DNA from: Minutocellus sp. GHC0000111
Taxonomy: Eukaryota
Direction: 5' to 3'
NCBI GenBank assembly: GCA_977018835.1
Contig: OZ361259.1
Span: forward strand, 744,001-808,000
DNA length: 64,000 nucleotides
The notes beneath the pieces are model-generated. The model was not told where the DNA came from, ran no database searches, and saw only the letters and a list, made by a program, of their open reading frames with translations. Positions 1 through 64,000 of the stretch are shown here, one piece after another (within the stretch, counting starts at the first letter, position 1; each line of letters starts with the position of its first letter). Made by a program: the position numbers and the translations under genes.

Positions 1-965
1 CCCCTGGATTTATTTTCACTACCTATAGCGTTCTTGCCTCCCTGGACACTCAAAATCCAAGTAATATTGCAGCCACGGTGGAGCAGGAATTCACTGAACT
101 CCTTGATCCTCGGGGAGTTCTTCCATTCAGCCTCGATCCAGGCACAGGCCTTCCTGTCGTCAAGCCCGCTTTTGACAAAGCTGTTCCGAAGGGCCTTACT
201 CGTGGACCCAATAGCCTAATTGTTGTCCCCAGGAGCAAGCCCAAGTCCGGAGGTAGCAAGTCTTCTGGTGGCAGCAGCAGATCCAAGAGCACGTCCGGTG
301 GCAGCAGCAGATCCAAGAGCACGTCCGGTGGCAGCAGCAGATCCAAGAGCACGTCCGGTGGCAGCAGCAGATCCAAGAGCAAGTCCAATTTTTTCACCCC
401 CGTCCCTCCAACTCCGGCTCTGACAAAGGCTCCCTCGGCTACACCCTCCAAGACTTCCGATGTTCCGTCCACATCTCCGTCAGAATCTTTGAGTATTCCT
501 TCCACGTTGCCATCCGATGCTCCTTCGGCGATTCCCTCCGAATTTCCTTCAGACAGTCCTTCGGAGATGCCCTCCGAATTTCCTTCAGACAGTCCTTCGG
601 CGATTCCCTCCGAATTTCCTACTGCTACTCGTAGGTAGACTAGCTAGTTTGTTCATAGTAATCTCTATTTCCAAGAAAAGTCACATCATCCAATTGACCT
701 TAGGTCTACCAGTATTTTCCCCCCAAGATTGTGGTACTCTCTGGTGTTGAGGGTTCATAATTCAATCTTTGTGGCGCCACCATTTTTCTGGAAAGCAATT
801 TTGGAGAGCTCTTGTGTGTGGGCATGGCTATGGTCGGTGTGGCCCCCATCCTCCCTCCATCTGGTTCCTTTGCCAGGCACCATTCTCATGCAAAGTGCAT
901 GTTTTACAAAAGATTTATGCTGACCTGTCAAATCACCTGCACCGTCAGCACACAGTGTTCATCGC

Positions 966-1988
966 ATGGCAACCATCTGTCACTCCCCTGAAGTGACACA
1001 GCAGAAGGCAGTGCCAGAGCAGACAGCCGGCATCCAACAGCCATCCCAGCAACTCTTGGTCTCTCAGTGCCATGAATGTGGTGTGGCACTAGTCATTCCA
1101 AAGAATTGTCCAGCTTCTGCCGGAAATCTCAAGCCATCTGATCTTGACGGTCAAACGATCATTCCTTCTTCTCATAAGAAATTTATTCCCGTTTTCGATA
1201 AGCCCAAGTACTGCCCCTTTGGTCTCGGTTATCGCCGCTGCCCAGCTGAAATCTTCAACTACTTTTTTACTGGCAAACTGATGCAGAAGATTGGAGACTT
1301 CCTTGCACCTTCTCCTTACACCCCTGGATTTATTTTCACTACCTATAGCGTTCTTGCCTCCCTGGACACTCAAAATCCAAGTAATATTGCAGCCACGGTG
1401 GAGCAGGAATTCACTGAACTCCTTGATCCTCGGGGAGTTCTTCCATTCAGCCTCGATCCAGGCACAGGCCTTCCTGTCGTCAATCCCGCTTTTGACAAAG
1501 CTGTTCCGAAGGGCCTTACTCGTGGACCCAATAGCCTAATTGTTGTCCCCAGGAGCAAGCCCAAGTCCGGAGGTAGCAAGTCTTCTGGTGGCAGCAGCAG
1601 ATCCAAGAGCACGTCCGGTGGCAGCAGCAGATCCAAGAGCACGTCCGGTGGCAGCAGCAGATCCAAGAGCACGTCCGGTGGCAGCAGCAGATCCAAGAGC
1701 ACGTCCGGTGGCAGCAGCAGATCCAAGAGCAAGTCCAATTTTTTCACCCCCGTCCCTCCAACTCCGGCTCTGACAAAGGCTCCCTCGGCTACACCCTCCA
1801 AGACTTCCGATGTTCCGTCCACATCTCCGTCAGAATCTTTGAGTATTCCTTCCACGTTGCCATCCGATGCTCCTTCGGCGATTCCCTCCGAATTTCCTTC
1901 AGACAGTCCTTCGGAGATGCCCTCCGAATTTCCTTCAGACAGTCCTTCGGCGATTCCCTCCGAATTTCCTACTGCTACTCGTAGGTAG
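966..1988 (+). pseudogene. Chimeric ORF (340 aa): 42 flank-derived codons + P450 C-terminus (heme motif) + S/K/G and PS repeats
   Basis: Contains FGLGYRRCPAE; lacks P450 I- and K-helices; open across the array junction. Confidence 0.6.
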
Positions 1989-2315
1989 ACTAGCTAGTTT
2001 GTTCATAGTAATCTCTATTTCCAAGAAAAGTCACATCATCCAATTGACCTTAGGTCTACCAGTATTTTCCCCCCAAGATTGTGGTACTCTCTGGTGTTGA
2101 GGGTTCATAATTCAATCTTTGTGGCGCCACCATTTTTCTGGAAAGCAATTTTGGAGAGCTCTTGTGTGTGGGCATGGCTATGGTCGGTGTGGCCCCCATC
2201 CTCCCTCCATCTGGTTCCTTTGCCAGGCACCATTCTCATGCAAAGTGCATGTTTTACAAAAGATTTATGCTGACCTGTCAAATCACCTGCACCGTCAGCA
2301 CACAGTGTTCATCGC

Positions 2316-3248
2316 ATGGCAACCATCTGTCACTCCCCTGAAGTGACACAGCAGAAGGCAGTGCCAGAGCAGACAGCCGGCATCCAACAGCCATCCCAGC
2401 AACTCTTGGTCTCTCAGTGCCATGAATGTGGTGTGGCACTAGTCATTCCAAAGAATTGTCCAGCTTCTGCCGGAAATCTCAAGCCATCTGATCTTGACGG
2501 TCAAACGATCATTCCTTCTTCTCATAAGAAATTTATTCCCGTTTTCGATAAGCCCAAGTACTGCCCCTTTGGTCTCGGTTATCGCCGCTGCCCAGCTGAA
2601 ATCTTCAACTACTTTTTTACTGGCAAACTGATGCAGAAGATTGGAGACTTCCTTGCACCTTCTCCTTACACCCCTGGATTTATTTTCACTACCTATAGCG
2701 TTCTTGCCTCCCTGGACACTCAAAATCCAAGTAATATTGCAGCCACGGTGGAGCAGGAATTCACTGAACTCCTTGATCCTCGGGGAGTTCTTCCATTCAG
2801 CCTCGATCCAGGCACAGGCCTTCCTGTCGTCAATCCCGCTTTTGACAAAGCTGTTCCGAAGGGCCTTACTCGTGGACCCAATAGCCTAATTGTTGTCCCC
2901 AGGAGCAAGCCCAAGTCCGGAGGTAGCAAGTCTTCTGGTGGCAGCAGCAGATCCAAGAGCACGTCCGGTGGCAGCAGCAGATCCAAGAGCAAGTCCAATT
3001 TTTTCACCCCCGTCCCTCCAACTCCGGCTCTGACAAAGGCTCCCTCGGCTACACCCTCCAAGACTTCCGATGTTCCGTCCACATCTCCGTCAGAATCTTT
3101 GAGTATTCCTTCCACGTTGCCATCCGATGCTCCTTCGGCGATTCCCTCCGAATTTCCTTCAGACAGTCCTTCGGAGATGCCCTCCGAATTTCCTTCAGAC
3201 AGTCCTTCGGCGATTCCCTCCGAATTTCCTACTGCTACTCGTAGGTAG
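2316..3248 (+). pseudogene. Chimeric truncated P450 ORF, array copy (310 aa)
   Basis: As 966..1988 with 2 minisatellite units. Confidence 0.6.
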
Positions 3249-3575
3249 ACTAGCTAGTTTGTTCATAGTAATCTCTATTTCCAAGAAAAGTCACATCATC
3301 CAATTGACCTTAGGTCTACCAGTATTTTCCCCCCAAGATTGTGGTACTCTCTGGTGTTGAGGGTTCATAATTCAATCTTTGTGGCGCCACCATTTTTCTG
3401 GAAAGCAATTTTGGAGAGCTCTTGTGTGTGGGCATGGCTATGGTCGGTGTGGCCCCCATCCTCCCTCCATCTGGTTCCTTTGCCAGGCACCATTCTCATG
3501 CAAAGTGCATGTTTTACAAAAGATTTATGCTGACCTGTCAAATCACCTGCACCGTCAGCACACAGTGTTCATCGC

Positions 3576-4538
3576 ATGGCAACCATCTGTCACTCCCCTG
3601 AAGTGACACAGCAGAAGGCAGTGCCAGAGCAGACAGCCGGCATCCAACAGCCATCCCAGCAACTCTTGGTCTCTCAGTGCCATGAATGTGGTGTGGCACT
3701 AGTCATTCCAAAGAATTGTCCAGCTTCTGCCGGAAATCTCAAGCCATCTGATCTTGACGGTCAAACGATCATTCCTTCTTCTCATAAGAAATTTATTCCC
3801 GTTTTCGATAAGCCCAAGTACTGCCCCTTTGGTCTCGGTTATCGCCGCTGCCCAGCTGAAATCTTCAACTACTTTTTTACTGGCAAACTGATGCAGAAGA
3901 TTGGAGACTTCCTTGCACCTTCTCCTTACACCCCTGGATTTATTTTCACTACCTATAGCGTTCTTGCCTCCCTGGACACTCAAAATCCAAGTAATATTGC
4001 AGCCACGGTGGAGCAGGAATTCACTGAACTCCTTGATCCTCGGGGAGTTCTTCCATTCAGCCTCGATCCAGGCACAGGCCTTCCTGTCGTCAAGCCCGCT
4101 TTTGACAAAGCTGTTCCGAAGGGCCTTACTCGTGGACCCAATAGCCTAATTGTTGTCCCCAGGAGCAAGCCCAAGTCCGGAGGTAGCAAGTCTTCTGGTG
4201 GCAGCAGCAGATCCAAGAGCACGTCCGGTGGCAGCAGCAGATCCAAGAGCACGTCCGGTGGCAGCAGCAGATCCAAGAGCAAGTCCAATTTTTTCACCCC
4301 CGTCCCTCCAACTCCGGCTCTGACAAAGGCTCCCTCGGCTACACCCTCCAAGACTTCCGATGTTCCGTCCACATCTCCGTCAGAATCTTTGAGTATTCCT
4401 TCCACGTTGCCATCCGATGCTCCTTCGGCGATTCCCTCCGAATTTCCTTCAGACAGTCCTTCGGAGATGCCCTCCGAATTTCCTTCAGACAGTCCTTCGG
4501 CGATTCCCTCCGAATTTCCTACTGCTACTCGTAGGTAG
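3576..4538 (+). pseudogene. Chimeric truncated P450 ORF, array copy (320 aa)
   Basis: As above, 3 minisatellite units. Confidence 0.6.
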
Positions 4539-4865
4539 ACTAGCTAGTTTGTTCATAGTAATCTCTATTTCCAAGAAAAGTCACATCATCCAATTGACCT
4601 TAGGTCTACCAGTATTTTCCCCCCAAGATTGTGGTACTCTCTGGTGTTGAGGGTTCATAATTCAATCTTTGTGGCGCCACCATTTTTCTGGAAAGCAATT
4701 TTGGAGAGCTCTTGTGTGTGGGCATGGCTATGGTCGGTGTGGCCCCCATCCTCCCTCCATCTGGTTCCTTTGCCAGGCACCATTCTCATGCAAAGTGCAT
4801 GTTTTACAAAAGATTTATGCTGACCTGTCAAATCACCTGCACCGTCAGCACACAGTGTTCATCGC

Positions 4866-5828
4866 ATGGCAACCATCTGTCACTCCCCTGAAGTGACACA
4901 GCAGAAGGCAGTGCCAGAGCAGACAGCCGGCATCCAACAGCCATCCCAGCAACTCTTGGTCTCTCAGTGCCATGAATGTGGTGTGGCACTAGTCATTCCA
5001 AAGAATTGTCCAGCTTCTGCCGGAAATCTCAAGCCATCTGATCTTGACGGTCAAACGATCATTCCTTCTTCTCATAAGAAATTTATTCCCGTTTTCGATA
5101 AGCCCAAGTACTGCCCCTTTGGTCTCGGTTATCGCCGCTGCCCAGCTGAAATCTTCAACTACTTTTTTACTGGCAAACTGATGCAGAAGATTGGAGACTT
5201 CCTTGCACCTTCTCCTTACACCCCTGGATTTATTTTCACTACCTATAGCGTTCTTGCCTCCCTGGACACTCAAAATCCAAGTAATATTGCAGCCACGGTG
5301 GAGCAGGAATTCACTGAACTCCTTGATCCTCGGGGAGTTCTTCCATTCAGCCTCGATCCAGGCACAGGCCTTCCTGTCGTCAAGCCCGCTTTTGACAAAG
5401 CTGTTCCGAAGGGCCTTACTCGTGGACCCAATAGCCTAATTGTTGTCCCCAGGAGCAAGCCCAAGTCCGGAGGTAGCAAGTCTTCTGGTGGCAGCAGCAG
5501 ATCCAAGAGCACGTCCGGTGGCAGCAGCAGATCCAAGAGCACGTCCGGTGGCAGCAGCAGATCCAAGAGCAAGTCCAATTTTTTCACCCCCGTCCCTCCA
5601 ACTCCGGCTCTGACAAAGGCTCCCTCGGCTACACCCTCCAAGACTTCCGATGTTCCGTCCACATCTCCGTCAGAATCTTTGAGTATTCCTTCCACGTTGC
5701 CATCCGATGCTCCTTCGGCGATTCCCTCCGAATTTCCTTCAGACAGTCCTTCGGAGATGCCCTCCGAATTTCCTTCAGACAGTCCTTCGGCGATTCCCTC
5801 CGAATTTCCTACTGCTACTCGTAGGTAG
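4866..5828 (+). pseudogene. Chimeric truncated P450 ORF, array copy (320 aa)
   Basis: As above. Confidence 0.6.
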
Positions 5829-6155
5829 ACTAGCTAGTTTGTTCATAGTAATCTCTATTTCCAAGAAAAGTCACATCATCCAATTGACCTTAGGTCTACC
5901 AGTATTTTCCCCCCAAGATTGTGGTACTCTCTGGTGTTGAGGGTTCATAATTCAATCTTTGTGGCGCCACCATTTTTCTGGAAAGCAATTTTGGAGAGCT
6001 CTTGTGTGTGGGCATGGCTATGGTCGGTGTGGCCCCCATCCTCCCTCCATCTGGTTCCTTTGCCAGGCACCATTCTCATGCAAAGTGCATGTTTTACAAA
6101 AGATTTATGCTGACCTGTCAAATCACCTGCACCGTCAGCACACAGTGTTCATCGC

Positions 6156-7118
6156 ATGGCAACCATCTGTCACTCCCCTGAAGTGACACAGCAGAAGGCA
6201 GTGCCAGAGCAGACAGCCGGCATCCAACAGCCATCCCAGCAACTCTTGGTCTCTCAGTGCCATGAATGTGGTGTGGCACTAGTCATTCCAAAGAATTGTC
6301 CAGCTTCTGCCGGAAATCTCAAGCCATCTGATCTTGACGGTCAAACGATCATTCCTTCTTCTCATAAGAAATTTATTCCCGTTTTCGATAAGCCCAAGTA
6401 CTGCCCCTTTGGTCTCGGTTATCGCCGCTGCCCAGCTGAAATCTTCAACTACTTTTTTACTGGCAAACTGATGCAGAAGATTGGAGACTTCCTTGCACCT
6501 TCTCCTTACACCCCTGGATTTATTTTCACTACCTATAGCGTTCTTGCCTCCCTGGACACTCAAAATCCAAGTAATATTGCAGCCACGGTGGAGCAGGAAT
6601 TCACTGAACTCCTTGATCCTCGGGGAGTTCTTCCATTCAGCCTCGATCCAGGCACAGGCCTTCCTGTCGTCAAGCCCGCTTTTGACAAAGCTGTTCCGAA
6701 GGGCCTTACTCGTGGACCCAATAGCCTAATTGTTGTCCCCAGGAGCAAGCCCAAGTCCGGAGGTAGCAAGTCTTCTGGTGGCAGCAGCAGATCCAAGAGC
6801 ACGTCCGGTGGCAGCAGCAGATCCAAGAGCACGTCCGGTGGCAGCAGCAGATCCAAGAGCAAGTCCAATTTTTTCACCCCCGTCCCTCCAACTCCGGCTC
6901 TGACAAAGGCTCCCTCGGCTACACCCTCCAAGACTTCCGATGTTCCGTCCACATCTCCGTCAGAATCTTTGAGTATTCCTTCCACGTTGCCATCCGATGC
7001 TCCTTCGGCGATTCCCTCCGAATTTCCTTCAGACAGTCCTTCGGAGATGCCCTCCGAATTTCCTTCAGACAGTCCTTCGGCGATTCCCTCCGAATTTCCT
7101 ACTGCTACTCGTAGGTAG
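6156..7118 (+). pseudogene. Chimeric truncated P450 ORF, array copy (320 aa)
   Basis: As above. Confidence 0.6.
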
Positions 7119-7445
7119 ACTAGCTAGTTTGTTCATAGTAATCTCTATTTCCAAGAAAAGTCACATCATCCAATTGACCTTAGGTCTACCAGTATTTCCC
7201 CCCCAAGATTGTGGTACTCTCTGGTGTTGAGGGTTCATAATTCAATCTTTGTGGCGCCACCATTTTTCTGGAAAGCAATTTTGGAGAGCTCTTGTGTGTG
7301 GGCATGGCAATGGTCGGTGTGGCCCCCATCCTCCCTCCATCTGGTTCCTTTGCCAGGCACCATTCTCATGCAAAGTGCATGTTTTACAAAAGATTTATGC
7401 TGACCTGTCAAATCACCTGCACCGTCAGCACACAGTGTTCATCGC

Positions 7446-8438
7446 ATGGCAACCATCTGTCACTCCCCTGAAGTGACACAGCAGAAGGCAGTGCCAGAGC
7501 AGACAGCCGGCATCCAACAGCCATCCCAGCAACTCTTGGTCTCTCAGTGCCATGAATGTGGTGTGGCACTAGTCATTCCAAAGAATTGTCCAGCTTCTGC
7601 CGGAAATCTCAAGCCATCTGATCTTGACGGTCAAACGATCATTCCTTCTTCTCATAAGAAATTTATTCCCGTTTTCGATAAGCCCAAGTACTGCCCCTTT
7701 GGTCTCGGTTATCGCCGCTGCCCAGCTGAAATCTTCAACTACTTTTTTACTGGCAAACTGATGCAGAAGATTGGAGACTTCCTTGCACCTTCTCCTTACA
7801 CCCCTGGATTTATTTTCACTACCTATAGCGTTCTTGCCTCCCTGGACACTCAAAATCCAAGTAATATTGCAGCCACGGTGGAGCAGGAATTCACTGAACT
7901 CCTTGATCCTCGGGGAGTTCTTCCATTCAGCCTCGATCCAGGCACAGGCCTTCCTGTCGTCAATCCCGCTTTTGACAAAGCTGTTCCGAAGGGCCTTACT
8001 CGTGGACCCAATAGCCTAATTGTTGTCCCCAGGAGCAAGCCCAAGTCCGGAGGTAGCAAGTCTTCTGGTGGCAGCAGCAGATCCAAGAGCACGTCCGGTG
8101 GCAGCAGCAGATCCAAGAGCACGTCCGGTGGCAGCAGCAGATCCAAGAGCACGTCCGGTGGCAGCAGCAGATCCAAGAGCAAGTCCAATTTTTTCACCCC
8201 CGTCCCTCCAACTCCGGCTCTGACAAAGGCTCCCTCGGCTACACCCTCCAAGACTTCCGATGTTCCGTCCACATCTCCGTCAGAATCTTTGAGTATTCCT
8301 TCCACGTTGCCATCCGATGCTCCTTCGGCGATTCCCTCCGAATTTCCTTCAGACAGTCCTTCGGAGATGCCCTCCGAATTTCCTTCAGACAGTCCTTCGG
8401 CGATTCCCTCCGAATTTCCTACTGCTACTCGTAGGTAG
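7446..8438 (+). pseudogene. Chimeric truncated P450 ORF, array copy (330 aa)
   Basis: As above, 4 minisatellite units. Confidence 0.6.
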
Positions 8439-8765
8439 ACTAGCTAGTTTGTTCATAGTAATCTCTATTTCCAAGAAAAGTCACATCATCCAATTGACCT
8501 TAGGTCTACCAGTATTTTCCCCCCAAGATTGTGGTACTCTCTGGTGTTGAGGGTTCATAATTCAATCTTTGTGGCGCCACCATTTTTCTGGAAAGCAATT
8601 TTGGAGAGCTCTTGTGTGTGGGCATGGCTATGGTCGGTGTGGCCCCCATCCTCCCTCCATCTGGTTCCTTTGCCAGGCACCATTCTCATGCAAAGTGCAT
8701 GTTTTACAAAAGATTTATGCTGACCTGTCAAATCACCTGCACCGTCAGCACACAGTGTTCATCGC

Positions 8766-9758
8766 ATGGCAACCATCTGTCACTCCCCTGAAGTGACACA
8801 GCAGAAGGCAGTGCCAGAGCAGACAGCCGGCATCCAACAGCCATCCCAGCAACTCTTGGTCTCTCAGTGCCATGAATGTGGTGTGGCACTAGTCATTCCA
8901 AAGAATTGTCCAGCTTCTGCCGGAAATCTCAAGCCATCTGATCTTGACGGTCAAACGATCATTCCTTCTTCTCATAAGAAATTTATTCCCGTTTTCGATA
9001 AGCCCAAGTACTGCCCCTTTGGTCTCGGTTATCGCCGCTGCCCAGCTGAAATCTTCAACTACTTTTTTACTGGCAAACTGATGCAGAAGATTGGAGACTT
9101 CCTTGCACCTTCTCCTTACACCCCTGGATTTATTTTCACTACCTATAGCGTTCTTGCCTCCCTGGACACTCAAAATCCAAGTAATATTGCAGCCACGGTG
9201 GAGCAGGAATTCACTGAACTCCTTGATCCTCGGGGAGTTCTTCCATTCAGCCTCGATCCAGGCACAGGCCTTCCTGTCGTCAATCCCGCTTTTGACAAAG
9301 CTGTTCCGAAGGGCCTTACTCGTGGACCCAATAGCCTAATTGTTGTCCCCAGGAGCAAGCCCAAGTCCGGAGGTAGCAAGTCTTCTGGTGGCAGCAGCAG
9401 ATCCAAGAGCACGTCCGGTGGCAGCAGCAGATCCAAGAGCACGTCCGGTGGCAGCAGCAGATCCAAGAGCACGTCCGGTGGCAGCAGCAGATCCAAGAGC
9501 AAGTCCAATTTTTTCACCCCCGTCCCTCCAACTCCGGCTCTGACAAAGGCTCCCTCGGCTACACCCTCCAAGACTTCCGATGTTCCGTCCACATCTCCGT
9601 CAGAATCTTTGAGTATTCCTTCCACGTTGCCATCCGATGCTCCTTCGGCGATTCCCTCCGAATTTCCTTCAGACAGTCCTTCGGAGATGCCCTCCGAATT
9701 TCCTTCAGACAGTCCTTCGGCGATTCCCTCCGAATTTCCTACTGCTACTCGTAGGTAG
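8766..9758 (+). pseudogene. Chimeric truncated P450 ORF, array copy (330 aa)
   Basis: As above. Confidence 0.6.
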
Positions 9759-10085
9759 ACTAGCTAGTTTGTTCATAGTAATCTCTATTTCCAAGAAAAG
9801 TCACATCATCCAATTGACCTTAGGTCTACCAGTATTTTCCCCCCAAGATTGTGGTACTCTCTGGTGTTGAGGGTTCATAATTCAATCTTTGTGGCGCCAC
9901 CATTTTTCTGGAAAGCAATTTTGGAGAGCTCTTGTGTGTGGGCATGGCTATGGTCGGTGTGGCCCCCATCCTCCCTCCATCTGGTTCCTTTGCCAGGCAC
10001 CATTCTCATGCAAAGTGCATGTTTTACAAAAGATTTATGCTGACCTGTCAAATCACCTGCACCGTCAGCACACAGTGTTCATCGC

Positions 10086-11108
10086 ATGGCAACCATCTGT
10101 CACTCCCCTGAAGTGACACAGCAGAAGGCAGTGCCAGAGCAGACAGCCGGCATCCAACAGCCATCCCAGCAACTCTTGGTCTCTCAGTGCCATGAATGTG
10201 GTGTGGCACTAGTCATTCCAAAGAATTGTCCAGCTTCTGCCGGAAATCTCAAGCCATCTGATCTTGACGGTCAAACGATCATTCCTTCTTCTCATAAGAA
10301 ATTTATTCCCGTTTTCGATAAGCCCAAGTACTGCCCCTTTGGTCTCGGTTATCGCCGCTGCCCAGCTGAAATCTTCAACTACTTTTTTACTGGCAAACTG
10401 ATGCAGAAGATTGGAGACTTCCTTGCACCTTCTCCTTACACCCCTGGATTTATTTTCACTACCTATAGCGTTCTTGCCTCCCTGGACACTCAAAATCCAA
10501 GTAATATTGCAGCCACGGTGGAGCAGGAATTCACTGAACTCCTTGATCCTCGGGGAGTTCTTCCATTCAGCCTCGATCCAGGCACAGGCCTTCCTGTCGT
10601 CAATCCCGCTTTTGACAAAGCTGTTCCGAAGGGCCTTACTCGTGGACCCAATAGCCTAATTGTTGTCCCCAGGAGCAAGCCCAAGTCCGGAGGTAGCAAG
10701 TCTTCTGGTGGCAGCAGCAGATCCAAGAGCACGTCCGGTGGCAGCAGCAGATCCAAGAGCACGTCCGGTGGCAGCAGCAGATCCAAGAGCACGTCCGGTG
10801 GCATCAGCAGATCCAAGAGCACGTCCGGTGGCAGCAGCAGATCCAAGAGCAAGTCCAATTTTTTCACCCCCGTCCCTCCAACTCCGGCTCTGACAAAGGC
10901 TCCCTCGGCTACACCCTCCAAGACTTCCGATGTTCCGTCCACATCTCCGTCAGAATCTTTGAGTATTCCTTCCACGTTGCCATCCGATGCTCCTTCGGCG
11001 ATTCCCTCCGAATTTCCTTCAGACAGTCCTTCGGAGATGCCCTCCGAATTTCCTTCAGACAGTCCTTCGGCGATTCCCTCCGAATTTCCTACTGCTACTC
11101 GTAGGTAG
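10086..11108 (+). pseudogene. Chimeric truncated P450 ORF, array copy (340 aa)
   Basis: As above, 5 units, one S->I variant. Confidence 0.6.
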
Positions 11109-11435
11109 ACTAGCTAGTTTGTTCATAGTAATCTCTATTTCCAAGAAAAGTCACATCATCCAATTGACCTTAGGTCTACCAGTATTTTCCCCCCAAGATT
11201 GTGGTACTCTCTGGTGTTGAGGGTTCATAATTCAATCTTTGTGGCGCCACCATTTTTCTGGAAAGCAATTTTGGAGAGCTCTTGTGTGTGGGCATGGCTA
11301 TGGTCGGTGTGGCCCCCATCCTCCCTCCATCTGGTTCCTTTGCCAGGCACCATTCTCATGCAAAGTGCATGTTTTACAAAAGATTTATGCTGACCTGTCA
11401 AATCACCTGCACCGTCAGCACACAGTGTTCATCGC

Positions 11436-12368
11436 ATGGCAACCATCTGTCACTCCCCTGAAGTGACACAGCAGAAGGCAGTGCCAGAGCAGACAGCCGG
11501 CATCCAACAGCCATCCCAGCAACTCTTGGTCTCTCAGTGCCATGAATGTGGTGTGGCACTAGTCATTCCAAAGAATTGTCCAGCTTCTGCCGGAAATCTC
11601 AAGCCATCTGATCTTGACGGTCAAACGATCATTCCTTCTTCTCATAAGAAATTTATTCCCGTTTTCGATAAGCCCAAGTACTGCCCCTTTGGTCTCGGTT
11701 ATCGCCGCTGCCCAGCTGAAATCTTCAACTACTTTTTTACTGGCAAACTGATGCAGAAGATTGGAGACTTCCTTGCACCTTCTCCTTACACCCCTGGATT
11801 TATTTTCACTACCTATAGCGTTCTTGCCTCCCTGGACACTCAAAATCCAAGTAATATTGCAGCCACGGTGGAGCAGGAATTCACTGAACTCCTTGATCCT
11901 CGGGGAGTTCTTCCATTCAGCCTCGATCCAGGCACAGGCCTTCCTGTCGTCAATCCCGCTTTTGACAAAGCTGTTCCGAAGGGCCTTACTCGTGGACCCA
12001 ATAGCCTAATTGTTGTCCCCAGGAGCAAGCCCAAGTCCGGAGGTAGCAAGTCTTCTGGTGGCAGCAGCAGATCCAAGAGCACGTCCGGTGGCAGCAGCAG
12101 ATCCAAGAGCAAGTCCAATTTTTTCACCCCCGTCCCTCCAACTCCGGCTCTGACAAAGGCTCCCTCGGCTACACCCTCCAAGACTTCCGATGTTCCGTCC
12201 ACATCTCCGTCAGAATCTTTGAGTATTCCTTCCACGTTGCCATCCGATGCTCCTTCGGCGATTCCCTCCGAATTTCCTTCAGACAGTCCTTCGGAGATGC
12301 CCTCCGAATTTCCTTCAGACAGTCCTTCGGCGATTCCCTCCGAATTTCCTACTGCTACTCGTAGGTAG
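11436..12368 (+). pseudogene. Chimeric truncated P450 ORF, array copy (310 aa)
   Basis: As above. Confidence 0.6.
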
Positions 12369-12695
12369 ACTAGCTAGTTTGTTCATAGTAATCTCTATTT
12401 CCAAGAAAAGTCACATCATCCAATTGACCTTAGGTCTACCAGTATTTTCCCCCCAAGATTGTGGTACTCTCTGGTGTTGAGGGTTCATAATTCAATCTTT
12501 GTGGCGCCACCATTTTTCTGGAAAGCAATTTTGGAGAGCTCTTGTGTGTGGGCATGGCTATGGTCGGTGTGGCCCCCATCCTCCCTCCATCTGGTTCCTT
12601 TGCCAGGCACCATTCTCATGCAAAGTGCATGTTTTACAAAAGATTTATGCTGACCTGTCAAATCACCTGCACCGTCAGCACACAGTGTTCATCGC

Positions 12696-13658
12696 ATGGC
12701 AACCATCTGTCACTCCCCTGAAGTGACACAGCAGAAGGCAGTGCCAGAGCAGACAGCCGGCATCCAACAGCCATCCCAGCAACTCTTGGTCTCTCAGTGC
12801 CATGAATGTGGTGTGGCACTAGTCATTCCAAAGAATTGTCCAGCTTCTGCCGGAAATCTCAAGCCATCTGATCTTGACGGTCAAACGATCATTCCTTCTT
12901 CTCATAAGAAATTTATTCCCGTTTTCGATAAGCCCAAGTACTGCCCCTTTGGTCTCGGTTATCGCCGCTGCCCAGCTGAAATCTTCAACTACTTTTTTAC
13001 TGGCAAACTGATGCAGAAGATTGGAGACTTCCTTGCACCTTCTCCTTACACCCCTGGATTTATTTTCACTACCTATAGCGTTCTTGCCTCCCTGGACACT
13101 CAAAATCCAAGTAATATTGCAGCCACGGTGGAGCAGGAATTCACTGAACTCCTTGATCCTCGGGGAGTTCTTCCATTCAGCCTCGATCCAGGCACAGGCC
13201 TTCCTGTCGTCAAGCCCGCTTTTGACAAAGCTGTTCCGAAGGGCCTTACTCGTGGACCCAATAGCCTAATTGTTGTCCCCAGGAGCAAGCCCAAGTCCGG
13301 AGGTAGCAAGTCTTCTGGTGGCAGCAGCAGATCCAAGAGCACGTCCGGTGGCAGCAGCAGATCCAAGAGCACGTCCGGTGGCAGCAGCAGATCCAAGAGC
13401 AAGTCCAATTTTTTCACCCCCGTCCCTCCAACTCCGGCTCTGACAAAGGCTCCCTCGGCTACACCCTCCAAGACTTCCGATGTTCCGTCCACATCTCCGT
13501 CAGAATCTTTGAGTATTCCTTCCACGTTGCCATCCGATGCTCCTTCGGCGATTCCCTCCGAATTTCCTTCAGACAGTCCTTCGGAGATGCCCTCCGAATT
13601 TCCTTCAGACAGTCCTTCGGCGATTCCCTCCGAATTTCCTACTGCTACTCGTAGGTAG
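12696..13658 (+). pseudogene. Chimeric truncated P450 ORF, array copy (320 aa)
   Basis: As above. Confidence 0.6.
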
Positions 13659-14319
13659 ACTAGCTAGTTTGTTCATAGTAATCTCTATTTCCAAGAAAAG
13701 TCACATCATCCAATTGACCTTAGGTCTACCAGTATTTTCCCCCCAAGATTGTGGTACTCTCTGGTGTTGAGGGTTCATAATTCAATCTTTGTGGCGCCAC
13801 CATTTTTCTGGAAAGCAATTTTGGAGAGCTCTTGTGTGTGGGCATGGCTATGGTCGGTGTGGCCCCCATCCTCCCTCCATCTGGTTCCTTTGCCAGGCAC
13901 CATTCTCATGCAAAGTGCATGTTTTACAAAAGATTTATGCTGACCTGTCAAATCACCTGCACCGTCAGCACACAGTGTTCATCGCATGGCAACCATCTGT
14001 CACTCCCCTGAAGTGACACAGCAGAAGGCAGTGCCAGAGCAGACAGCCGGCATCCAACAGCCATCCCAGCAACTCTTGGTCTCTCAGTGCCATGAATGTG
14101 GTGTGGCACTAGCTTGAAGTTGGTTGATCCTAGTGCTAGGGTTAAGGCAGTGATTATTTTGGACAGGAGGAAATGAGTTGTCTTCTAAAAAATCTAATTG
14201 GGGGAGGATTCAACATCACAGGGCCTTCACAGGTTAGGGATTATTTTGGACAGGAGGAAATGAGTTGTCTTCTAAAAAATCTAATTGGGGGAGGATTCAA
14301 CATCACAGGGCCTTCATAG

Positions 14320-14530
14320 GTGTTGCTCGTCATTTGTGGGACGACACTTGCAATGTTGCAGCAAGCCACAGGGCAAGGGATAGAAATTCCAAAAAGTTGC
14401 AGAACGTCTTTGGCAATGCAATTGCAGCCACCACGGTCATTTCCGCAACATTCAGAACTGGCTGAACAAGGTTCAAGGAGGCCTTTCGGGTTTGCACTTC
14501 CGGTTTTGACAATGCATTGGTCGCACTTCT
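14320..14530 (-). pseudogene. Fragment encoding a Cys-rich module (second copy ~31290-31510)
   Basis: CDQCIVK...EPCSASSECCGNDRGGCNC; same C..CC..CxC spacing as the modules at 19.9-20.4 kb. Confidence 0.45.
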
Positions 14531-14895
14531 GCTTCACCTGCCAGCTCCCCAAGCGCGTCGCCGTCGAGCAGCCCAACCTCTTTGCCGTCTTCTCACCAAG
14601 CTCGTTCCTGACCAGTCAGTGCTCCTTCGAGTGAGCCATCAGTGTCGTCTCAGCCAACGGCCGCTTCTTGCCTCCCATCCCCTGCCGGCAGGGTGGAATG
14701 ACTCGAACCCTAACCCTCAAAGAAAAAGCCGGCCAAGCCCAGCCAGGCCAAGTGGAAGAACTTCATGTGCACAAATGCTGCACGGCCGTTTGAATGCGAC
14801 CTCAACTCTCATTTTTCCATTCCAAGTGGTCTGTCCGTCCACCCGTTCCCCCACCCCCGGATGTGCATGGGTTTAAAATTTTAATAAAGATTCTT

Positions 14896-15013
14896 GAAAA
14901 GACTTTTTATTTCCATTTCAAACACCACACGACATAAAGACCCGAATGTACAATTTTTTAAACTTTTATTGAAGGTTCATGAAAAGACTTTTTATTTCCA
15001 TTTCAAACACCAC
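14896..15013 (+). repeat. 33-bp direct repeat upstream of the secreted gene (also ~31860-31984)
   Basis: GAAAAGACTTTTTATTTCCATTTCAAACACCAC at 14896 and 14981. Confidence 0.8.
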
Positions 15014-15040
15014 AGACTCGACATAATCACAATTATAAAG

Positions 15041-17080
15041 ATGGGGGTTGAGGTGGCACTTCTGTTCGCTGTTGGAATTTTGTTGTTTGCCGACGTCGCA
15101 CATGGAAATGAGAATCAGTGGGGATCTTTGAATCTCTTTGGAAAGAAGAACGGACTCAAAGGTGGCGCCCGTGACTTGTGGAGCACCGGCTACAGCTACA
15201 GCTCCACTGGAGGATCCAAGAGCAAGTCCACTGGAGGATCCGAGTCCAAGAGCAAGTCCAAGTCCACTGGAGGATCCAAGAGCAAGTCCACTGGAGGATC
15301 CACGTCCAAGAGCAAGTCCACTGGAGGATCCAAGAGCAAGTCCACTGGAGGATCCAAGAGCAAGTCCACTGGAGGATCCAAGTCCAAGAGCAAGTCTGGC
15401 TCGACTCCTGTCCCCCCGGCTCCCAAACCTGTCCCCCCGGCTCCCACTCCTGTCACCCCCAATGCAGAATGCCGTGACTACGACGATTTCGATCAAATTG
15501 TATTTAACTTCTACAATTTTGGATCTTTCCAGACCGACATCAATGCCCTTGGTTCAGTTGACCTAGATGTGTTTCAGGTTTCAATCTGCGCTGTGCTGGA
15601 GGAGATAGACCTACTGACTTCCATTGTGAGCTGCTGTACTTCTGCTGTGCTCATTGAAACAAGCAGACGGCACCTCCGGGCCAACAGTACAAACACCTCA
15701 AATACTACAAGTACTGTTGAATTCAGCACGAGCATAGTATACGAAGGAACAAGCTGTGAAGACGGAGATACATGTCAAGGTTCATTCGAGGATGCAATCA
15801 ACTCCGACTCATTCGGGAATCTGATCGGAGGCTCGGTGGTAGACCTTCAGCCACTGGGTACAAATCCACCTCCTACGATGGCCCCGCCGACTAATCCTCC
15901 TCCCGTCACCACCCCCGTCCCCCCGGTCCCCAGTACAAATCCACCTCCTACAATGGCCCCGCCGACTAATCCTCCTCCTGTCACCACCCCCGTCCCCCCG
16001 GCCCCCAGTACAAATCCACCTACAATGGCCCCGCCGACTAATCCTCCTCCCGTCACCACCCCCATCCCCCCGGCCCCCAGTACAAATCCACCTCCTACGT
16101 TGGCACCGCCGACTAATCCTCCTCCTGTCACCACCCCCGGCCCCCCGGCCCCCAGTACAAATCCACCTCCTACGATGGCACCGCCGACTAATCCTCCTCC
16201 TGTCACCACCCCCGGCCCCCCGGCCCCCAGTACAAATCCACCTACAATGGCCCCGCCGACTAATCCTCCTCCCGTCACCACCCCCATCCCCCCGGCCCCC
16301 AGTACAAATCCACCTCCTACGATGGCCGCCCCGCCCACTAATCCTCCTCCCGTCACCACCCCCGTCCCCCCGGCCCCCAGTACAAATCCACCTCCTACGT
16401 TGGCACCGCCGACTAATCCTCCTCCTGTCACCACCCCCGTCCCCCCGGCCCCCAGTACAAATCCACCTACCAAAGCCCCGTCTTCATTGCCTTCTCAATC
16501 TCCTTCCGATTTCCCGTCTTCATTGCCTTCTCAATCTCCTTCCGATTTCCCGTCTTCATTGCCTTCCGATGTCCCGTCTTCATTGCCTTCCGATGTCCCG
16601 TCTTCAATTCCGTCCGAGTCACCAAGTACATCATTTGCCCCAAGTACATCATTTGCCCCGACTTCGGGCCCTTGCCCTGCAGCTCCAGAAACGCTATTAG
16701 AGGATGACGGAGGAGATTTTGAATTTACCCAACGATTGCCAAGAGCTACTCTCAGTGTTGAACTGCGGATTTTTATCAGGGGTGATTACAATGGTTTAAA
16801 TGGAGGAACTGAAGAAGAATATGCCGATATCTTTTTGTTAAATAATACCTCTGGAGAAGCATCTCTTCCTCGCATCGGCAGATTCATTGGCTCACCACAG
16901 TGCAGTGAAGAATTCTTGGAGGAGTCGTATGTCATTCCTGTCGAAACATACAATGCATTTCACGAAGAAGGCAATGGCACAGTGTCCATCCTCATTGACG
17001 CTTCTGAAAACGTGGGGATCTTCTGCCCTCATAATGATGCCTACATTCAGTTTGAAATAGATGGTGGTTGTGGCCTTTAA
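15041..17080 (+). CDS. Secreted silaffin-/mucin-like protein (679 aa): signal peptide, RXL motif, (STGGSKSK)n, Cys-containing globular domain, (TNPPPTMAPP..)n, PSxxPS repeats, acidic C-terminal domain
   Basis: ATG at 15041 (ORF track starts at an upstream TTG); MGVEVALLFAVGILLFADVAHG signal peptide; ARDL and RRHL motifs; intronless open frame with normal Tyr content. Confidence 0.85.
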   Translation: MGVEVALLFAVGILLFADVAHGNENQWGSLNLFGKKNGLKGGARDLWSTGYSYSSTGGSKSKSTGGSESKSKSKSTGGSKSKSTGGSTSKSKSTGGSKSKSTGGSKSKSTGGSKSKSKSGSTPVPPAPKPVPPAPTPVTPNAECRDYDDFDQIVFNFYNFGSFQTDINALGSVDLDVFQVSICAVLEEIDLLTSIVSCCTSAVLIETSRRHLRANSTNTSNTTSTVEFSTSIVYEGTSCEDGDTCQGSFEDAINSDSFGNLIGGSVVDLQPLGTNPPPTMAPPTNPPPVTTPVPPVPSTNPPPTMAPPTNPPPVTTPVPPAPSTNPPTMAPPTNPPPVTTPIPPAPSTNPPPTLAPPTNPPPVTTPGPPAPSTNPPPTMAPPTNPPPVTTPGPPAPSTNPPTMAPPTNPPPVTTPIPPAPSTNPPPTMAAPPTNPPPVTTPVPPAPSTNPPPTLAPPTNPPPVTTPVPPAPSTNPPTKAPSSLPSQSPSDFPSSLPSQSPSDFPSSLPSDVPSSLPSDVPSSIPSESPSTSFAPSTSFAPTSGPCPAAPETLLEDDGGDFEFTQRLPRATLSVELRIFIRGDYNGLNGGTEEEYADIFLLNNTSGEASLPRIGRFIGSPQCSEEFLEESYVIPVETYNAFHEEGNGTVSILIDASENVGIFCPHNDAYIQFEIDGGCGL

Positions 17081-19616
17081 TTCTAACCCCAAGTTCATCG
17101 CCAAGGTAGATGCAAGAATTTTTATTGATTGGCTATCATGGTCATCAAGTTCCACAAAGAGTGAAATGGCAATGCAAAGGAATTGCTCTTTGAAATTGAA
17201 TACATAGCACAAAGATACACGAAAATGCTGTTGAACTATAACATAGCAAAGCTTCTCCAATTGCCTACTAGCACCAGACTCACTTAATAGAACGAACTGA
17301 AAGACAGATCTATGACGCACCACTTTCATCCCTTAAACAATCTGATGGATGTCTACTGTTCCCAAATTTGGCGAAGCAAACACCACAGAGTCACCTGCCT
17401 CGCACAGAGGTTGATGAGGCGCATCTTTACTTCTCTCCTTCATTCCTTTTTCAACAGAACGTGCAACTAAAGTAAGAACAATTGTGCAACTACGTGGCCA
17501 CACAAGCTAGATGCACTACAGAGAAAACATCAGCGCAGCAAGGAGTTCTTGCGCCATCAGTCCAGCTGATGCATTCCCCTCTGCCTCTCCTACAGCTCCT
17601 CTTCCACCCCCAGGTGGCATGAATGAAGCGCTGTCTGCTGCCCAGGGACCACCGCCCTGCTCTCTGTCTTCCCCAGGAAAGGTTGCCATTGCAGCCACCA
17701 CCTGTTCTATCTCAGTATCTCTTCTTGTGCCTTCCAGCAGTGGTTCTGTGCTGGGCCTTGTGCAGGCTTTGAGGGTTTTTAGAGTGTTCTTGCACAAGTC
17801 ACTGCTTCTTGTGGCAATTAGGATCATGCAGTTTTGGCTCTAGTTGGGAGCTGTCTGCTACCACATGTGCACATAGTCTGTGCACTTTAGGACATAGCTG
17901 TGCAATGTCACCAAAGGGTCCTGTGTTGTTTTCACATTGTTGCCACATGAATCACTTCCGGGTGTCCATTTTCAGAGTAATCTGAGTTGAGTGGGTCACA
18001 TGCAATTCTTCTGGAAGACAGAAGGACATGCATGTGCCTGTTGAACGAGTCACAGACCAATGTCGAGATCCTAGATCCCAACACCCCCCTCGAACCAAAT
18101 TCCACGGTGCTTCTCTTCGCAAGGTGTTCCTCGTTGATGCGACACTTCAGTTCTGTGTCGCTCGCTTTCAAGGGCGACAATCGCTACTCAAGTCATCTTG
18201 AGTCATCTGGTGGATGGGGTCACGACCTCCTCCATTTTGTCGCTCAATCCATCTTGATCGGCATCAGGGAAGTCCGATGGCTTATCTTGAGGGTCAAGTG
18301 GGTTGCTATCAGCTTGGTACTGGGCATTTTGCTTCGTGTAAAAGTGCGCACTGAACAATGGACCAAAGGACACTGTCATGGCAATAATAAGTAGAAAGAC
18401 ATGCCTACACTGAAGAACAGCAAATGTTGCCCTCCTAATCCTCTTTCTTTTCTTTTGCACAAAGAAACTTTGATTTCGGTCACTCCAGGGAGCTTTCATT
18501 CTTCTACCTGCAGTTTGGAAGCGGCAGGCAGTTTGCTCTGGTGTAGTAGGCCTAGCATAAATTTCTTCGCATCTGTATGTTTTCGAATCTTCGCATCGCT
18601 TTTGATTGCACATGATGAAAAGGTCGCTCTGTTCAGATTTTCCGTTCTTCTCGTCTTCTTTTTATTTTTGAAGCTTCTTGGATTCCCTATCCCACCCCTC
18701 CTTGCGATGTTGCTTGTAATTTGGGGGTGTTGACAAATTCGCGATATTTTCGATCTTTCAGTTTCAAGAAATGAGTTGTCCCATCTGGGTACATGTACAT
18801 AGGACATCCTAAGAGGGTGGTGCATTTCCTGCCCTTCTGAGGGTACATGTGTACATGTAGGACATCCTTCTAGGGTGCGGCACATCTCTTTACTACTACG
18901 TAGAAAGAACACACACATCAAAACCTGTGCCATTTTAGGACAGTGCAACGCCTGCACCTTTTTGGGCAGTGCTCCAACATCAAACCTACCGGCACTCCTC
19001 TAACAGGATAGAGTTATCAACTTCACCTACCTTCGCCTTGGGACTCAATCCCCACCCGGTGGATGAACGCTGGCATCTTGAAGTAGAAACGGTCATCGAT
19101 GTCCCTTTCCGCGTGACGGAGGTTGTGAGCTTTGTTGTCTCGGCTTTCTGGACAGACCACTGACTGACATAAACGTACAGTGCTCAGAGAACATGGTGAA
19201 GGTGGAGCTTCTCCGATTGCTTAGGAGTTCCCGAAGCCATGACACTATGACATTAATAGGTAGCATGCCAAAAAATTTTCCGCCGCCCAAAATCGAGGTG
19301 AAAAGTGGAAGAAAACTTTCATGGCCAGGATGACTGCCAGGAAGCGGGGGAAAGGGTGCGCTGGCCCGGCCAGATAGCAATCGCGATAGCCATTTGCAAC
19401 ATGTGTCTCATGTGCGTGAGTGCAATGTGCACACAGTGTGCAATTAATGAATTGTTTATTTCGATTTGATAAACGTTTACACGGCGATTCGTCATTTGTT
19501 TGCATTGAGTCGCCGCAGCAACCAAAGTACAAATGAAATAGCTCTTGAGTTCAGATGCTCAAAAAGTGAAATGACACAACAGCAAATGCATGAACATTTC
19601 CTTTGATTACATTTAG

Positions 19617-20450
19617 CTAAGCCAACACCAACACAATTGTTGAAGGCACCATTGACGGACTTTCTGAGGGAAACAGACTTGGCACATCTGATGGTGCAGC
19701 ACTTGGCACGTCCGAAGGAGATGTGGATGGTTCGGCACTGGGCAGCAAGCTCGGAACATCCGATGGTGCAGCACTTGGCACGTCCGAAGGAGATGTGGAT
19801 GGTTCGGCACTGGGCAGCAAGCTCGGAACATCCGATGGTGCCGTACTTGGTGCATCCGATGGTGAGGAACTTGGGATTTTGCTGGGAGCATCCGATGGTG
19901 TGACACTTGGTGCTAAGGATGGTGATTCTGAAGGTTTCACAACACAAGAGTTCAACGGGCACTCATTTGTGCAAACACCCATTGATCCTTGTGGACCCAC
20001 ACAGGCGCAGCCGGCACTGCCATTCATTGTGCTGCAACATTGGTTTGGCATGCCTGGGTCGCAAGGTTCACCCTCGAAAGGAAGACCTCCCGGCATGCGC
20101 ATGTGTTGACAAGACCCATGTTAAATATTGGTGCAGGTGTCGGGCGTGGAGTTGGTGCATCCGTGGGTGCCTTCGTGGGACTTTTGGTGGGAGAGACAGT
20201 TGGAGCAACAGGCGCAGTCGTGGGAAAACTTGTGGGAGAGCTTGTTGTGGGAGAAACCGTGGGAGAGTCTGTAGGAGCACCTGTCAAAGTGCCTGTGGGA
20301 GAATCCGTGGGAAATCCTGTGGGACTCTTGGTGGGAGATCCTGTGGGCGCCGGGGTTTCGGGGCTTACAACACACATGCCCTGTCCTGCATTTGCACAAA
20401 TGTTGTTAGTGCAGAAACATCCTCCGGACACGTTTCCGTCCATCATGAAA
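19617..20450 (-). pseudogene. Cys-rich + Pro/Thr/Ser-repeat extracellular protein, 5'-truncated and frameshifted
   Basis: Two overlapping frames (20024..20446, 19617..20102); PTxSPT and PSDVPS repeats; EPCDPGMPNQCC...GCAC module. Confidence 0.75.
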
Positions 20451-21583
20451 CAACTCAGTCTTGCATGTCAGTCTTGCATGTGCGTCCGACCCTTCGCCGC
20501 AGGACCAGGGCAACTCTTGGGATAAAGTGCACACAACAAAAATCTTTGTTCTTGCACTTGTGTTTGTGTAAAATAATTCCTTCTTTTTCAAACAAAACAA
20601 AAACACAGAAAACACAACAAAATTCGACGCAGAGGTGCCACTCGTTCCCTAATGTCAACGACGCTGGAACACAATCCAAGCTATGTAAACTTCTTACTTT
20701 TCTCTTTTCTTTTCCTCTTTTCCCGTGCTACTAGTGTTTGGCCCGTCGTCGCCTTGCTCGGACAAATCGCTGCTGCAAAACGTTTTAGCTTAGGAGTCTG
20801 TCGATGCCTCAGTTAGAGGGACGTTAAGCCAACATGCGAGCTGGGCTCAAGTCAAAGAATAGATCTCCTACCGAACAGACCCCATGGTTGGGGTAAGCAG
20901 GGACACTTTTAGGAGCTAACAAATGGACCTAAGGGAAATAAAAGAATCCATCTGAACCACTAAACCCCCACCTCGTTGTGCTTTGCATCCATCACACAAG
21001 CTTGCCATCGAATGTTCAAGTTCGACACTGTCAGATGTTCCGGAAGTTGCGTCGCTTCACGGTCTTAGGCTCGAGAACACTGCACAATGCGTGTGCTTGT
21101 TTCATCTAGAAATGCGCTGCTAGGGTTAACCTCAGCCCAGCCGGGTTCCCTCTGAGGGCGATTCGCAAGATCCATGTCGAGGAGAAGTCTTGTTTGCATT
21201 GAGTCGCCGGGTTCCCTCTGAGGGCGATTCACAAGATCCGATCAGGTGGGCTCAGTCGACGACGTGGTGGCATTTAAACCCTAAGGTCGCCAACCTTAGT
21301 GCCGTGCCCTAGCACCATGTCGAGGAGAAGTCATTGAGACAACCTCCTATCTCGACACTATGCCATCCCCCACAGGTGCAGTGTAACCTTTGAGCCTTAA
21401 GACCAGAGCCCTGTTGTCACGTTTCCAGCGGAGCCAACTGCCCCTTGTCTCGTAGGCCGAACATGGCAAAGTGATCACATCCGGGCCACATGCGAGGTCA
21501 GATTCGCGAGAAATCGAGCGCCCGGTTTTTGACTGCTTTCGAGGGGATTGAAAAGCGCCTCGAAGAATAGTCATGCTGAAATA

Positions 21584-24500
21584 CCAAGTGCGTGTCGATC
21601 TGGCGACGCCAGCGACGTTTTCGCCCAGAAATCGGAAAGTCCGAAGAAACACCTACAAAATCTCATTTCTCAGAATGTTTTCCACAATTTTTGTTTTGGA
21701 AAGACAGTTTTGTGCTACTCAAAAAACAAAAAAACAAAAAAACAAAATTTGCCTGAACTGGAGAACTATTTATTTGAGAATTCGAGTCAATAAGGCAAGT
21801 TTGATGCAAAGTTATGAATGTTACCGAGGTGTCGCACTACATGTAACTATCACCGTTAAAACTATCAACCTTTATGTACTTGTTGATATGTTCGCCGTGT
21901 TCGAGTCACTCGTGTAGGATGACACAGCACAGCTTCAGCATCAGCCATTTTTACCAGCAAACACACGAGGTTTGAGTTTTTACACGTACCAAATGCATCA
22001 AAGCAAGCTAGTGACATAATAAATCTAAGTAAAAATGTCAATCTAAGCTTTCTTGGAGCGAGGGGCGACACCGTCCTTGGTTGCGATGAAGTCGCCTCGG
22101 ACGTTTTGTCCTTGTTGGGCCGTTGGCTTACAACTTCGCAAGAGCTCGTTGCCGCCGCCATTTTCTTCCACTCTTTCTAGAATTCGTTTCGCCAACACGC
22201 ATCCATGAGCGACTTTTTCCGATGTCAAATCGCTCCATGTGTCTTGGCATCGCTTCCATGTTGCATCGTTGTTTCCGATGGCCTTCTCCCCGCCCTCCTT
22301 CAGCAAATGAGAGTGGATTTTAGACATGCAGGGGAAGACGGCCAAGTCAAGATTGTTCGAGCAGGGCATCTGCGCAGCCTGGGGCTCCCAATGCCAATGG
22401 CTCCTTATCTGGCATTGCTCCTTGCACCATGCTTGGAAATTGCCCTCGCGGTGAGGACCGGCATTGTCGCCTTGAACAACTATGCCACAGTTCTGGTGCT
22501 TTCCACAGAGACTTGGATCAGCGATGGGCGGGGAATTGTTTTCAGGATCAGCCTCGCATCGTTGCTTTTCTCCTCCTGATGCTTTTCTTTGTCACCACAA
22601 GCAGCGGGAGGACCAACTAACTTCTCTAAAAGAGGGATAATTTGATGTTCAAATGTCTCTCGAAGAGAAAAGCTAGGATTAGTCGAAGTCCCGCTACTTG
22701 CACCCTTCACCGTAGCATCAACCATGCAGGGCCCACCCTTCTCACGAATCAGCTCTCCATCGTAGCGCTGCCGACCCTAATCGTCCTTCCGACCAGCACG
22801 CTGATTCTTCTGCGCCATTCGGCCTGCCATGCATCGATGCAGACCAAGCATCAAGCCGTCGCCGCCATCCTCGATGTTACCGCCACAATCACACCCAGTG
22901 AACGCAACCACCACAATCTTCGGAATGTGGCACTCATGCTGACAAAAATTCATTGGGTGATGAAGGCCCAGAGCCTCGCAGATTTTGTTGTTGCGCCTTC
23001 CGACGTGCCCATGGAACCACTTTTCATCGTAATGCACAAGAACAGCAGGCTCGGCTTCTCTCCCCCAGCCATTGAGGAAATGCTTCACAAATCGGACATG
23101 CTCGGCCATCTGAGCTGTTGTGAGCAAAGGCAACATTGCTTCTGCACCGCATGTAGCTCCACAATGCGAAGCAAACCACCGATCAATCGTCCTTGCACTG
23201 CACCAACCGTCAATGTCATCTGCAACATCCTGCCAACTTTTGGACTGATCCTTGAGAAGCATTGCAATGGTCTCATCTCGAATTCCAGGCTGTCTAGCGA
23301 TGGCCGACCGAGAAAGAAAGTTGAATGGCTCTTTGTTGTCGGCGGTGAGGTGTTGGAACTTTTCGCGCGCCATCTTCCTTGTGTCTCCCTGCGCAGATGA
23401 GTCCAAGAGGTAGCAATTCTCAGCGGCCTCCGCCGATGCCTTCTGTAGCAAGTGCTCTCCATAAAAATACACTGGAGTGCACATCGAGCGCGCATGATCA
23501 TGGTCTTCGATCACAGAAAGAAATTTGACCCTCTTCGCTCCGGGCTCCTCCCCTCTTTCCTTTCTCTTTCGCTTCTTGCTTTCCTTCTTCGCCTCTGCTC
23601 TTCGCTCGGCCTTCTGTGGCATCATGAGGCGATCGTACGCATCTTTGGGGTGGTGCCGCTCAACTCCATGTGCGTGGGCGAGATTCACCATTGCGAGGGG
23701 ATCTTTCGTCGCTGGAAGGGTTGCCATTCCAAGGGTCTTGCGCATGGCAGCAGCAGATGCCACAGCACCACAGTCCACAGCAATTGCAGTGTCAAAATCA
23801 GGGTCGTCCCTTGATAGGCCCATGCTGTCAGCTCTCCATCCTCTGCAAAGATTCATTCCACCATTCTTTTTCATGAGCTCAGTTACAATCTGACCTCCGT
23901 CTTTCCGGCACTGCCGTTTCGCCGGCGGACTAGAGGCCGTTCCCCCATCGTCTTTGTCATCTCCTAATGCATCTTGGCGAGTCCTTTTGATAGCTGCACG
24001 AGCTGGGGGGTTGTGGATGATTGGAGCAGAAGATGTGGCTGATCGAATTCGAGTGAGGCGGAAAAGGGGAACATCATGCTCAAATTTCTGGGCTGCGATG
24101 GCGTCATGCTGCACATCCACCGTCAGCTTCCCACCGGAGCCTTTCACATGGGTAACGATTCCATCACCGCCGGGAGAATTCTTGCATGGGCTGTAGTCTG
24201 ATGAAACCCTCACGGCATCGCCTTTTTGGAGGAGGGGTTTGCCCGACACACAGTTGCTCGTCTTCTTCCCCTTCGGCGGTGCAGTGATGGAAGTGACGGT
24301 GCCTCTTTGTTTTGCATGCTCCTTCCTTTCATGTTCAAGGCATGTGCGCTTGTTCTCGCGCTCTTTCTCCGCCGCGACCTGCGCCTTCTTGGCCGCCTTC
24401 TTCGCAATGTCTTCGGCTGCCTTCGCTTTCTCGGCATCCAATTGTTGGGATCGCTGCACTTGCGCCGGTGCTGGCGACGACGATGGATGAGAGGACGCAT

Positions 24501-24841
24501 CAGTCGATGTGCCAGTCGGCGGAGAAGGCGGAGAACGAGCAGGAGACACAATGGCCAGGCGAGTCGATGGCGTTCGAGTCACGTTCGACGAGGGTGAGGT
24601 GTTGGCATTGTTTGATTGCGATGCGGCCCGTGCAGACGTTGTTGGACGGCGGGATGAACGAGCGTTGTTGGAGGCTGCTGGCGACCGAAAATGCGTGGGA
24701 GGCCATGGGAGGAGATCACCCCTGGACAAATGCATGTCAGCAAGGTTTTTGTCGCTGAGATTGGTCGTGTTGTTTGTGTCGGCCACGAACTCCTGTTTTT
24801 TCGCGAAACTCGCTGGCGTCGCCAGATCGACACGCACTTGG
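21584..24841 (-). mobile_element. Inner mariner-like DNA transposon (3258 bp)
   Basis: Perfect 32-bp TIRs CCAAGTGCGTGTCGATCTGGCGACGCCAGCGA; flanked by TA (21582-83) and CA (24842-43); empty site at 58683-84. Confidence 0.93.
22043..24735 (-). pseudogene. Mariner-like DDD transposase with long N-terminal extension, frameshifted
   Basis: VHYDEKWF, VQGDNAGPH and QMPCSNNLDLAVFPCMSK motifs split across frames. Confidence 0.85.
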
Positions 24842-24937
24842 CATTTAAGAAAGTGGCTGTTTTTACTCTAATTTTGATTTGTCTTCATGTGAAACAATAA
24901 TTCGGATAAGACTTTAGATTTCAGCGGCTCTAATCAA

Positions 24938-26143
24938 ATGGACGCGTTCGTCGCACAGAGGAGATCTCATCTGGCTGTGCAGCCATGCATTCGAGATGTT
25001 ATTGTTGATGCTCTGATGCGAAATCCTCGGGAATCTTGGCGGGAGCTGGAGGTGGATGTCATCTTTTGGTGTTCCTGCTCGGCAATGCGGCGGTGGATGA
25101 CGTCGCGGGAAGGGTTCCGGTGCTGTGCCGAAAGGATCATCCCTCTCCTTGCTGCACATCAGATGGAGAAACATTTGGCATTTGCGCGGAAATTCCGAAA
25201 CAATTGGGGGCTCGGCGGTGGCAAGTTTTCCCTTGTCATGTTCGATGAGAAGTGGTTTTGGGGCTTGGTTCTTCGATCGCATGCCAAGCAAGTTGCAGAA
25301 TTGGGCATTGATCCTCGGTCCTTCTCGGCATGTCACCGAAATCACATCAACAAGTGCATGGTGGTGGCTGTCACTGCCTTGGCTTTTATTGACAGCATTG
25401 AGAATGGCGGCATTGCGTTCAAGCTTGGACTTTTTCGGGCTCAGGCGCATAAAATTGCGAGGCAGATGGCAAGGGAAGCGGTGCGGCAGGCAGATGGCAG
25501 AATCAAACATTGCGGCCCGGTGGTTCGGAAGAAAGACGATCTGTGCCTTGTGGATTGCGCGGTGACTGGATGCAGCCATGGCACCCTTGATAATCCCAAG
25601 TTCCCACTGTTTGATAACAAGATGTTTCCGGATGTTGAGGCTTTGGTCGGACCTGGCGGAAAGTTTGAAGGCCATGTCCCTGTTTTCCAGGGCGACAGTG
25701 CTGGGCCCCATGCCGAGACTGAATTTGTGGAACATGTGGAAGGATGCTGTCGGGACAAGGGATGGCGTTGGGAACCTCAGGCCCCGCAAATGCCCCATAT
25801 GAATGTTCTTGATCTGTCTGTTTTCCCTTGCATGTCAAAGCAGCATGCAATGTTGTGCCGCGATCGGGAGGGGCTGAAGGTTTTGACAGAGGATCAGACT
25901 TGGGATGCAGCGGAGGAAGTTTGGATGGGGCTGGAAAACTGGAAGATCGCATCGGCATGCATCCAGGCTCATAGAATTGCAAAGAAGGTAATCGTTGCAA
26001 AAGGCAACAATGATTTTCTTGGAAACGGTGAAGGCATTCATGTTGGGGTGCGAAAGGATTTCAGGCTGACTGAAAATGGCATGGTTCGGACAGATGGGAA
26101 AATTATCGCTCCTCCTCCTGCTGATCCAACCATGGATAATTAG
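24938..26143 (+). pseudogene. Mariner-like transposase catalytic region (DD38D spacing, plant DD39D-like motifs), hypermutated and 5'-deleted
   Basis: FDEKWF...QGDSAGPH...PQMPHMNVLDLSVF; no Tyr in 401 aa. Confidence 0.88.
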
Positions 26144-27146
26144 TCCTGCGGTGCTTTTAAGTTATATTGTGTTTAATAATGCTAGATTGGATTGTAGATC
26201 TGGATGCTAGCTGCTGCAACACATGCACTTTGCATTGTGCATGTGTTCAATGCCGGTAGATCTAAGATTCAGGCGGTTGCGGGCCCAAAAAGTCGCTGTT
26301 TTGGTCCCGACCCTGTGCTCGATTTCTCGCGAAACAGACTTCATAGGCATCATCGGCAACGAAAAAAAAGCCCGATCAAGCGGCAAAACGAGCTGTGCAA
26401 TCCTACACCGACGGCTTCCAAAGTCAAGTGAGCATCAGTCTTGCATGTGCGTCCGACCCTTCGCCGCAGGACCAGGGTAACTCTTGGGATAAAGTGCACA
26501 CAACAACAATCTTTGTTCTTGCACTTGTGTTTGTGTAAAATAATTCCTTTTTTTTTCAAACAAAACAAAAACACAGAAAATACAATAAAATTCGACGCAG
26601 AGGTGCCACTCGTTCCCTAATGTCAACGACGCTGGAATCCAATCCAAGCTATGTAAACTTTTTACTTTTCTCTTTTCTTTTCCTATGCTATGTGTTCTGA
26701 AACTGAAAGATCGAAAATATCGCGAATTTGTCAACACCCCCAAATTACAAGCAATATCGCAAGGAGGGGTGGGATAGGGAATCCAAGAAGCTTCAAAAAT
26801 AAAAAGAAGACGAGAAGAACGGAAAATCTGAACAGAGCGACCTTTTCATCATGTGCAATCAAAAGCGATGCGAAGATTCGAAAACATACAGATACGAAGA
26901 AATTTATACTAGGCCTACTACACCAGAGCAAACTGCCTGCCGCTTCCAAACTGCAGGTAGAAGAATGAAAGTTCCCTGGAGTGACCGAAATCAAAGTTTC
27001 ATTGTGCAAAAGAAAAGAAAGAGGATTAGGAGGGCAACATTTGCTGTTCTTCAGTGTAGGCATATCTTTCTAATAATTATTGCCATGACAGTGTCCTTTG
27101 GTCCATTGTTCAGTACATACTTTTATACGAAGCAAAATGCCCACTT

Positions 27147-28336
27147 TCATGTCGATGGAATCATTTTCGCGTCTCGGAAGGAAGAGTTCCATTGAGGCGG
27201 ATGAATGTGCGCCGCTTCCATTCTTTTGTTTCTTTCTCCCAAGTTGACCTCCATTTGTTTATGCCAAGAATCGGTTTCCCAAGCGCATTGCAAACATTGC
27301 GCTACGTTTCCTTGTCCAAATGGGCAGGCTTTGCAGAAATGCAAGCTGCGAGATATTTGCTCTGAAAAACGCTGATTTTGTCGATTGTGGCCGTTCCTGT
27401 GTTCTTTGATAGTGCCATCGACATTGCAACGAGCTTTCCATAGACATTTCTGTCCAGCCATGACTTCTTATTCAGCTCAAATGCACCAGCAATAATGCCC
27501 AGCGGCGGATACAGGGTGTCCTCAGCAAAGCCAAAAACGTCTTGAAACATGTGCCAGGCATCATCCTGGTCAGTCATGGTGTCAATGTACAAATGAGAAG
27601 AAACAAAGTAAGGCATTCTTGGTTTGCCTCCCTTCTCGTCTCTGGGGGATCTATACCAGTAATGCGTCACAGTCTCTTGTTGCTCTTACAACGAAGCGAT
27701 TGTGCCAGAATCCTCCCAACGGACAATCTTAGGTGACGCGAGACTCATGTTGGAAATCATTGATTGAAGATCCCTCTCGAACTCATCTGTATCTACTACA
27801 TTTCTTCCTGCTTCCAGGAAACACGGCCTACTCAACTTCATCTCATCACCTCCAAGATGGATAAAGGGACTTGTATGGAATATTTCTTCCAGCTCACCCA
27901 ATGAAGTTTCAAGGATAGACATTATGCCTGCGTTTTGATGGTTGAGAGGAATGCCCCATGCCTCCTCGCAGAAGTATTTTGGGCAATTTACAATAAGACC
28001 AGGGATGCCGGACCACCCCCCTGCATGGCCCGGAATATTTAATTCTGGCATTATGAAAACTCTCCTTTCGGTGGCAAACCCGACGAGGTGCTTCATTTCT
28101 TCCACGGAATATACACTGCCACCTGGAACAGAAGGTACTGCTAGTTCAGGATAGGAATCAAACTTCAACACGAATGATTGATCATCAGTCAACCTGAGAT
28201 GTAGCAGATTGAAACCAAGCTTCGCAATGAAGTCAACAATATCCTTCAAGTCTGAAATGGAAAAATACACACGAGCAGCATCCACAAGTACCCCAGCATA
28301 TCGAACACGATGCTCTGGCAATTTCCTTCCCGGCAC
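27147..28336 (-). pseudogene. GH20 beta-N-acetylhexosaminidase, in-frame stop at 27686
   Basis: GVLVDAARVYF, LHLRLTDDQSF, PELNIPGH, catalytic HLGGDE; frame continues past the TAA into 27302..27670. Confidence 0.85.
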
Positions 28337-29311
28337 AAACGACCTCCACTACACATCGTCGACCGATTCATCCAACTTGTCCGATCACAGGGAATCCCAT
28401 TTCTCTGTGCATTCATATGAGGATAAAGGGCTTACCCTGTCAGCAGACTTTGTAAGACTATTCGCGAAGGCTAGCGTCATTCTGGAAGGTACCCACGGTG
28501 ACAACCCACGAACAATGGCAAGGCGGATCGACCGCACCGAACGATCGGTGGTGTAATCCGAACAGCACTGATAGGAGCGGGCCTACCCAATGCACTCTGG
28601 GACGTAGCAGCAGTTCATCTAGCCAATGTTCACATTGAGACTTGGCATTCAGGATCCAAGAACATTCCACTCAGAGCTTGGAACAAAGCCATGTTGAGGT
28701 AGAGATAAATTTGATTGCCAGTCGCGACAAAAACCTTTACGCAGGAATAATTCATAATGCACATGCCGAGCAGAGGTTCGATTCTATCTACTGTATCCCA
28801 CTCATCATGAATTTTGGCAGAGAGAGAGAGAGATTCCTGTCTATCCTGTGCCTCTCAACGTTTCTGTTCCAAAGAAACCGAAAAGCAAAAACAAAAAAGT
28901 GCCTAAGGAAAAATCAATATTCGACCAGCCAGTGAGACCACGGAGAGCTCGACTGTACACACGATACGGCTTCTGCTTTTCGTGCGTTTTTCTTTTCTAT
29001 TTCTGATTTCTTCTGAACAGCAAAGGTCTTGGGTAAGTAGTCCACAACTAAGTTTACTGTTCGTGCTTTGTCTCAACAAGATACGCATTGTTTTACTAGT
29101 GTGCTTTTGCTTGCTGCGTTCTATTCTACTCTTCGACCACAGAGGTACTTGAGGTAGTGAATGTGGTAGTGAATTTGACCGTTTACTATCGCCGGGACCA
29201 ACCACTAGCTCGCTAGGCCTACCACCTGATGATGATTACTCGCCTAGTTTATTGGGCTTGAGTTCCCTAATCTCTAAATGTAAAATCCGCTGTAGCAATT
29301 GTCCGAATAAA

Positions 29312-29827
29312 TCAACCGAACATAGAATCAGAAATCGTCGTTTGACGGAATTTGTACTTTGCATACGTGCCGGATGCTAATCCTAGTTGATGCTCCACTA
29401 TTTCAGCCCATAGAACTGGGTCTCTGGCAGCTGGCATCCATTTGCTGAGGTCGTTTGCTCTAGATCCGAATCCTAGTTTCTCTAGAGTGTCACGGTATCC
29501 ATGTCGAATTGTAACTTTGGCTTTGCCACGTCGTCTAGATTTTCCATGGCAGAAGGCTCCAAATAACTTTCTAGGCAATCTGTTATCTCCCATGTTTGCT
29601 TGCAACCTTCTCTAACCATCTGCATCTCCTTAGTTCTAGATTGGTTTCCATCGTGCATATGTAGGCACTAAGAGCTTCAGCTCTAACATCTTCATTTGTG
29701 ACTTTACCTTCCCGGTAGAAGTCATGCCCGACGATTTGATGGAGGCAGTTGTGGTGCACAGACTCTAGCTTTTTGATCAGTGATGGTTTGAGCGCCCAGC
29801 TTTCGAATCCCCACAGCACTGTGTTGA
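29312..29827 (-). mobile_element. Non-LTR retrotransposon (RTE-like) 3' fragment cut by the duplication junction
   Basis: VLWGFESWAL, RRCRWL, RLPRKL post-RT motifs; matches 45301-45816. Confidence 0.75.
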
Positions 29828-30357
29828 ATTTCCTACTGCTACTCGTAGGTAGACTAGCTAGTTTGTTCATATAAATCTGTTTCCAAGAAAAGTCACATCA
29901 TCCAATTGACCTTAGGTCTACCAGTATTTTCCCCAAGATTGTGGTACTCTCTGGTGTTGAGGGTTCACAATTCAATCTTTGTGGCGCCACCATTTTTCTG
30001 GAAAGCAATTTTGGAGAGCTCTTGTGTGTGGGCATGGCTATGGTCGGTGTGGCCCCCATCCTCCCTCCATCTGGTTCCTTTGCCAGGCACCATTCTCATG
30101 CAAAGTGCATGTTTTACAAAAGATTTATGCTGACCTGTCAAATCACCTGCACCGTCAGCACACAGTGTTTATCGCATGCTAAAAAGCGAAGCAGGGGTCT
30201 GTCAAGCACGTGGTCAAGAGAGGGAAGTTAAGTCAAACCATTGCATGGGCGGCGGCACCTGAGGCGCTGAGCGGAGTAAGGCGCCATCGTCATCAGACCT
30301 GGCTATTGCACAGAGCGCTAAATATCGATAGCTACTAACACTGATGGCCATAGCGCA

Positions 30358-30543
30358 ATGACACTCTACTTGTCCTGCCTCTCCTCGCCGCTCATTCTGC
30401 TGCTGCTTTTGACCACACCATCGCACGCTGCCATGCCAGGCGATGGGCGGCGCAGTAGCGGCACCACTGCCACCGCCAGACCGCTCATCCTCCGGCTGCA
30501 CATGGTCCGTCATGGAGAGACCGAGGCCAACAAGGCCAGCTAG
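30358..30543 (+). pseudogene. N-terminal fragment of a histidine phosphatase (PGAM-like)
   Basis: Hydrophobic leader, then RLHMVRHGETEAN (RHG motif), stop immediately after. Confidence 0.65.
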
Positions 30544-32011
30544 TGAATTTGAGGCTCATTTAGTGCCTTAAGCACAGTGCGACAAGCAACAAATTCCAGC
30601 AAGTTTTCTTTGTGATGAATCGACATCTCGGCGTGCCGTGAAGCCAACAAAATTGACAGCAGGCCTAGACATAAAGACAGCCAATGCCAAAGTGAGCCAA
30701 TGCCAAAGTGAGAAAGAGAAAAGAACAAGACAGCATGATCAAAAAGAAAAGCTAGTGTCAACATTAGTAGGAGAACACAATGGGACTGAGTGCATTTGGA
30801 GCACACTTGAAGCGGCATGGAATCAGACACATTGTCCAATTGAAATTGTCTCCTTGGACAAAAGTCCCAACAGGAAAGAGAGTGCTGTGGTCGTCGAACA
30901 GTTTCAAGAAAAATGCCCTCTTTAGTCAAAACGGTCGTTTTCATTGGTCAGAAAAGGTCAATTTTTCACTAGAAAAGGCAAAAGGAGAGCATGCCACATT
31001 GCCCTGCTAGGACCTCCCCAGATAGAACAGGTGGTGGCTGCAATGGCAACCATCTGTCACTCCCCTGAAGTGACACAGCAGAAGGCAGTGTACCAGAGCA
31101 GACAGCCGGCATCCAACAGCCATCCCAGCAACTCTTGGTCTCTCAGTGCCATGAATGTGGCGTGGCACTAGCTTGAAGTTGGTTGATCCTAGTGCTAGGG
31201 TTAAGGCAGTGTGATTATTTTGGACAGGAGGAAATGAGTTATCTTCTAAAAACTAATTGGGGGAGGATTCAACATCACAGGGACTTCACAGGTGTTGCTC
31301 GTCATTTGTGGGACGGCACTTGCAATGTTGCAGCAAGCCACAGGGCAAGGGATAGAAATTCCAAAAAGTTGCAGAACGTCTTTGGCAATGCAATTGCAGC
31401 CACCACACGGTCATTTCCGCAACATTCAGAACTGGCTGAACAAGGTTCAAGGAGGCCTTTCGGGTTTGCACTTCCGGTTTTGACAATGCATTGGTCGCAC
31501 TTCTGCTTCACCTGCCAGCTCCCCAAGCGCGTCGCCGTCGAGCAGCCCAACCTCTTTGCCGTCTTCTCACCAAGCTCGTTCCTGACCAGTGCTCCTTCGA
31601 GTGAGCCATCAGTGTCGTCTCAGCCAACGGCCGCTTCTTGCCTCCCATCCCCTGCCGGCAGGGTGGAATGACTCGAACCCTAACCCTCAAAGAAAAAGCC
31701 GGCCAAGCCCAGCCAGGCCAAGTGGAAGAACTTGATGTGCACAAATGCTGCACGGCCGTTTGAATGCGACCTCAACTCTCATTTTTCCAAATGGTCTGTC
31801 CGTCCACCCGTACCCCACCCCCGGATGTGCATGGGTGAAAAATTTTAATAAAGATTCTTGAAAAGACTTTTTATTTCCATTTCAAACACCACAGACACGA
31901 CATATAAAGACCCGGATGTGCAATTTTTTAAACTTTTAAATAAAGGTTCATGAAAAGACTTTTTATTTCCATTTCAAACACCACAGACTCGACATAATCA
32001 CAATTATAAAG

Positions 32012-34573
32012 ATGAAGGTTGAGGTGGCACTTCTGTTCGCTGTTGGAATTTTGTCGTTTGCCGACGTTGCGCATGGAAATGAGAATCAGTGGGGATCTTT
32101 GAATCTCTTTGGAAAGAAGAACGGACTCAAAGGTGGCGCCCGTGACTTGTGGAGCACCGGCTACAGCTACAGCTCCACTGGAGGATCCAAGAGCAAGTCC
32201 ACTGGAGGATCCAAGTCCAAGAGCAAGTCCACTGGAGGATCCAAGTCCAAGAGCAAGTCCACTGGAGGATCCAAGTCCAAGAGCAAGTCCACTGGAGGAT
32301 CCAAGTCCAAGAGCAAGTCCACTGGAGGATCCGAGTCCAAGAGCAAGTCCACTGGAGGATCCAAGTCCAAGAGCAAGTCCACTGGAGGATCCAAGTCCAA
32401 GAGCAAGTCTGGCTCGACTCCTGTCCCCCCGGCTCCCAAACCTGTCCCCCCGGCTCCCACTCCTGTCCCCCCGGCTCCCACTCCTGTCACCCCCAATGCA
32501 GAATGCCGTGACTACGACGATTTCGATCAAATTGTATTTAACTTCTACAATTTTGGATCTTTCCAGACCGACATCAATGCCCTTGGTTCAGTTGACCTAG
32601 ATGTGTTTCAGGTTTCAATCTGCGCTGTGCTGGAGGAGATAGACCTACTGACTTCCATTGTGAGCTGCTGTACTTCTGCTGTGCTCATTGAAACAAGCAG
32701 ACGGCACCTCCGGGCCAACAGTACAAACACCTCAAATACTACAAGTACTGTTGAATTCAGCACAAGCATAGTATACGAAGGAACAAGCTGTGAAGACGGA
32801 GATACGTGTCAAGGTTCATTCGAGGATGCAATCAACTCCGACTCATTCGGGAATCTGATCGGAGGCTCGGTGGTAGACCTTCAGCCACTGGGTACAAATC
32901 CACCTCCTACGATGGCCCCGCCGACTAATCCTCCTCCCGTCACCACCCCCGTCCCCCCGGTCCCCAGTACAAATCCACCTCCTACAATGGCCCCGCCGAC
33001 TAATCCTCCTCCTGTCACCACCCCCGTCCCCCCGGCCCCCAGTACAAATCCACCTCCTACAATGGCCCCGCCGACTAATCCTCCTCCTGTCACCACCCCC
33101 GTCCCCCCGGCCCCCAGTACAAATCCGCCTACCAAAGCCCCGTCTTCATTGCCTTCTCAATCTCCTTCCGATTTCCTTTCTTCATTGCCTTCTCAATCTC
33201 CTTCCGATGTCCCGTCTTCATTTCCGTCCGAGTCACCAAGTACATCATTTGCCCCCAGTACAAATCCACCTCCTACAATGGCCCCGCCAACTAATCCTCC
33301 TCCTGTCACCACCCCCGTCCCCCCGGCCCCCAGTACAAATCCACCTCCTACAATGGCCCCGCCAACTAATCCTGTCTCCGCCCCCACTCCTGTCACCACC
33401 CCCGTCCCCCCGGCCCCCAGTACAAATCCACCTCCTACAATGGCACCGCCGACTAATCCTCCTCCCGTCACCGCCTTTGTCCCCGTCACCACCCCCGTCC
33501 CCCCGGTCCCCAGTACAAATCCACCTCCTACAATGGCCCCGCCGACTAATCCTCCTCCTGTCACTGCCCCCTTCCCCCCGGCCCCCAGTACAAATCCACC
33601 TCCTACAATGGCCCCGCCGACTAATCCTGTCTCCGCCCCCACTCCTGTCACCACCCCCGGCCCCCCGGCCCCCAGTACAAATCCGCCTACCAAAGTCCCG
33701 TCTTCATTGCCTTCTCAATCTCCTTCCGATGTCCCGTCTTCAATTCCGTCCGAGCCATCATCATTTGTATCATTTGCCCCAAGTACATCATTTGCCCCAA
33801 GTACATCATTTGCCCCAAGTACATCATTGCCTTCTCAATCTCCTTCCGATGTCCCGTCTTCAATTCCGTCCGAGCCATCATCATTTGCCCCAAGTACATC
33901 ATTTGCCCCAAGTACATCATTTGCCCCAAGTACATCATTGCCTTCTCAATCTCCTTCCGATGTCCCGTCTTCAATTCCGTCCGAGCCATCATCATTTGCC
34001 CCAAGTACATCATTTGCCCCAAGTACATCATTTGCCCCAAGTACATCATTGCCTTCTCAATCTCCTTCCGATGTCCCGTCTTCAATTCCGTCCGAGCCAT
34101 CATCATTTGCCCCAAGTACATCATTTGCCCCAAGTACATCATTTGCCCCGACTTCGGGCCCTTGCCCTGCAGCTCCAGAAACGCTATTAGAGGAAGAAGG
34201 AGGAGATTTTGAATTTACCCAACGATTGCCAAGAGCTACTCTCAGTGTTGAACTGCGGATTTTTATCAGGGGTGATTACAATGGTTTAAATGGAGGAACT
34301 GATGAAGAATATGCCGATATCTTTTTGTTAAATAATACCTCTGGAGAAGCATCTCTTCCTCGCATCGGCAGATTCATTGGCTCACCACAGTGCAGCGATG
34401 ATTTCTTGGAGGAGTCGTATGTCATTCCTGTCGAAACATACAATGCATTTCACGAAGAAGGCAATGGCACAGTGTCCATCCTCATTGACGCTTCTGAAAA
34501 CGTGGGGATTTTCTGCGCTTTTAATGATGCCTACATTCAGTTTGAAATAGATGGTGGTTGTGGCCTTCCCTAA
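32012..34573 (+). CDS. Secreted silaffin-/mucin-like protein, paralog of 15041..17080 (853 aa)
   Basis: Same signal peptide, RXL and domain order; expanded TGGSKSKSKS, TNPPP and FAPSTS repeats; open frame. Confidence 0.87.
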   Translation: MKVEVALLFAVGILSFADVAHGNENQWGSLNLFGKKNGLKGGARDLWSTGYSYSSTGGSKSKSTGGSKSKSKSTGGSKSKSKSTGGSKSKSKSTGGSKSKSKSTGGSESKSKSTGGSKSKSKSTGGSKSKSKSGSTPVPPAPKPVPPAPTPVPPAPTPVTPNAECRDYDDFDQIVFNFYNFGSFQTDINALGSVDLDVFQVSICAVLEEIDLLTSIVSCCTSAVLIETSRRHLRANSTNTSNTTSTVEFSTSIVYEGTSCEDGDTCQGSFEDAINSDSFGNLIGGSVVDLQPLGTNPPPTMAPPTNPPPVTTPVPPVPSTNPPPTMAPPTNPPPVTTPVPPAPSTNPPPTMAPPTNPPPVTTPVPPAPSTNPPTKAPSSLPSQSPSDFLSSLPSQSPSDVPSSFPSESPSTSFAPSTNPPPTMAPPTNPPPVTTPVPPAPSTNPPPTMAPPTNPVSAPTPVTTPVPPAPSTNPPPTMAPPTNPPPVTAFVPVTTPVPPVPSTNPPPTMAPPTNPPPVTAPFPPAPSTNPPPTMAPPTNPVSAPTPVTTPGPPAPSTNPPTKVPSSLPSQSPSDVPSSIPSEPSSFVSFAPSTSFAPSTSFAPSTSLPSQSPSDVPSSIPSEPSSFAPSTSFAPSTSFAPSTSLPSQSPSDVPSSIPSEPSSFAPSTSFAPSTSFAPSTSLPSQSPSDVPSSIPSEPSSFAPSTSFAPSTSFAPTSGPCPAAPETLLEEEGGDFEFTQRLPRATLSVELRIFIRGDYNGLNGGTDEEYADIFLLNNTSGEASLPRIGRFIGSPQCSDDFLEESYVIPVETYNAFHEEGNGTVSILIDASENVGIFCAFNDAYIQFEIDGGCGLP

Positions 34574-35593
34574 CCCTAACCCCAATATCATGGTCATCAA
34601 GTTCCACAAAGAGTGAAATGGCAATGCAAAGGAATTGCTCTTTGAGAAATTGAATACATAGCACAAAGATACACGAAAATGCTGTTGAACCATAACATAG
34701 CAAAGCTTCTCCAATTGCCTACTAGCGCACCAGACTCACTTAATAGAACGAACTGAAAGACAGATCTATGACGCACCACTTTCATCCCTTAAACAATCTG
34801 ATGGATGTCTACTGTTCCGAAATTTGGCGAAGCGAACACCACAGAGTCACCTGCCTCGCAGAACATGCAACTAAAGTAAGAACAATTGTGCAACTACGTG
34901 GCCACACAAGCTAGATGCACTACAGAGAAAACATCAGCGCAGCAAGGAGTTCTTGCATCAGGGAAGTCCGATGGCTTATCTTGAGGGTCAAGTGGGTTGC
35001 TATCAGCTTGGTACTGGGCATTTTGCTTCGTATAAAAGTGCGCTCTGAACAATGGACCAAAGGACACCGTCATGGCAATAATTATTAGAAAGATATGCCT
35101 ACACTGAAGAACAGCAAATGTTGCCCTCCTAATCCTCTTTCTTTCTTTTGCACAATGAAACTTTGATTTCGGTCACTCCAGGGAACTTTCATAGGAGTTC
35201 CCGAAGCCATGACACGATGACATTAATAGGTAGCATGCCAAAAAATTTTCCGCCGCCCAAAATCGAGGTGAAAAGTGGAAGAAACTTTCATGGCCAGGAT
35301 GACTGCCAGGAAGCGGGGGAAAGGGTGCGCTGGCCCGGCCAGATGGCAATCGCGACAGCCATTTGCAACATGTATCTCATGTACGTGAGTGTAATGTGCA
35401 CACAGTGTGCAATTAATGAATTATTTATTTCGATTTGATAAACGTTTACGTAGCGATTCGTCATTTGTTTGTGTTGAATCGCCGCAGCACCTCGGTCCAG
35501 CCAAAGCACAAATGAAATAGCTCTTGAGTTCAGATGCTCAAAAAGTGAAATGACAACAGTAAATGCATGGACATTTCCTTTGATTGCATTTAG

Positions 35594-36430
35594 CTAAGCC
35601 AACACCAACACAATTGTTGAAGGCACCATTGACGGACTTTCTGAGGGAAACAGACTTGGCACATCTGATGGTGCAGCACTTGGCACGTCCGAAGGAGATG
35701 TGGATGGTTCGGCACTGGGCAGCAAGCTCGGAACATCCGATGGTGCAGCACTTGGCACGTCTTAAGGAGATGTGGATGGTTCGGCACTGGGCAGCAAGCT
35801 CGGAACATCCGATGGTGCCGTACTTGGTGCATCCGATGGTGAGGAACTTGGGATTTTGCTGGGAGCATCCGATGGTGTGACACTTGGTGCTAAGGATGGT
35901 GATTCTGAAGGTTTCACAACACAAGAGTTCAACGGGCACTCATTTGTGCAAACACCCATTGATCCTTGTGGACCCACACAGGCGCAGCCGGCACTGCCAT
36001 TCATTGTGCTGCAACATTGGTTTGGCATGCCTGGGTCGCAAGGTTCACCCTCGAAAGGAAGACCTCCCTGCGTGCATGTGTTGACAAGACCCATGTTAAA
36101 TATTGGTGCAGGTGTCGGGCGTGGAGTTGGTGCATCCGTGGGTGCCTTCATGGGACTTTTGGTGGGAGAGACAGTTGGAGCAACAGGCGCAGTCGTGGGA
36201 AAACTTGTGGGAGAGCTTGTTGTGGGAGAAACCGTGGGAGAGTCTGTAGGAGCACCTGTCAAAGTGCCTGTGGGAGAATCCGTGGGAAATCCTGTGGGAC
36301 TCTTGGTGGGAGATCCTGTGGGCGCCGGGGTTTCGGGGCTTACAACACACATGCCCTGTCCTGCATTTGCACAAATGTTGTTAGTGCAGAAACATCCTCC
36401 GGATGCGTTTCCGTCCATCATGAAACCACT
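35594..36430 (-). pseudogene. Cys-rich + PT/PS-repeat protein, copy B (premature stop at 35762)
   Basis: Matches 19617-20450. Confidence 0.75.
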
Positions 36431-37454
36431 CAGTCTTGCATGTGCGTCCGACCCTTCGCCGCAGGACCAGGGCAACTCTTGGGATAAAGTGCACACAACA
36501 AAAATCTTTGTTCTTGCACTTGTGTTTGTGTAAAATAATTCCTTTTTTTTCAAACAAAACAAAAACACAGAAAACACAACAAAATTCGACGCAGAGGTGC
36601 CACTCGTTCCCTAATGTCAACGACGCTGGAACACAATCCAAGCTATGTAAACTTCTTACTTTTCTCTTTTCTTTTCCTCTTTTCCCGTGCTACTAGTGTT
36701 TGGCCCGTCGTCGCCTTGCTCGGACAAATCGCTGCTGCAAAACGTTTTAGCTTAGGAGTCTGTCGATGCCTCAGTTAGAGGGACGTTAAGCCAACATGCG
36801 AGCTGGGCTCAAGTCAAAGAATAGATCTCCTACCGAACAGACCCCATGGTTGGGGTAAGCAGGGACACTTTTAGGAGCTAACAAATGGACCTAAGGGAAA
36901 TAAAAGAATCCATCTGAACCACTAAACCCCCACCTCGTTGTGCTTTGCATCCATCACACAAGCTTGCCATCGAATGTTCAAGTTCGACACTGTCAGATGT
37001 TCCGGAAGTTGCGTCGCTTCACGGTCTTAGGCTCGAGAACACTGCACAATGCGTGTGCTTGTTTCATCTAGAAATGCGCTGCTAGGGTTAACCTCAGCCC
37101 AGCCGGGTTCCCTCTGAGGGCGATTCGCAAGATCCATGTCGAGGAGAAGTCTTGTTTGCATTGAGTCGCCGGGTTCCCTCTGAGGGCGATTCACAAGATC
37201 CGATCAGGTGGGCTCAGTCGACGACGTGGTGGCATTTAAACCCTAAGGTCGCCAACCTTAGTGCCGTGCCCTAGCACCATGTCGAGGAGAAGTCATTGAG
37301 ACAACCTCCTATCTCGACACTATGCCATCCCCCACAGGTGCAGTGTAACCTTTGAGCCTTAAGACCAGAGCCCTGTTGTCACGTTTCCAGCGGAGCCAAC
37401 TGCCCCTTGTCTCGTAGGCCGAACATGGCAAAGTGATCACATCCGGGCCACATG

Positions 37455-40400
37455 CGAGGTCAGATTCGCGAGAAATCGAGCGCCCGGTTTTTGACTGCTT
37501 TCGAGGGGATTGAAAAGCGCCTCGAAGAATAGTCATGCTGAAATACCAAGTGCGTGTCGATCTGGCGACGCCAGCGACGTTTTCGCCCAGAAATCGGAAA
37601 GTCCGAAGAAACACCTACAAAATCTCATTTCTCAGAATGTTTTCCATAATTTTTGTTTTGGAACGACAGTTTTGTGCTACTCAAAAAACAAAAAAATAAA
37701 ATTTGCCTGAACTGGAGAACTATTTATTTGAGAATTCGAGTCAATAAGGCAAGTTTGATGCAAAGTTATGAATGTTACCGAGGTGTCGCACTACATGTAA
37801 CTATCACCGTTAAAACTATCAACCTTTATGTGCTTGTTGATATGTTCGCCGTGTTCGAGTCACTCGTGTAGGATGACACAGCACAGCTTCAGCATCAGCC
37901 ATTTTTACCAGCAATCACACGAGGTTTGAGTTTTTACACGTACCAAATGCATCAAAGCAAGCTAGTGACATAATAAATCTAAGTAAAAATGTCAATCTAA
38001 GCTTTCTTGGAGCGAGGGGCGACACCGTCCTTGGTTGCGATGAAGTCGCCTCGGACGTTTTGTCCTGGACGTTTTGTCCTTGTTGGGCCGTTGGCTTGCA
38101 ACTTCGCAAGAACTCGTTGCCGCCGCCATTTTCTTCCACTCTTTCTAGAATTCGTTTCGCCAACACGCATCCATGAGCGACTTTTTCCGATGTCAAATCG
38201 CTCCATGTGTCTTGGCATCGCTTCCATATTGCATCGTTGTTTCCGATGGCCTTCTCCCCGCCCTCCTTCAGCAAATGAGAGTGGATTTTAGACATGCAGG
38301 GGAAGACGGCCAAGTCAAGATTGTTCGAGCAGGGCATCTGAGCAGCCTGGGGCTCCCAATGCCAATGGCTCCTTATCTGGCATTGCTCCTTGCACCATGC
38401 TTGGAAATTGCCCTCGCGGTGAGGACCGGCGTTGTCACCTTGAACAACTACGCCACAGTTCTGGCACTTTCCATAGAGACTTGGATCAGCGATGGGCGGG
38501 GAATTGTTTTCAGGATCAGCCTCGCATCGTTGCTTTTCTCCTCCTGATGCTTTTCTTTGTCACCACAAGCAGCGGGAGGACCAACTAACTTCTCTAAAAG
38601 AGGGATAATTTGATGTTCAAATGTCTCTCGAAGAGAAAAGCTAGGATTAGTCGAAGTCCCGCTACTTGCACCCTTCACCTCAGCATCAACCATGCAGGGC
38701 CCACCCTTCTCACGAATCAGCTCTCCATCGCAGCGCTGCCGACCCTAATCGTCCTTCCGACCAGCACGCTGATTCTTCTGCGCCATTCGGCCTGCCATGC
38801 ATCGATGCAGACCAAGCATCAAGCCGTCGCCGCCATCCTCGATGTTGCCGCCATAAGCACACCCAGTGAACGCAACCACCACAATCTTCGGAATGTGGCA
38901 CTTGTGCTGACAAAAATTCATTGGGTGATGAAGGCCCAGAGCCTCGCAGATTTTGTTGTTGCGCCTTCCGACGCACCCATGGAACCACTTTTCATCGCAA
39001 TGCACAAGAACAGCAGGCTCGGCTTCTCTCCCCCAGCCATTGAGGAAATGCTTCACAAATCGGACATGCTCGGCCATCTGAGCTGTTGAGCAAAGGCAAC
39101 ATTGCTTCTGCACCGCATGTAGCTCCACAATGCGAAGCAAACCACCGATCAATCGTCCTTGCACTGCACCAACCGTCAATGTCATCTGCAACATCCTGCC
39201 AACTTTTGGACTGATCCTTGAGAAGCATTGCAATAATCTCATCTCGAATTCCAGGCTGTCTAGCGATGGCCGACCGAGAAAGAAAGTTGAATGGCTCTTT
39301 GTTGTCGGCGGCAAGGTGTTGGAACTTTTCGCGCCATCTTCCTTGTGTCTCCCTGCGCAGATGAGTCCAAGAGGTAGCAATTCTCAGCGGCCTCCGCCGA
39401 TGCCTTCTGTAGCAAGTGCTCTCCATAAAAATACACTGGAGTGCACATCGAGCGCGCATGATCATGGTCTTCGATCACAGAAAGAAATTTGACCCTCTTC
39501 GCTCCGGGCTCCTCCCCTCTTTCCTTTCTCTTTCGCTTCTTGCTTTCCTTCTTCGCCTCTGCTCTTCGCTCGGCCTTCTGTGGCATCATGAGGCGATCGT
39601 ACGCATCTTTGGGGTGGTGCCGCTCAACTCCATGTGCGTGGGCGAGATTCACCATTGCGAGGGGATCTTTCGTCGCTGGAAGGGTTGCCATTCCAAGGGT
39701 CTTGCGCATGGCAGCAGCAGATGCCACAGCACCACAGTCCACAGCAATTGCAGTGTCAAAATCAGGGTCATCCCTTGATAGGCCCATGCTGTCAGCTCTC
39801 CATCCTCTGCAAAGATTCATTCCACCATTCTTTTTCATGAGCTCAGTTACAATCTGACCTCCGTCTTTCCGGCACTGCCGTTTCGCCGGCGGACTAGAGG
39901 CCGTTCCCCCATCGTCTTTGTCATCTCCTAATGCATCTTGGCGAGTCCTTTTGATAGCTGCACGAGCTGGGGGGTTGTGGATGATTGGAGCAGAAGATGT
40001 GGCTGATCGAATTCGAGTGAGGCGGAAAAGGGGAACATCATGCTCAAATTTCTGGGCTGCGATGGCGTCATGCTGCACATCCACCGTCAGCTTCCCACCG
40101 GAGCCTTTCACATCGGCAACGATTCCATCACCGCCGGGAGAATTCTTGCATGGGCTGTAGTCTGATGAAACCCTCACGGCATCGCCTTTTTGGAGGAGGG
40201 GTTTGCCCGACACACAGTTGCTCGTCTTCTTCCCCTTCGGCGGCGTAGTGATGGAAGTGACGGTGCCTCTTTGTTTTGCATGCTCCTTCCTTTCATGTTC
40301 AAGGCATGTGCGCTTGTTCTCGCGCTCTTTCTCCGCCGCGACCTGCGCCTTCTTGGCCGCCTTCTTCGCAATGTCTTCGGCTGCCTTCGCTTTCTCGGCA

Positions 40401-42307
40401 TCCAATTGTTGGGATCGCTGCACTTGCGCCGGTGCTGGCGACGACGATGGATGAGAGGACGCATCAGTCGATGTGCCAGTCGGCGGAGAAGGCGGAGAAC
40501 GAGCAGGAGACACAATGGCCAGGCGAGTCGATGGCGTTCGAGTCACGTTCGACGAGGGTGAGGTGTTGGCATTGTTTGATTGCGATGCGGCCCGTGCAGA
40601 CGTTGTTGGACGGCGGGATGAACGAGCGTTGTTGGAGGCTGCTGGCGACCGAAAATGCGTGGGAGGCCATGGGAGGAGATCACCCCTGGACAAATGCATG
40701 TCTGCAAGGTTTTTGTCGCTGAGATTGGTCGTGTTGTTTGTGTCGGCCACGAACTCCTGTTTTTTCGCGAAACTCGCTGGCGTCGCCAGATCGACACGCA
40801 CTTGGCATTTAAGAAAGTGGCTGTTTTTACTCTAATTTTGATTTGTCTTCATGTGAAACAATAATTCGGATAAGACTTTAGATTTCAGCGGCTCTAATCA
40901 AATGGACGCGTTCGTCGCACAGAGGAGATCTCATCTGGCTGTGCAGCCATGCATTCGAGATGTTATTGTTGATGCTCTGATGCGAAATCCTCGGGAATCT
41001 TGGCGGGAGCTGGAGGTGGATGTCATCTTTTGGTGTTCCTGCTCGGCAATGCGGCGGTGGATGACGTCGCGGGAAGGGTTCCGGTGCTGTGCCGAAAGGA
41101 TCATCCCTCTCCTTGCTGCACATCAGATGGAGAAACATTTGGCATTTGCGCGGAAATTCCGAAACAATTGGGGGCTCGGCGGTGGCAAGTTTTCCCTTGT
41201 CATGTTCGATGAGAAGTGGTTTTGGGGCTTGGTTCTTCGATCGCATGCCAAGCAAGTTGCAGAATTGGGCATTGATCCTCGGTCCTTCTCGGCATGTCAC
41301 CGAAATCACATCAACAAGTGCATGGTGGTGGCTGTCACTGCCTTGGCTTTTATTGACAGCATTGAGAATGGCGGCATTGCGTTCAAGCTTGGACTTTTTC
41401 GGGCTCAGGCGCATAAAATTGCGAGGCAGATGGCAAGGGAAGCGGTGCGGCAGGCAGATGGCAGAATCAAACATTGCGGCCCGGTGGTTCGGAAGAAAGA
41501 CGATCTGTGCCTTGTGGATTGCGCGGTGACTGGATGCAGCCATGGCACCCTTGATAATCCCAAGTTCCCACTGTTTGATAACAAGATGTTTCCGGATGTT
41601 GAGGCTTTGGTCGGACCTGGCGGAAAGTTTGAAGGCCATGTCCCTGTTTTCCAGGGCGACAGTGCTGGGCCCCATGCCGAGACTGAATTTGTGGAACATG
41701 TGGAAGGATGCTGTCGGGACAAGGGATGGCGTTGGGAACCTCAGGCCCCGCAAATGCCCCATATGAATGTTCTTGATCTGTCTGTTTTCCCTTGCATGTC
41801 AAAGCAGCATGCAATGTTGTGCCGCGATCGGGAGGGGCTGAAGGTTTTGACAGAGGATCAGACTTGGGATGCAGCGGAGGAAGTTTGGATGGGGCTGGAA
41901 AACTGGAAGATCGCATCGGCATGCATCCAGGCTCATAGAATTGCAAAGAAGGTAATCGTTGCAAAAGGCAACAATGATTTTCTTGGAAACGGTGAAGGCA
42001 TTCATGTTGGGGTGCGAAAGGATTTCAGGCTGACTGAAAATGGCATGGTTCGGACAGATGGGAAAATTATCGCTCCTCCTCCTGCTGATCCAACCATGGA
42101 TAATTAGTCCTGCGGTGCTTTTAAGTTATATTGTGTTTAATAATGCTAGATTGGATTGTAGATCTGGATGCTAGCTGCTGCAACACATGCACTTTGCATT
42201 GTGCATGTGTTCAATGCCGGTAGATCTAAGATTCAGGCGGTTGCGGGCCCAAAAAGTCGCTGTTTTGGTCCCGACCCTGTGCTCGATTTCTCGCGAAACA
42301 GACTTCA
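37455..42307 (+). mobile_element. Outer mariner-like element, copy B (transposase remnant 40902..42107)
   Basis: Same TIRs and identical 401-aa ORF as copy A. Confidence 0.75.
37546..40805 (-). mobile_element. Inner mariner-like transposon, copy B, with extra frameshifts
   Basis: Same 32-bp TIRs; TA/CA flanks. Confidence 0.93.
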
Positions 42308-43110
42308 TAGGCATCATCGGCAACGAAAAAAAAGCCCGATCAAGCGGCAAAACGAGCTGTGCAATCCTACACCGACGGCTTCCAAAGTCAAGTGAGCATC
42401 AGTCTTGCATGTGCGTCCGACCCTTCGCCGCAGGACCAGGGTAACTCTTGGGATAAAGTGCACACAACAACAATCTTTGTTCTTGCACTTGTGTTTGTGT
42501 AAAATAATTCCTTTTTTTTTCAAACAAAACAAAAACACAGAAAATACAATAAAATTCGACGCAGAGGTGCCACTCGTTCCCTAATGTCAACGACGCTGGA
42601 ATCCAATCCAAGCTATGTAAACTTTTTACTTTTCTCTTTTCTTTTCCTATGCTATGTGTTCTGAAACTGAAAGATCGAAAATATCGCGAATTTGTCAACA
42701 CCCCCAAATTACAAGCAATATCGCAAGGAGGGGTGGGATAGGGAATCCAAGAAGCTTCAAAAATAAAAAGAAGACGAGAAGAACGGAAAATCTGAACAGA
42801 GCGACCTTTTCATCATGTGCAATCAAAAGCGATGCGAAGATTCGAAAACATACAGATACGAAGAAATTTATACTAGGCCTACTACACCAGAGCAAACTGC
42901 CTGCCGCTTCCAAACTGCAGGTAGAAGAATGAAAGTTCCCTGGAGTGACCGAAATCAAAGTTTCATTGTGCAAAAGAAAAGAAAGAGGATTAGGAGGGCA
43001 ACATTTGCTGTTCTTCAGTGTAGGCATATCTTTCTAATAATTATTGCCATGACAGTGTCCTTTGGTCCATTGTTCAGTACGTACTTTTATACGAAGCAAA
43101 ATGCCCACTT

Positions 43111-44300
43111 TCATGTCGATGGAATCATTTTCGCGTCTCGGAAGGAAGAGTTCCATTGAGGCGGATGAATGTGCGCCGCTTCCATTCTTTTGTTTCTTTC
43201 TCCCAAGTTGACCTCCATTTGTTTATGCCAAGAATCGGTTTCCCAAGCGCATTGCAAACATTGCGCTACGTTTCCTTGTCCAAATGGGCAGGCTTTGCAG
43301 AAATGCAAGCTGCGAGATATTTGCTCTGAAAAACGCTGATTTTGTCGATTGTGGCCGTTCCTGTGTTCTTTGATAGTGCCATCGACATTGCAACGAGCTT
43401 TCCATAGACATTTCTGTCCAGCCATGACTTCTTATTCAGCTCAAATGCACCAGCAATAATGCCCAGCGGCGGATACAGGGTGTCCTCAGCAAAGCCAAAA
43501 ACGTCTTGAAACATGTGCCAGGCATCATCCTGGTCAGTCATGGTGTCAATGTACAAATGAGAAGAAACAAAGTAAGGCATTCTTGGTTTGCCTCCCTTCT
43601 CGTCTCTGGGGGATCTATACCAGTAATGCGTCACAGTCTCTTGTTGCTCTTACAACGAAGCGATTGTGCCAGAATCCTCCCAACGGACAATCTTAGGTGA
43701 CGCGAGACTCATGTTGGAAATCATTGATTGAAGATCCCTCTCGAACTCATCTGTATCTACTACATTTCTTCCTGCTTCCAGGAAACACGGCCTACTCAAC
43801 TTCATCTCATCACCTCCAAGATGGATAAAGGGACTTGTATGGAATATTTCTTCCAGCTCACCCAATGAAGTTTCAAGGATAGACATTATGCCTGCGTTTT
43901 GATGGTTGAGAGGAATGCCCCATGCCTCCTCGCAGAAGTATTTTGGGCAATTTACAATAAGACCAGGGATGCCGGACCACCCCCCTGCATGGCCCGGAAT
44001 ATTTAATTCTGGCATTATGAAAACTCTCCTTTCGGTGGCAAACCCGACGAGGTGCTTCATTTCTTCCACGGAATATACACTGCCACCTGGAACAGAAGGT
44101 ACTGCTAGTTCAGGATAGGAATCAAACTTCAACACGAATGATTGATCATCAGTCAACCTGAGATGTAGCAGATTGAAACCAAGCTTCGCAATGAAGTCAA
44201 CAATATCCTTCAAGTCTGAAATGGAAAAATACACACGAGCAGCATCCACAAGTACCCCAGCATATCGAACACGATGCTCTGGCAATTTCCTTCCCGGCAC
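43111..44300 (-). pseudogene. GH20 hexosaminidase pseudogene, copy B
   Basis: Same motifs and in-frame stop (43650). Confidence 0.85.
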
Positions 44301-45300
44301 AAACGACCTCCACTACACACTACACATCGTCGACCGATTCATCCAACTTGTCCGATCACAGGGAATCCCATTTCTCTGTGCATTCATATGAGGATAAAGG
44401 GCTTACCCTGTCAGCAGACTTTGTAAGACTATTCGCGAAGGCTAGCGTCATTCTGGAAGGTACCCACGGTGACAACCCACGAACAATGGCAAGGCGGATC
44501 GACCGCACCGAACGATCGGTGGTGTAATCCGAACAGCACTGATAGGAGCGGGCCTACCCAATGCACTCTGGGACGTAGCAGCAGTTCATCTAGCCAATGT
44601 TCACATTGAGACTTGGCATTCAGGATCCAAGAACATTCCACTCAGAGCTTGGAACAAAGCCATGTTGAGGTAGAGATAAATTTGATTGCCAGTCGCGACA
44701 AAAACCTTTACGCAGGAATAATTCATAATGCACATGCCGAGCAGAGGTTCGATTCTATCTACTGTATCCCACTCATCATGAATTTTGGCAGAGAGAGAGA
44801 TTCCTGTCTATCCTGTGCCTCTCAACGTTTCTGTTCCAAAGAAACCGAAAAGCAAAAACAAAGAAACCGAAAAGCAAAAACAAAAAAGTGCCTAAGGAAA
44901 AATCAATATTCGACCAGCCAGTGAGACCACGGAGAGCTCGACTGTACACACGATACGGCTTCTGCTTTTCGTGCGTTTTTGTTTTCTATTTCTGATTTCT
45001 TCTGAACAGCAAAGGTCTTGGGTAAGTAGTCCACAACTAAGTTTACTGTTCGTGCTTTGTCTCAACAAGATACGCATTGTTTTTCTAGTGTGCTTTTGCT
45101 TGCTGCGTTCTATTCTACTCTTCGACCACAGAGGTACTTGAGGTAGTGAATGTGGTAGTGAATTTGACCGTTTACTATCGCCGGGACCAACCACTAGCTC
45201 GCTAGGCGTACCACCTGATGATGATTACTCGCCTAGTTTATTGGGCTTGAGTTCCCTAATCTCTAAATGTAAAATCCGCTGTAGCAATTGTCCGAATAAA

Positions 45301-46150
45301 TCAACCGAACATAGAATCAGAAATCGTCGTTTGACGGAATTTGTACTTTGCATACGTGCCGGATGCTAATCCTAGTTGATGCTCCACTATTTCAGCCCAT
45401 AGAACTGGGTCTCTGGCAGCTGGCATCCATTCGCTGAGGTCGTTTGCTCTAGATCCGAATCCTAGTTTCTCTAGAGTGTCAAGGTATCCATGTCGAATTG
45501 TAACTTTGGCTTTGCCGCGTCGTCTAGATTTTCCATGGCAGAAGGCTCCAAATAACTTTCTAGGCAATCTGTTATCTCCCATGTTTGCTTGCAACCTTCT
45601 CTAACCATCTGCATCTCCTTAGTTCTAGATTGGTTTCCATCGTGCACATGTAGGCACTAAGAGCTTCAGCTCTAACATCTTCATTTGTGACTTTACCGTC
45701 CCGGTAGAAGTCATGCCCGACGATTTGATGGAGGCAGTTGTGGTGCACAGACTCTAGCTTTTTGATCAGTGATGGTTTGAGCGCCCAGCTTTCGAATCCC
45801 CACAGCACTGTGTTGACGGTGAGGGCATTGTAGTATCGTAGTCGCTCGGGTAGTGGTACGTCCTTGTTGGTGAAGATGTTGTTTCTCATCGCTTGGAATT
45901 GGCCTTTGGCTTGTTTGATTCTGGCATCTGTGTCGACTACGTCATTCAGTTGCTTCTCAAGCAGGCTGCCGAGGCACTTGAATTCATCGGTGTGTGACAT
46001 GCATCGGTCGTCGACAACAATGTCAGCAGTTGCTGCCAGTAGCTCCTCCTCGGTGTACGGTTCCTTCCTAGGTGGCGGGATGTGCAGGGCTTCTGTCTTG
46101 GAGCCTTCTCCGAGGGATCTGCTACTGCCGGTGTGTGCTGTCAGGTCAGG
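45301..46150 (-). mobile_element. Non-LTR retrotransposon (RTE-like) reverse-transcriptase C-terminal fragment
   Basis: EFKCLGS (canonical FKYLGS), DARIKQA, VLWGFESW; frameshifted. Confidence 0.8.
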
Positions 46151-48856
46151 CCGAATCGCTTGAAATGGGAGACAACAAGTTTTGTGGCTCTGATGGCATC
46201 TTCACGGTTCAACAACATAAATGCGGCATTGTCAACGTAGTAGGACTTGAAAAAAGAAAATCTCTCACCCTCCTTAGTCTTCACCGGCATCTTCCTGAGT
46301 TGGCCTGCTGGTTTCTGTGTCCTTCACACGCACGCAACTCAAGAACTGTCAGCCCCCAGGAGACCGGACTACCACTGCCTTCACTTTGATCAGCACTTTC
46401 GGCTAGCATGTTCAGATTTGATGTACGGGGGTAACAATGCAAGGTAGCACCCTACTTTTCTTATTCCAAAACGACTTTCTCCCAGGTAGGAGAGGATACA
46501 ATGGTGCACATAAAATGTACACTATTGGCCGAGAAAGGCTCTAAAAGTGTACACTATCCTCATTTTCGTGTAGTAGGCCTAGAAGGCGACCTACGACGCA
46601 CAGACTCGGCCACACCGCGTTGAGAGAGAGAACGAGAGAAATTTACTCATGAAAATAAGGGGATTTGCTGGGGGACCCAATGCTCCTTAAAGCAGAAATC
46701 TTTCATTCTCCTGGCACTATTTCATTATGCAATTATCGTTTGCGTTAATTCTTACCAGGTCTAAACCAATATGCACCATACCAATATTCTTTCTATCCCA
46801 CAAAACACGTCGAAAGGCCGAGAAAAATAGTTTCAAAACAATTCTTTTTCTTAGCTGCTGTTGGATCACTGGCCAAATTATGTTTGGAATCCACAGCATT
46901 GAGAGAAATCTCAGCTACAAAGAGGATACAATGAACATGAAAAAAGACTTGGCCATGAGAATGAAGGAAAGGGGCATGAGAGTACCCTCCTAATAGCAAA
47001 ACCTGGAGCATACATGGGGGCGCGCTTTTCTAACAGAAGATATGGATATGTTGCGTCTGTGTCAATATCGAAACTGCGCGGCAAGCATATTAAAAGAGAT
47101 GTTGCTTGTTCTGACGAAAGTCGTACACAATATTCAGAAAGTGACATTGTAGAAATGATATATCGATACCATGACATTTTGCAGGGAAAATGTGATGGTA
47201 ATGAATCAAAAACATAGAGAACTTCCCTCCCAGACTACAGTACCAGCAAATCATACTGTACTACGTAGCTAGATCTTGAAAAATTGAGCATAATTTTGTG
47301 TTAAAAGATGCTTCAGCTTTTTGCTTAATAAAGTTCAAAATCTTTCCTTAGGGACTGAGACTCTGGGATCTCTTCCACAGGGCCGTCATAGCGCGAGCAA
47401 ACTGACTAAATGCCTCACTAATTTTCTTATTGTGTCGTCGTCGCATCATCTCGGTCCCTACTAGCGAAACACAGAATCCCAGACTCTGGCAAGATCTCCT
47501 CTGTGAAATAAAGTGAAACACATCCTGTACTACGATGGAGCCAAATAAATGACACAGCATCACATGCATTTGATTTTTCGCTTCGCAGAACTCACAAAAA
47601 TAAAAACGAGGAGCGACATGCAGAAGACAATCGTAAGAGAAAACTGATTGATGCTGGAAGATCTCAGCACTATGCAGAACTATTTAGGATGTTATTAGAT
47701 TGCACACTTTTGACATGATTAGTTTTTTTGGTACAGACGGCTGGTAGTCTTGAGCCTTAATGGCTATGAGTGCCTTGCCTTCACCAGTAATCACTTTGAC
47801 ACATACAATACTCAGCATTTGCAACTGCATGTGTGTCGACACCACACACTGCATGCGGGGCTTTGGTTCAGTTTCCATAGGAAAGTCTTCAGAGGAGCTA
47901 ACTTGGCGACACCTAGCTGCGAAGCCCCCCCAGCCTTTTCACAAATGCCTCTCATTTCTTGTCTCAAATGTCAAAAATTCCACTTGGACACATGTTGAGA
48001 CCCGATTGGCCTTGATTCAGACCCAAGAAGGAGTTTCAATTTTGAGATAATTTGATTTGGCGCTGAGACGCATGCGACCTGAATATTTCAGCTGCGTCGC
48101 TCATCCCACAAGACAGCTGAAGTCAAACGATAGCGTTATCCTAGCTACACAACGCATCGTCTGGACTACAAACCCCCTCGATGGCTCTACCCAGGAATCT
48201 CTGCAGTTTTGTTCCACTCCACCTTCTGGCCAACTGAAGCCCAATTGTAACCCCGTTGCGGGGCGACATCAAAATCGATCGATTATGTTACAGCCTGTTA
48301 GAGCCCAACCACCAAATTACCTTGCCTATTTTTTGTCTTTTTGGTCTGCAAATTTGAGGAATTTTCAAATTTGCATCATGTTACCGGAAGGCGTCAAGAT
48401 CAAGTGGTCCTTCTAACAATACAAAGACAATTTCGTGCAAGCCGATTTTGGAGCTGTCTTTGTTTCCTAACAATCACACTCAAAAGGAAAATCAACCCAG
48501 CACAAATCCAAGAGGCAAGACCCGGGCATTGATTTGAACAATATGTCTTTGTCGGTGCAAATTATTTGGTGCGACGCAACGCAAAACAAGCGCTGCTCCC
48601 TCTTTCGTTTTTCAAGTCTGCTCGGAAACTTGGAAGGACATTTTTTACTGGTTGAGGTCGAAAATGGCAAACCATTAGTGCTCAATGACGCATGATAAAT
48701 GCGATAATCATTTGCTAACATTTCGTTTTGGATCAGAATGTACCTCTAGCTAGACTAGGCCCTACTCACTACGTATTAGCAAGCACGTAGTGTGTGGCAT
48801 AATTTATTTCAAACGATTTTTTTTCATTTTCTCATTTTCAGCCAGCCAAAAGAAAG

Positions 48857-49830
48857 ATGATCAGAGAAACACCAAATTCACTAGAATCTCTTCCACCAGA
48901 TGAAGAAGGTGCTAACAAACATTTTTCTGCTTCAGCTAACTCCGCTGTTGCTGCATTTTATGAAATAGAGGCTCTGGGGAAGCACCTGCTGGCAAAGTTT
49001 GGGACAAAATACTACGTAGGTGCCGTAGTAGCAGCAAATTTGGGGAAAGAAAGTAGCGCTACATGTAAATGCACTGGTGTGTGCAACGGCATCCATTGCT
49101 TCCTGGATGGCACTCCTGTGTTTGCTGCTGGTGTGACAGCTCAAGAAGCTGCAAGGGCATCACCATTCATGACTGACCATCCACTCCTACCTGGAAACTT
49201 TCGAATCATTTTTCATGACAATGATGTGTGTGATTTTAGCCTCAATGAGTGCATCAAGGGGCTTGCGGCTTATGAAATGCAGCAGCTGAAGAGGCAACTG
49301 ATGGCCAGAGATGCCAAAGATGAGAACGGCTTACTCCTGGCATGAGAGTTTTCCTCAGTAGCAGAGTGCCTCGATTGACAATTCTTGGTGCCACCATGCA
49401 AGAAATTGAGGAACGACCTGCACCTGAGGCTGGTTGCAACATCTCGTCTTTCAATCGCAAATCTTTCTCATCTCAGCTCAGATCCAAGAAAGGTGATGAG
49501 TTCCTCTTGAATGCCATTGAGGGAAGGAATCATTACAAAAATTGTACCCTTGCTACAGCATTTCTAAAAATAAAAGACTGGGCTCATGCTTGTGATGTTG
49601 GTCATCAGCCAGATGGAGTGACACCTTGGGACTGTGTGCCATCAATTGACAGAGCAAGTCTGAGATGGGACCATCTCAATGAAGTTTTCTGCAATAGATT
49701 GGTGTTTGAGGTGGCATCTGTAGGGCTTGTTAGCCCGCACCTACATGCTCATGACGGAGCAGGCAAGCTAGAAGCCCAGCACTCTTGCCGAGAGCAATCA
49801 GCTCGCAGACGTGCGAACCTTCTTGACTAG
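48857..49830 (+). pseudogene. Unknown degraded coding sequence in two abutting frames
   Basis: Two 162-aa ORFs, CKC...C...C motif; family not recognised. Confidence 0.3.
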
Positions 49831-50732
49831 TCATCATTGATGTTGTTACCATGACTGCAATGGCTTGCCCCGGTCTCCACACATGAGTAGATCTAGACAG
49901 AGATCTACCAGTGTCTGACCCGGCACATGCATTTGAAGGCACGTGATTTCACAGGACCCTTTGGTCCGACTCACATGCACCTCTGTAGCCCTTTCTACTT
50001 CTACTCTTTCTATTTCTGTTACCAATCTATTTTCACACAGGTGCTTCCATGGTTATGTCTTAAGATAGAGATTCTAAGAGAGATTGATGCAATGAGGCTC
50101 TGTTCCGAATGCTAAGGAAGTTGCTGTGGAGTGACAGAAGGACAATGACTGATCAAAAGGACACCCGGAACAAGGGTCACAAGGAGAAGCGAGAAGAATC
50201 CCTACCTAGGTATCTTTTCGACGCACGTCATGTGCTGGAATTTTTGGCATAGAGGGATCCCCCGTAACTTATGGGGAAAAAATCAAATCCGGGAGGGGTC
50301 AAATCCCCTATATTCCGGCGGGACCAGAATGCGTTTCGTAACTCGTTCTCGTTGGCCGCAAGCATCGGCCTCAACACATTATTAATTTTAACACAACAAC
50401 TTTTTTCACGGCCGCTCAACTCACCGCATTACTCTAGTAGCTTTGGGGAAAAGAGCACGAAAATTTGGAAGATGCATGAAATGCAGAGAGAGATGCAAAT
50501 GTAAGTAACTTGCACAAAAATAAATGACATCATCATTATGGCAGCCTTTACTACTTGGGGTGGTGTTGTGGTAGCGTCATACTGTTTCAACAGTAGTATC
50601 TTCTCAACAGTAGCAGCAACAAGCTCGCTTCTGTAACAGCTTCTTTCTGGTTTCCTCAAAATGAAACAAGAACATATGAACATCGCAAACAAAACGTCTT
50701 GCAAGATAATAATCTCTTTGCATTCATGATGC

Positions 50733-52002
50733 GTGATGCAAATCGGATGGTTGCAATTGATCCTCCATTTGGCATGTACATTTTCAATTACATCAATGTG
50801 GATGGTGAGACCATTCCTGCAAGTAGCAATCAGATGCAGCTCCACCTCAATGGGCGCAAGATTGGAGTTGCTCCGTGTGAAGAATTACTCGATAAGATGC
50901 TACAAGGCCAAAATGCTGCAGATCTTTCATTATGTTGCCATTCATACTCAATCGCAATATTTGTTCTACATGGAATCTGATAATACACTCTGTGTTCCAC
51001 TCTCCGAGTTGGAGAGAATCGCTAAAACACAATCGCGGTACTTTGTTGGGACTGGTATTGGTGCCTCTGGTTGGATAATGACTAGACCATTCCTGTTGGA
51101 CTTCATGGCAAGATATGAAAGTGGCGTTGATGATGATGATCGTCCTGATGTTGTTGCATCAAAACTACTAATGGAGGACAAATCAAATGAGAAAGGCTGG
51201 GCTGTCACCAGACAATATCTTGTGGCACACACACTTATGCAACCAATCGGAGGGCAAGGTCTTACTGTCAGGAAACCATCCCAGTCCAGCAAGCGCCTGC
51301 CAAGATGTTTGGAGCCGCACCGCGGAATGTGGATGGATGAAGAGAAGCTTGGAATAGATCGCAAAAGAGAAGACAAGTATGGTTGGGACTATTTTCGCTT
51401 TGATGCATGTCCCGACTCTGATATCTACCCATGCAATCGTTCTGATGTCAAAAAGAATAATAGTAGCAAGGGAGACAGTTACACCAATATCGGCAACATG
51501 AAGGAGCCAATGCATCATAATCGACGTGTTCGATATGCTGGGGTACTTGTGGATGCTGCTCGTGTGTATTTTTCCATTTCAGACTTGAAGGATATTGTTG
51601 ACTTCATTGCGAAGCTTGGTTTCAATCTGCTACATCTCAGGTTGACTGATGATCAATCATTCATGTTTGAAGTTTGATTCCTATCCTGAACTAGCAGTAC
51701 CTTCTGTTCCAGGTGGCAGTGTATATTCCGTGAAAGAAATGAAGCACCTCGTTGAGTTTGCCACGGAAAGGAGAGTTTTCATAATGCCAGAATTAAATAT
51801 TCCGGGCCATGCAGGGGGGTGGTCCGGCATCCCTGGTCTCATTGTAAATTGTCCAAAATACTTCTGTGAGGAAGCATGGGGCATTCCTCTCAACCATCAA
51901 AACGCAGGCTTAATGTCTATCCTTGAAACTTTATTGGGTGAGCTGAAAGCAATATTCCCCTCAAGTCCCTTTATCCATCTTGGAGGTGATGAGATGAAGT
52001 TG
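50733..52002 (+). pseudogene. Unknown (possibly glycosyltransferase-like) coding region running in frame into a truncated, frameshifted GH20 segment (~51523-52002)
   Basis: GH20 part is an inverted near-copy of ~27833-28310; frameshift near 51665; ends just after HLGGDE. Confidence 0.65.
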
Positions 52003-52241
52003 AAAAATGCTGTGTCCTAATTTTCGCTTACAATCAAATTACGGCCTAATATTGTAGGTGGCTTCAGTCACATTGGCATGAGGCACTCATCATAATTTGT
52101 GTTGTACAGCCTCTTGGAGTTGGAAAGGAACCGTGTTTCTTTTCAAGCTGTCTTCTGACTGTGCATCAAATGAAATATTAGAAAGCAAAGTCTGCGTCCG
52201 GCATCCATGCTCCCGCCATGCTTGCCATTTAAATCCTCTAA

Positions 52242-53400
52242 TTAACGAAATAGACCCTTTGGATGACAGGACTCCACAGTCGCCATACAGGGACGCCAGA
52301 CTTTCTGCTTGTCATTTAAATTAATGGCTTTCAGCAACAAATCTTCATATATTGCATTTTCGTTGCTCAGATAACAACAAAAAATCTCTTTTCCTCTTTG
52401 TGTTAATTTCGATTTTACATGGTATTTGTCACTTCCATGAGTAAACTTGTGACTCGAAATATTCTTCAGGTTCGCAATCCAGACTGGCTCCATCTTGTTG
52501 TTGCTAGTACTCAAAGCAGACGTATTGCTGTTGGCAATGAGTAACTTATTGGTCTGAATCACATCCTCCCATAGATGTTCGGTGCGAAAGGCAAAAGTAT
52601 GCTTGTTTCGAAGGATTTGAGCAACCTGCAAATAGTGCGCATAATTGTACCTTGCTTGCCCGACCCCCATAACCCCCATAAAACCATACCGTGTCCCTTC
52701 TAAGGTACCTTTTGCAACTTCATGACAATCAAAATCGACCTTCTTTGGAGATTTAGGATTTTCGTTTCGTGGTATTTGTATCACTGTGTGGTTCTTTCCG
52801 AATTCTAATTCATCGGCAATGGCTTGCGCCGTAAGAAAGCCGCATTTTTCATAAAGTCTTATCGTTCTTGACATAAACATGGTTTGCCCTCATATCCAAT
52901 GCTGACACCATGCGACTAATGGGATTGCGAAGCGTCCAAAGAATTTCTTGGTTGTGACAGAGGCTTCTGATTGTCTCGGCCGGTGGCAACTCCATATGCA
53001 AGGTGGCTTTCGTCTTTTTTGACAGCAAAAGTTCGTCATTTCCTGTCAAGAGCGCTTCATAGCATTTTTTTCTTTGATCCTTTCCTTTCCTCCAATTGCA
53101 ATTGGACCTTAGAATTCTATCCAGACTCATCCCTCCTGTTTTGCCGACATGAAGGTACAATAGTGCCAAATCGGTGGTGTTGATATCAAAATCGACATGA
53201 TTCGACAGCGACTTTTTAAAAAGAGTCGACTTGAAATACGAATTATCATGACTTTCTAGTGCAGAAGCCTGGCGCGATTCGAAACTCACAACGTCAATCA
53301 ATTTCTGTTCGACTGGCATTAAGACCAGGATTTGGAAGAGTCCCAATCCGACGACCACGGTGGTCACTTTCGGACAACGATTTTGCGAGCCTGATTTCAT
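52242..53400 (-). pseudogene. Type II membrane sulfotransferase (Sulfotransfer_2-like), frameshift near 52870
   Basis: N-terminal TM segment; YLHVGKTGG (5'-PSB) and LRNPISRMVS (3'-PB) PAPS motifs; two frames. Confidence 0.75.
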
Positions 53401-55971
53401 TTGATGATGAATCCCAAAATAGGAAGAATTGTCATTCCAAGCGCCTCTCGCCCCATTCCTCCTGCCCCGATGTTAAGTCGGCAGTTGGTTAAAGGGTGGG
53501 CTCGAGGGAAATTTAATGACTATCTACAGCAACAGCACCAACGGGGGCTGCTACTAGTATGGGTAGTGACGCTAGTAAAAAAAGCACAAAATTTTGCAAA
53601 AATCGCTTTTTTCGTAGAAAACCTCGCACGCCATAAAAAACGTCTCCACCATGGGAATTTTTTCCGATGCTGCCGCTCGGCGAATTCCGCGTCCCTTGCC
53701 TTCATATGGCTGAGATAGCAGGGACTTTTTATATGAGCCGTTTCCCCTCTCAAAGGGCTTTCGTGTGATATGAAAAGTCCATGCTAGTTCCACTTCTTTC
53801 TCGAGATTTCCCCTCATCTTTACACACCCTATCAATAAATGTTCGTTGAAACGGACGTTTCCGCGCAAAAAGCATGACGTTTTCTCTTCAACCTCACAAT
53901 CGAGGCAACTATCGGATGGGCTCCACCATTCGCTCCCACAACCTCATTTCTCGGTACTTCTTCCACCAACTATCGTCAAAAGTATTCATTCGCACAACAT
54001 TATGCGAATCTGCGATTTTGGAGCTCCCAGCACATCTCGTGTTGTGCTTTTCCTGCACAACTCGGCAAAGCGGCTTCTGACGACACCCTCTGCCTGCGTT
54101 GTTGACCCACGACCGACCTTTTACCCCAATCAAAGTCGATATTTGCCTCCTAAATCTTCGTCCAATGAGACACGATGTACGCTTCTGATGCCGAACACAA
54201 CTGTTCTGGATTTTGGGGTGGTTTGGCGTTGCTGCATCTGCGGCGGTCGGACGGCGTCGACTCCACGACCGCCCAACAAAGAGGGACATGCACTCGTTCC
54301 ACACGGGATCACCCAACGATGCCACATCAAACACATTCCCTTGCCCCGTCACCGAAAAAGAAGCGAAAGCATGCAAAACGGTTCAGGTCCTGCGGACAGT
54401 TGTCTGCAGGAAGGAGCAACAAGTGCTCGCCCAGCTAACCACAAGTGAACTCGACGGGTGTGTCGATCAAAAGGGGAACCTAGCACTTTTTTCTGTCGTG
54501 TTCGTGCTCAATTTCACTCACTCAAGAGTGTTCTGACTTCATCGTGGTTCACCGATTAATTTTCACGGCATCCTTCTGTGCATCTCCTACTTTTTGTTGT
54601 CCCGTTGTCCCATGTCGTGTCTGCCCAGGCCCGTGCCATCTAGCTTCCAACCACTGGCCAATTCTTGGAGACGGCATTCCAGTTTCTTGTCCACTCTGTG
54701 CGAGTCAATTCCGACGACAGTGGAATTGACCTTCGTAACTCGATGCGGACTAAACCAGTTGGAAAGACTTGAAACATAAAATTGTGACTCACTGCTCTTC
54801 GGACTGCGCACTGCGGTCTGCTACGTGCACACACACGTCGACAGTGGTGGTGGTGGTGGTGTCGTCCTGCTAAACACAGTCAGCTTAAATCTATCATCAT
54901 AATGAAAAGTTAGAACCAAATGCAATGTTTACAATCGCGATTCTGTTTGTGTTATTGATATTCGTTCTTGCTGATGGGAACACGTCGACAGGATTCACTC
55001 GGTCCCCGCGAATTGATTCCATCAACAACATGGACATGTTCGTTCCGCTCGTGGTGTGGAATTCCACCCACCCACCAAAGAGGAGAGCAAGATTTCATCA
55101 CTGCACATCGATCATCACGGCATCAAGCTTTCAACACCGACCCGGTCCTGCCTGCATCGGCCAAAATGGCCAGCCAAAATGGCGCCCCGAGTCCTTTTTT
55201 TCTTTTTTTGAGATGCGAGGTTGAAACTCCTCGACGACGTGAGGTTGAAATTCCTCTGCGGACACGCAGGTTATGGCTCTGCCCCAACTACGAGGAGGTT
55301 CCTGCGAAGCTAACCTTCCGAGCTTTTTCCCGACCAAAATGGCGGGGTTGCAGTCCTTTTTTTGGACACATCCATCGTCTCTGTTGATTTAGCCTGACAA
55401 GCTTCGGCCGCCTCCTACCTAGCAAACCTGTTGAAGCAAGGACACATCGGCTGGCCATTGAACGCAACGGGGAGGTAGGAACGTGGGTTGCTATTCCATT
55501 GACCCTCGTCAGCTTGCACTTATCCCTTTACTTAGCACGTCGCAGAGGGGATCAGCAGGCTACAGTGGAAGACCTGCCATGTAGTGCATGGTGCACCGCC
55601 TCTGGGAGGCCACGAAGCCACCTCGGAACCGGAAAGGAAAGCCACCCGGCTAGGCAGGATGAACCTGTGGGAGATGTTGATTGCAGGCTGGACGCCCAAA
55701 CACGAAGGTGAACACATGTGTGGTGAAGTGGACATGCATGTGGTTACTTTTGTGAGTGGTGTCTCCATCTGTGCGACTGGAGTCACATTTCCTTGAAAAG
55801 CTGGGATGTCACTGATTGGTGGACAGTTAAGGACTAAAGTCTCTCGGCGCGAGGCCAACCGGCTAACTACAAAACTACAAAAATGTCGGTCAACACAGGG
55901 CTTTTGAACTAGCTCAAACTTAACACTGCCAGGGCGCCGGGGGAAGAGGATCGGTGGATACAAAAACAGCC

Positions 55972-56451
55972 TTAACGGTCCTTCATGAGCAGGGACGACA
56001 TAGAAGGCACGAACACCTGCATTTGGAGCTTCGCTCTGGGGTTGCATGGACCATGTGCACGAGTTCGGTTCTTACCACCGTCGGATGGACCATGTGCACG
56101 AGTTCGGTTCTTACCACCCTTTGCACCCCCATTTCGGATCTTACGATAATAACGAGGCTTGCCACTGAAGCAGTCCTCGGTGGACTGAGCAAGCAAAGTC
56201 AAGTCCACCAAGGGCATACCATCATCACCAACAAGCTCTGAGCATTGAAGGTCAAAATCTTCTTCGGCCAAGGAAAGGCCAGAGATTCCCTCAAACATTT
56301 GCAGGGTGGGATAGGATCCATCGGACTCTAAGGATACACCACCGGAATAGTGCTGGAGACAAGTTCCAGTGTAGTATTCGTCATCGTATACATGTATGAT
56401 GCCGCCTTGAACCGAGACGGCACCGAGGAAGATAAGCTGACTAATCTTCAT
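55972..56451 (-). CDS. Small secreted hypothetical protein, possibly frameshifted or truncated
   Basis: MKISQLIFLGAVSVQG signal-like leader; internal GGKNRTRAHGP duplication. Confidence 0.45.
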   Translation of the reverse strand: MKISQLIFLGAVSVQGGIIHVYDDEYYTGTCLQHYSGGVSLESDGSYPTLQMFEGISGLSLAEEDFDLQCSELVGDDGMPLVDLTLLAQSTEDCFSGKPRYYRKIRNGGAKGGKNRTRAHGPSDGGKNRTRAHGPCNPRAKLQMQVFVPSMSSLLMKDR

Positions 56452-57842
56452 CTTTAATATTCTCTTTTGTCTGAATTAGAGGTTAGAAGCTATGTGGTGC
56501 AAGAGGTTTGACTCGAACAACACAATGATGTGTTGGATGGTTCGCTGCATGAATACGAATGGGCATTTTGCTTCGTATAAAAGTACGTACTGAACAATGG
56601 ACCAAAGGACACTGTCATGGCAATAATTATTAGAAAGATATGCCTACACTGAAGAACAGCAAATGTTGCCCTACTAATCCTCTTTCTTTTCTTTTGCACA
56701 ATGAAACTTTGATTTCGGTCACTCCAGGGAACTTTCATTCTTCTACCTGCAGTTTGGAAGCGGCGGGCAGTTTGCTCTGGTGTAGTAGGCCTAGTATAAA
56801 TTTCTTCGTATCTGTATGTTTTCGAATCTTCGCATCGCTTTTGATTGCACATGATGAAAAGGTCGCTCTGTTCAGATTTTCCGTTCTTCTCGTCTTCCTT
56901 TTATTTTTGAAGCTTCTTGGATTCCCTATCCCACCCCTCCTTGCGATATTGCTTGTAATTTGGGGGTGTTGACAAATTCGCGATGTTTTCGATCTTTCAG
57001 TTTCAAGAAATGAGTTGTCCCATCTGGGTACATGTATGTAGGACATCCTATGAGGGTGGTGCATTTCCTGCCCTTCTGAGGGTACATGTAGGCCTATACA
57101 TGTAGGACATCCTTCTAGGGTGCGGTACATCTTTACTGCTACGTAAAAAATGCACACATCAAAACCTGTGCCTTTTTTGGATAGTGCAACGCCTGCACCC
57201 TTTTGGGCAGTGCTCCAACATCAAACCTACCGGCACTCCTCTAACAGGATAGAGTTATCAACTTCACCTACCTTCGCCTTGGGACTCACTCCCCACCCGG
57301 TGGATGAACGCTGGCATCTTGAAGTAGAAACAGTCATCGATGTCCCTTTCTGCATGACGGAGGTTGTGAGCTTTGTGGTCTCGGCTTTCTGGACAGACTA
57401 GTCTTCACCCAGAGAACATGGTGAAGGTGGAGCTTCTCCGATTGCTTAGGAGTTCCCGAAGCCATGACACGATGACATTAATAGGTAGCATGCCAAAAAA
57501 ATTTCCGCCGCCCAAAATCGAGGTGAAAAGTGGAAGAAAACTTTCATGGCCAGGATGACTGCCAGGAAGCGGGAAAGGGTGCGCTGGCCCGGCCAGATAG
57601 CAATCGCGACAGCCATTTGCAACAACATGCATCTCATATACGTGAGTGTAATGTGCACACAGTGTGCAATTAATGAATCATTTATTTCGATTTGATAAAC
57701 GTTTACGTAGCGATTCGTCATTTGTTTGTGTTGAGTCGCCGCAGCAGCCAAAGTACAAATGAAATAGCTCTTGAGTTCAGATGCTCAAAAAGTGAAATGA
57801 CACAACAGCAAATGCATGAACATTTCCTTTGATTACATTTAG

Positions 57843-58480
57843 CTAAGCCAACACCAACACAATTGATCCTTGTGGACCCACACAGGCGCAGCCGGCACTG
57901 CCACTCATTGTGCTGCAACGTTGGTTTGGCATGCCTGGGTCGCAAGGTTCACCCTCGAAAGGAAGACCTCCCTGCATGCATGTGTTGACAAGACCCATGT
58001 TAAATGTTGGTGCAGGTGTCGGGCGTGGAGTTGGTGCATCCTTGGGTGCCTTCGTGGGACTTTTGGTGGGAGAGACAGTTGGAGCAACAGGCGCAGTCGT
58101 GGGAAAACTTGTGGGAGAGCTTGTTGTGGGAGAAACCGTGGGAGAGTCTGTAGGAGTGCCTGTCAAAGTGCCTGTGGGAGAGTCCGTGGGAAATCCTGTG
58201 GGCGCCGGGGTTTCGGGGCTTGCAACACACATGCCCTGTCCTGCATTTGCACAAATGTTGTTAGTGCAGAAACATCCTCCGGATGCGTTTCCGTTCCATC
58301 ATGAAACCACAGCAATCATTGTTGTTGTCGCAGGATTGTCCGAGGAATTTCAAACCTCCACCAATGCACCCTGCAAGGAGCGTTGTTGGGGCATTCGTGG
58401 GAGCTGGGGTGGGACCGGGGGTGGGAGCTGGGGTGGGAGCTGCAGGGGTGGATCCAGATTTCGCCATCCCCCACAGGTGT
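57843..58480 (-). pseudogene. Cys-rich + PT-repeat protein, copy C, with additional 5' sequence
   Basis: GQSCDNNNDCCG...GCFC module, PTPAPT repeats; frameshift and internal deletion. Confidence 0.7.
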
Positions 58481-58593
58481 AGTGCAACCTTTGAGCCTTA
58501 AGACCAGAGCCCTGTTGTCGCGTTTCCAGCGGAGCCAACTGCCCCTTGTCTCGTAGGCCGAACATGGCAAAGTGATTGCATCCGGGCCATGTG

Positions 58594-59851
58594 CGAGGTC
58601 AGATTCGCGAGAAATCGAGCTCCCGGTTTTTGACTGCTTTCGAGGGGATTGAAAAGCGCCTCGAAGAATGGTCATGCTGAAACATTTAAGAAAATGGCTA
58701 TTTTTACTCTAATTTTGATTTGTCTTCATGTGAAACAATAATTCGGATAAGACTTTAGATTTCAGCGGCTCTAATCAAATGGACGCGTTCGTCGCACTTG
58801 GACCGGCATGCTGCTTCCCAACGAGTGCCGATGATTCATCTGATTCGGCCGCCTTCCGTTCTGTCACATCGACGATCTTGCAACGGCGACCCGGCGGCAT
58901 GCTGCACCATGTCTCTTTGCAATTGCCAAGTGCAGGGAGCAGGCAAAGGTGGACTGTTCGGTGCTGTCCAGCGCACAGAGCATGGTGCACGATTTTCGGG
59001 ATGGATGAAGGCGCATGGTGCTCTGCCTGCATCTGAGAAGGCGATGTGGGAGATGAAGAGGAGATCTCATCTGGCTGTGCAGCCACACATTCGAGATGTT
59101 GTTGTTGATGCTCTGACACGAAATCCTCGGGAATCTTGGCGGGAGCTGGAGGTGGATGTCATCTTTTGGTGTTCCTGCTCGGCAACACGGCGGTGGATGA
59201 TGTCGCGGGAAGGGTTCCCCGGCACTGTGCCGAAAGGATCATCCCTCTCCTTGCTACACATCAGATGGAGAAACATTTGGCATTTGCGCGGAAATTCCGA
59301 AACAATTGGGGGCTCGGCGGTGGCAAGTTTCTCCTTGTTGTGTTCGATGAGAAGTGGTTTTGGGGCTTGGTTCTTCGATCGCATGCCAAGCAAGTTGCAG
59401 AATTGGGCATTGATCCTCGGTCCTTCTCGGCATGTCACCGAAATCACATCAAGGAGTGCATGGTGGTGGCTGTCACTGCCTTGGCTTTTATTGACAGCAT
59501 TGAGAATGGCGGCATTGCGTTCAAGCTTGGACTTTTTCGGGCTCAGGTGCACAAAATTGCGAGGCAGATGGCAAGGGAGGCGGTGCGGCAGGCAGATGGC
59601 AGAACCAAATGTTGCGGCCCGGTGGTTCGGAAGAAAGACGATCTACACCTTGTGGATTGCGCGGTGACTGGATGCAGCCATGGCACCCTTGATAATCCCA
59701 AGTTCCCACTGAAAGCTTTGTTTGAGAACAAGATGTTTCCGGATGTTGAGGCTTTGGTCGGACCTGGCGGAAAGTTTGAAGGCCATGTCCCTGTTTTCCA
59801 GGGCGACAATGCTGGGCCCCATGCCGAGACTGAATTTGTGGAACATGTGGA
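58594..59851 (+). mobile_element. Outer mariner-like element, copy C, 3'-truncated, no nested insertion
   Basis: Left TIR present; FDEKWF and QGDNAGPH motifs; ends at an inverted copy of ~17364-17578. Confidence 0.8.
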
Positions 59852-60094
59852 GGGAATGCATCAGCTGGACTGATGGCGCAAGAACTCCTTGCTGCGCTGA
59901 TGTTTTCTCTGTAGTGCATCTAGCTTGTGTGGCCACCGTAGTTGCACAATTGTTCTTACTTTAGTTGCATGTTCAACTTGAAAAAGGAATGAAGGAGAGA
60001 AGTAAAGATTCGCCTCATCAACCTCTGTGCCAGGCAGGTGACTCTGTGGTGTTCGCTTCGCCAAATTCCAACTGTTCTGCCTTCGTGAATACAA

Positions 60095-60990
60095 TCACTC
60101 ACCAAGTAGATCTTCCAATAGCGTTTGTGTCGAGGTTTTTGGCTTTCGCCAAAATTCCTCGTGGCGAATCTGACGGATAAATGCCCCAAACTTCATGCCT
60201 TTGAAAGAGCTCCTGCCCAATGTATATTTCATACTTCTCCACAACACATCTCTTGTATTCATGAATATTTGTCCCTGCCATGGGACACCTTTCTGAAATG
60301 TTTTTTCTTTGCAAGCATATTCTGTAAATTTCATCATCCTTTTTTGCTGAAACCAAGGAAAACACTTTCCAACCAATAACCTCCCTGAAGAGAATAGCTC
60401 AGTGAAGTCATGTTCAACTGTTTTTCATTCAGTACATCCAATACTTGAGTCCAATCTCTTTCTACTGCCATGATGGAGTCATTAATGACCAACAAAAGAG
60501 CCTGAAGTTCGATCTAAGATAAACTGCGATTTAATGCCGTCCAAGTTCTCATCACCTTCGTTCAACAACGCATCACACCACAGCCCGACATCATAGCGAT
60601 CATTCGTGTAATACTGCAATGATAAAGAAATGGACCCATCCTTGAAGTGCGGCAGGGTTTCCTTGGCATTTTTGAGGAATGGCTCAATTAATCCTTCCCT
60701 CTTTGCCCACGACGGTGCTGAAATCATCACTTCACCAAACTTGTCGTTGTTACCGAAAAAACATTCCAACTGACTCCACAAGGCAAGGAATCTTTCTTTG
60801 CTATCTGGATTGACTGCTATGATTGCTGCGTGGTGAATCTTTCTATCATGTGTAGCTTTGCCATCCTGCGTAGCTTTGGAAACATGTAATTTGGACGACG
60901 GCAACACTCTGATGGACGCTTGTTTTGCACCAGCAGCTCGGACTCACTCGACTCATCAGTTGAAGACTCGCTCCACTCATAATTCTTCTC
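60095..60990 (-). pseudogene. Fragmented hypothetical gene (NDRYDVGLWC motif)
   Basis: 141-aa ORF plus adjacent broken frames; family not confidently recognised. Confidence 0.3.
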
Positions 60991-61149
60991 CAAAATCATT
61001 AAATTCATAAAGGGAAACACTTTAATTTGATTCTTTCTCTTAAATTCATTAAATTCATAAAGGGAAACACTTTAATTTGATCAGAAAAGGTGCAATATGT
61101 ACTAGTATTAACACGGGAGCTGCCGTTATCTGATCGGACACCACACAAA

Positions 61150-64000
61150 ATGAAGGCTTTTTTCGTGTTTTTGACCGCAGTCCTCTTTGATTCCAGCGTT
61201 TTTGCGGACAATGAATGGGGGAATGTGCCAAGCATTCTCCCCGACAGGCTGAAGGGCGGCAAGAAAAGAGACTTGCAAAGTGGCAGCAGCATGAAGAGCC
61301 GCAAGAGCAGCGGAGGTTCAAATGTTGCTCCAACTATGATGGTGACTCCAACTGCTGTCTCTGGAAGTGGAAGCAAGTCCAAGAGTAGGAGCAAGTCTAA
61401 CTTCCATTCGGGGGGAGATTCTTCAAGTGAATCTTCCGCCTCGTCGTTCTCTACTGCCGATCTCGATGCATGTGTCAACTCAGCTGAAACGGCTGATTAC
61501 ATTCGCCTGCTATTTGAACTCGAGGCAAAGCGAGTTGCCCCCGGGATTGGATACAGTTCACCAATATTCCGTGGAATCGGCCCCGAGCCAATCAACAAAG
61601 ATTTTCCTCTCCCTTGGTTCGCCAACACTATTCCATCTGCCTTTGGGCAGAGCGTTGAAGGAATTCCCGACACTCCCGGCCTTGACCCGCAGTACAAAGA
61701 TGTTGGCCACCAAAAATTTGGTGGTGTGCCGTTTTTCCTGCTCAGTTTGGTCAATTTAGATCCGACTACTTTGAAATCAGGAGATGGCAAAAATACCGTC
61801 TTTCTTACCAACCTTGAAGATCGCGGACCAGACAACCAGTTGAAGAAGCAGTACATGTCAGCTTTGACGTGTGACAAGCTGCAGTACTACGAACCTAAGA
61901 TTGATAAGGCCATCGATGGATTCACTAAATTCATGAGCGAGCAGCTCGCGTCCGAGGGTGTCGCAACGAACATTATCAGCGCTTGGGATGACATTGTTTT
62001 CCAGCTACTTCTCGATATTCATTTCGGAGAAGCTGATCATCCTAGCTTTGTCAAAGACTATCTTGTCTTGCAGCGAGACCTATTGTCTGATATCGGGCGA
62101 GGCAGTCTTGGTCTACGAAATGACACAATGGCAACCCTCACATGCCTTGAGCCGTTCGTTACGGGGTATTACGAAGAACGTCGTAATATGGTTGTCGACG
62201 CAGAGGACAAAAGTACTTTTGTGTACTGGTGGAACTTGGGTAAGCTTTTGTTTTCAATTTTACCATGATTGTAATGCATTACACATTGATGAAATTATCT
62301 CAAGATCGTGGTGATTCACATATCATCAATTCCGTATAGCAAGATTCATATCCATAACTAACACACATTATTTGGTCCCCTTTGCTTTTCGTTTTTATCG
62401 AAGCTGGCATTCCTGCTGAGTCCATCATCGTTGAGGCTGCGCACAATGCCCTTGCTTTCGGCCAATTTGTCAATACTCTCTACAAGCTCGCCGTTGATAA
62501 GTTTGCCACAGAACTTGTTGGACTGAACATTCCAGCTCCAGGATATCTCAATGTCGAGAAATTTACTGGCGACACCGCCGCTGACCTCCTCAAGCCGTTC
62601 CCTCCGATCGACTTCTTTTCAAAGTACGAGGCCGCTCCTTCCGACGACGAGCGCATAAACGTTGTACGTGAGGTGTTCCGTCTGCTGCTGCCAAATGACA
62701 TATGGCTGAGTACCGCCCAAAAGGCCGAGGGGGCAAACAAAAATCTTACCCTAGGTGAGTGTATGTACAACATTTTACACTTGGTCTTTTGGCCTTGATT
62801 TTCCCTTGTTTTTTTAGAAATGTTTCTGCTCGTTCTAATTAATTCCTCTTCTACATGCATCTGTGCTGCTACTACCACACTGACTTATGTCAAAAAATAA
62901 TAGCTGATGAAAGCTATGACCCGTCGCCATCATACCATATCCCCTTAGTAATCCAAGCCCTGAACGACAACTTTGACCCAGCCACCTTTGAAACTTCAGC
63001 TGCCGAGTACAACACTATCCGCTACGCTGACTTCATTCCAAAGAATTGTCCAGCTTCTGCCGGAAATCTCAAGCCATCTGATCTTGACGGTCAAACGATC
63101 ATTCCTTCTTCTCATAAGAAATTTATTCCCGTTTTCGATAAGCCCAAGTACTGCCCCTTTGGTCTCGGTTATCGCCGCTGCCCAGCTGAAATCTTCAACT
63201 ACTTTTTTACTGGCAAACTGATGCAGAAGATTGGAGACTTCCTTGCACCTTCTCCTTACACCCCTGGATTTATTTTCACTACCTATAGCGTTCTTGCCTC
63301 CCTGGACACTCAAAATCCAAGTAATATTGCAGCCACGGTGGAGCAGGAATTCACTGAACTCCTTGATCCTCGGGGAGTTCTTCCATTCAGCCTCGATCCA
63401 GGCACAGGCCTTCCTGTCGTCAATCCCGCTTTTGACAAAGCTGTTCCGAAGGGCCTTACTCGTGGACCCAATAGCCTAATTGTTGTCCCCAGGAGCAAGC
63501 CCAAGTCCGGAGGTAGCAAGTCTTCTGGTGGCAGCAGCAGATCCAAGAGCACGTCCGGTGGCAGCAGCAGATCCAAGAGCACGTCCGGTGGCAGCAGCAG
63601 ATCCAAGAGCACGTCCGGTGGCAGCAGCAGATCCAAGAGCACGTCCGGTGGCAGCAGCAGATCCAAGAGCACGTCCGGTGGCAGCAGCAGATCCAAGAGC
63701 ACGTCCGGTGGCAGCAGCAGATCCAAGAGCACGTCCGGTGGCAGCAGCAGATCCAAGAGCAAGTCCAATTTTTTCACCCCCGTCCCTCCAACTCCGGCTC
63801 TGACAAAGGCTCCCTCGGCTACACCCTCCAAGACTTCCGATGTTCCGTCCACATCTCCGTCAGAATCTTTGAGTATTCCTTCCACGTTGCCATCCGATGC
63901 TCCTTCGGCGATTCCCTCCGAATTTCCTTCAGACAGTCCTTCGGAGATTCCCTCCGAATTTCCTTCAGACAGTCCTTCGGCGATTCCCTCCGAATTTCCT
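61150..64000 (+). CDS. Atypical cytochrome P450 with signal peptide and silaffin-like S/K/R/G repeats; exons 61150-62239, 62404-62754, 62904->64000 (3' end outside the window)
   Basis: Two phase-1 GT-AG introns with CTAA/CTGAC branch-like sites restore one frame; K-helix EVFR, meander-like YNTIRY, heme motif FGLGYRRCPAE; array copies imply the ending ...SEFPTATRR*. Confidence 0.88.

Follow-up and report, generated by a model that had tools for sequence, protein, structure and literature searches.

TpA to TpG/CpA hypermutation of nested Tc1/mariner-type transposons in a Minutocellus genome

What removes every tyrosine from a transposase whose homologs carry it? We analysed a window of 64,000 nucleotides from Minutocellus sp. 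GHC0000111, in which an open reading frame of 401 amino acids at 24938-26143 encodes 0 Tyr, 16 Cys and 16 His, exactly as counted in a preliminary description of this DNA. The frame holds 11 TA dinucleotides against 69 expected from base composition, with all of 2000 shuffled sequences retaining at least 50, and CpG is plentiful, as had been claimed, at an observed/expected ratio (o/e) of 0.75. The reported shortage of TA (about 11 against about 70) is therefore real, but it does not amount to a 6-fold loss, since the unmutated family allele already has a TA o/e of 0.40 and the loss in the window frame is about 3-fold. Nine of the 11 surviving TA lie within TTA/TAA, as had also been noticed, one of them (25615) being newly created by a G>T change. 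All 12/12 aligned Tyr of this transposase are replaced by Cys or His.

The interval 21493-26343 had been described as one transposon; its ends are exact, and it consists of a Tc1/mariner element carrying a second, inverted Tc1/mariner element, with the following parts.

21493..26343, plus strand: outer Tc1/mariner-type DNA transposon with a DD38D transposase, hypermutated copy, identified by the empty-site joint, inverted repeats, PF01498 matches in homologs and D103/D253/D292
21491..21492, unstranded: left target-site duplication of the outer element, now TG (TA mutated; its right counterpart is TA)
21494..21526, plus strand: left terminal inverted repeat of the outer element, 33 nt, 82% complementary to 26310-26342
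26310..26342, minus strand: right terminal inverted repeat of the outer element
26344..26345, unstranded: right target-site duplication of the outer element, unmutated TA
24938..26143, plus strand: outer transposase frame, 401 aa, 0 Tyr, a fusion over a 709-bp internal deletion at 24951-24957
21582..21583, unstranded: left target-site duplication of the inner element, unmutated TA
21584..24841, minus strand: inner Tc1/mariner-type element, inverted, hypermutated, with its own terminal inverted repeats of ~32 bp
24842..24843, unstranded: right target-site duplication of the inner element, now CA (TA mutated)
22046..24459, minus strand: gene of the inner transposase, with 92% identity to P0199 (804 aa) and 23/30 Tyr changed to Cys/His

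The outer ends, 21493 and 26343, follow from an empty-site contig that connects 21488 directly to 26344; for the inner element, contigs of sequencing runs X4, X2 and X7 jump from 21582 to 24843, and a third copy in the window also lacks it. In each element one target-site duplication has been mutated (left in the outer, right in the inner) and the other end still reads TA. The 401-aa frame, which had been taken as the transposase, is a deletion product of a family protein of 574 aa (P0001), to which it is 91% identical. Its triad consists of D103, D253 and D292, in the motifs DEKWF, GDNAGPH and NVLDL; the motifs are plant-mariner/DD39D-like, with 38 residues separating the second and third Asp. 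The N-terminal helix-turn-helix domain PF01498 was matched above the cut-off by the homolog P0010 (38 bits) and below it by the window frame (17.6) and P0001 (28.1), whereas the Pfam search returned no PF01498 match for the inner transposase protein. TA target-site duplication, terminal inverted repeats, triad motifs and PF01498 are shared with Tc1/mariner (IS630-Tc1-mariner) elements, and the named relatives of the outer transposase are from Cylindrotheca closterium only. The inner transposase gene is interrupted by a single premature stop, near 22777, and shifts frame near 22567; the catalytic aspartates are unaffected, and both window elements are disrupted by changes of non-TA type. Judged by sequencing-run depth, which does not give copy numbers, outer copies seem to be numerous and inner ones less so.

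The changes were polarised by comparing the window with the family majority allele, obtained from contigs of sequencing runs X1, X4, X2 and X7. In the comparison of 21300-26500, read from window to majority allele, C>T and G>A together accounted for 101/121 (X1), 98/117 (X4), 98/122 (X2) and 94/114 (X7) changes, with both strands alike (G>A 53, C>T 48) and transversions rare. Among the 40 of 129 changes listed, 33/34 of the C>T and G>A changes restore TA, against a background of 31%. The complete list of changes covers 961 bp (25170-26130), where 17/24 TA sites are converted, 8 to TG and 9 to CA. The context-specific spectrum that had been proposed as a check is clear-cut in this stretch: A>G affected 17/48 adenines preceded by T, and 1/155, 0/152 and 1/125 of those preceded by A, C and G, respectively. 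The 17 converted sites showed no strand clustering (9 runs against 9.5 expected). Homologs carry Tyr and TA, and the outgroup L001, 81% identical, has TA at 11/17 converted sites; in 8 protein clusters with 403 differences we counted 31 Y>C, 35 Y>H, 2 Y>other and 3 in reverse. The data show that the change is a directional conversion of TA to TG/CA on both strands, with strict TpA specificity.

Conventional sources of such changes fare poorly against this spectrum. CpG changed at 1/44 sites in the same stretch against 17/24 for TpA (P=1e-9), and decay driven by 5-methylcytosine is a minor component only, present at 22483, 23087 and 26067; neither CG to TG/CA nor CA to TA dominates. An old copy under neutral decay, misdirected CpG decay or a base-calling artefact is highly improbable and is refuted at this locus by the polarised counts: TA is indeed low window-wide (o/e about 0.4-0.6), but other changes number 6 per 961 bp, Tyr and TA are found in homologs and outgroup, minority contigs of other runs carry the window alleles too (at 25280/25332 in the Illumina run X7, among others), and two duplicates share their TG/CA pattern over 1501 bp. 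Error-prone repair synthesis, in which a Pol eta-like enzyme patching methylated transposon DNA would give A>G, is an unlikely source. Mutation of A in WA motifs by Pol eta is described in PMC2213188, and some CpG decay together with AA>AG changes at 22144 and 25698 would fit, but A>G would then be expected at both TA and AA, and the two rates differ (P=3e-11); transversions are rare, and the triggering CpG loss is confined to that single site in 44. RNA editing of the ADAR type fixed by reverse transcription, already dismissed in the preliminary description, is rejected, as this is a cut-and-paste element, its strands are equally affected and its target-site duplications are mutated.

We also considered which TA sites are favoured. 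RTAY had been put forward as the preferred target, and RTAY sites were converted more often (10/11 vs 7/13 in other contexts), although with P=0.08; at the level of single strands TAC was converted at 8/9 sites and TAT at 7/26 (P=0.002), so that TAC appears to be the better description of the favoured target, on counts from 24 TA sites. A plain TAY rule did not reach significance, either at asymmetric sites (17 vs 7, P=0.064) or for TAY vs TAR in the complete 961-bp stretch (P=0.10).

Two further copies in the window bear on the timing of the conversion.

37455..42307, plus strand: second copy of the nested element, within a 10.6-kb segmental duplication
58594..59855, plus strand: third copy, partial and lacking the inner element, sharing the insertion flank

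Over its first 3.3 kb the second copy differs from the first by 32 events, including 14 TA<>TG/CA and 4 TG<>CA swaps, and over its last 1.5 kb (1501 bp) by none, the TG/CA pattern being identical. The third copy differs from the first by 22 events, 7 of them TG<>CA swaps and 4 TA<>TG/CA. The swaps mean that the same TA was resolved differently in paralogous copies, and hence that mutation followed duplication. The burden was compared in 15 of 146 and 15 of 40 cluster members; most listed sister proteins have lost 0-1 Tyr and a few 70-100%, an overdispersion seen in both the outer (chi2 101, df 14) and the inner family (chi2 99, df 14). In the heavily affected P0204, 26 TA-type changes stand beside 1 other over 547 residues. 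TA conversion postdates insertion and duplication, and its burden is very uneven and switch-like between copies. Y>C/H was absent from three C. closterium copies and from 8/9 protein clusters of other origin, and all 33 metagenome loci are richer in TA than the window element (o/e 0.39-0.82 vs 0.16); the metagenome loci and other-source clusters are probably collapsed assemblies that carry little weight either way.

Neighbouring genes and one host-like fragment provide the comparison with non-transposon DNA.

27686..28348, minus strand: GH20 gene segment, a TA-keeping control, TA o/e 0.55, RTAY 12 vs 12.2 expected
19617..20467, minus strand: host-like PT-repeat gene fragment, TA o/e 0.18, 0 Tyr, 1 kb outside the element

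Between transposon paralogs 34/61 differences are TA-type events, between paralogs of genes or gene flanks 8/54 (P=6e-6), in one window and with gene controls that are under selection; genes are relatively spared and transposon copies hit, so that TA depletion is not equal in the two. Retention of Tyr and TA had been claimed for neighbouring P450, silaffin-like and GH20 regions. Six gene-like neighbour frames do have a TA o/e of 0.37-0.64, and the GH20, mucin-like and P450-like frames retain 5-14 Tyr, but two of the names are not backed by Pfam: 'P450' derives solely from a 0.87 Atlas lead, with no Pfam match at E 0.01, and the 'silaffin-like' frame had no match in the Pfam search. The only named relative of the GH20 segment is from the diatom Fragilaria crotonensis. 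The three window copies of the PT-repeat fragment have 2 TG<>CA swap sites, no unmutated reference for it having been found, and their pattern suggests that mutation likely extends beyond the transposon into this host-like sequence. In the flank, 3 TA are kept in the empty allele relative to the insertion allele and 0 the reverse, too few to indicate spreading. Further RTAY-poor blocks without a Pfam name occur in the window, and of 20 frames elsewhere in it the Pfam search named none except one PT repeat.

The uneven burden raises the question of what marks a copy, and a comparison with RIP is instructive. RIP of ascomycetes consists of dense, dinucleotide-specific C>T transitions, mainly CpA to TpA, on both strands, and creates stops; it is premeiotic, involves RID/DIM-2 methyltransferases and responds to sequence duplication, with the greatest effect on tandem repeats. 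The process is treated in PMC7884421 and is named in the preprint discussed below. The label 'reverse-RIP' given in the preliminary description is apt in that dense dinucleotide-specific transitions have struck both strands of transposon copies, although in the opposite direction, TA to TG/CA rather than C:G to T:A. The likeness is limited, because stops are never created and because, in a tandem array of ten 1.3-kb host-gene units that each hold 38 TA, 4 alignment columns vary, none of them by TA>TG/CA, and 457 bp are identical in a dispersed paralog. A RIP-like trigger, in which repeat pairing marks any duplicate for TA mutation, is correspondingly improbable: every polarisable affected stretch is a repeat and the swaps place mutation after duplication, but the tandem units and paralog are untouched (though a young or homogenised array might not show the change), most members of the 40- and 146-member clusters are nearly so, and the Bigelowiella natans target is single copy.

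The claim that no such system had been described is overtaken by Mettrop et al. (bioRxiv 10.64898/2026.01.13.699255), who found that integrated NCLDV and virophage DNA of B. natans is hypermutated at TpA only. There, A>G/T>C at TpA was measured de novo at a rate raised about 1000-fold, DDE endonuclease domains are enriched among TA-poor genes, and an adenine deaminase (ADAT2-like candidate) is proposed, not shown; the preprint does not mention diatoms or trinucleotide context (bioRxiv 10.64898/2026.01.13.699255). Both systems confine A>G/T>C to TpA on both strands, act locally on foreign or mobile DNA and are not constitutive, being uneven between lines in B. natans and between copies here. 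The present case differs in its host, a probable diatom, and in its targets, DNA transposons present in many copies whose changes could be polarised within the family; some copies are 70-100% converted, TAC is favoured, and the mutation has likely reached a host-like fragment. The window pattern likely reflects a genome defence by DNA editing, akin to the one described in 2026 for B. natans; no diatom description of TpA hypermutation was found in the literature searched (open-licence PMC and bioRxiv).

As to the agent, we propose, with a probability of roughly 0.55, that after insertion most TpA was turned into TpG/CpA by a host enzyme, a putative TadA/ADAT-type DNA adenine deaminase that would be drawn to single silenced loci. 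Deamination would turn adenine into inosine, which replication would read as G; a TA, being palindromic, would be hit once, on either strand, and its product would no longer be a substrate. Targeting would be by locus or chromatin state rather than by repeat pairing, and over repeated rounds the element would lose codons for Tyr, Ile, Thr and Val along with signals that contain TA, and so be disabled. According to passages of PMC8989541, editors derived from TadA are most active where T precedes the target, least active where A does, and more active when C follows, the 5' T and 3' C preference observed here, but these enzymes are engineered and far less strict. Amphioxus ADAT2/3 likewise makes A>G on DNA, but ADAT2, a natural A-to-I DNA deaminase, prefers GAA and hairpin loops according to passages of PMC10354150, which counts against it as a model.

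The earlier proposal of a DNA-level A to G mutator of transposon DNA thus stands as a both-strand TpA>TpG/CpA mutator that affects genes much less, whereas A>G is indistinguishable in sequence from T>C on the paired strand. A lesion on thymine would give an identical double-stranded spectrum and is the less probable of these two readings, though conceivable: an enzyme would convert T in 5'-GTA/RTA of silenced DNA into a mark such as 5-hydroxymethyluracil or a more oxidised base, and the modified T would mispair with G. The hydroxymethyluracil of dinoflagellates has a link to transposons. The base is abundant in these organisms according to 10.1101/2024.10.28.620566, but no paper listed by a literature search on hydroxymethyluracil, transposable elements and diatoms describes it in diatoms, and conversion of 71% of sites against 0.6% other change demands a very mutagenic mark. 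A mutagenic adenine modification other than deamination, by a TpA adenine methylase or oxidase acting on silenced DNA, is consistent with the strict dinucleotide context and locus specificity but also improbable, as eukaryotic 6mA, according to the literature consulted, occurs at ApT of active genes without enrichment on transposons, is mutagenic to a limited extent and was not found in P. tricornutum. With adenine deamination as the preferred reading, we suggest more tentatively that diatoms may carry a natural DNA adenine deaminase, targeted by chromatin and strictly specific for TA(C), which would be switched on at single silenced loci and rewrite them in a burst; if the system is that of Bigelowiella, it would be an old Stramenopile and Rhizaria defence and a natural A-to-G genome editor.

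Earlier evidence for such a mutator comes from one preprint on one species; the present case adds another major lineage of algae, and DNA transposons as targets, and since diatoms can be cultured and transformed, the enzyme should be within reach. If a TA-specific DNA adenine editor exists in nature, it would represent a novel class of mutator in eukaryotes, relevant to base editing. The families form an internal time series, with near-identical copies that have 0% to 100% of their Tyr codons converted, in which one can ask what marks a locus. Enumeration of codon pairs showed that TA>TG/CA creates 0 stops and removes 384; dead elements therefore resemble intact Tyr-free genes, for which they may be mistaken in annotation, and divergence-based ages are inflated.

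The open reading frame at 24938-26143 contains 401 codons with no Tyr, 16 Cys, 16 His and 11 TA dinucleotides, the counts of the preliminary description, and in 2000 shuffles of its sequence TA never fell below 50. The strong depletion claimed there stands, but the 69 TA expected from base composition overstate its size because TA is low everywhere in the window, genes having observed/expected ratios of 0.4-0.6; over the same 961 bp the ratio is already 0.40 in the family majority allele, as against 0.14 in the window. The RTAY ratio, taken in 500-bp bins, stays at 0.00-0.37 from 19001 to 26500, whereas gene stretches, e.g. 27001-28500 and 50501-53000, mostly have 0.5-1.2. The frame lies in a transposon that carries a second one and recurs in the window.

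Transposable elements of the window
21493-26343: outer Tc1/mariner-type element, with inverted repeats at both ends and a transposase triad; an empty-site contig joins 21488 to 26344
21584-24841: inner element, inverted, inside the outer; protein 92% identical to the homologue P0199
Within the 10.6-kb duplication: second element copy
58594-59855: third copy, without the inner element

The outer triad is D103-D253-D292, with 38 residues separating the last two, and the frame is a fusion across a 709-bp deletion, the family protein having 574 residues (P0001, 91% identical, cluster of 146 members). Contigs of three sequencing runs lack the inner element, skipping 21584-24841. Cylindrotheca closterium alone is named among the transposase relatives (3/86), and Fragilaria crotonensis is the sole named species among those of the GH20 protein (1/28), which points to a diatom as the probable host. 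The 10.6-kb direct duplication (19222-29827 and 35192-45816, 98.5% identity) has one difference in 24740-28991 and about 70 in the remainder, which suggests conversion or unequal exchange.

Five lines of evidence agree that TpA hypermutation of the transposon copies is real and directional. Homologues carry Tyr at positions that are Cys/His in the window (e.g. 64/78 at 203 and 57/76 at 246), and 12 of 12 aligned family Tyr are Cys or His in the window. Compared with the window, the majority allele shows C>T or G>A at 101/121, 98/117, 98/122 and 94/114 places in four runs, and TA is restored by 33 of the 34 such changes among the 40 differences listed of 129. At the 17 converted sites the outgroup sequence L001 (81% identical) reads TA 11 times, CA four times and TG and TC once each. 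The outer element is flanked by the target duplications TG...TA and the inner by TA...CA; as Tc1/mariner-type transposases insert at TA, mutation followed insertion. Window copies have also resolved the same TA differently: copy 1 differs from copy 3 by seven TG/CA swaps over 788 bp, and from copy 2 by four over 3338 bp. Some of the conversion may predate the duplication, since of the 12 sites altered in copies 1 and 3 alike, 9 have the same product and 3 a swapped one. In the empty-site allele of run X1, positions 21340, 21356 and 21379 are still TA, whereas the insertion allele reads CA at all three; as the target site of the empty-site allele is itself TG-TA, this site was mutated there as well. 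A base-calling artefact is unlikely because window alleles recur as minority contigs in other runs, including the Illumina run X7.

Specificity was determined from the complete list of 23 differences in 25130-26170, counted over 25170-26130 to avoid edge loss. Here 17 of 24 TA were converted, 8 to TG and 9 to CA, with no strand clustering of conversions, and only six other changes fall in the 961 bp. One CpG of 44 was changed, making CpG decay a minor component. By 5' neighbour, A>G was found at 17/48 TA, 1/155 AA, 0/152 CA and 1/125 GA. Pol eta-type mutagenesis, which acts on WA (PMC2213188), could account for changes at TA but fails on AA, which is hardly hit. By 3' neighbour the values are 8/9 for C, 7/26 for T, 1/7 for A and 1/6 for G (TAC versus TAT, P=0.002; TAY versus TAR, P=0.10), and conversion of ATAC/GTAT sites took place on the TAC strand in 14 of 18 cases (hand count, P=0.03). 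An adjacent double change outside the TA rule, CT>TC (Leu>Ser), lies at 25229-25230; copy 3 retains the family state.

RNA editing is ruled out by the element type, the strand symmetry and the mutated flanks, in line with the earlier argument against ADAR. Adenine methylation is a poor fit, as eukaryotic 6mA is placed at ApT in active genes (10.1101/2024.10.28.620566). From the editor-like context and the exclusion or weakness of these alternatives, CpG decay and Pol eta included, we favour a locus-targeted adenine deaminase, which would convert A at TpA (probability about 0.55); thymine modification, the main rival, is rather improbable. The context resembles that of TadA-derived editors, which act best after T, worst after A and better before C (PMC8989541), and differs from the GAA preferred by amphioxus ADAT2 when deaminating A in DNA (PMC10354150). 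Among 2560 enumerated cases the TA change creates no stop codon and removes 384, and thus any defence would act via missense and regulatory erosion. Unrelated lesions, too, disrupt both elements of the window.

Transposons are hit more than genes, as proposed, with TA-type events at 34/61 in transposon paralogs versus 8/54 in gene or gene-flank paralogs, events next to gaps being left out and the gene control being imperfect because genes are under selection. The 10 tandem host-gene units show no TA>TG/CA at their 4 differing columns and are identical to their dispersed paralog along 457 bp. What is targeted seems to be a domain and not the element alone, because a host-like PT-repeat fragment 1 kb to its left is also TA-poor (ratio 0.18) and Tyr-free, with swaps. 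In 8 protein clusters from long ENA contigs (at most 15 members listed per cluster), 403 differences include 31 Y>C, 35 Y>H, 2 Y>other and 3 reverse changes. Among 15 listed members of the outer family, 10 lost no Tyr, 4 lost 1-3 and P0095 lost 11/13; P0083, P0086 and the window copy lost every one. Among inner-family members, Tyr loss was 14/20 in P0204, which has a single non-TA change in 547 residues, 3/6 in P0212 and 0-1 in the 13 others. The load is therefore switch-like between copies, whose visibility is biased by 90% clustering and gene calling; age plays some part, since heavily hit outer copies have slightly more other changes (1.0-2.4% versus 0-1.9%). The signature was not found in three C. 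closterium copies, 33 metagenome loci or 8 of 9 other-source protein clusters, which tells against its being general; the one other family with it contains P0216 (7 Y>C/H relative to its cluster). This protein, from the cluster of P0002 (a 66% identical family) and on one short contig, also has I>V, I>M, T>A and S>G, and may reflect the same process in another organism.

The preliminary description knew of no such system, yet Mettrop et al. report TpA hypermutation in B. natans: of 231 mutations counted in two viral inserts, 230 are A>G/T>C, all at TpA, the rate in a subset of lines exceeds background about 1000-fold, TA-poor genes are enriched in DDE and reverse-transcriptase domains, an ADAT2 is proposed as the enzyme, and the words "diatom" and "trinucleotide" are absent from the text (bioRxiv 10.64898/2026.01.13.699255). 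The window case is thus TpA hypermutation of a kind described once, and the locus adds polarised counts against a live family, the TAC preference and evidence for bursts hitting single copies. Rhizaria and Stramenopiles both belong to the SAR group. No diatom report of TpA hypermutation was found in open-licence PMC and bioRxiv literature.

Elsewhere in the window, at least 10 near-identical units, each 1.26-1.35 kb long, form a tandem array at 1-14112; they encode a protein rich in Ser, Lys and Pro, have a dispersed paralog at 63033-64000 and show no TA-type differences. Further RTAY-poor blocks (14001-15500, 17001-18500, 30001-32500, 48001-50500, 54001-56000 and 60501-61000) gave no Pfam identity, and some overlap low-complexity gene parts. 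An intron-split frame at 61150-62800 has a Ser/Lys-rich N-terminus and a weak lead to P450 (Atlas 0.87) but no Pfam match. A long mucin- or silaffin-like gene, rich in Pro, Thr and Ser, is present twice, at 14969-17077 and 31940-34573, with RTAY at or above expectation in its repeat parts.
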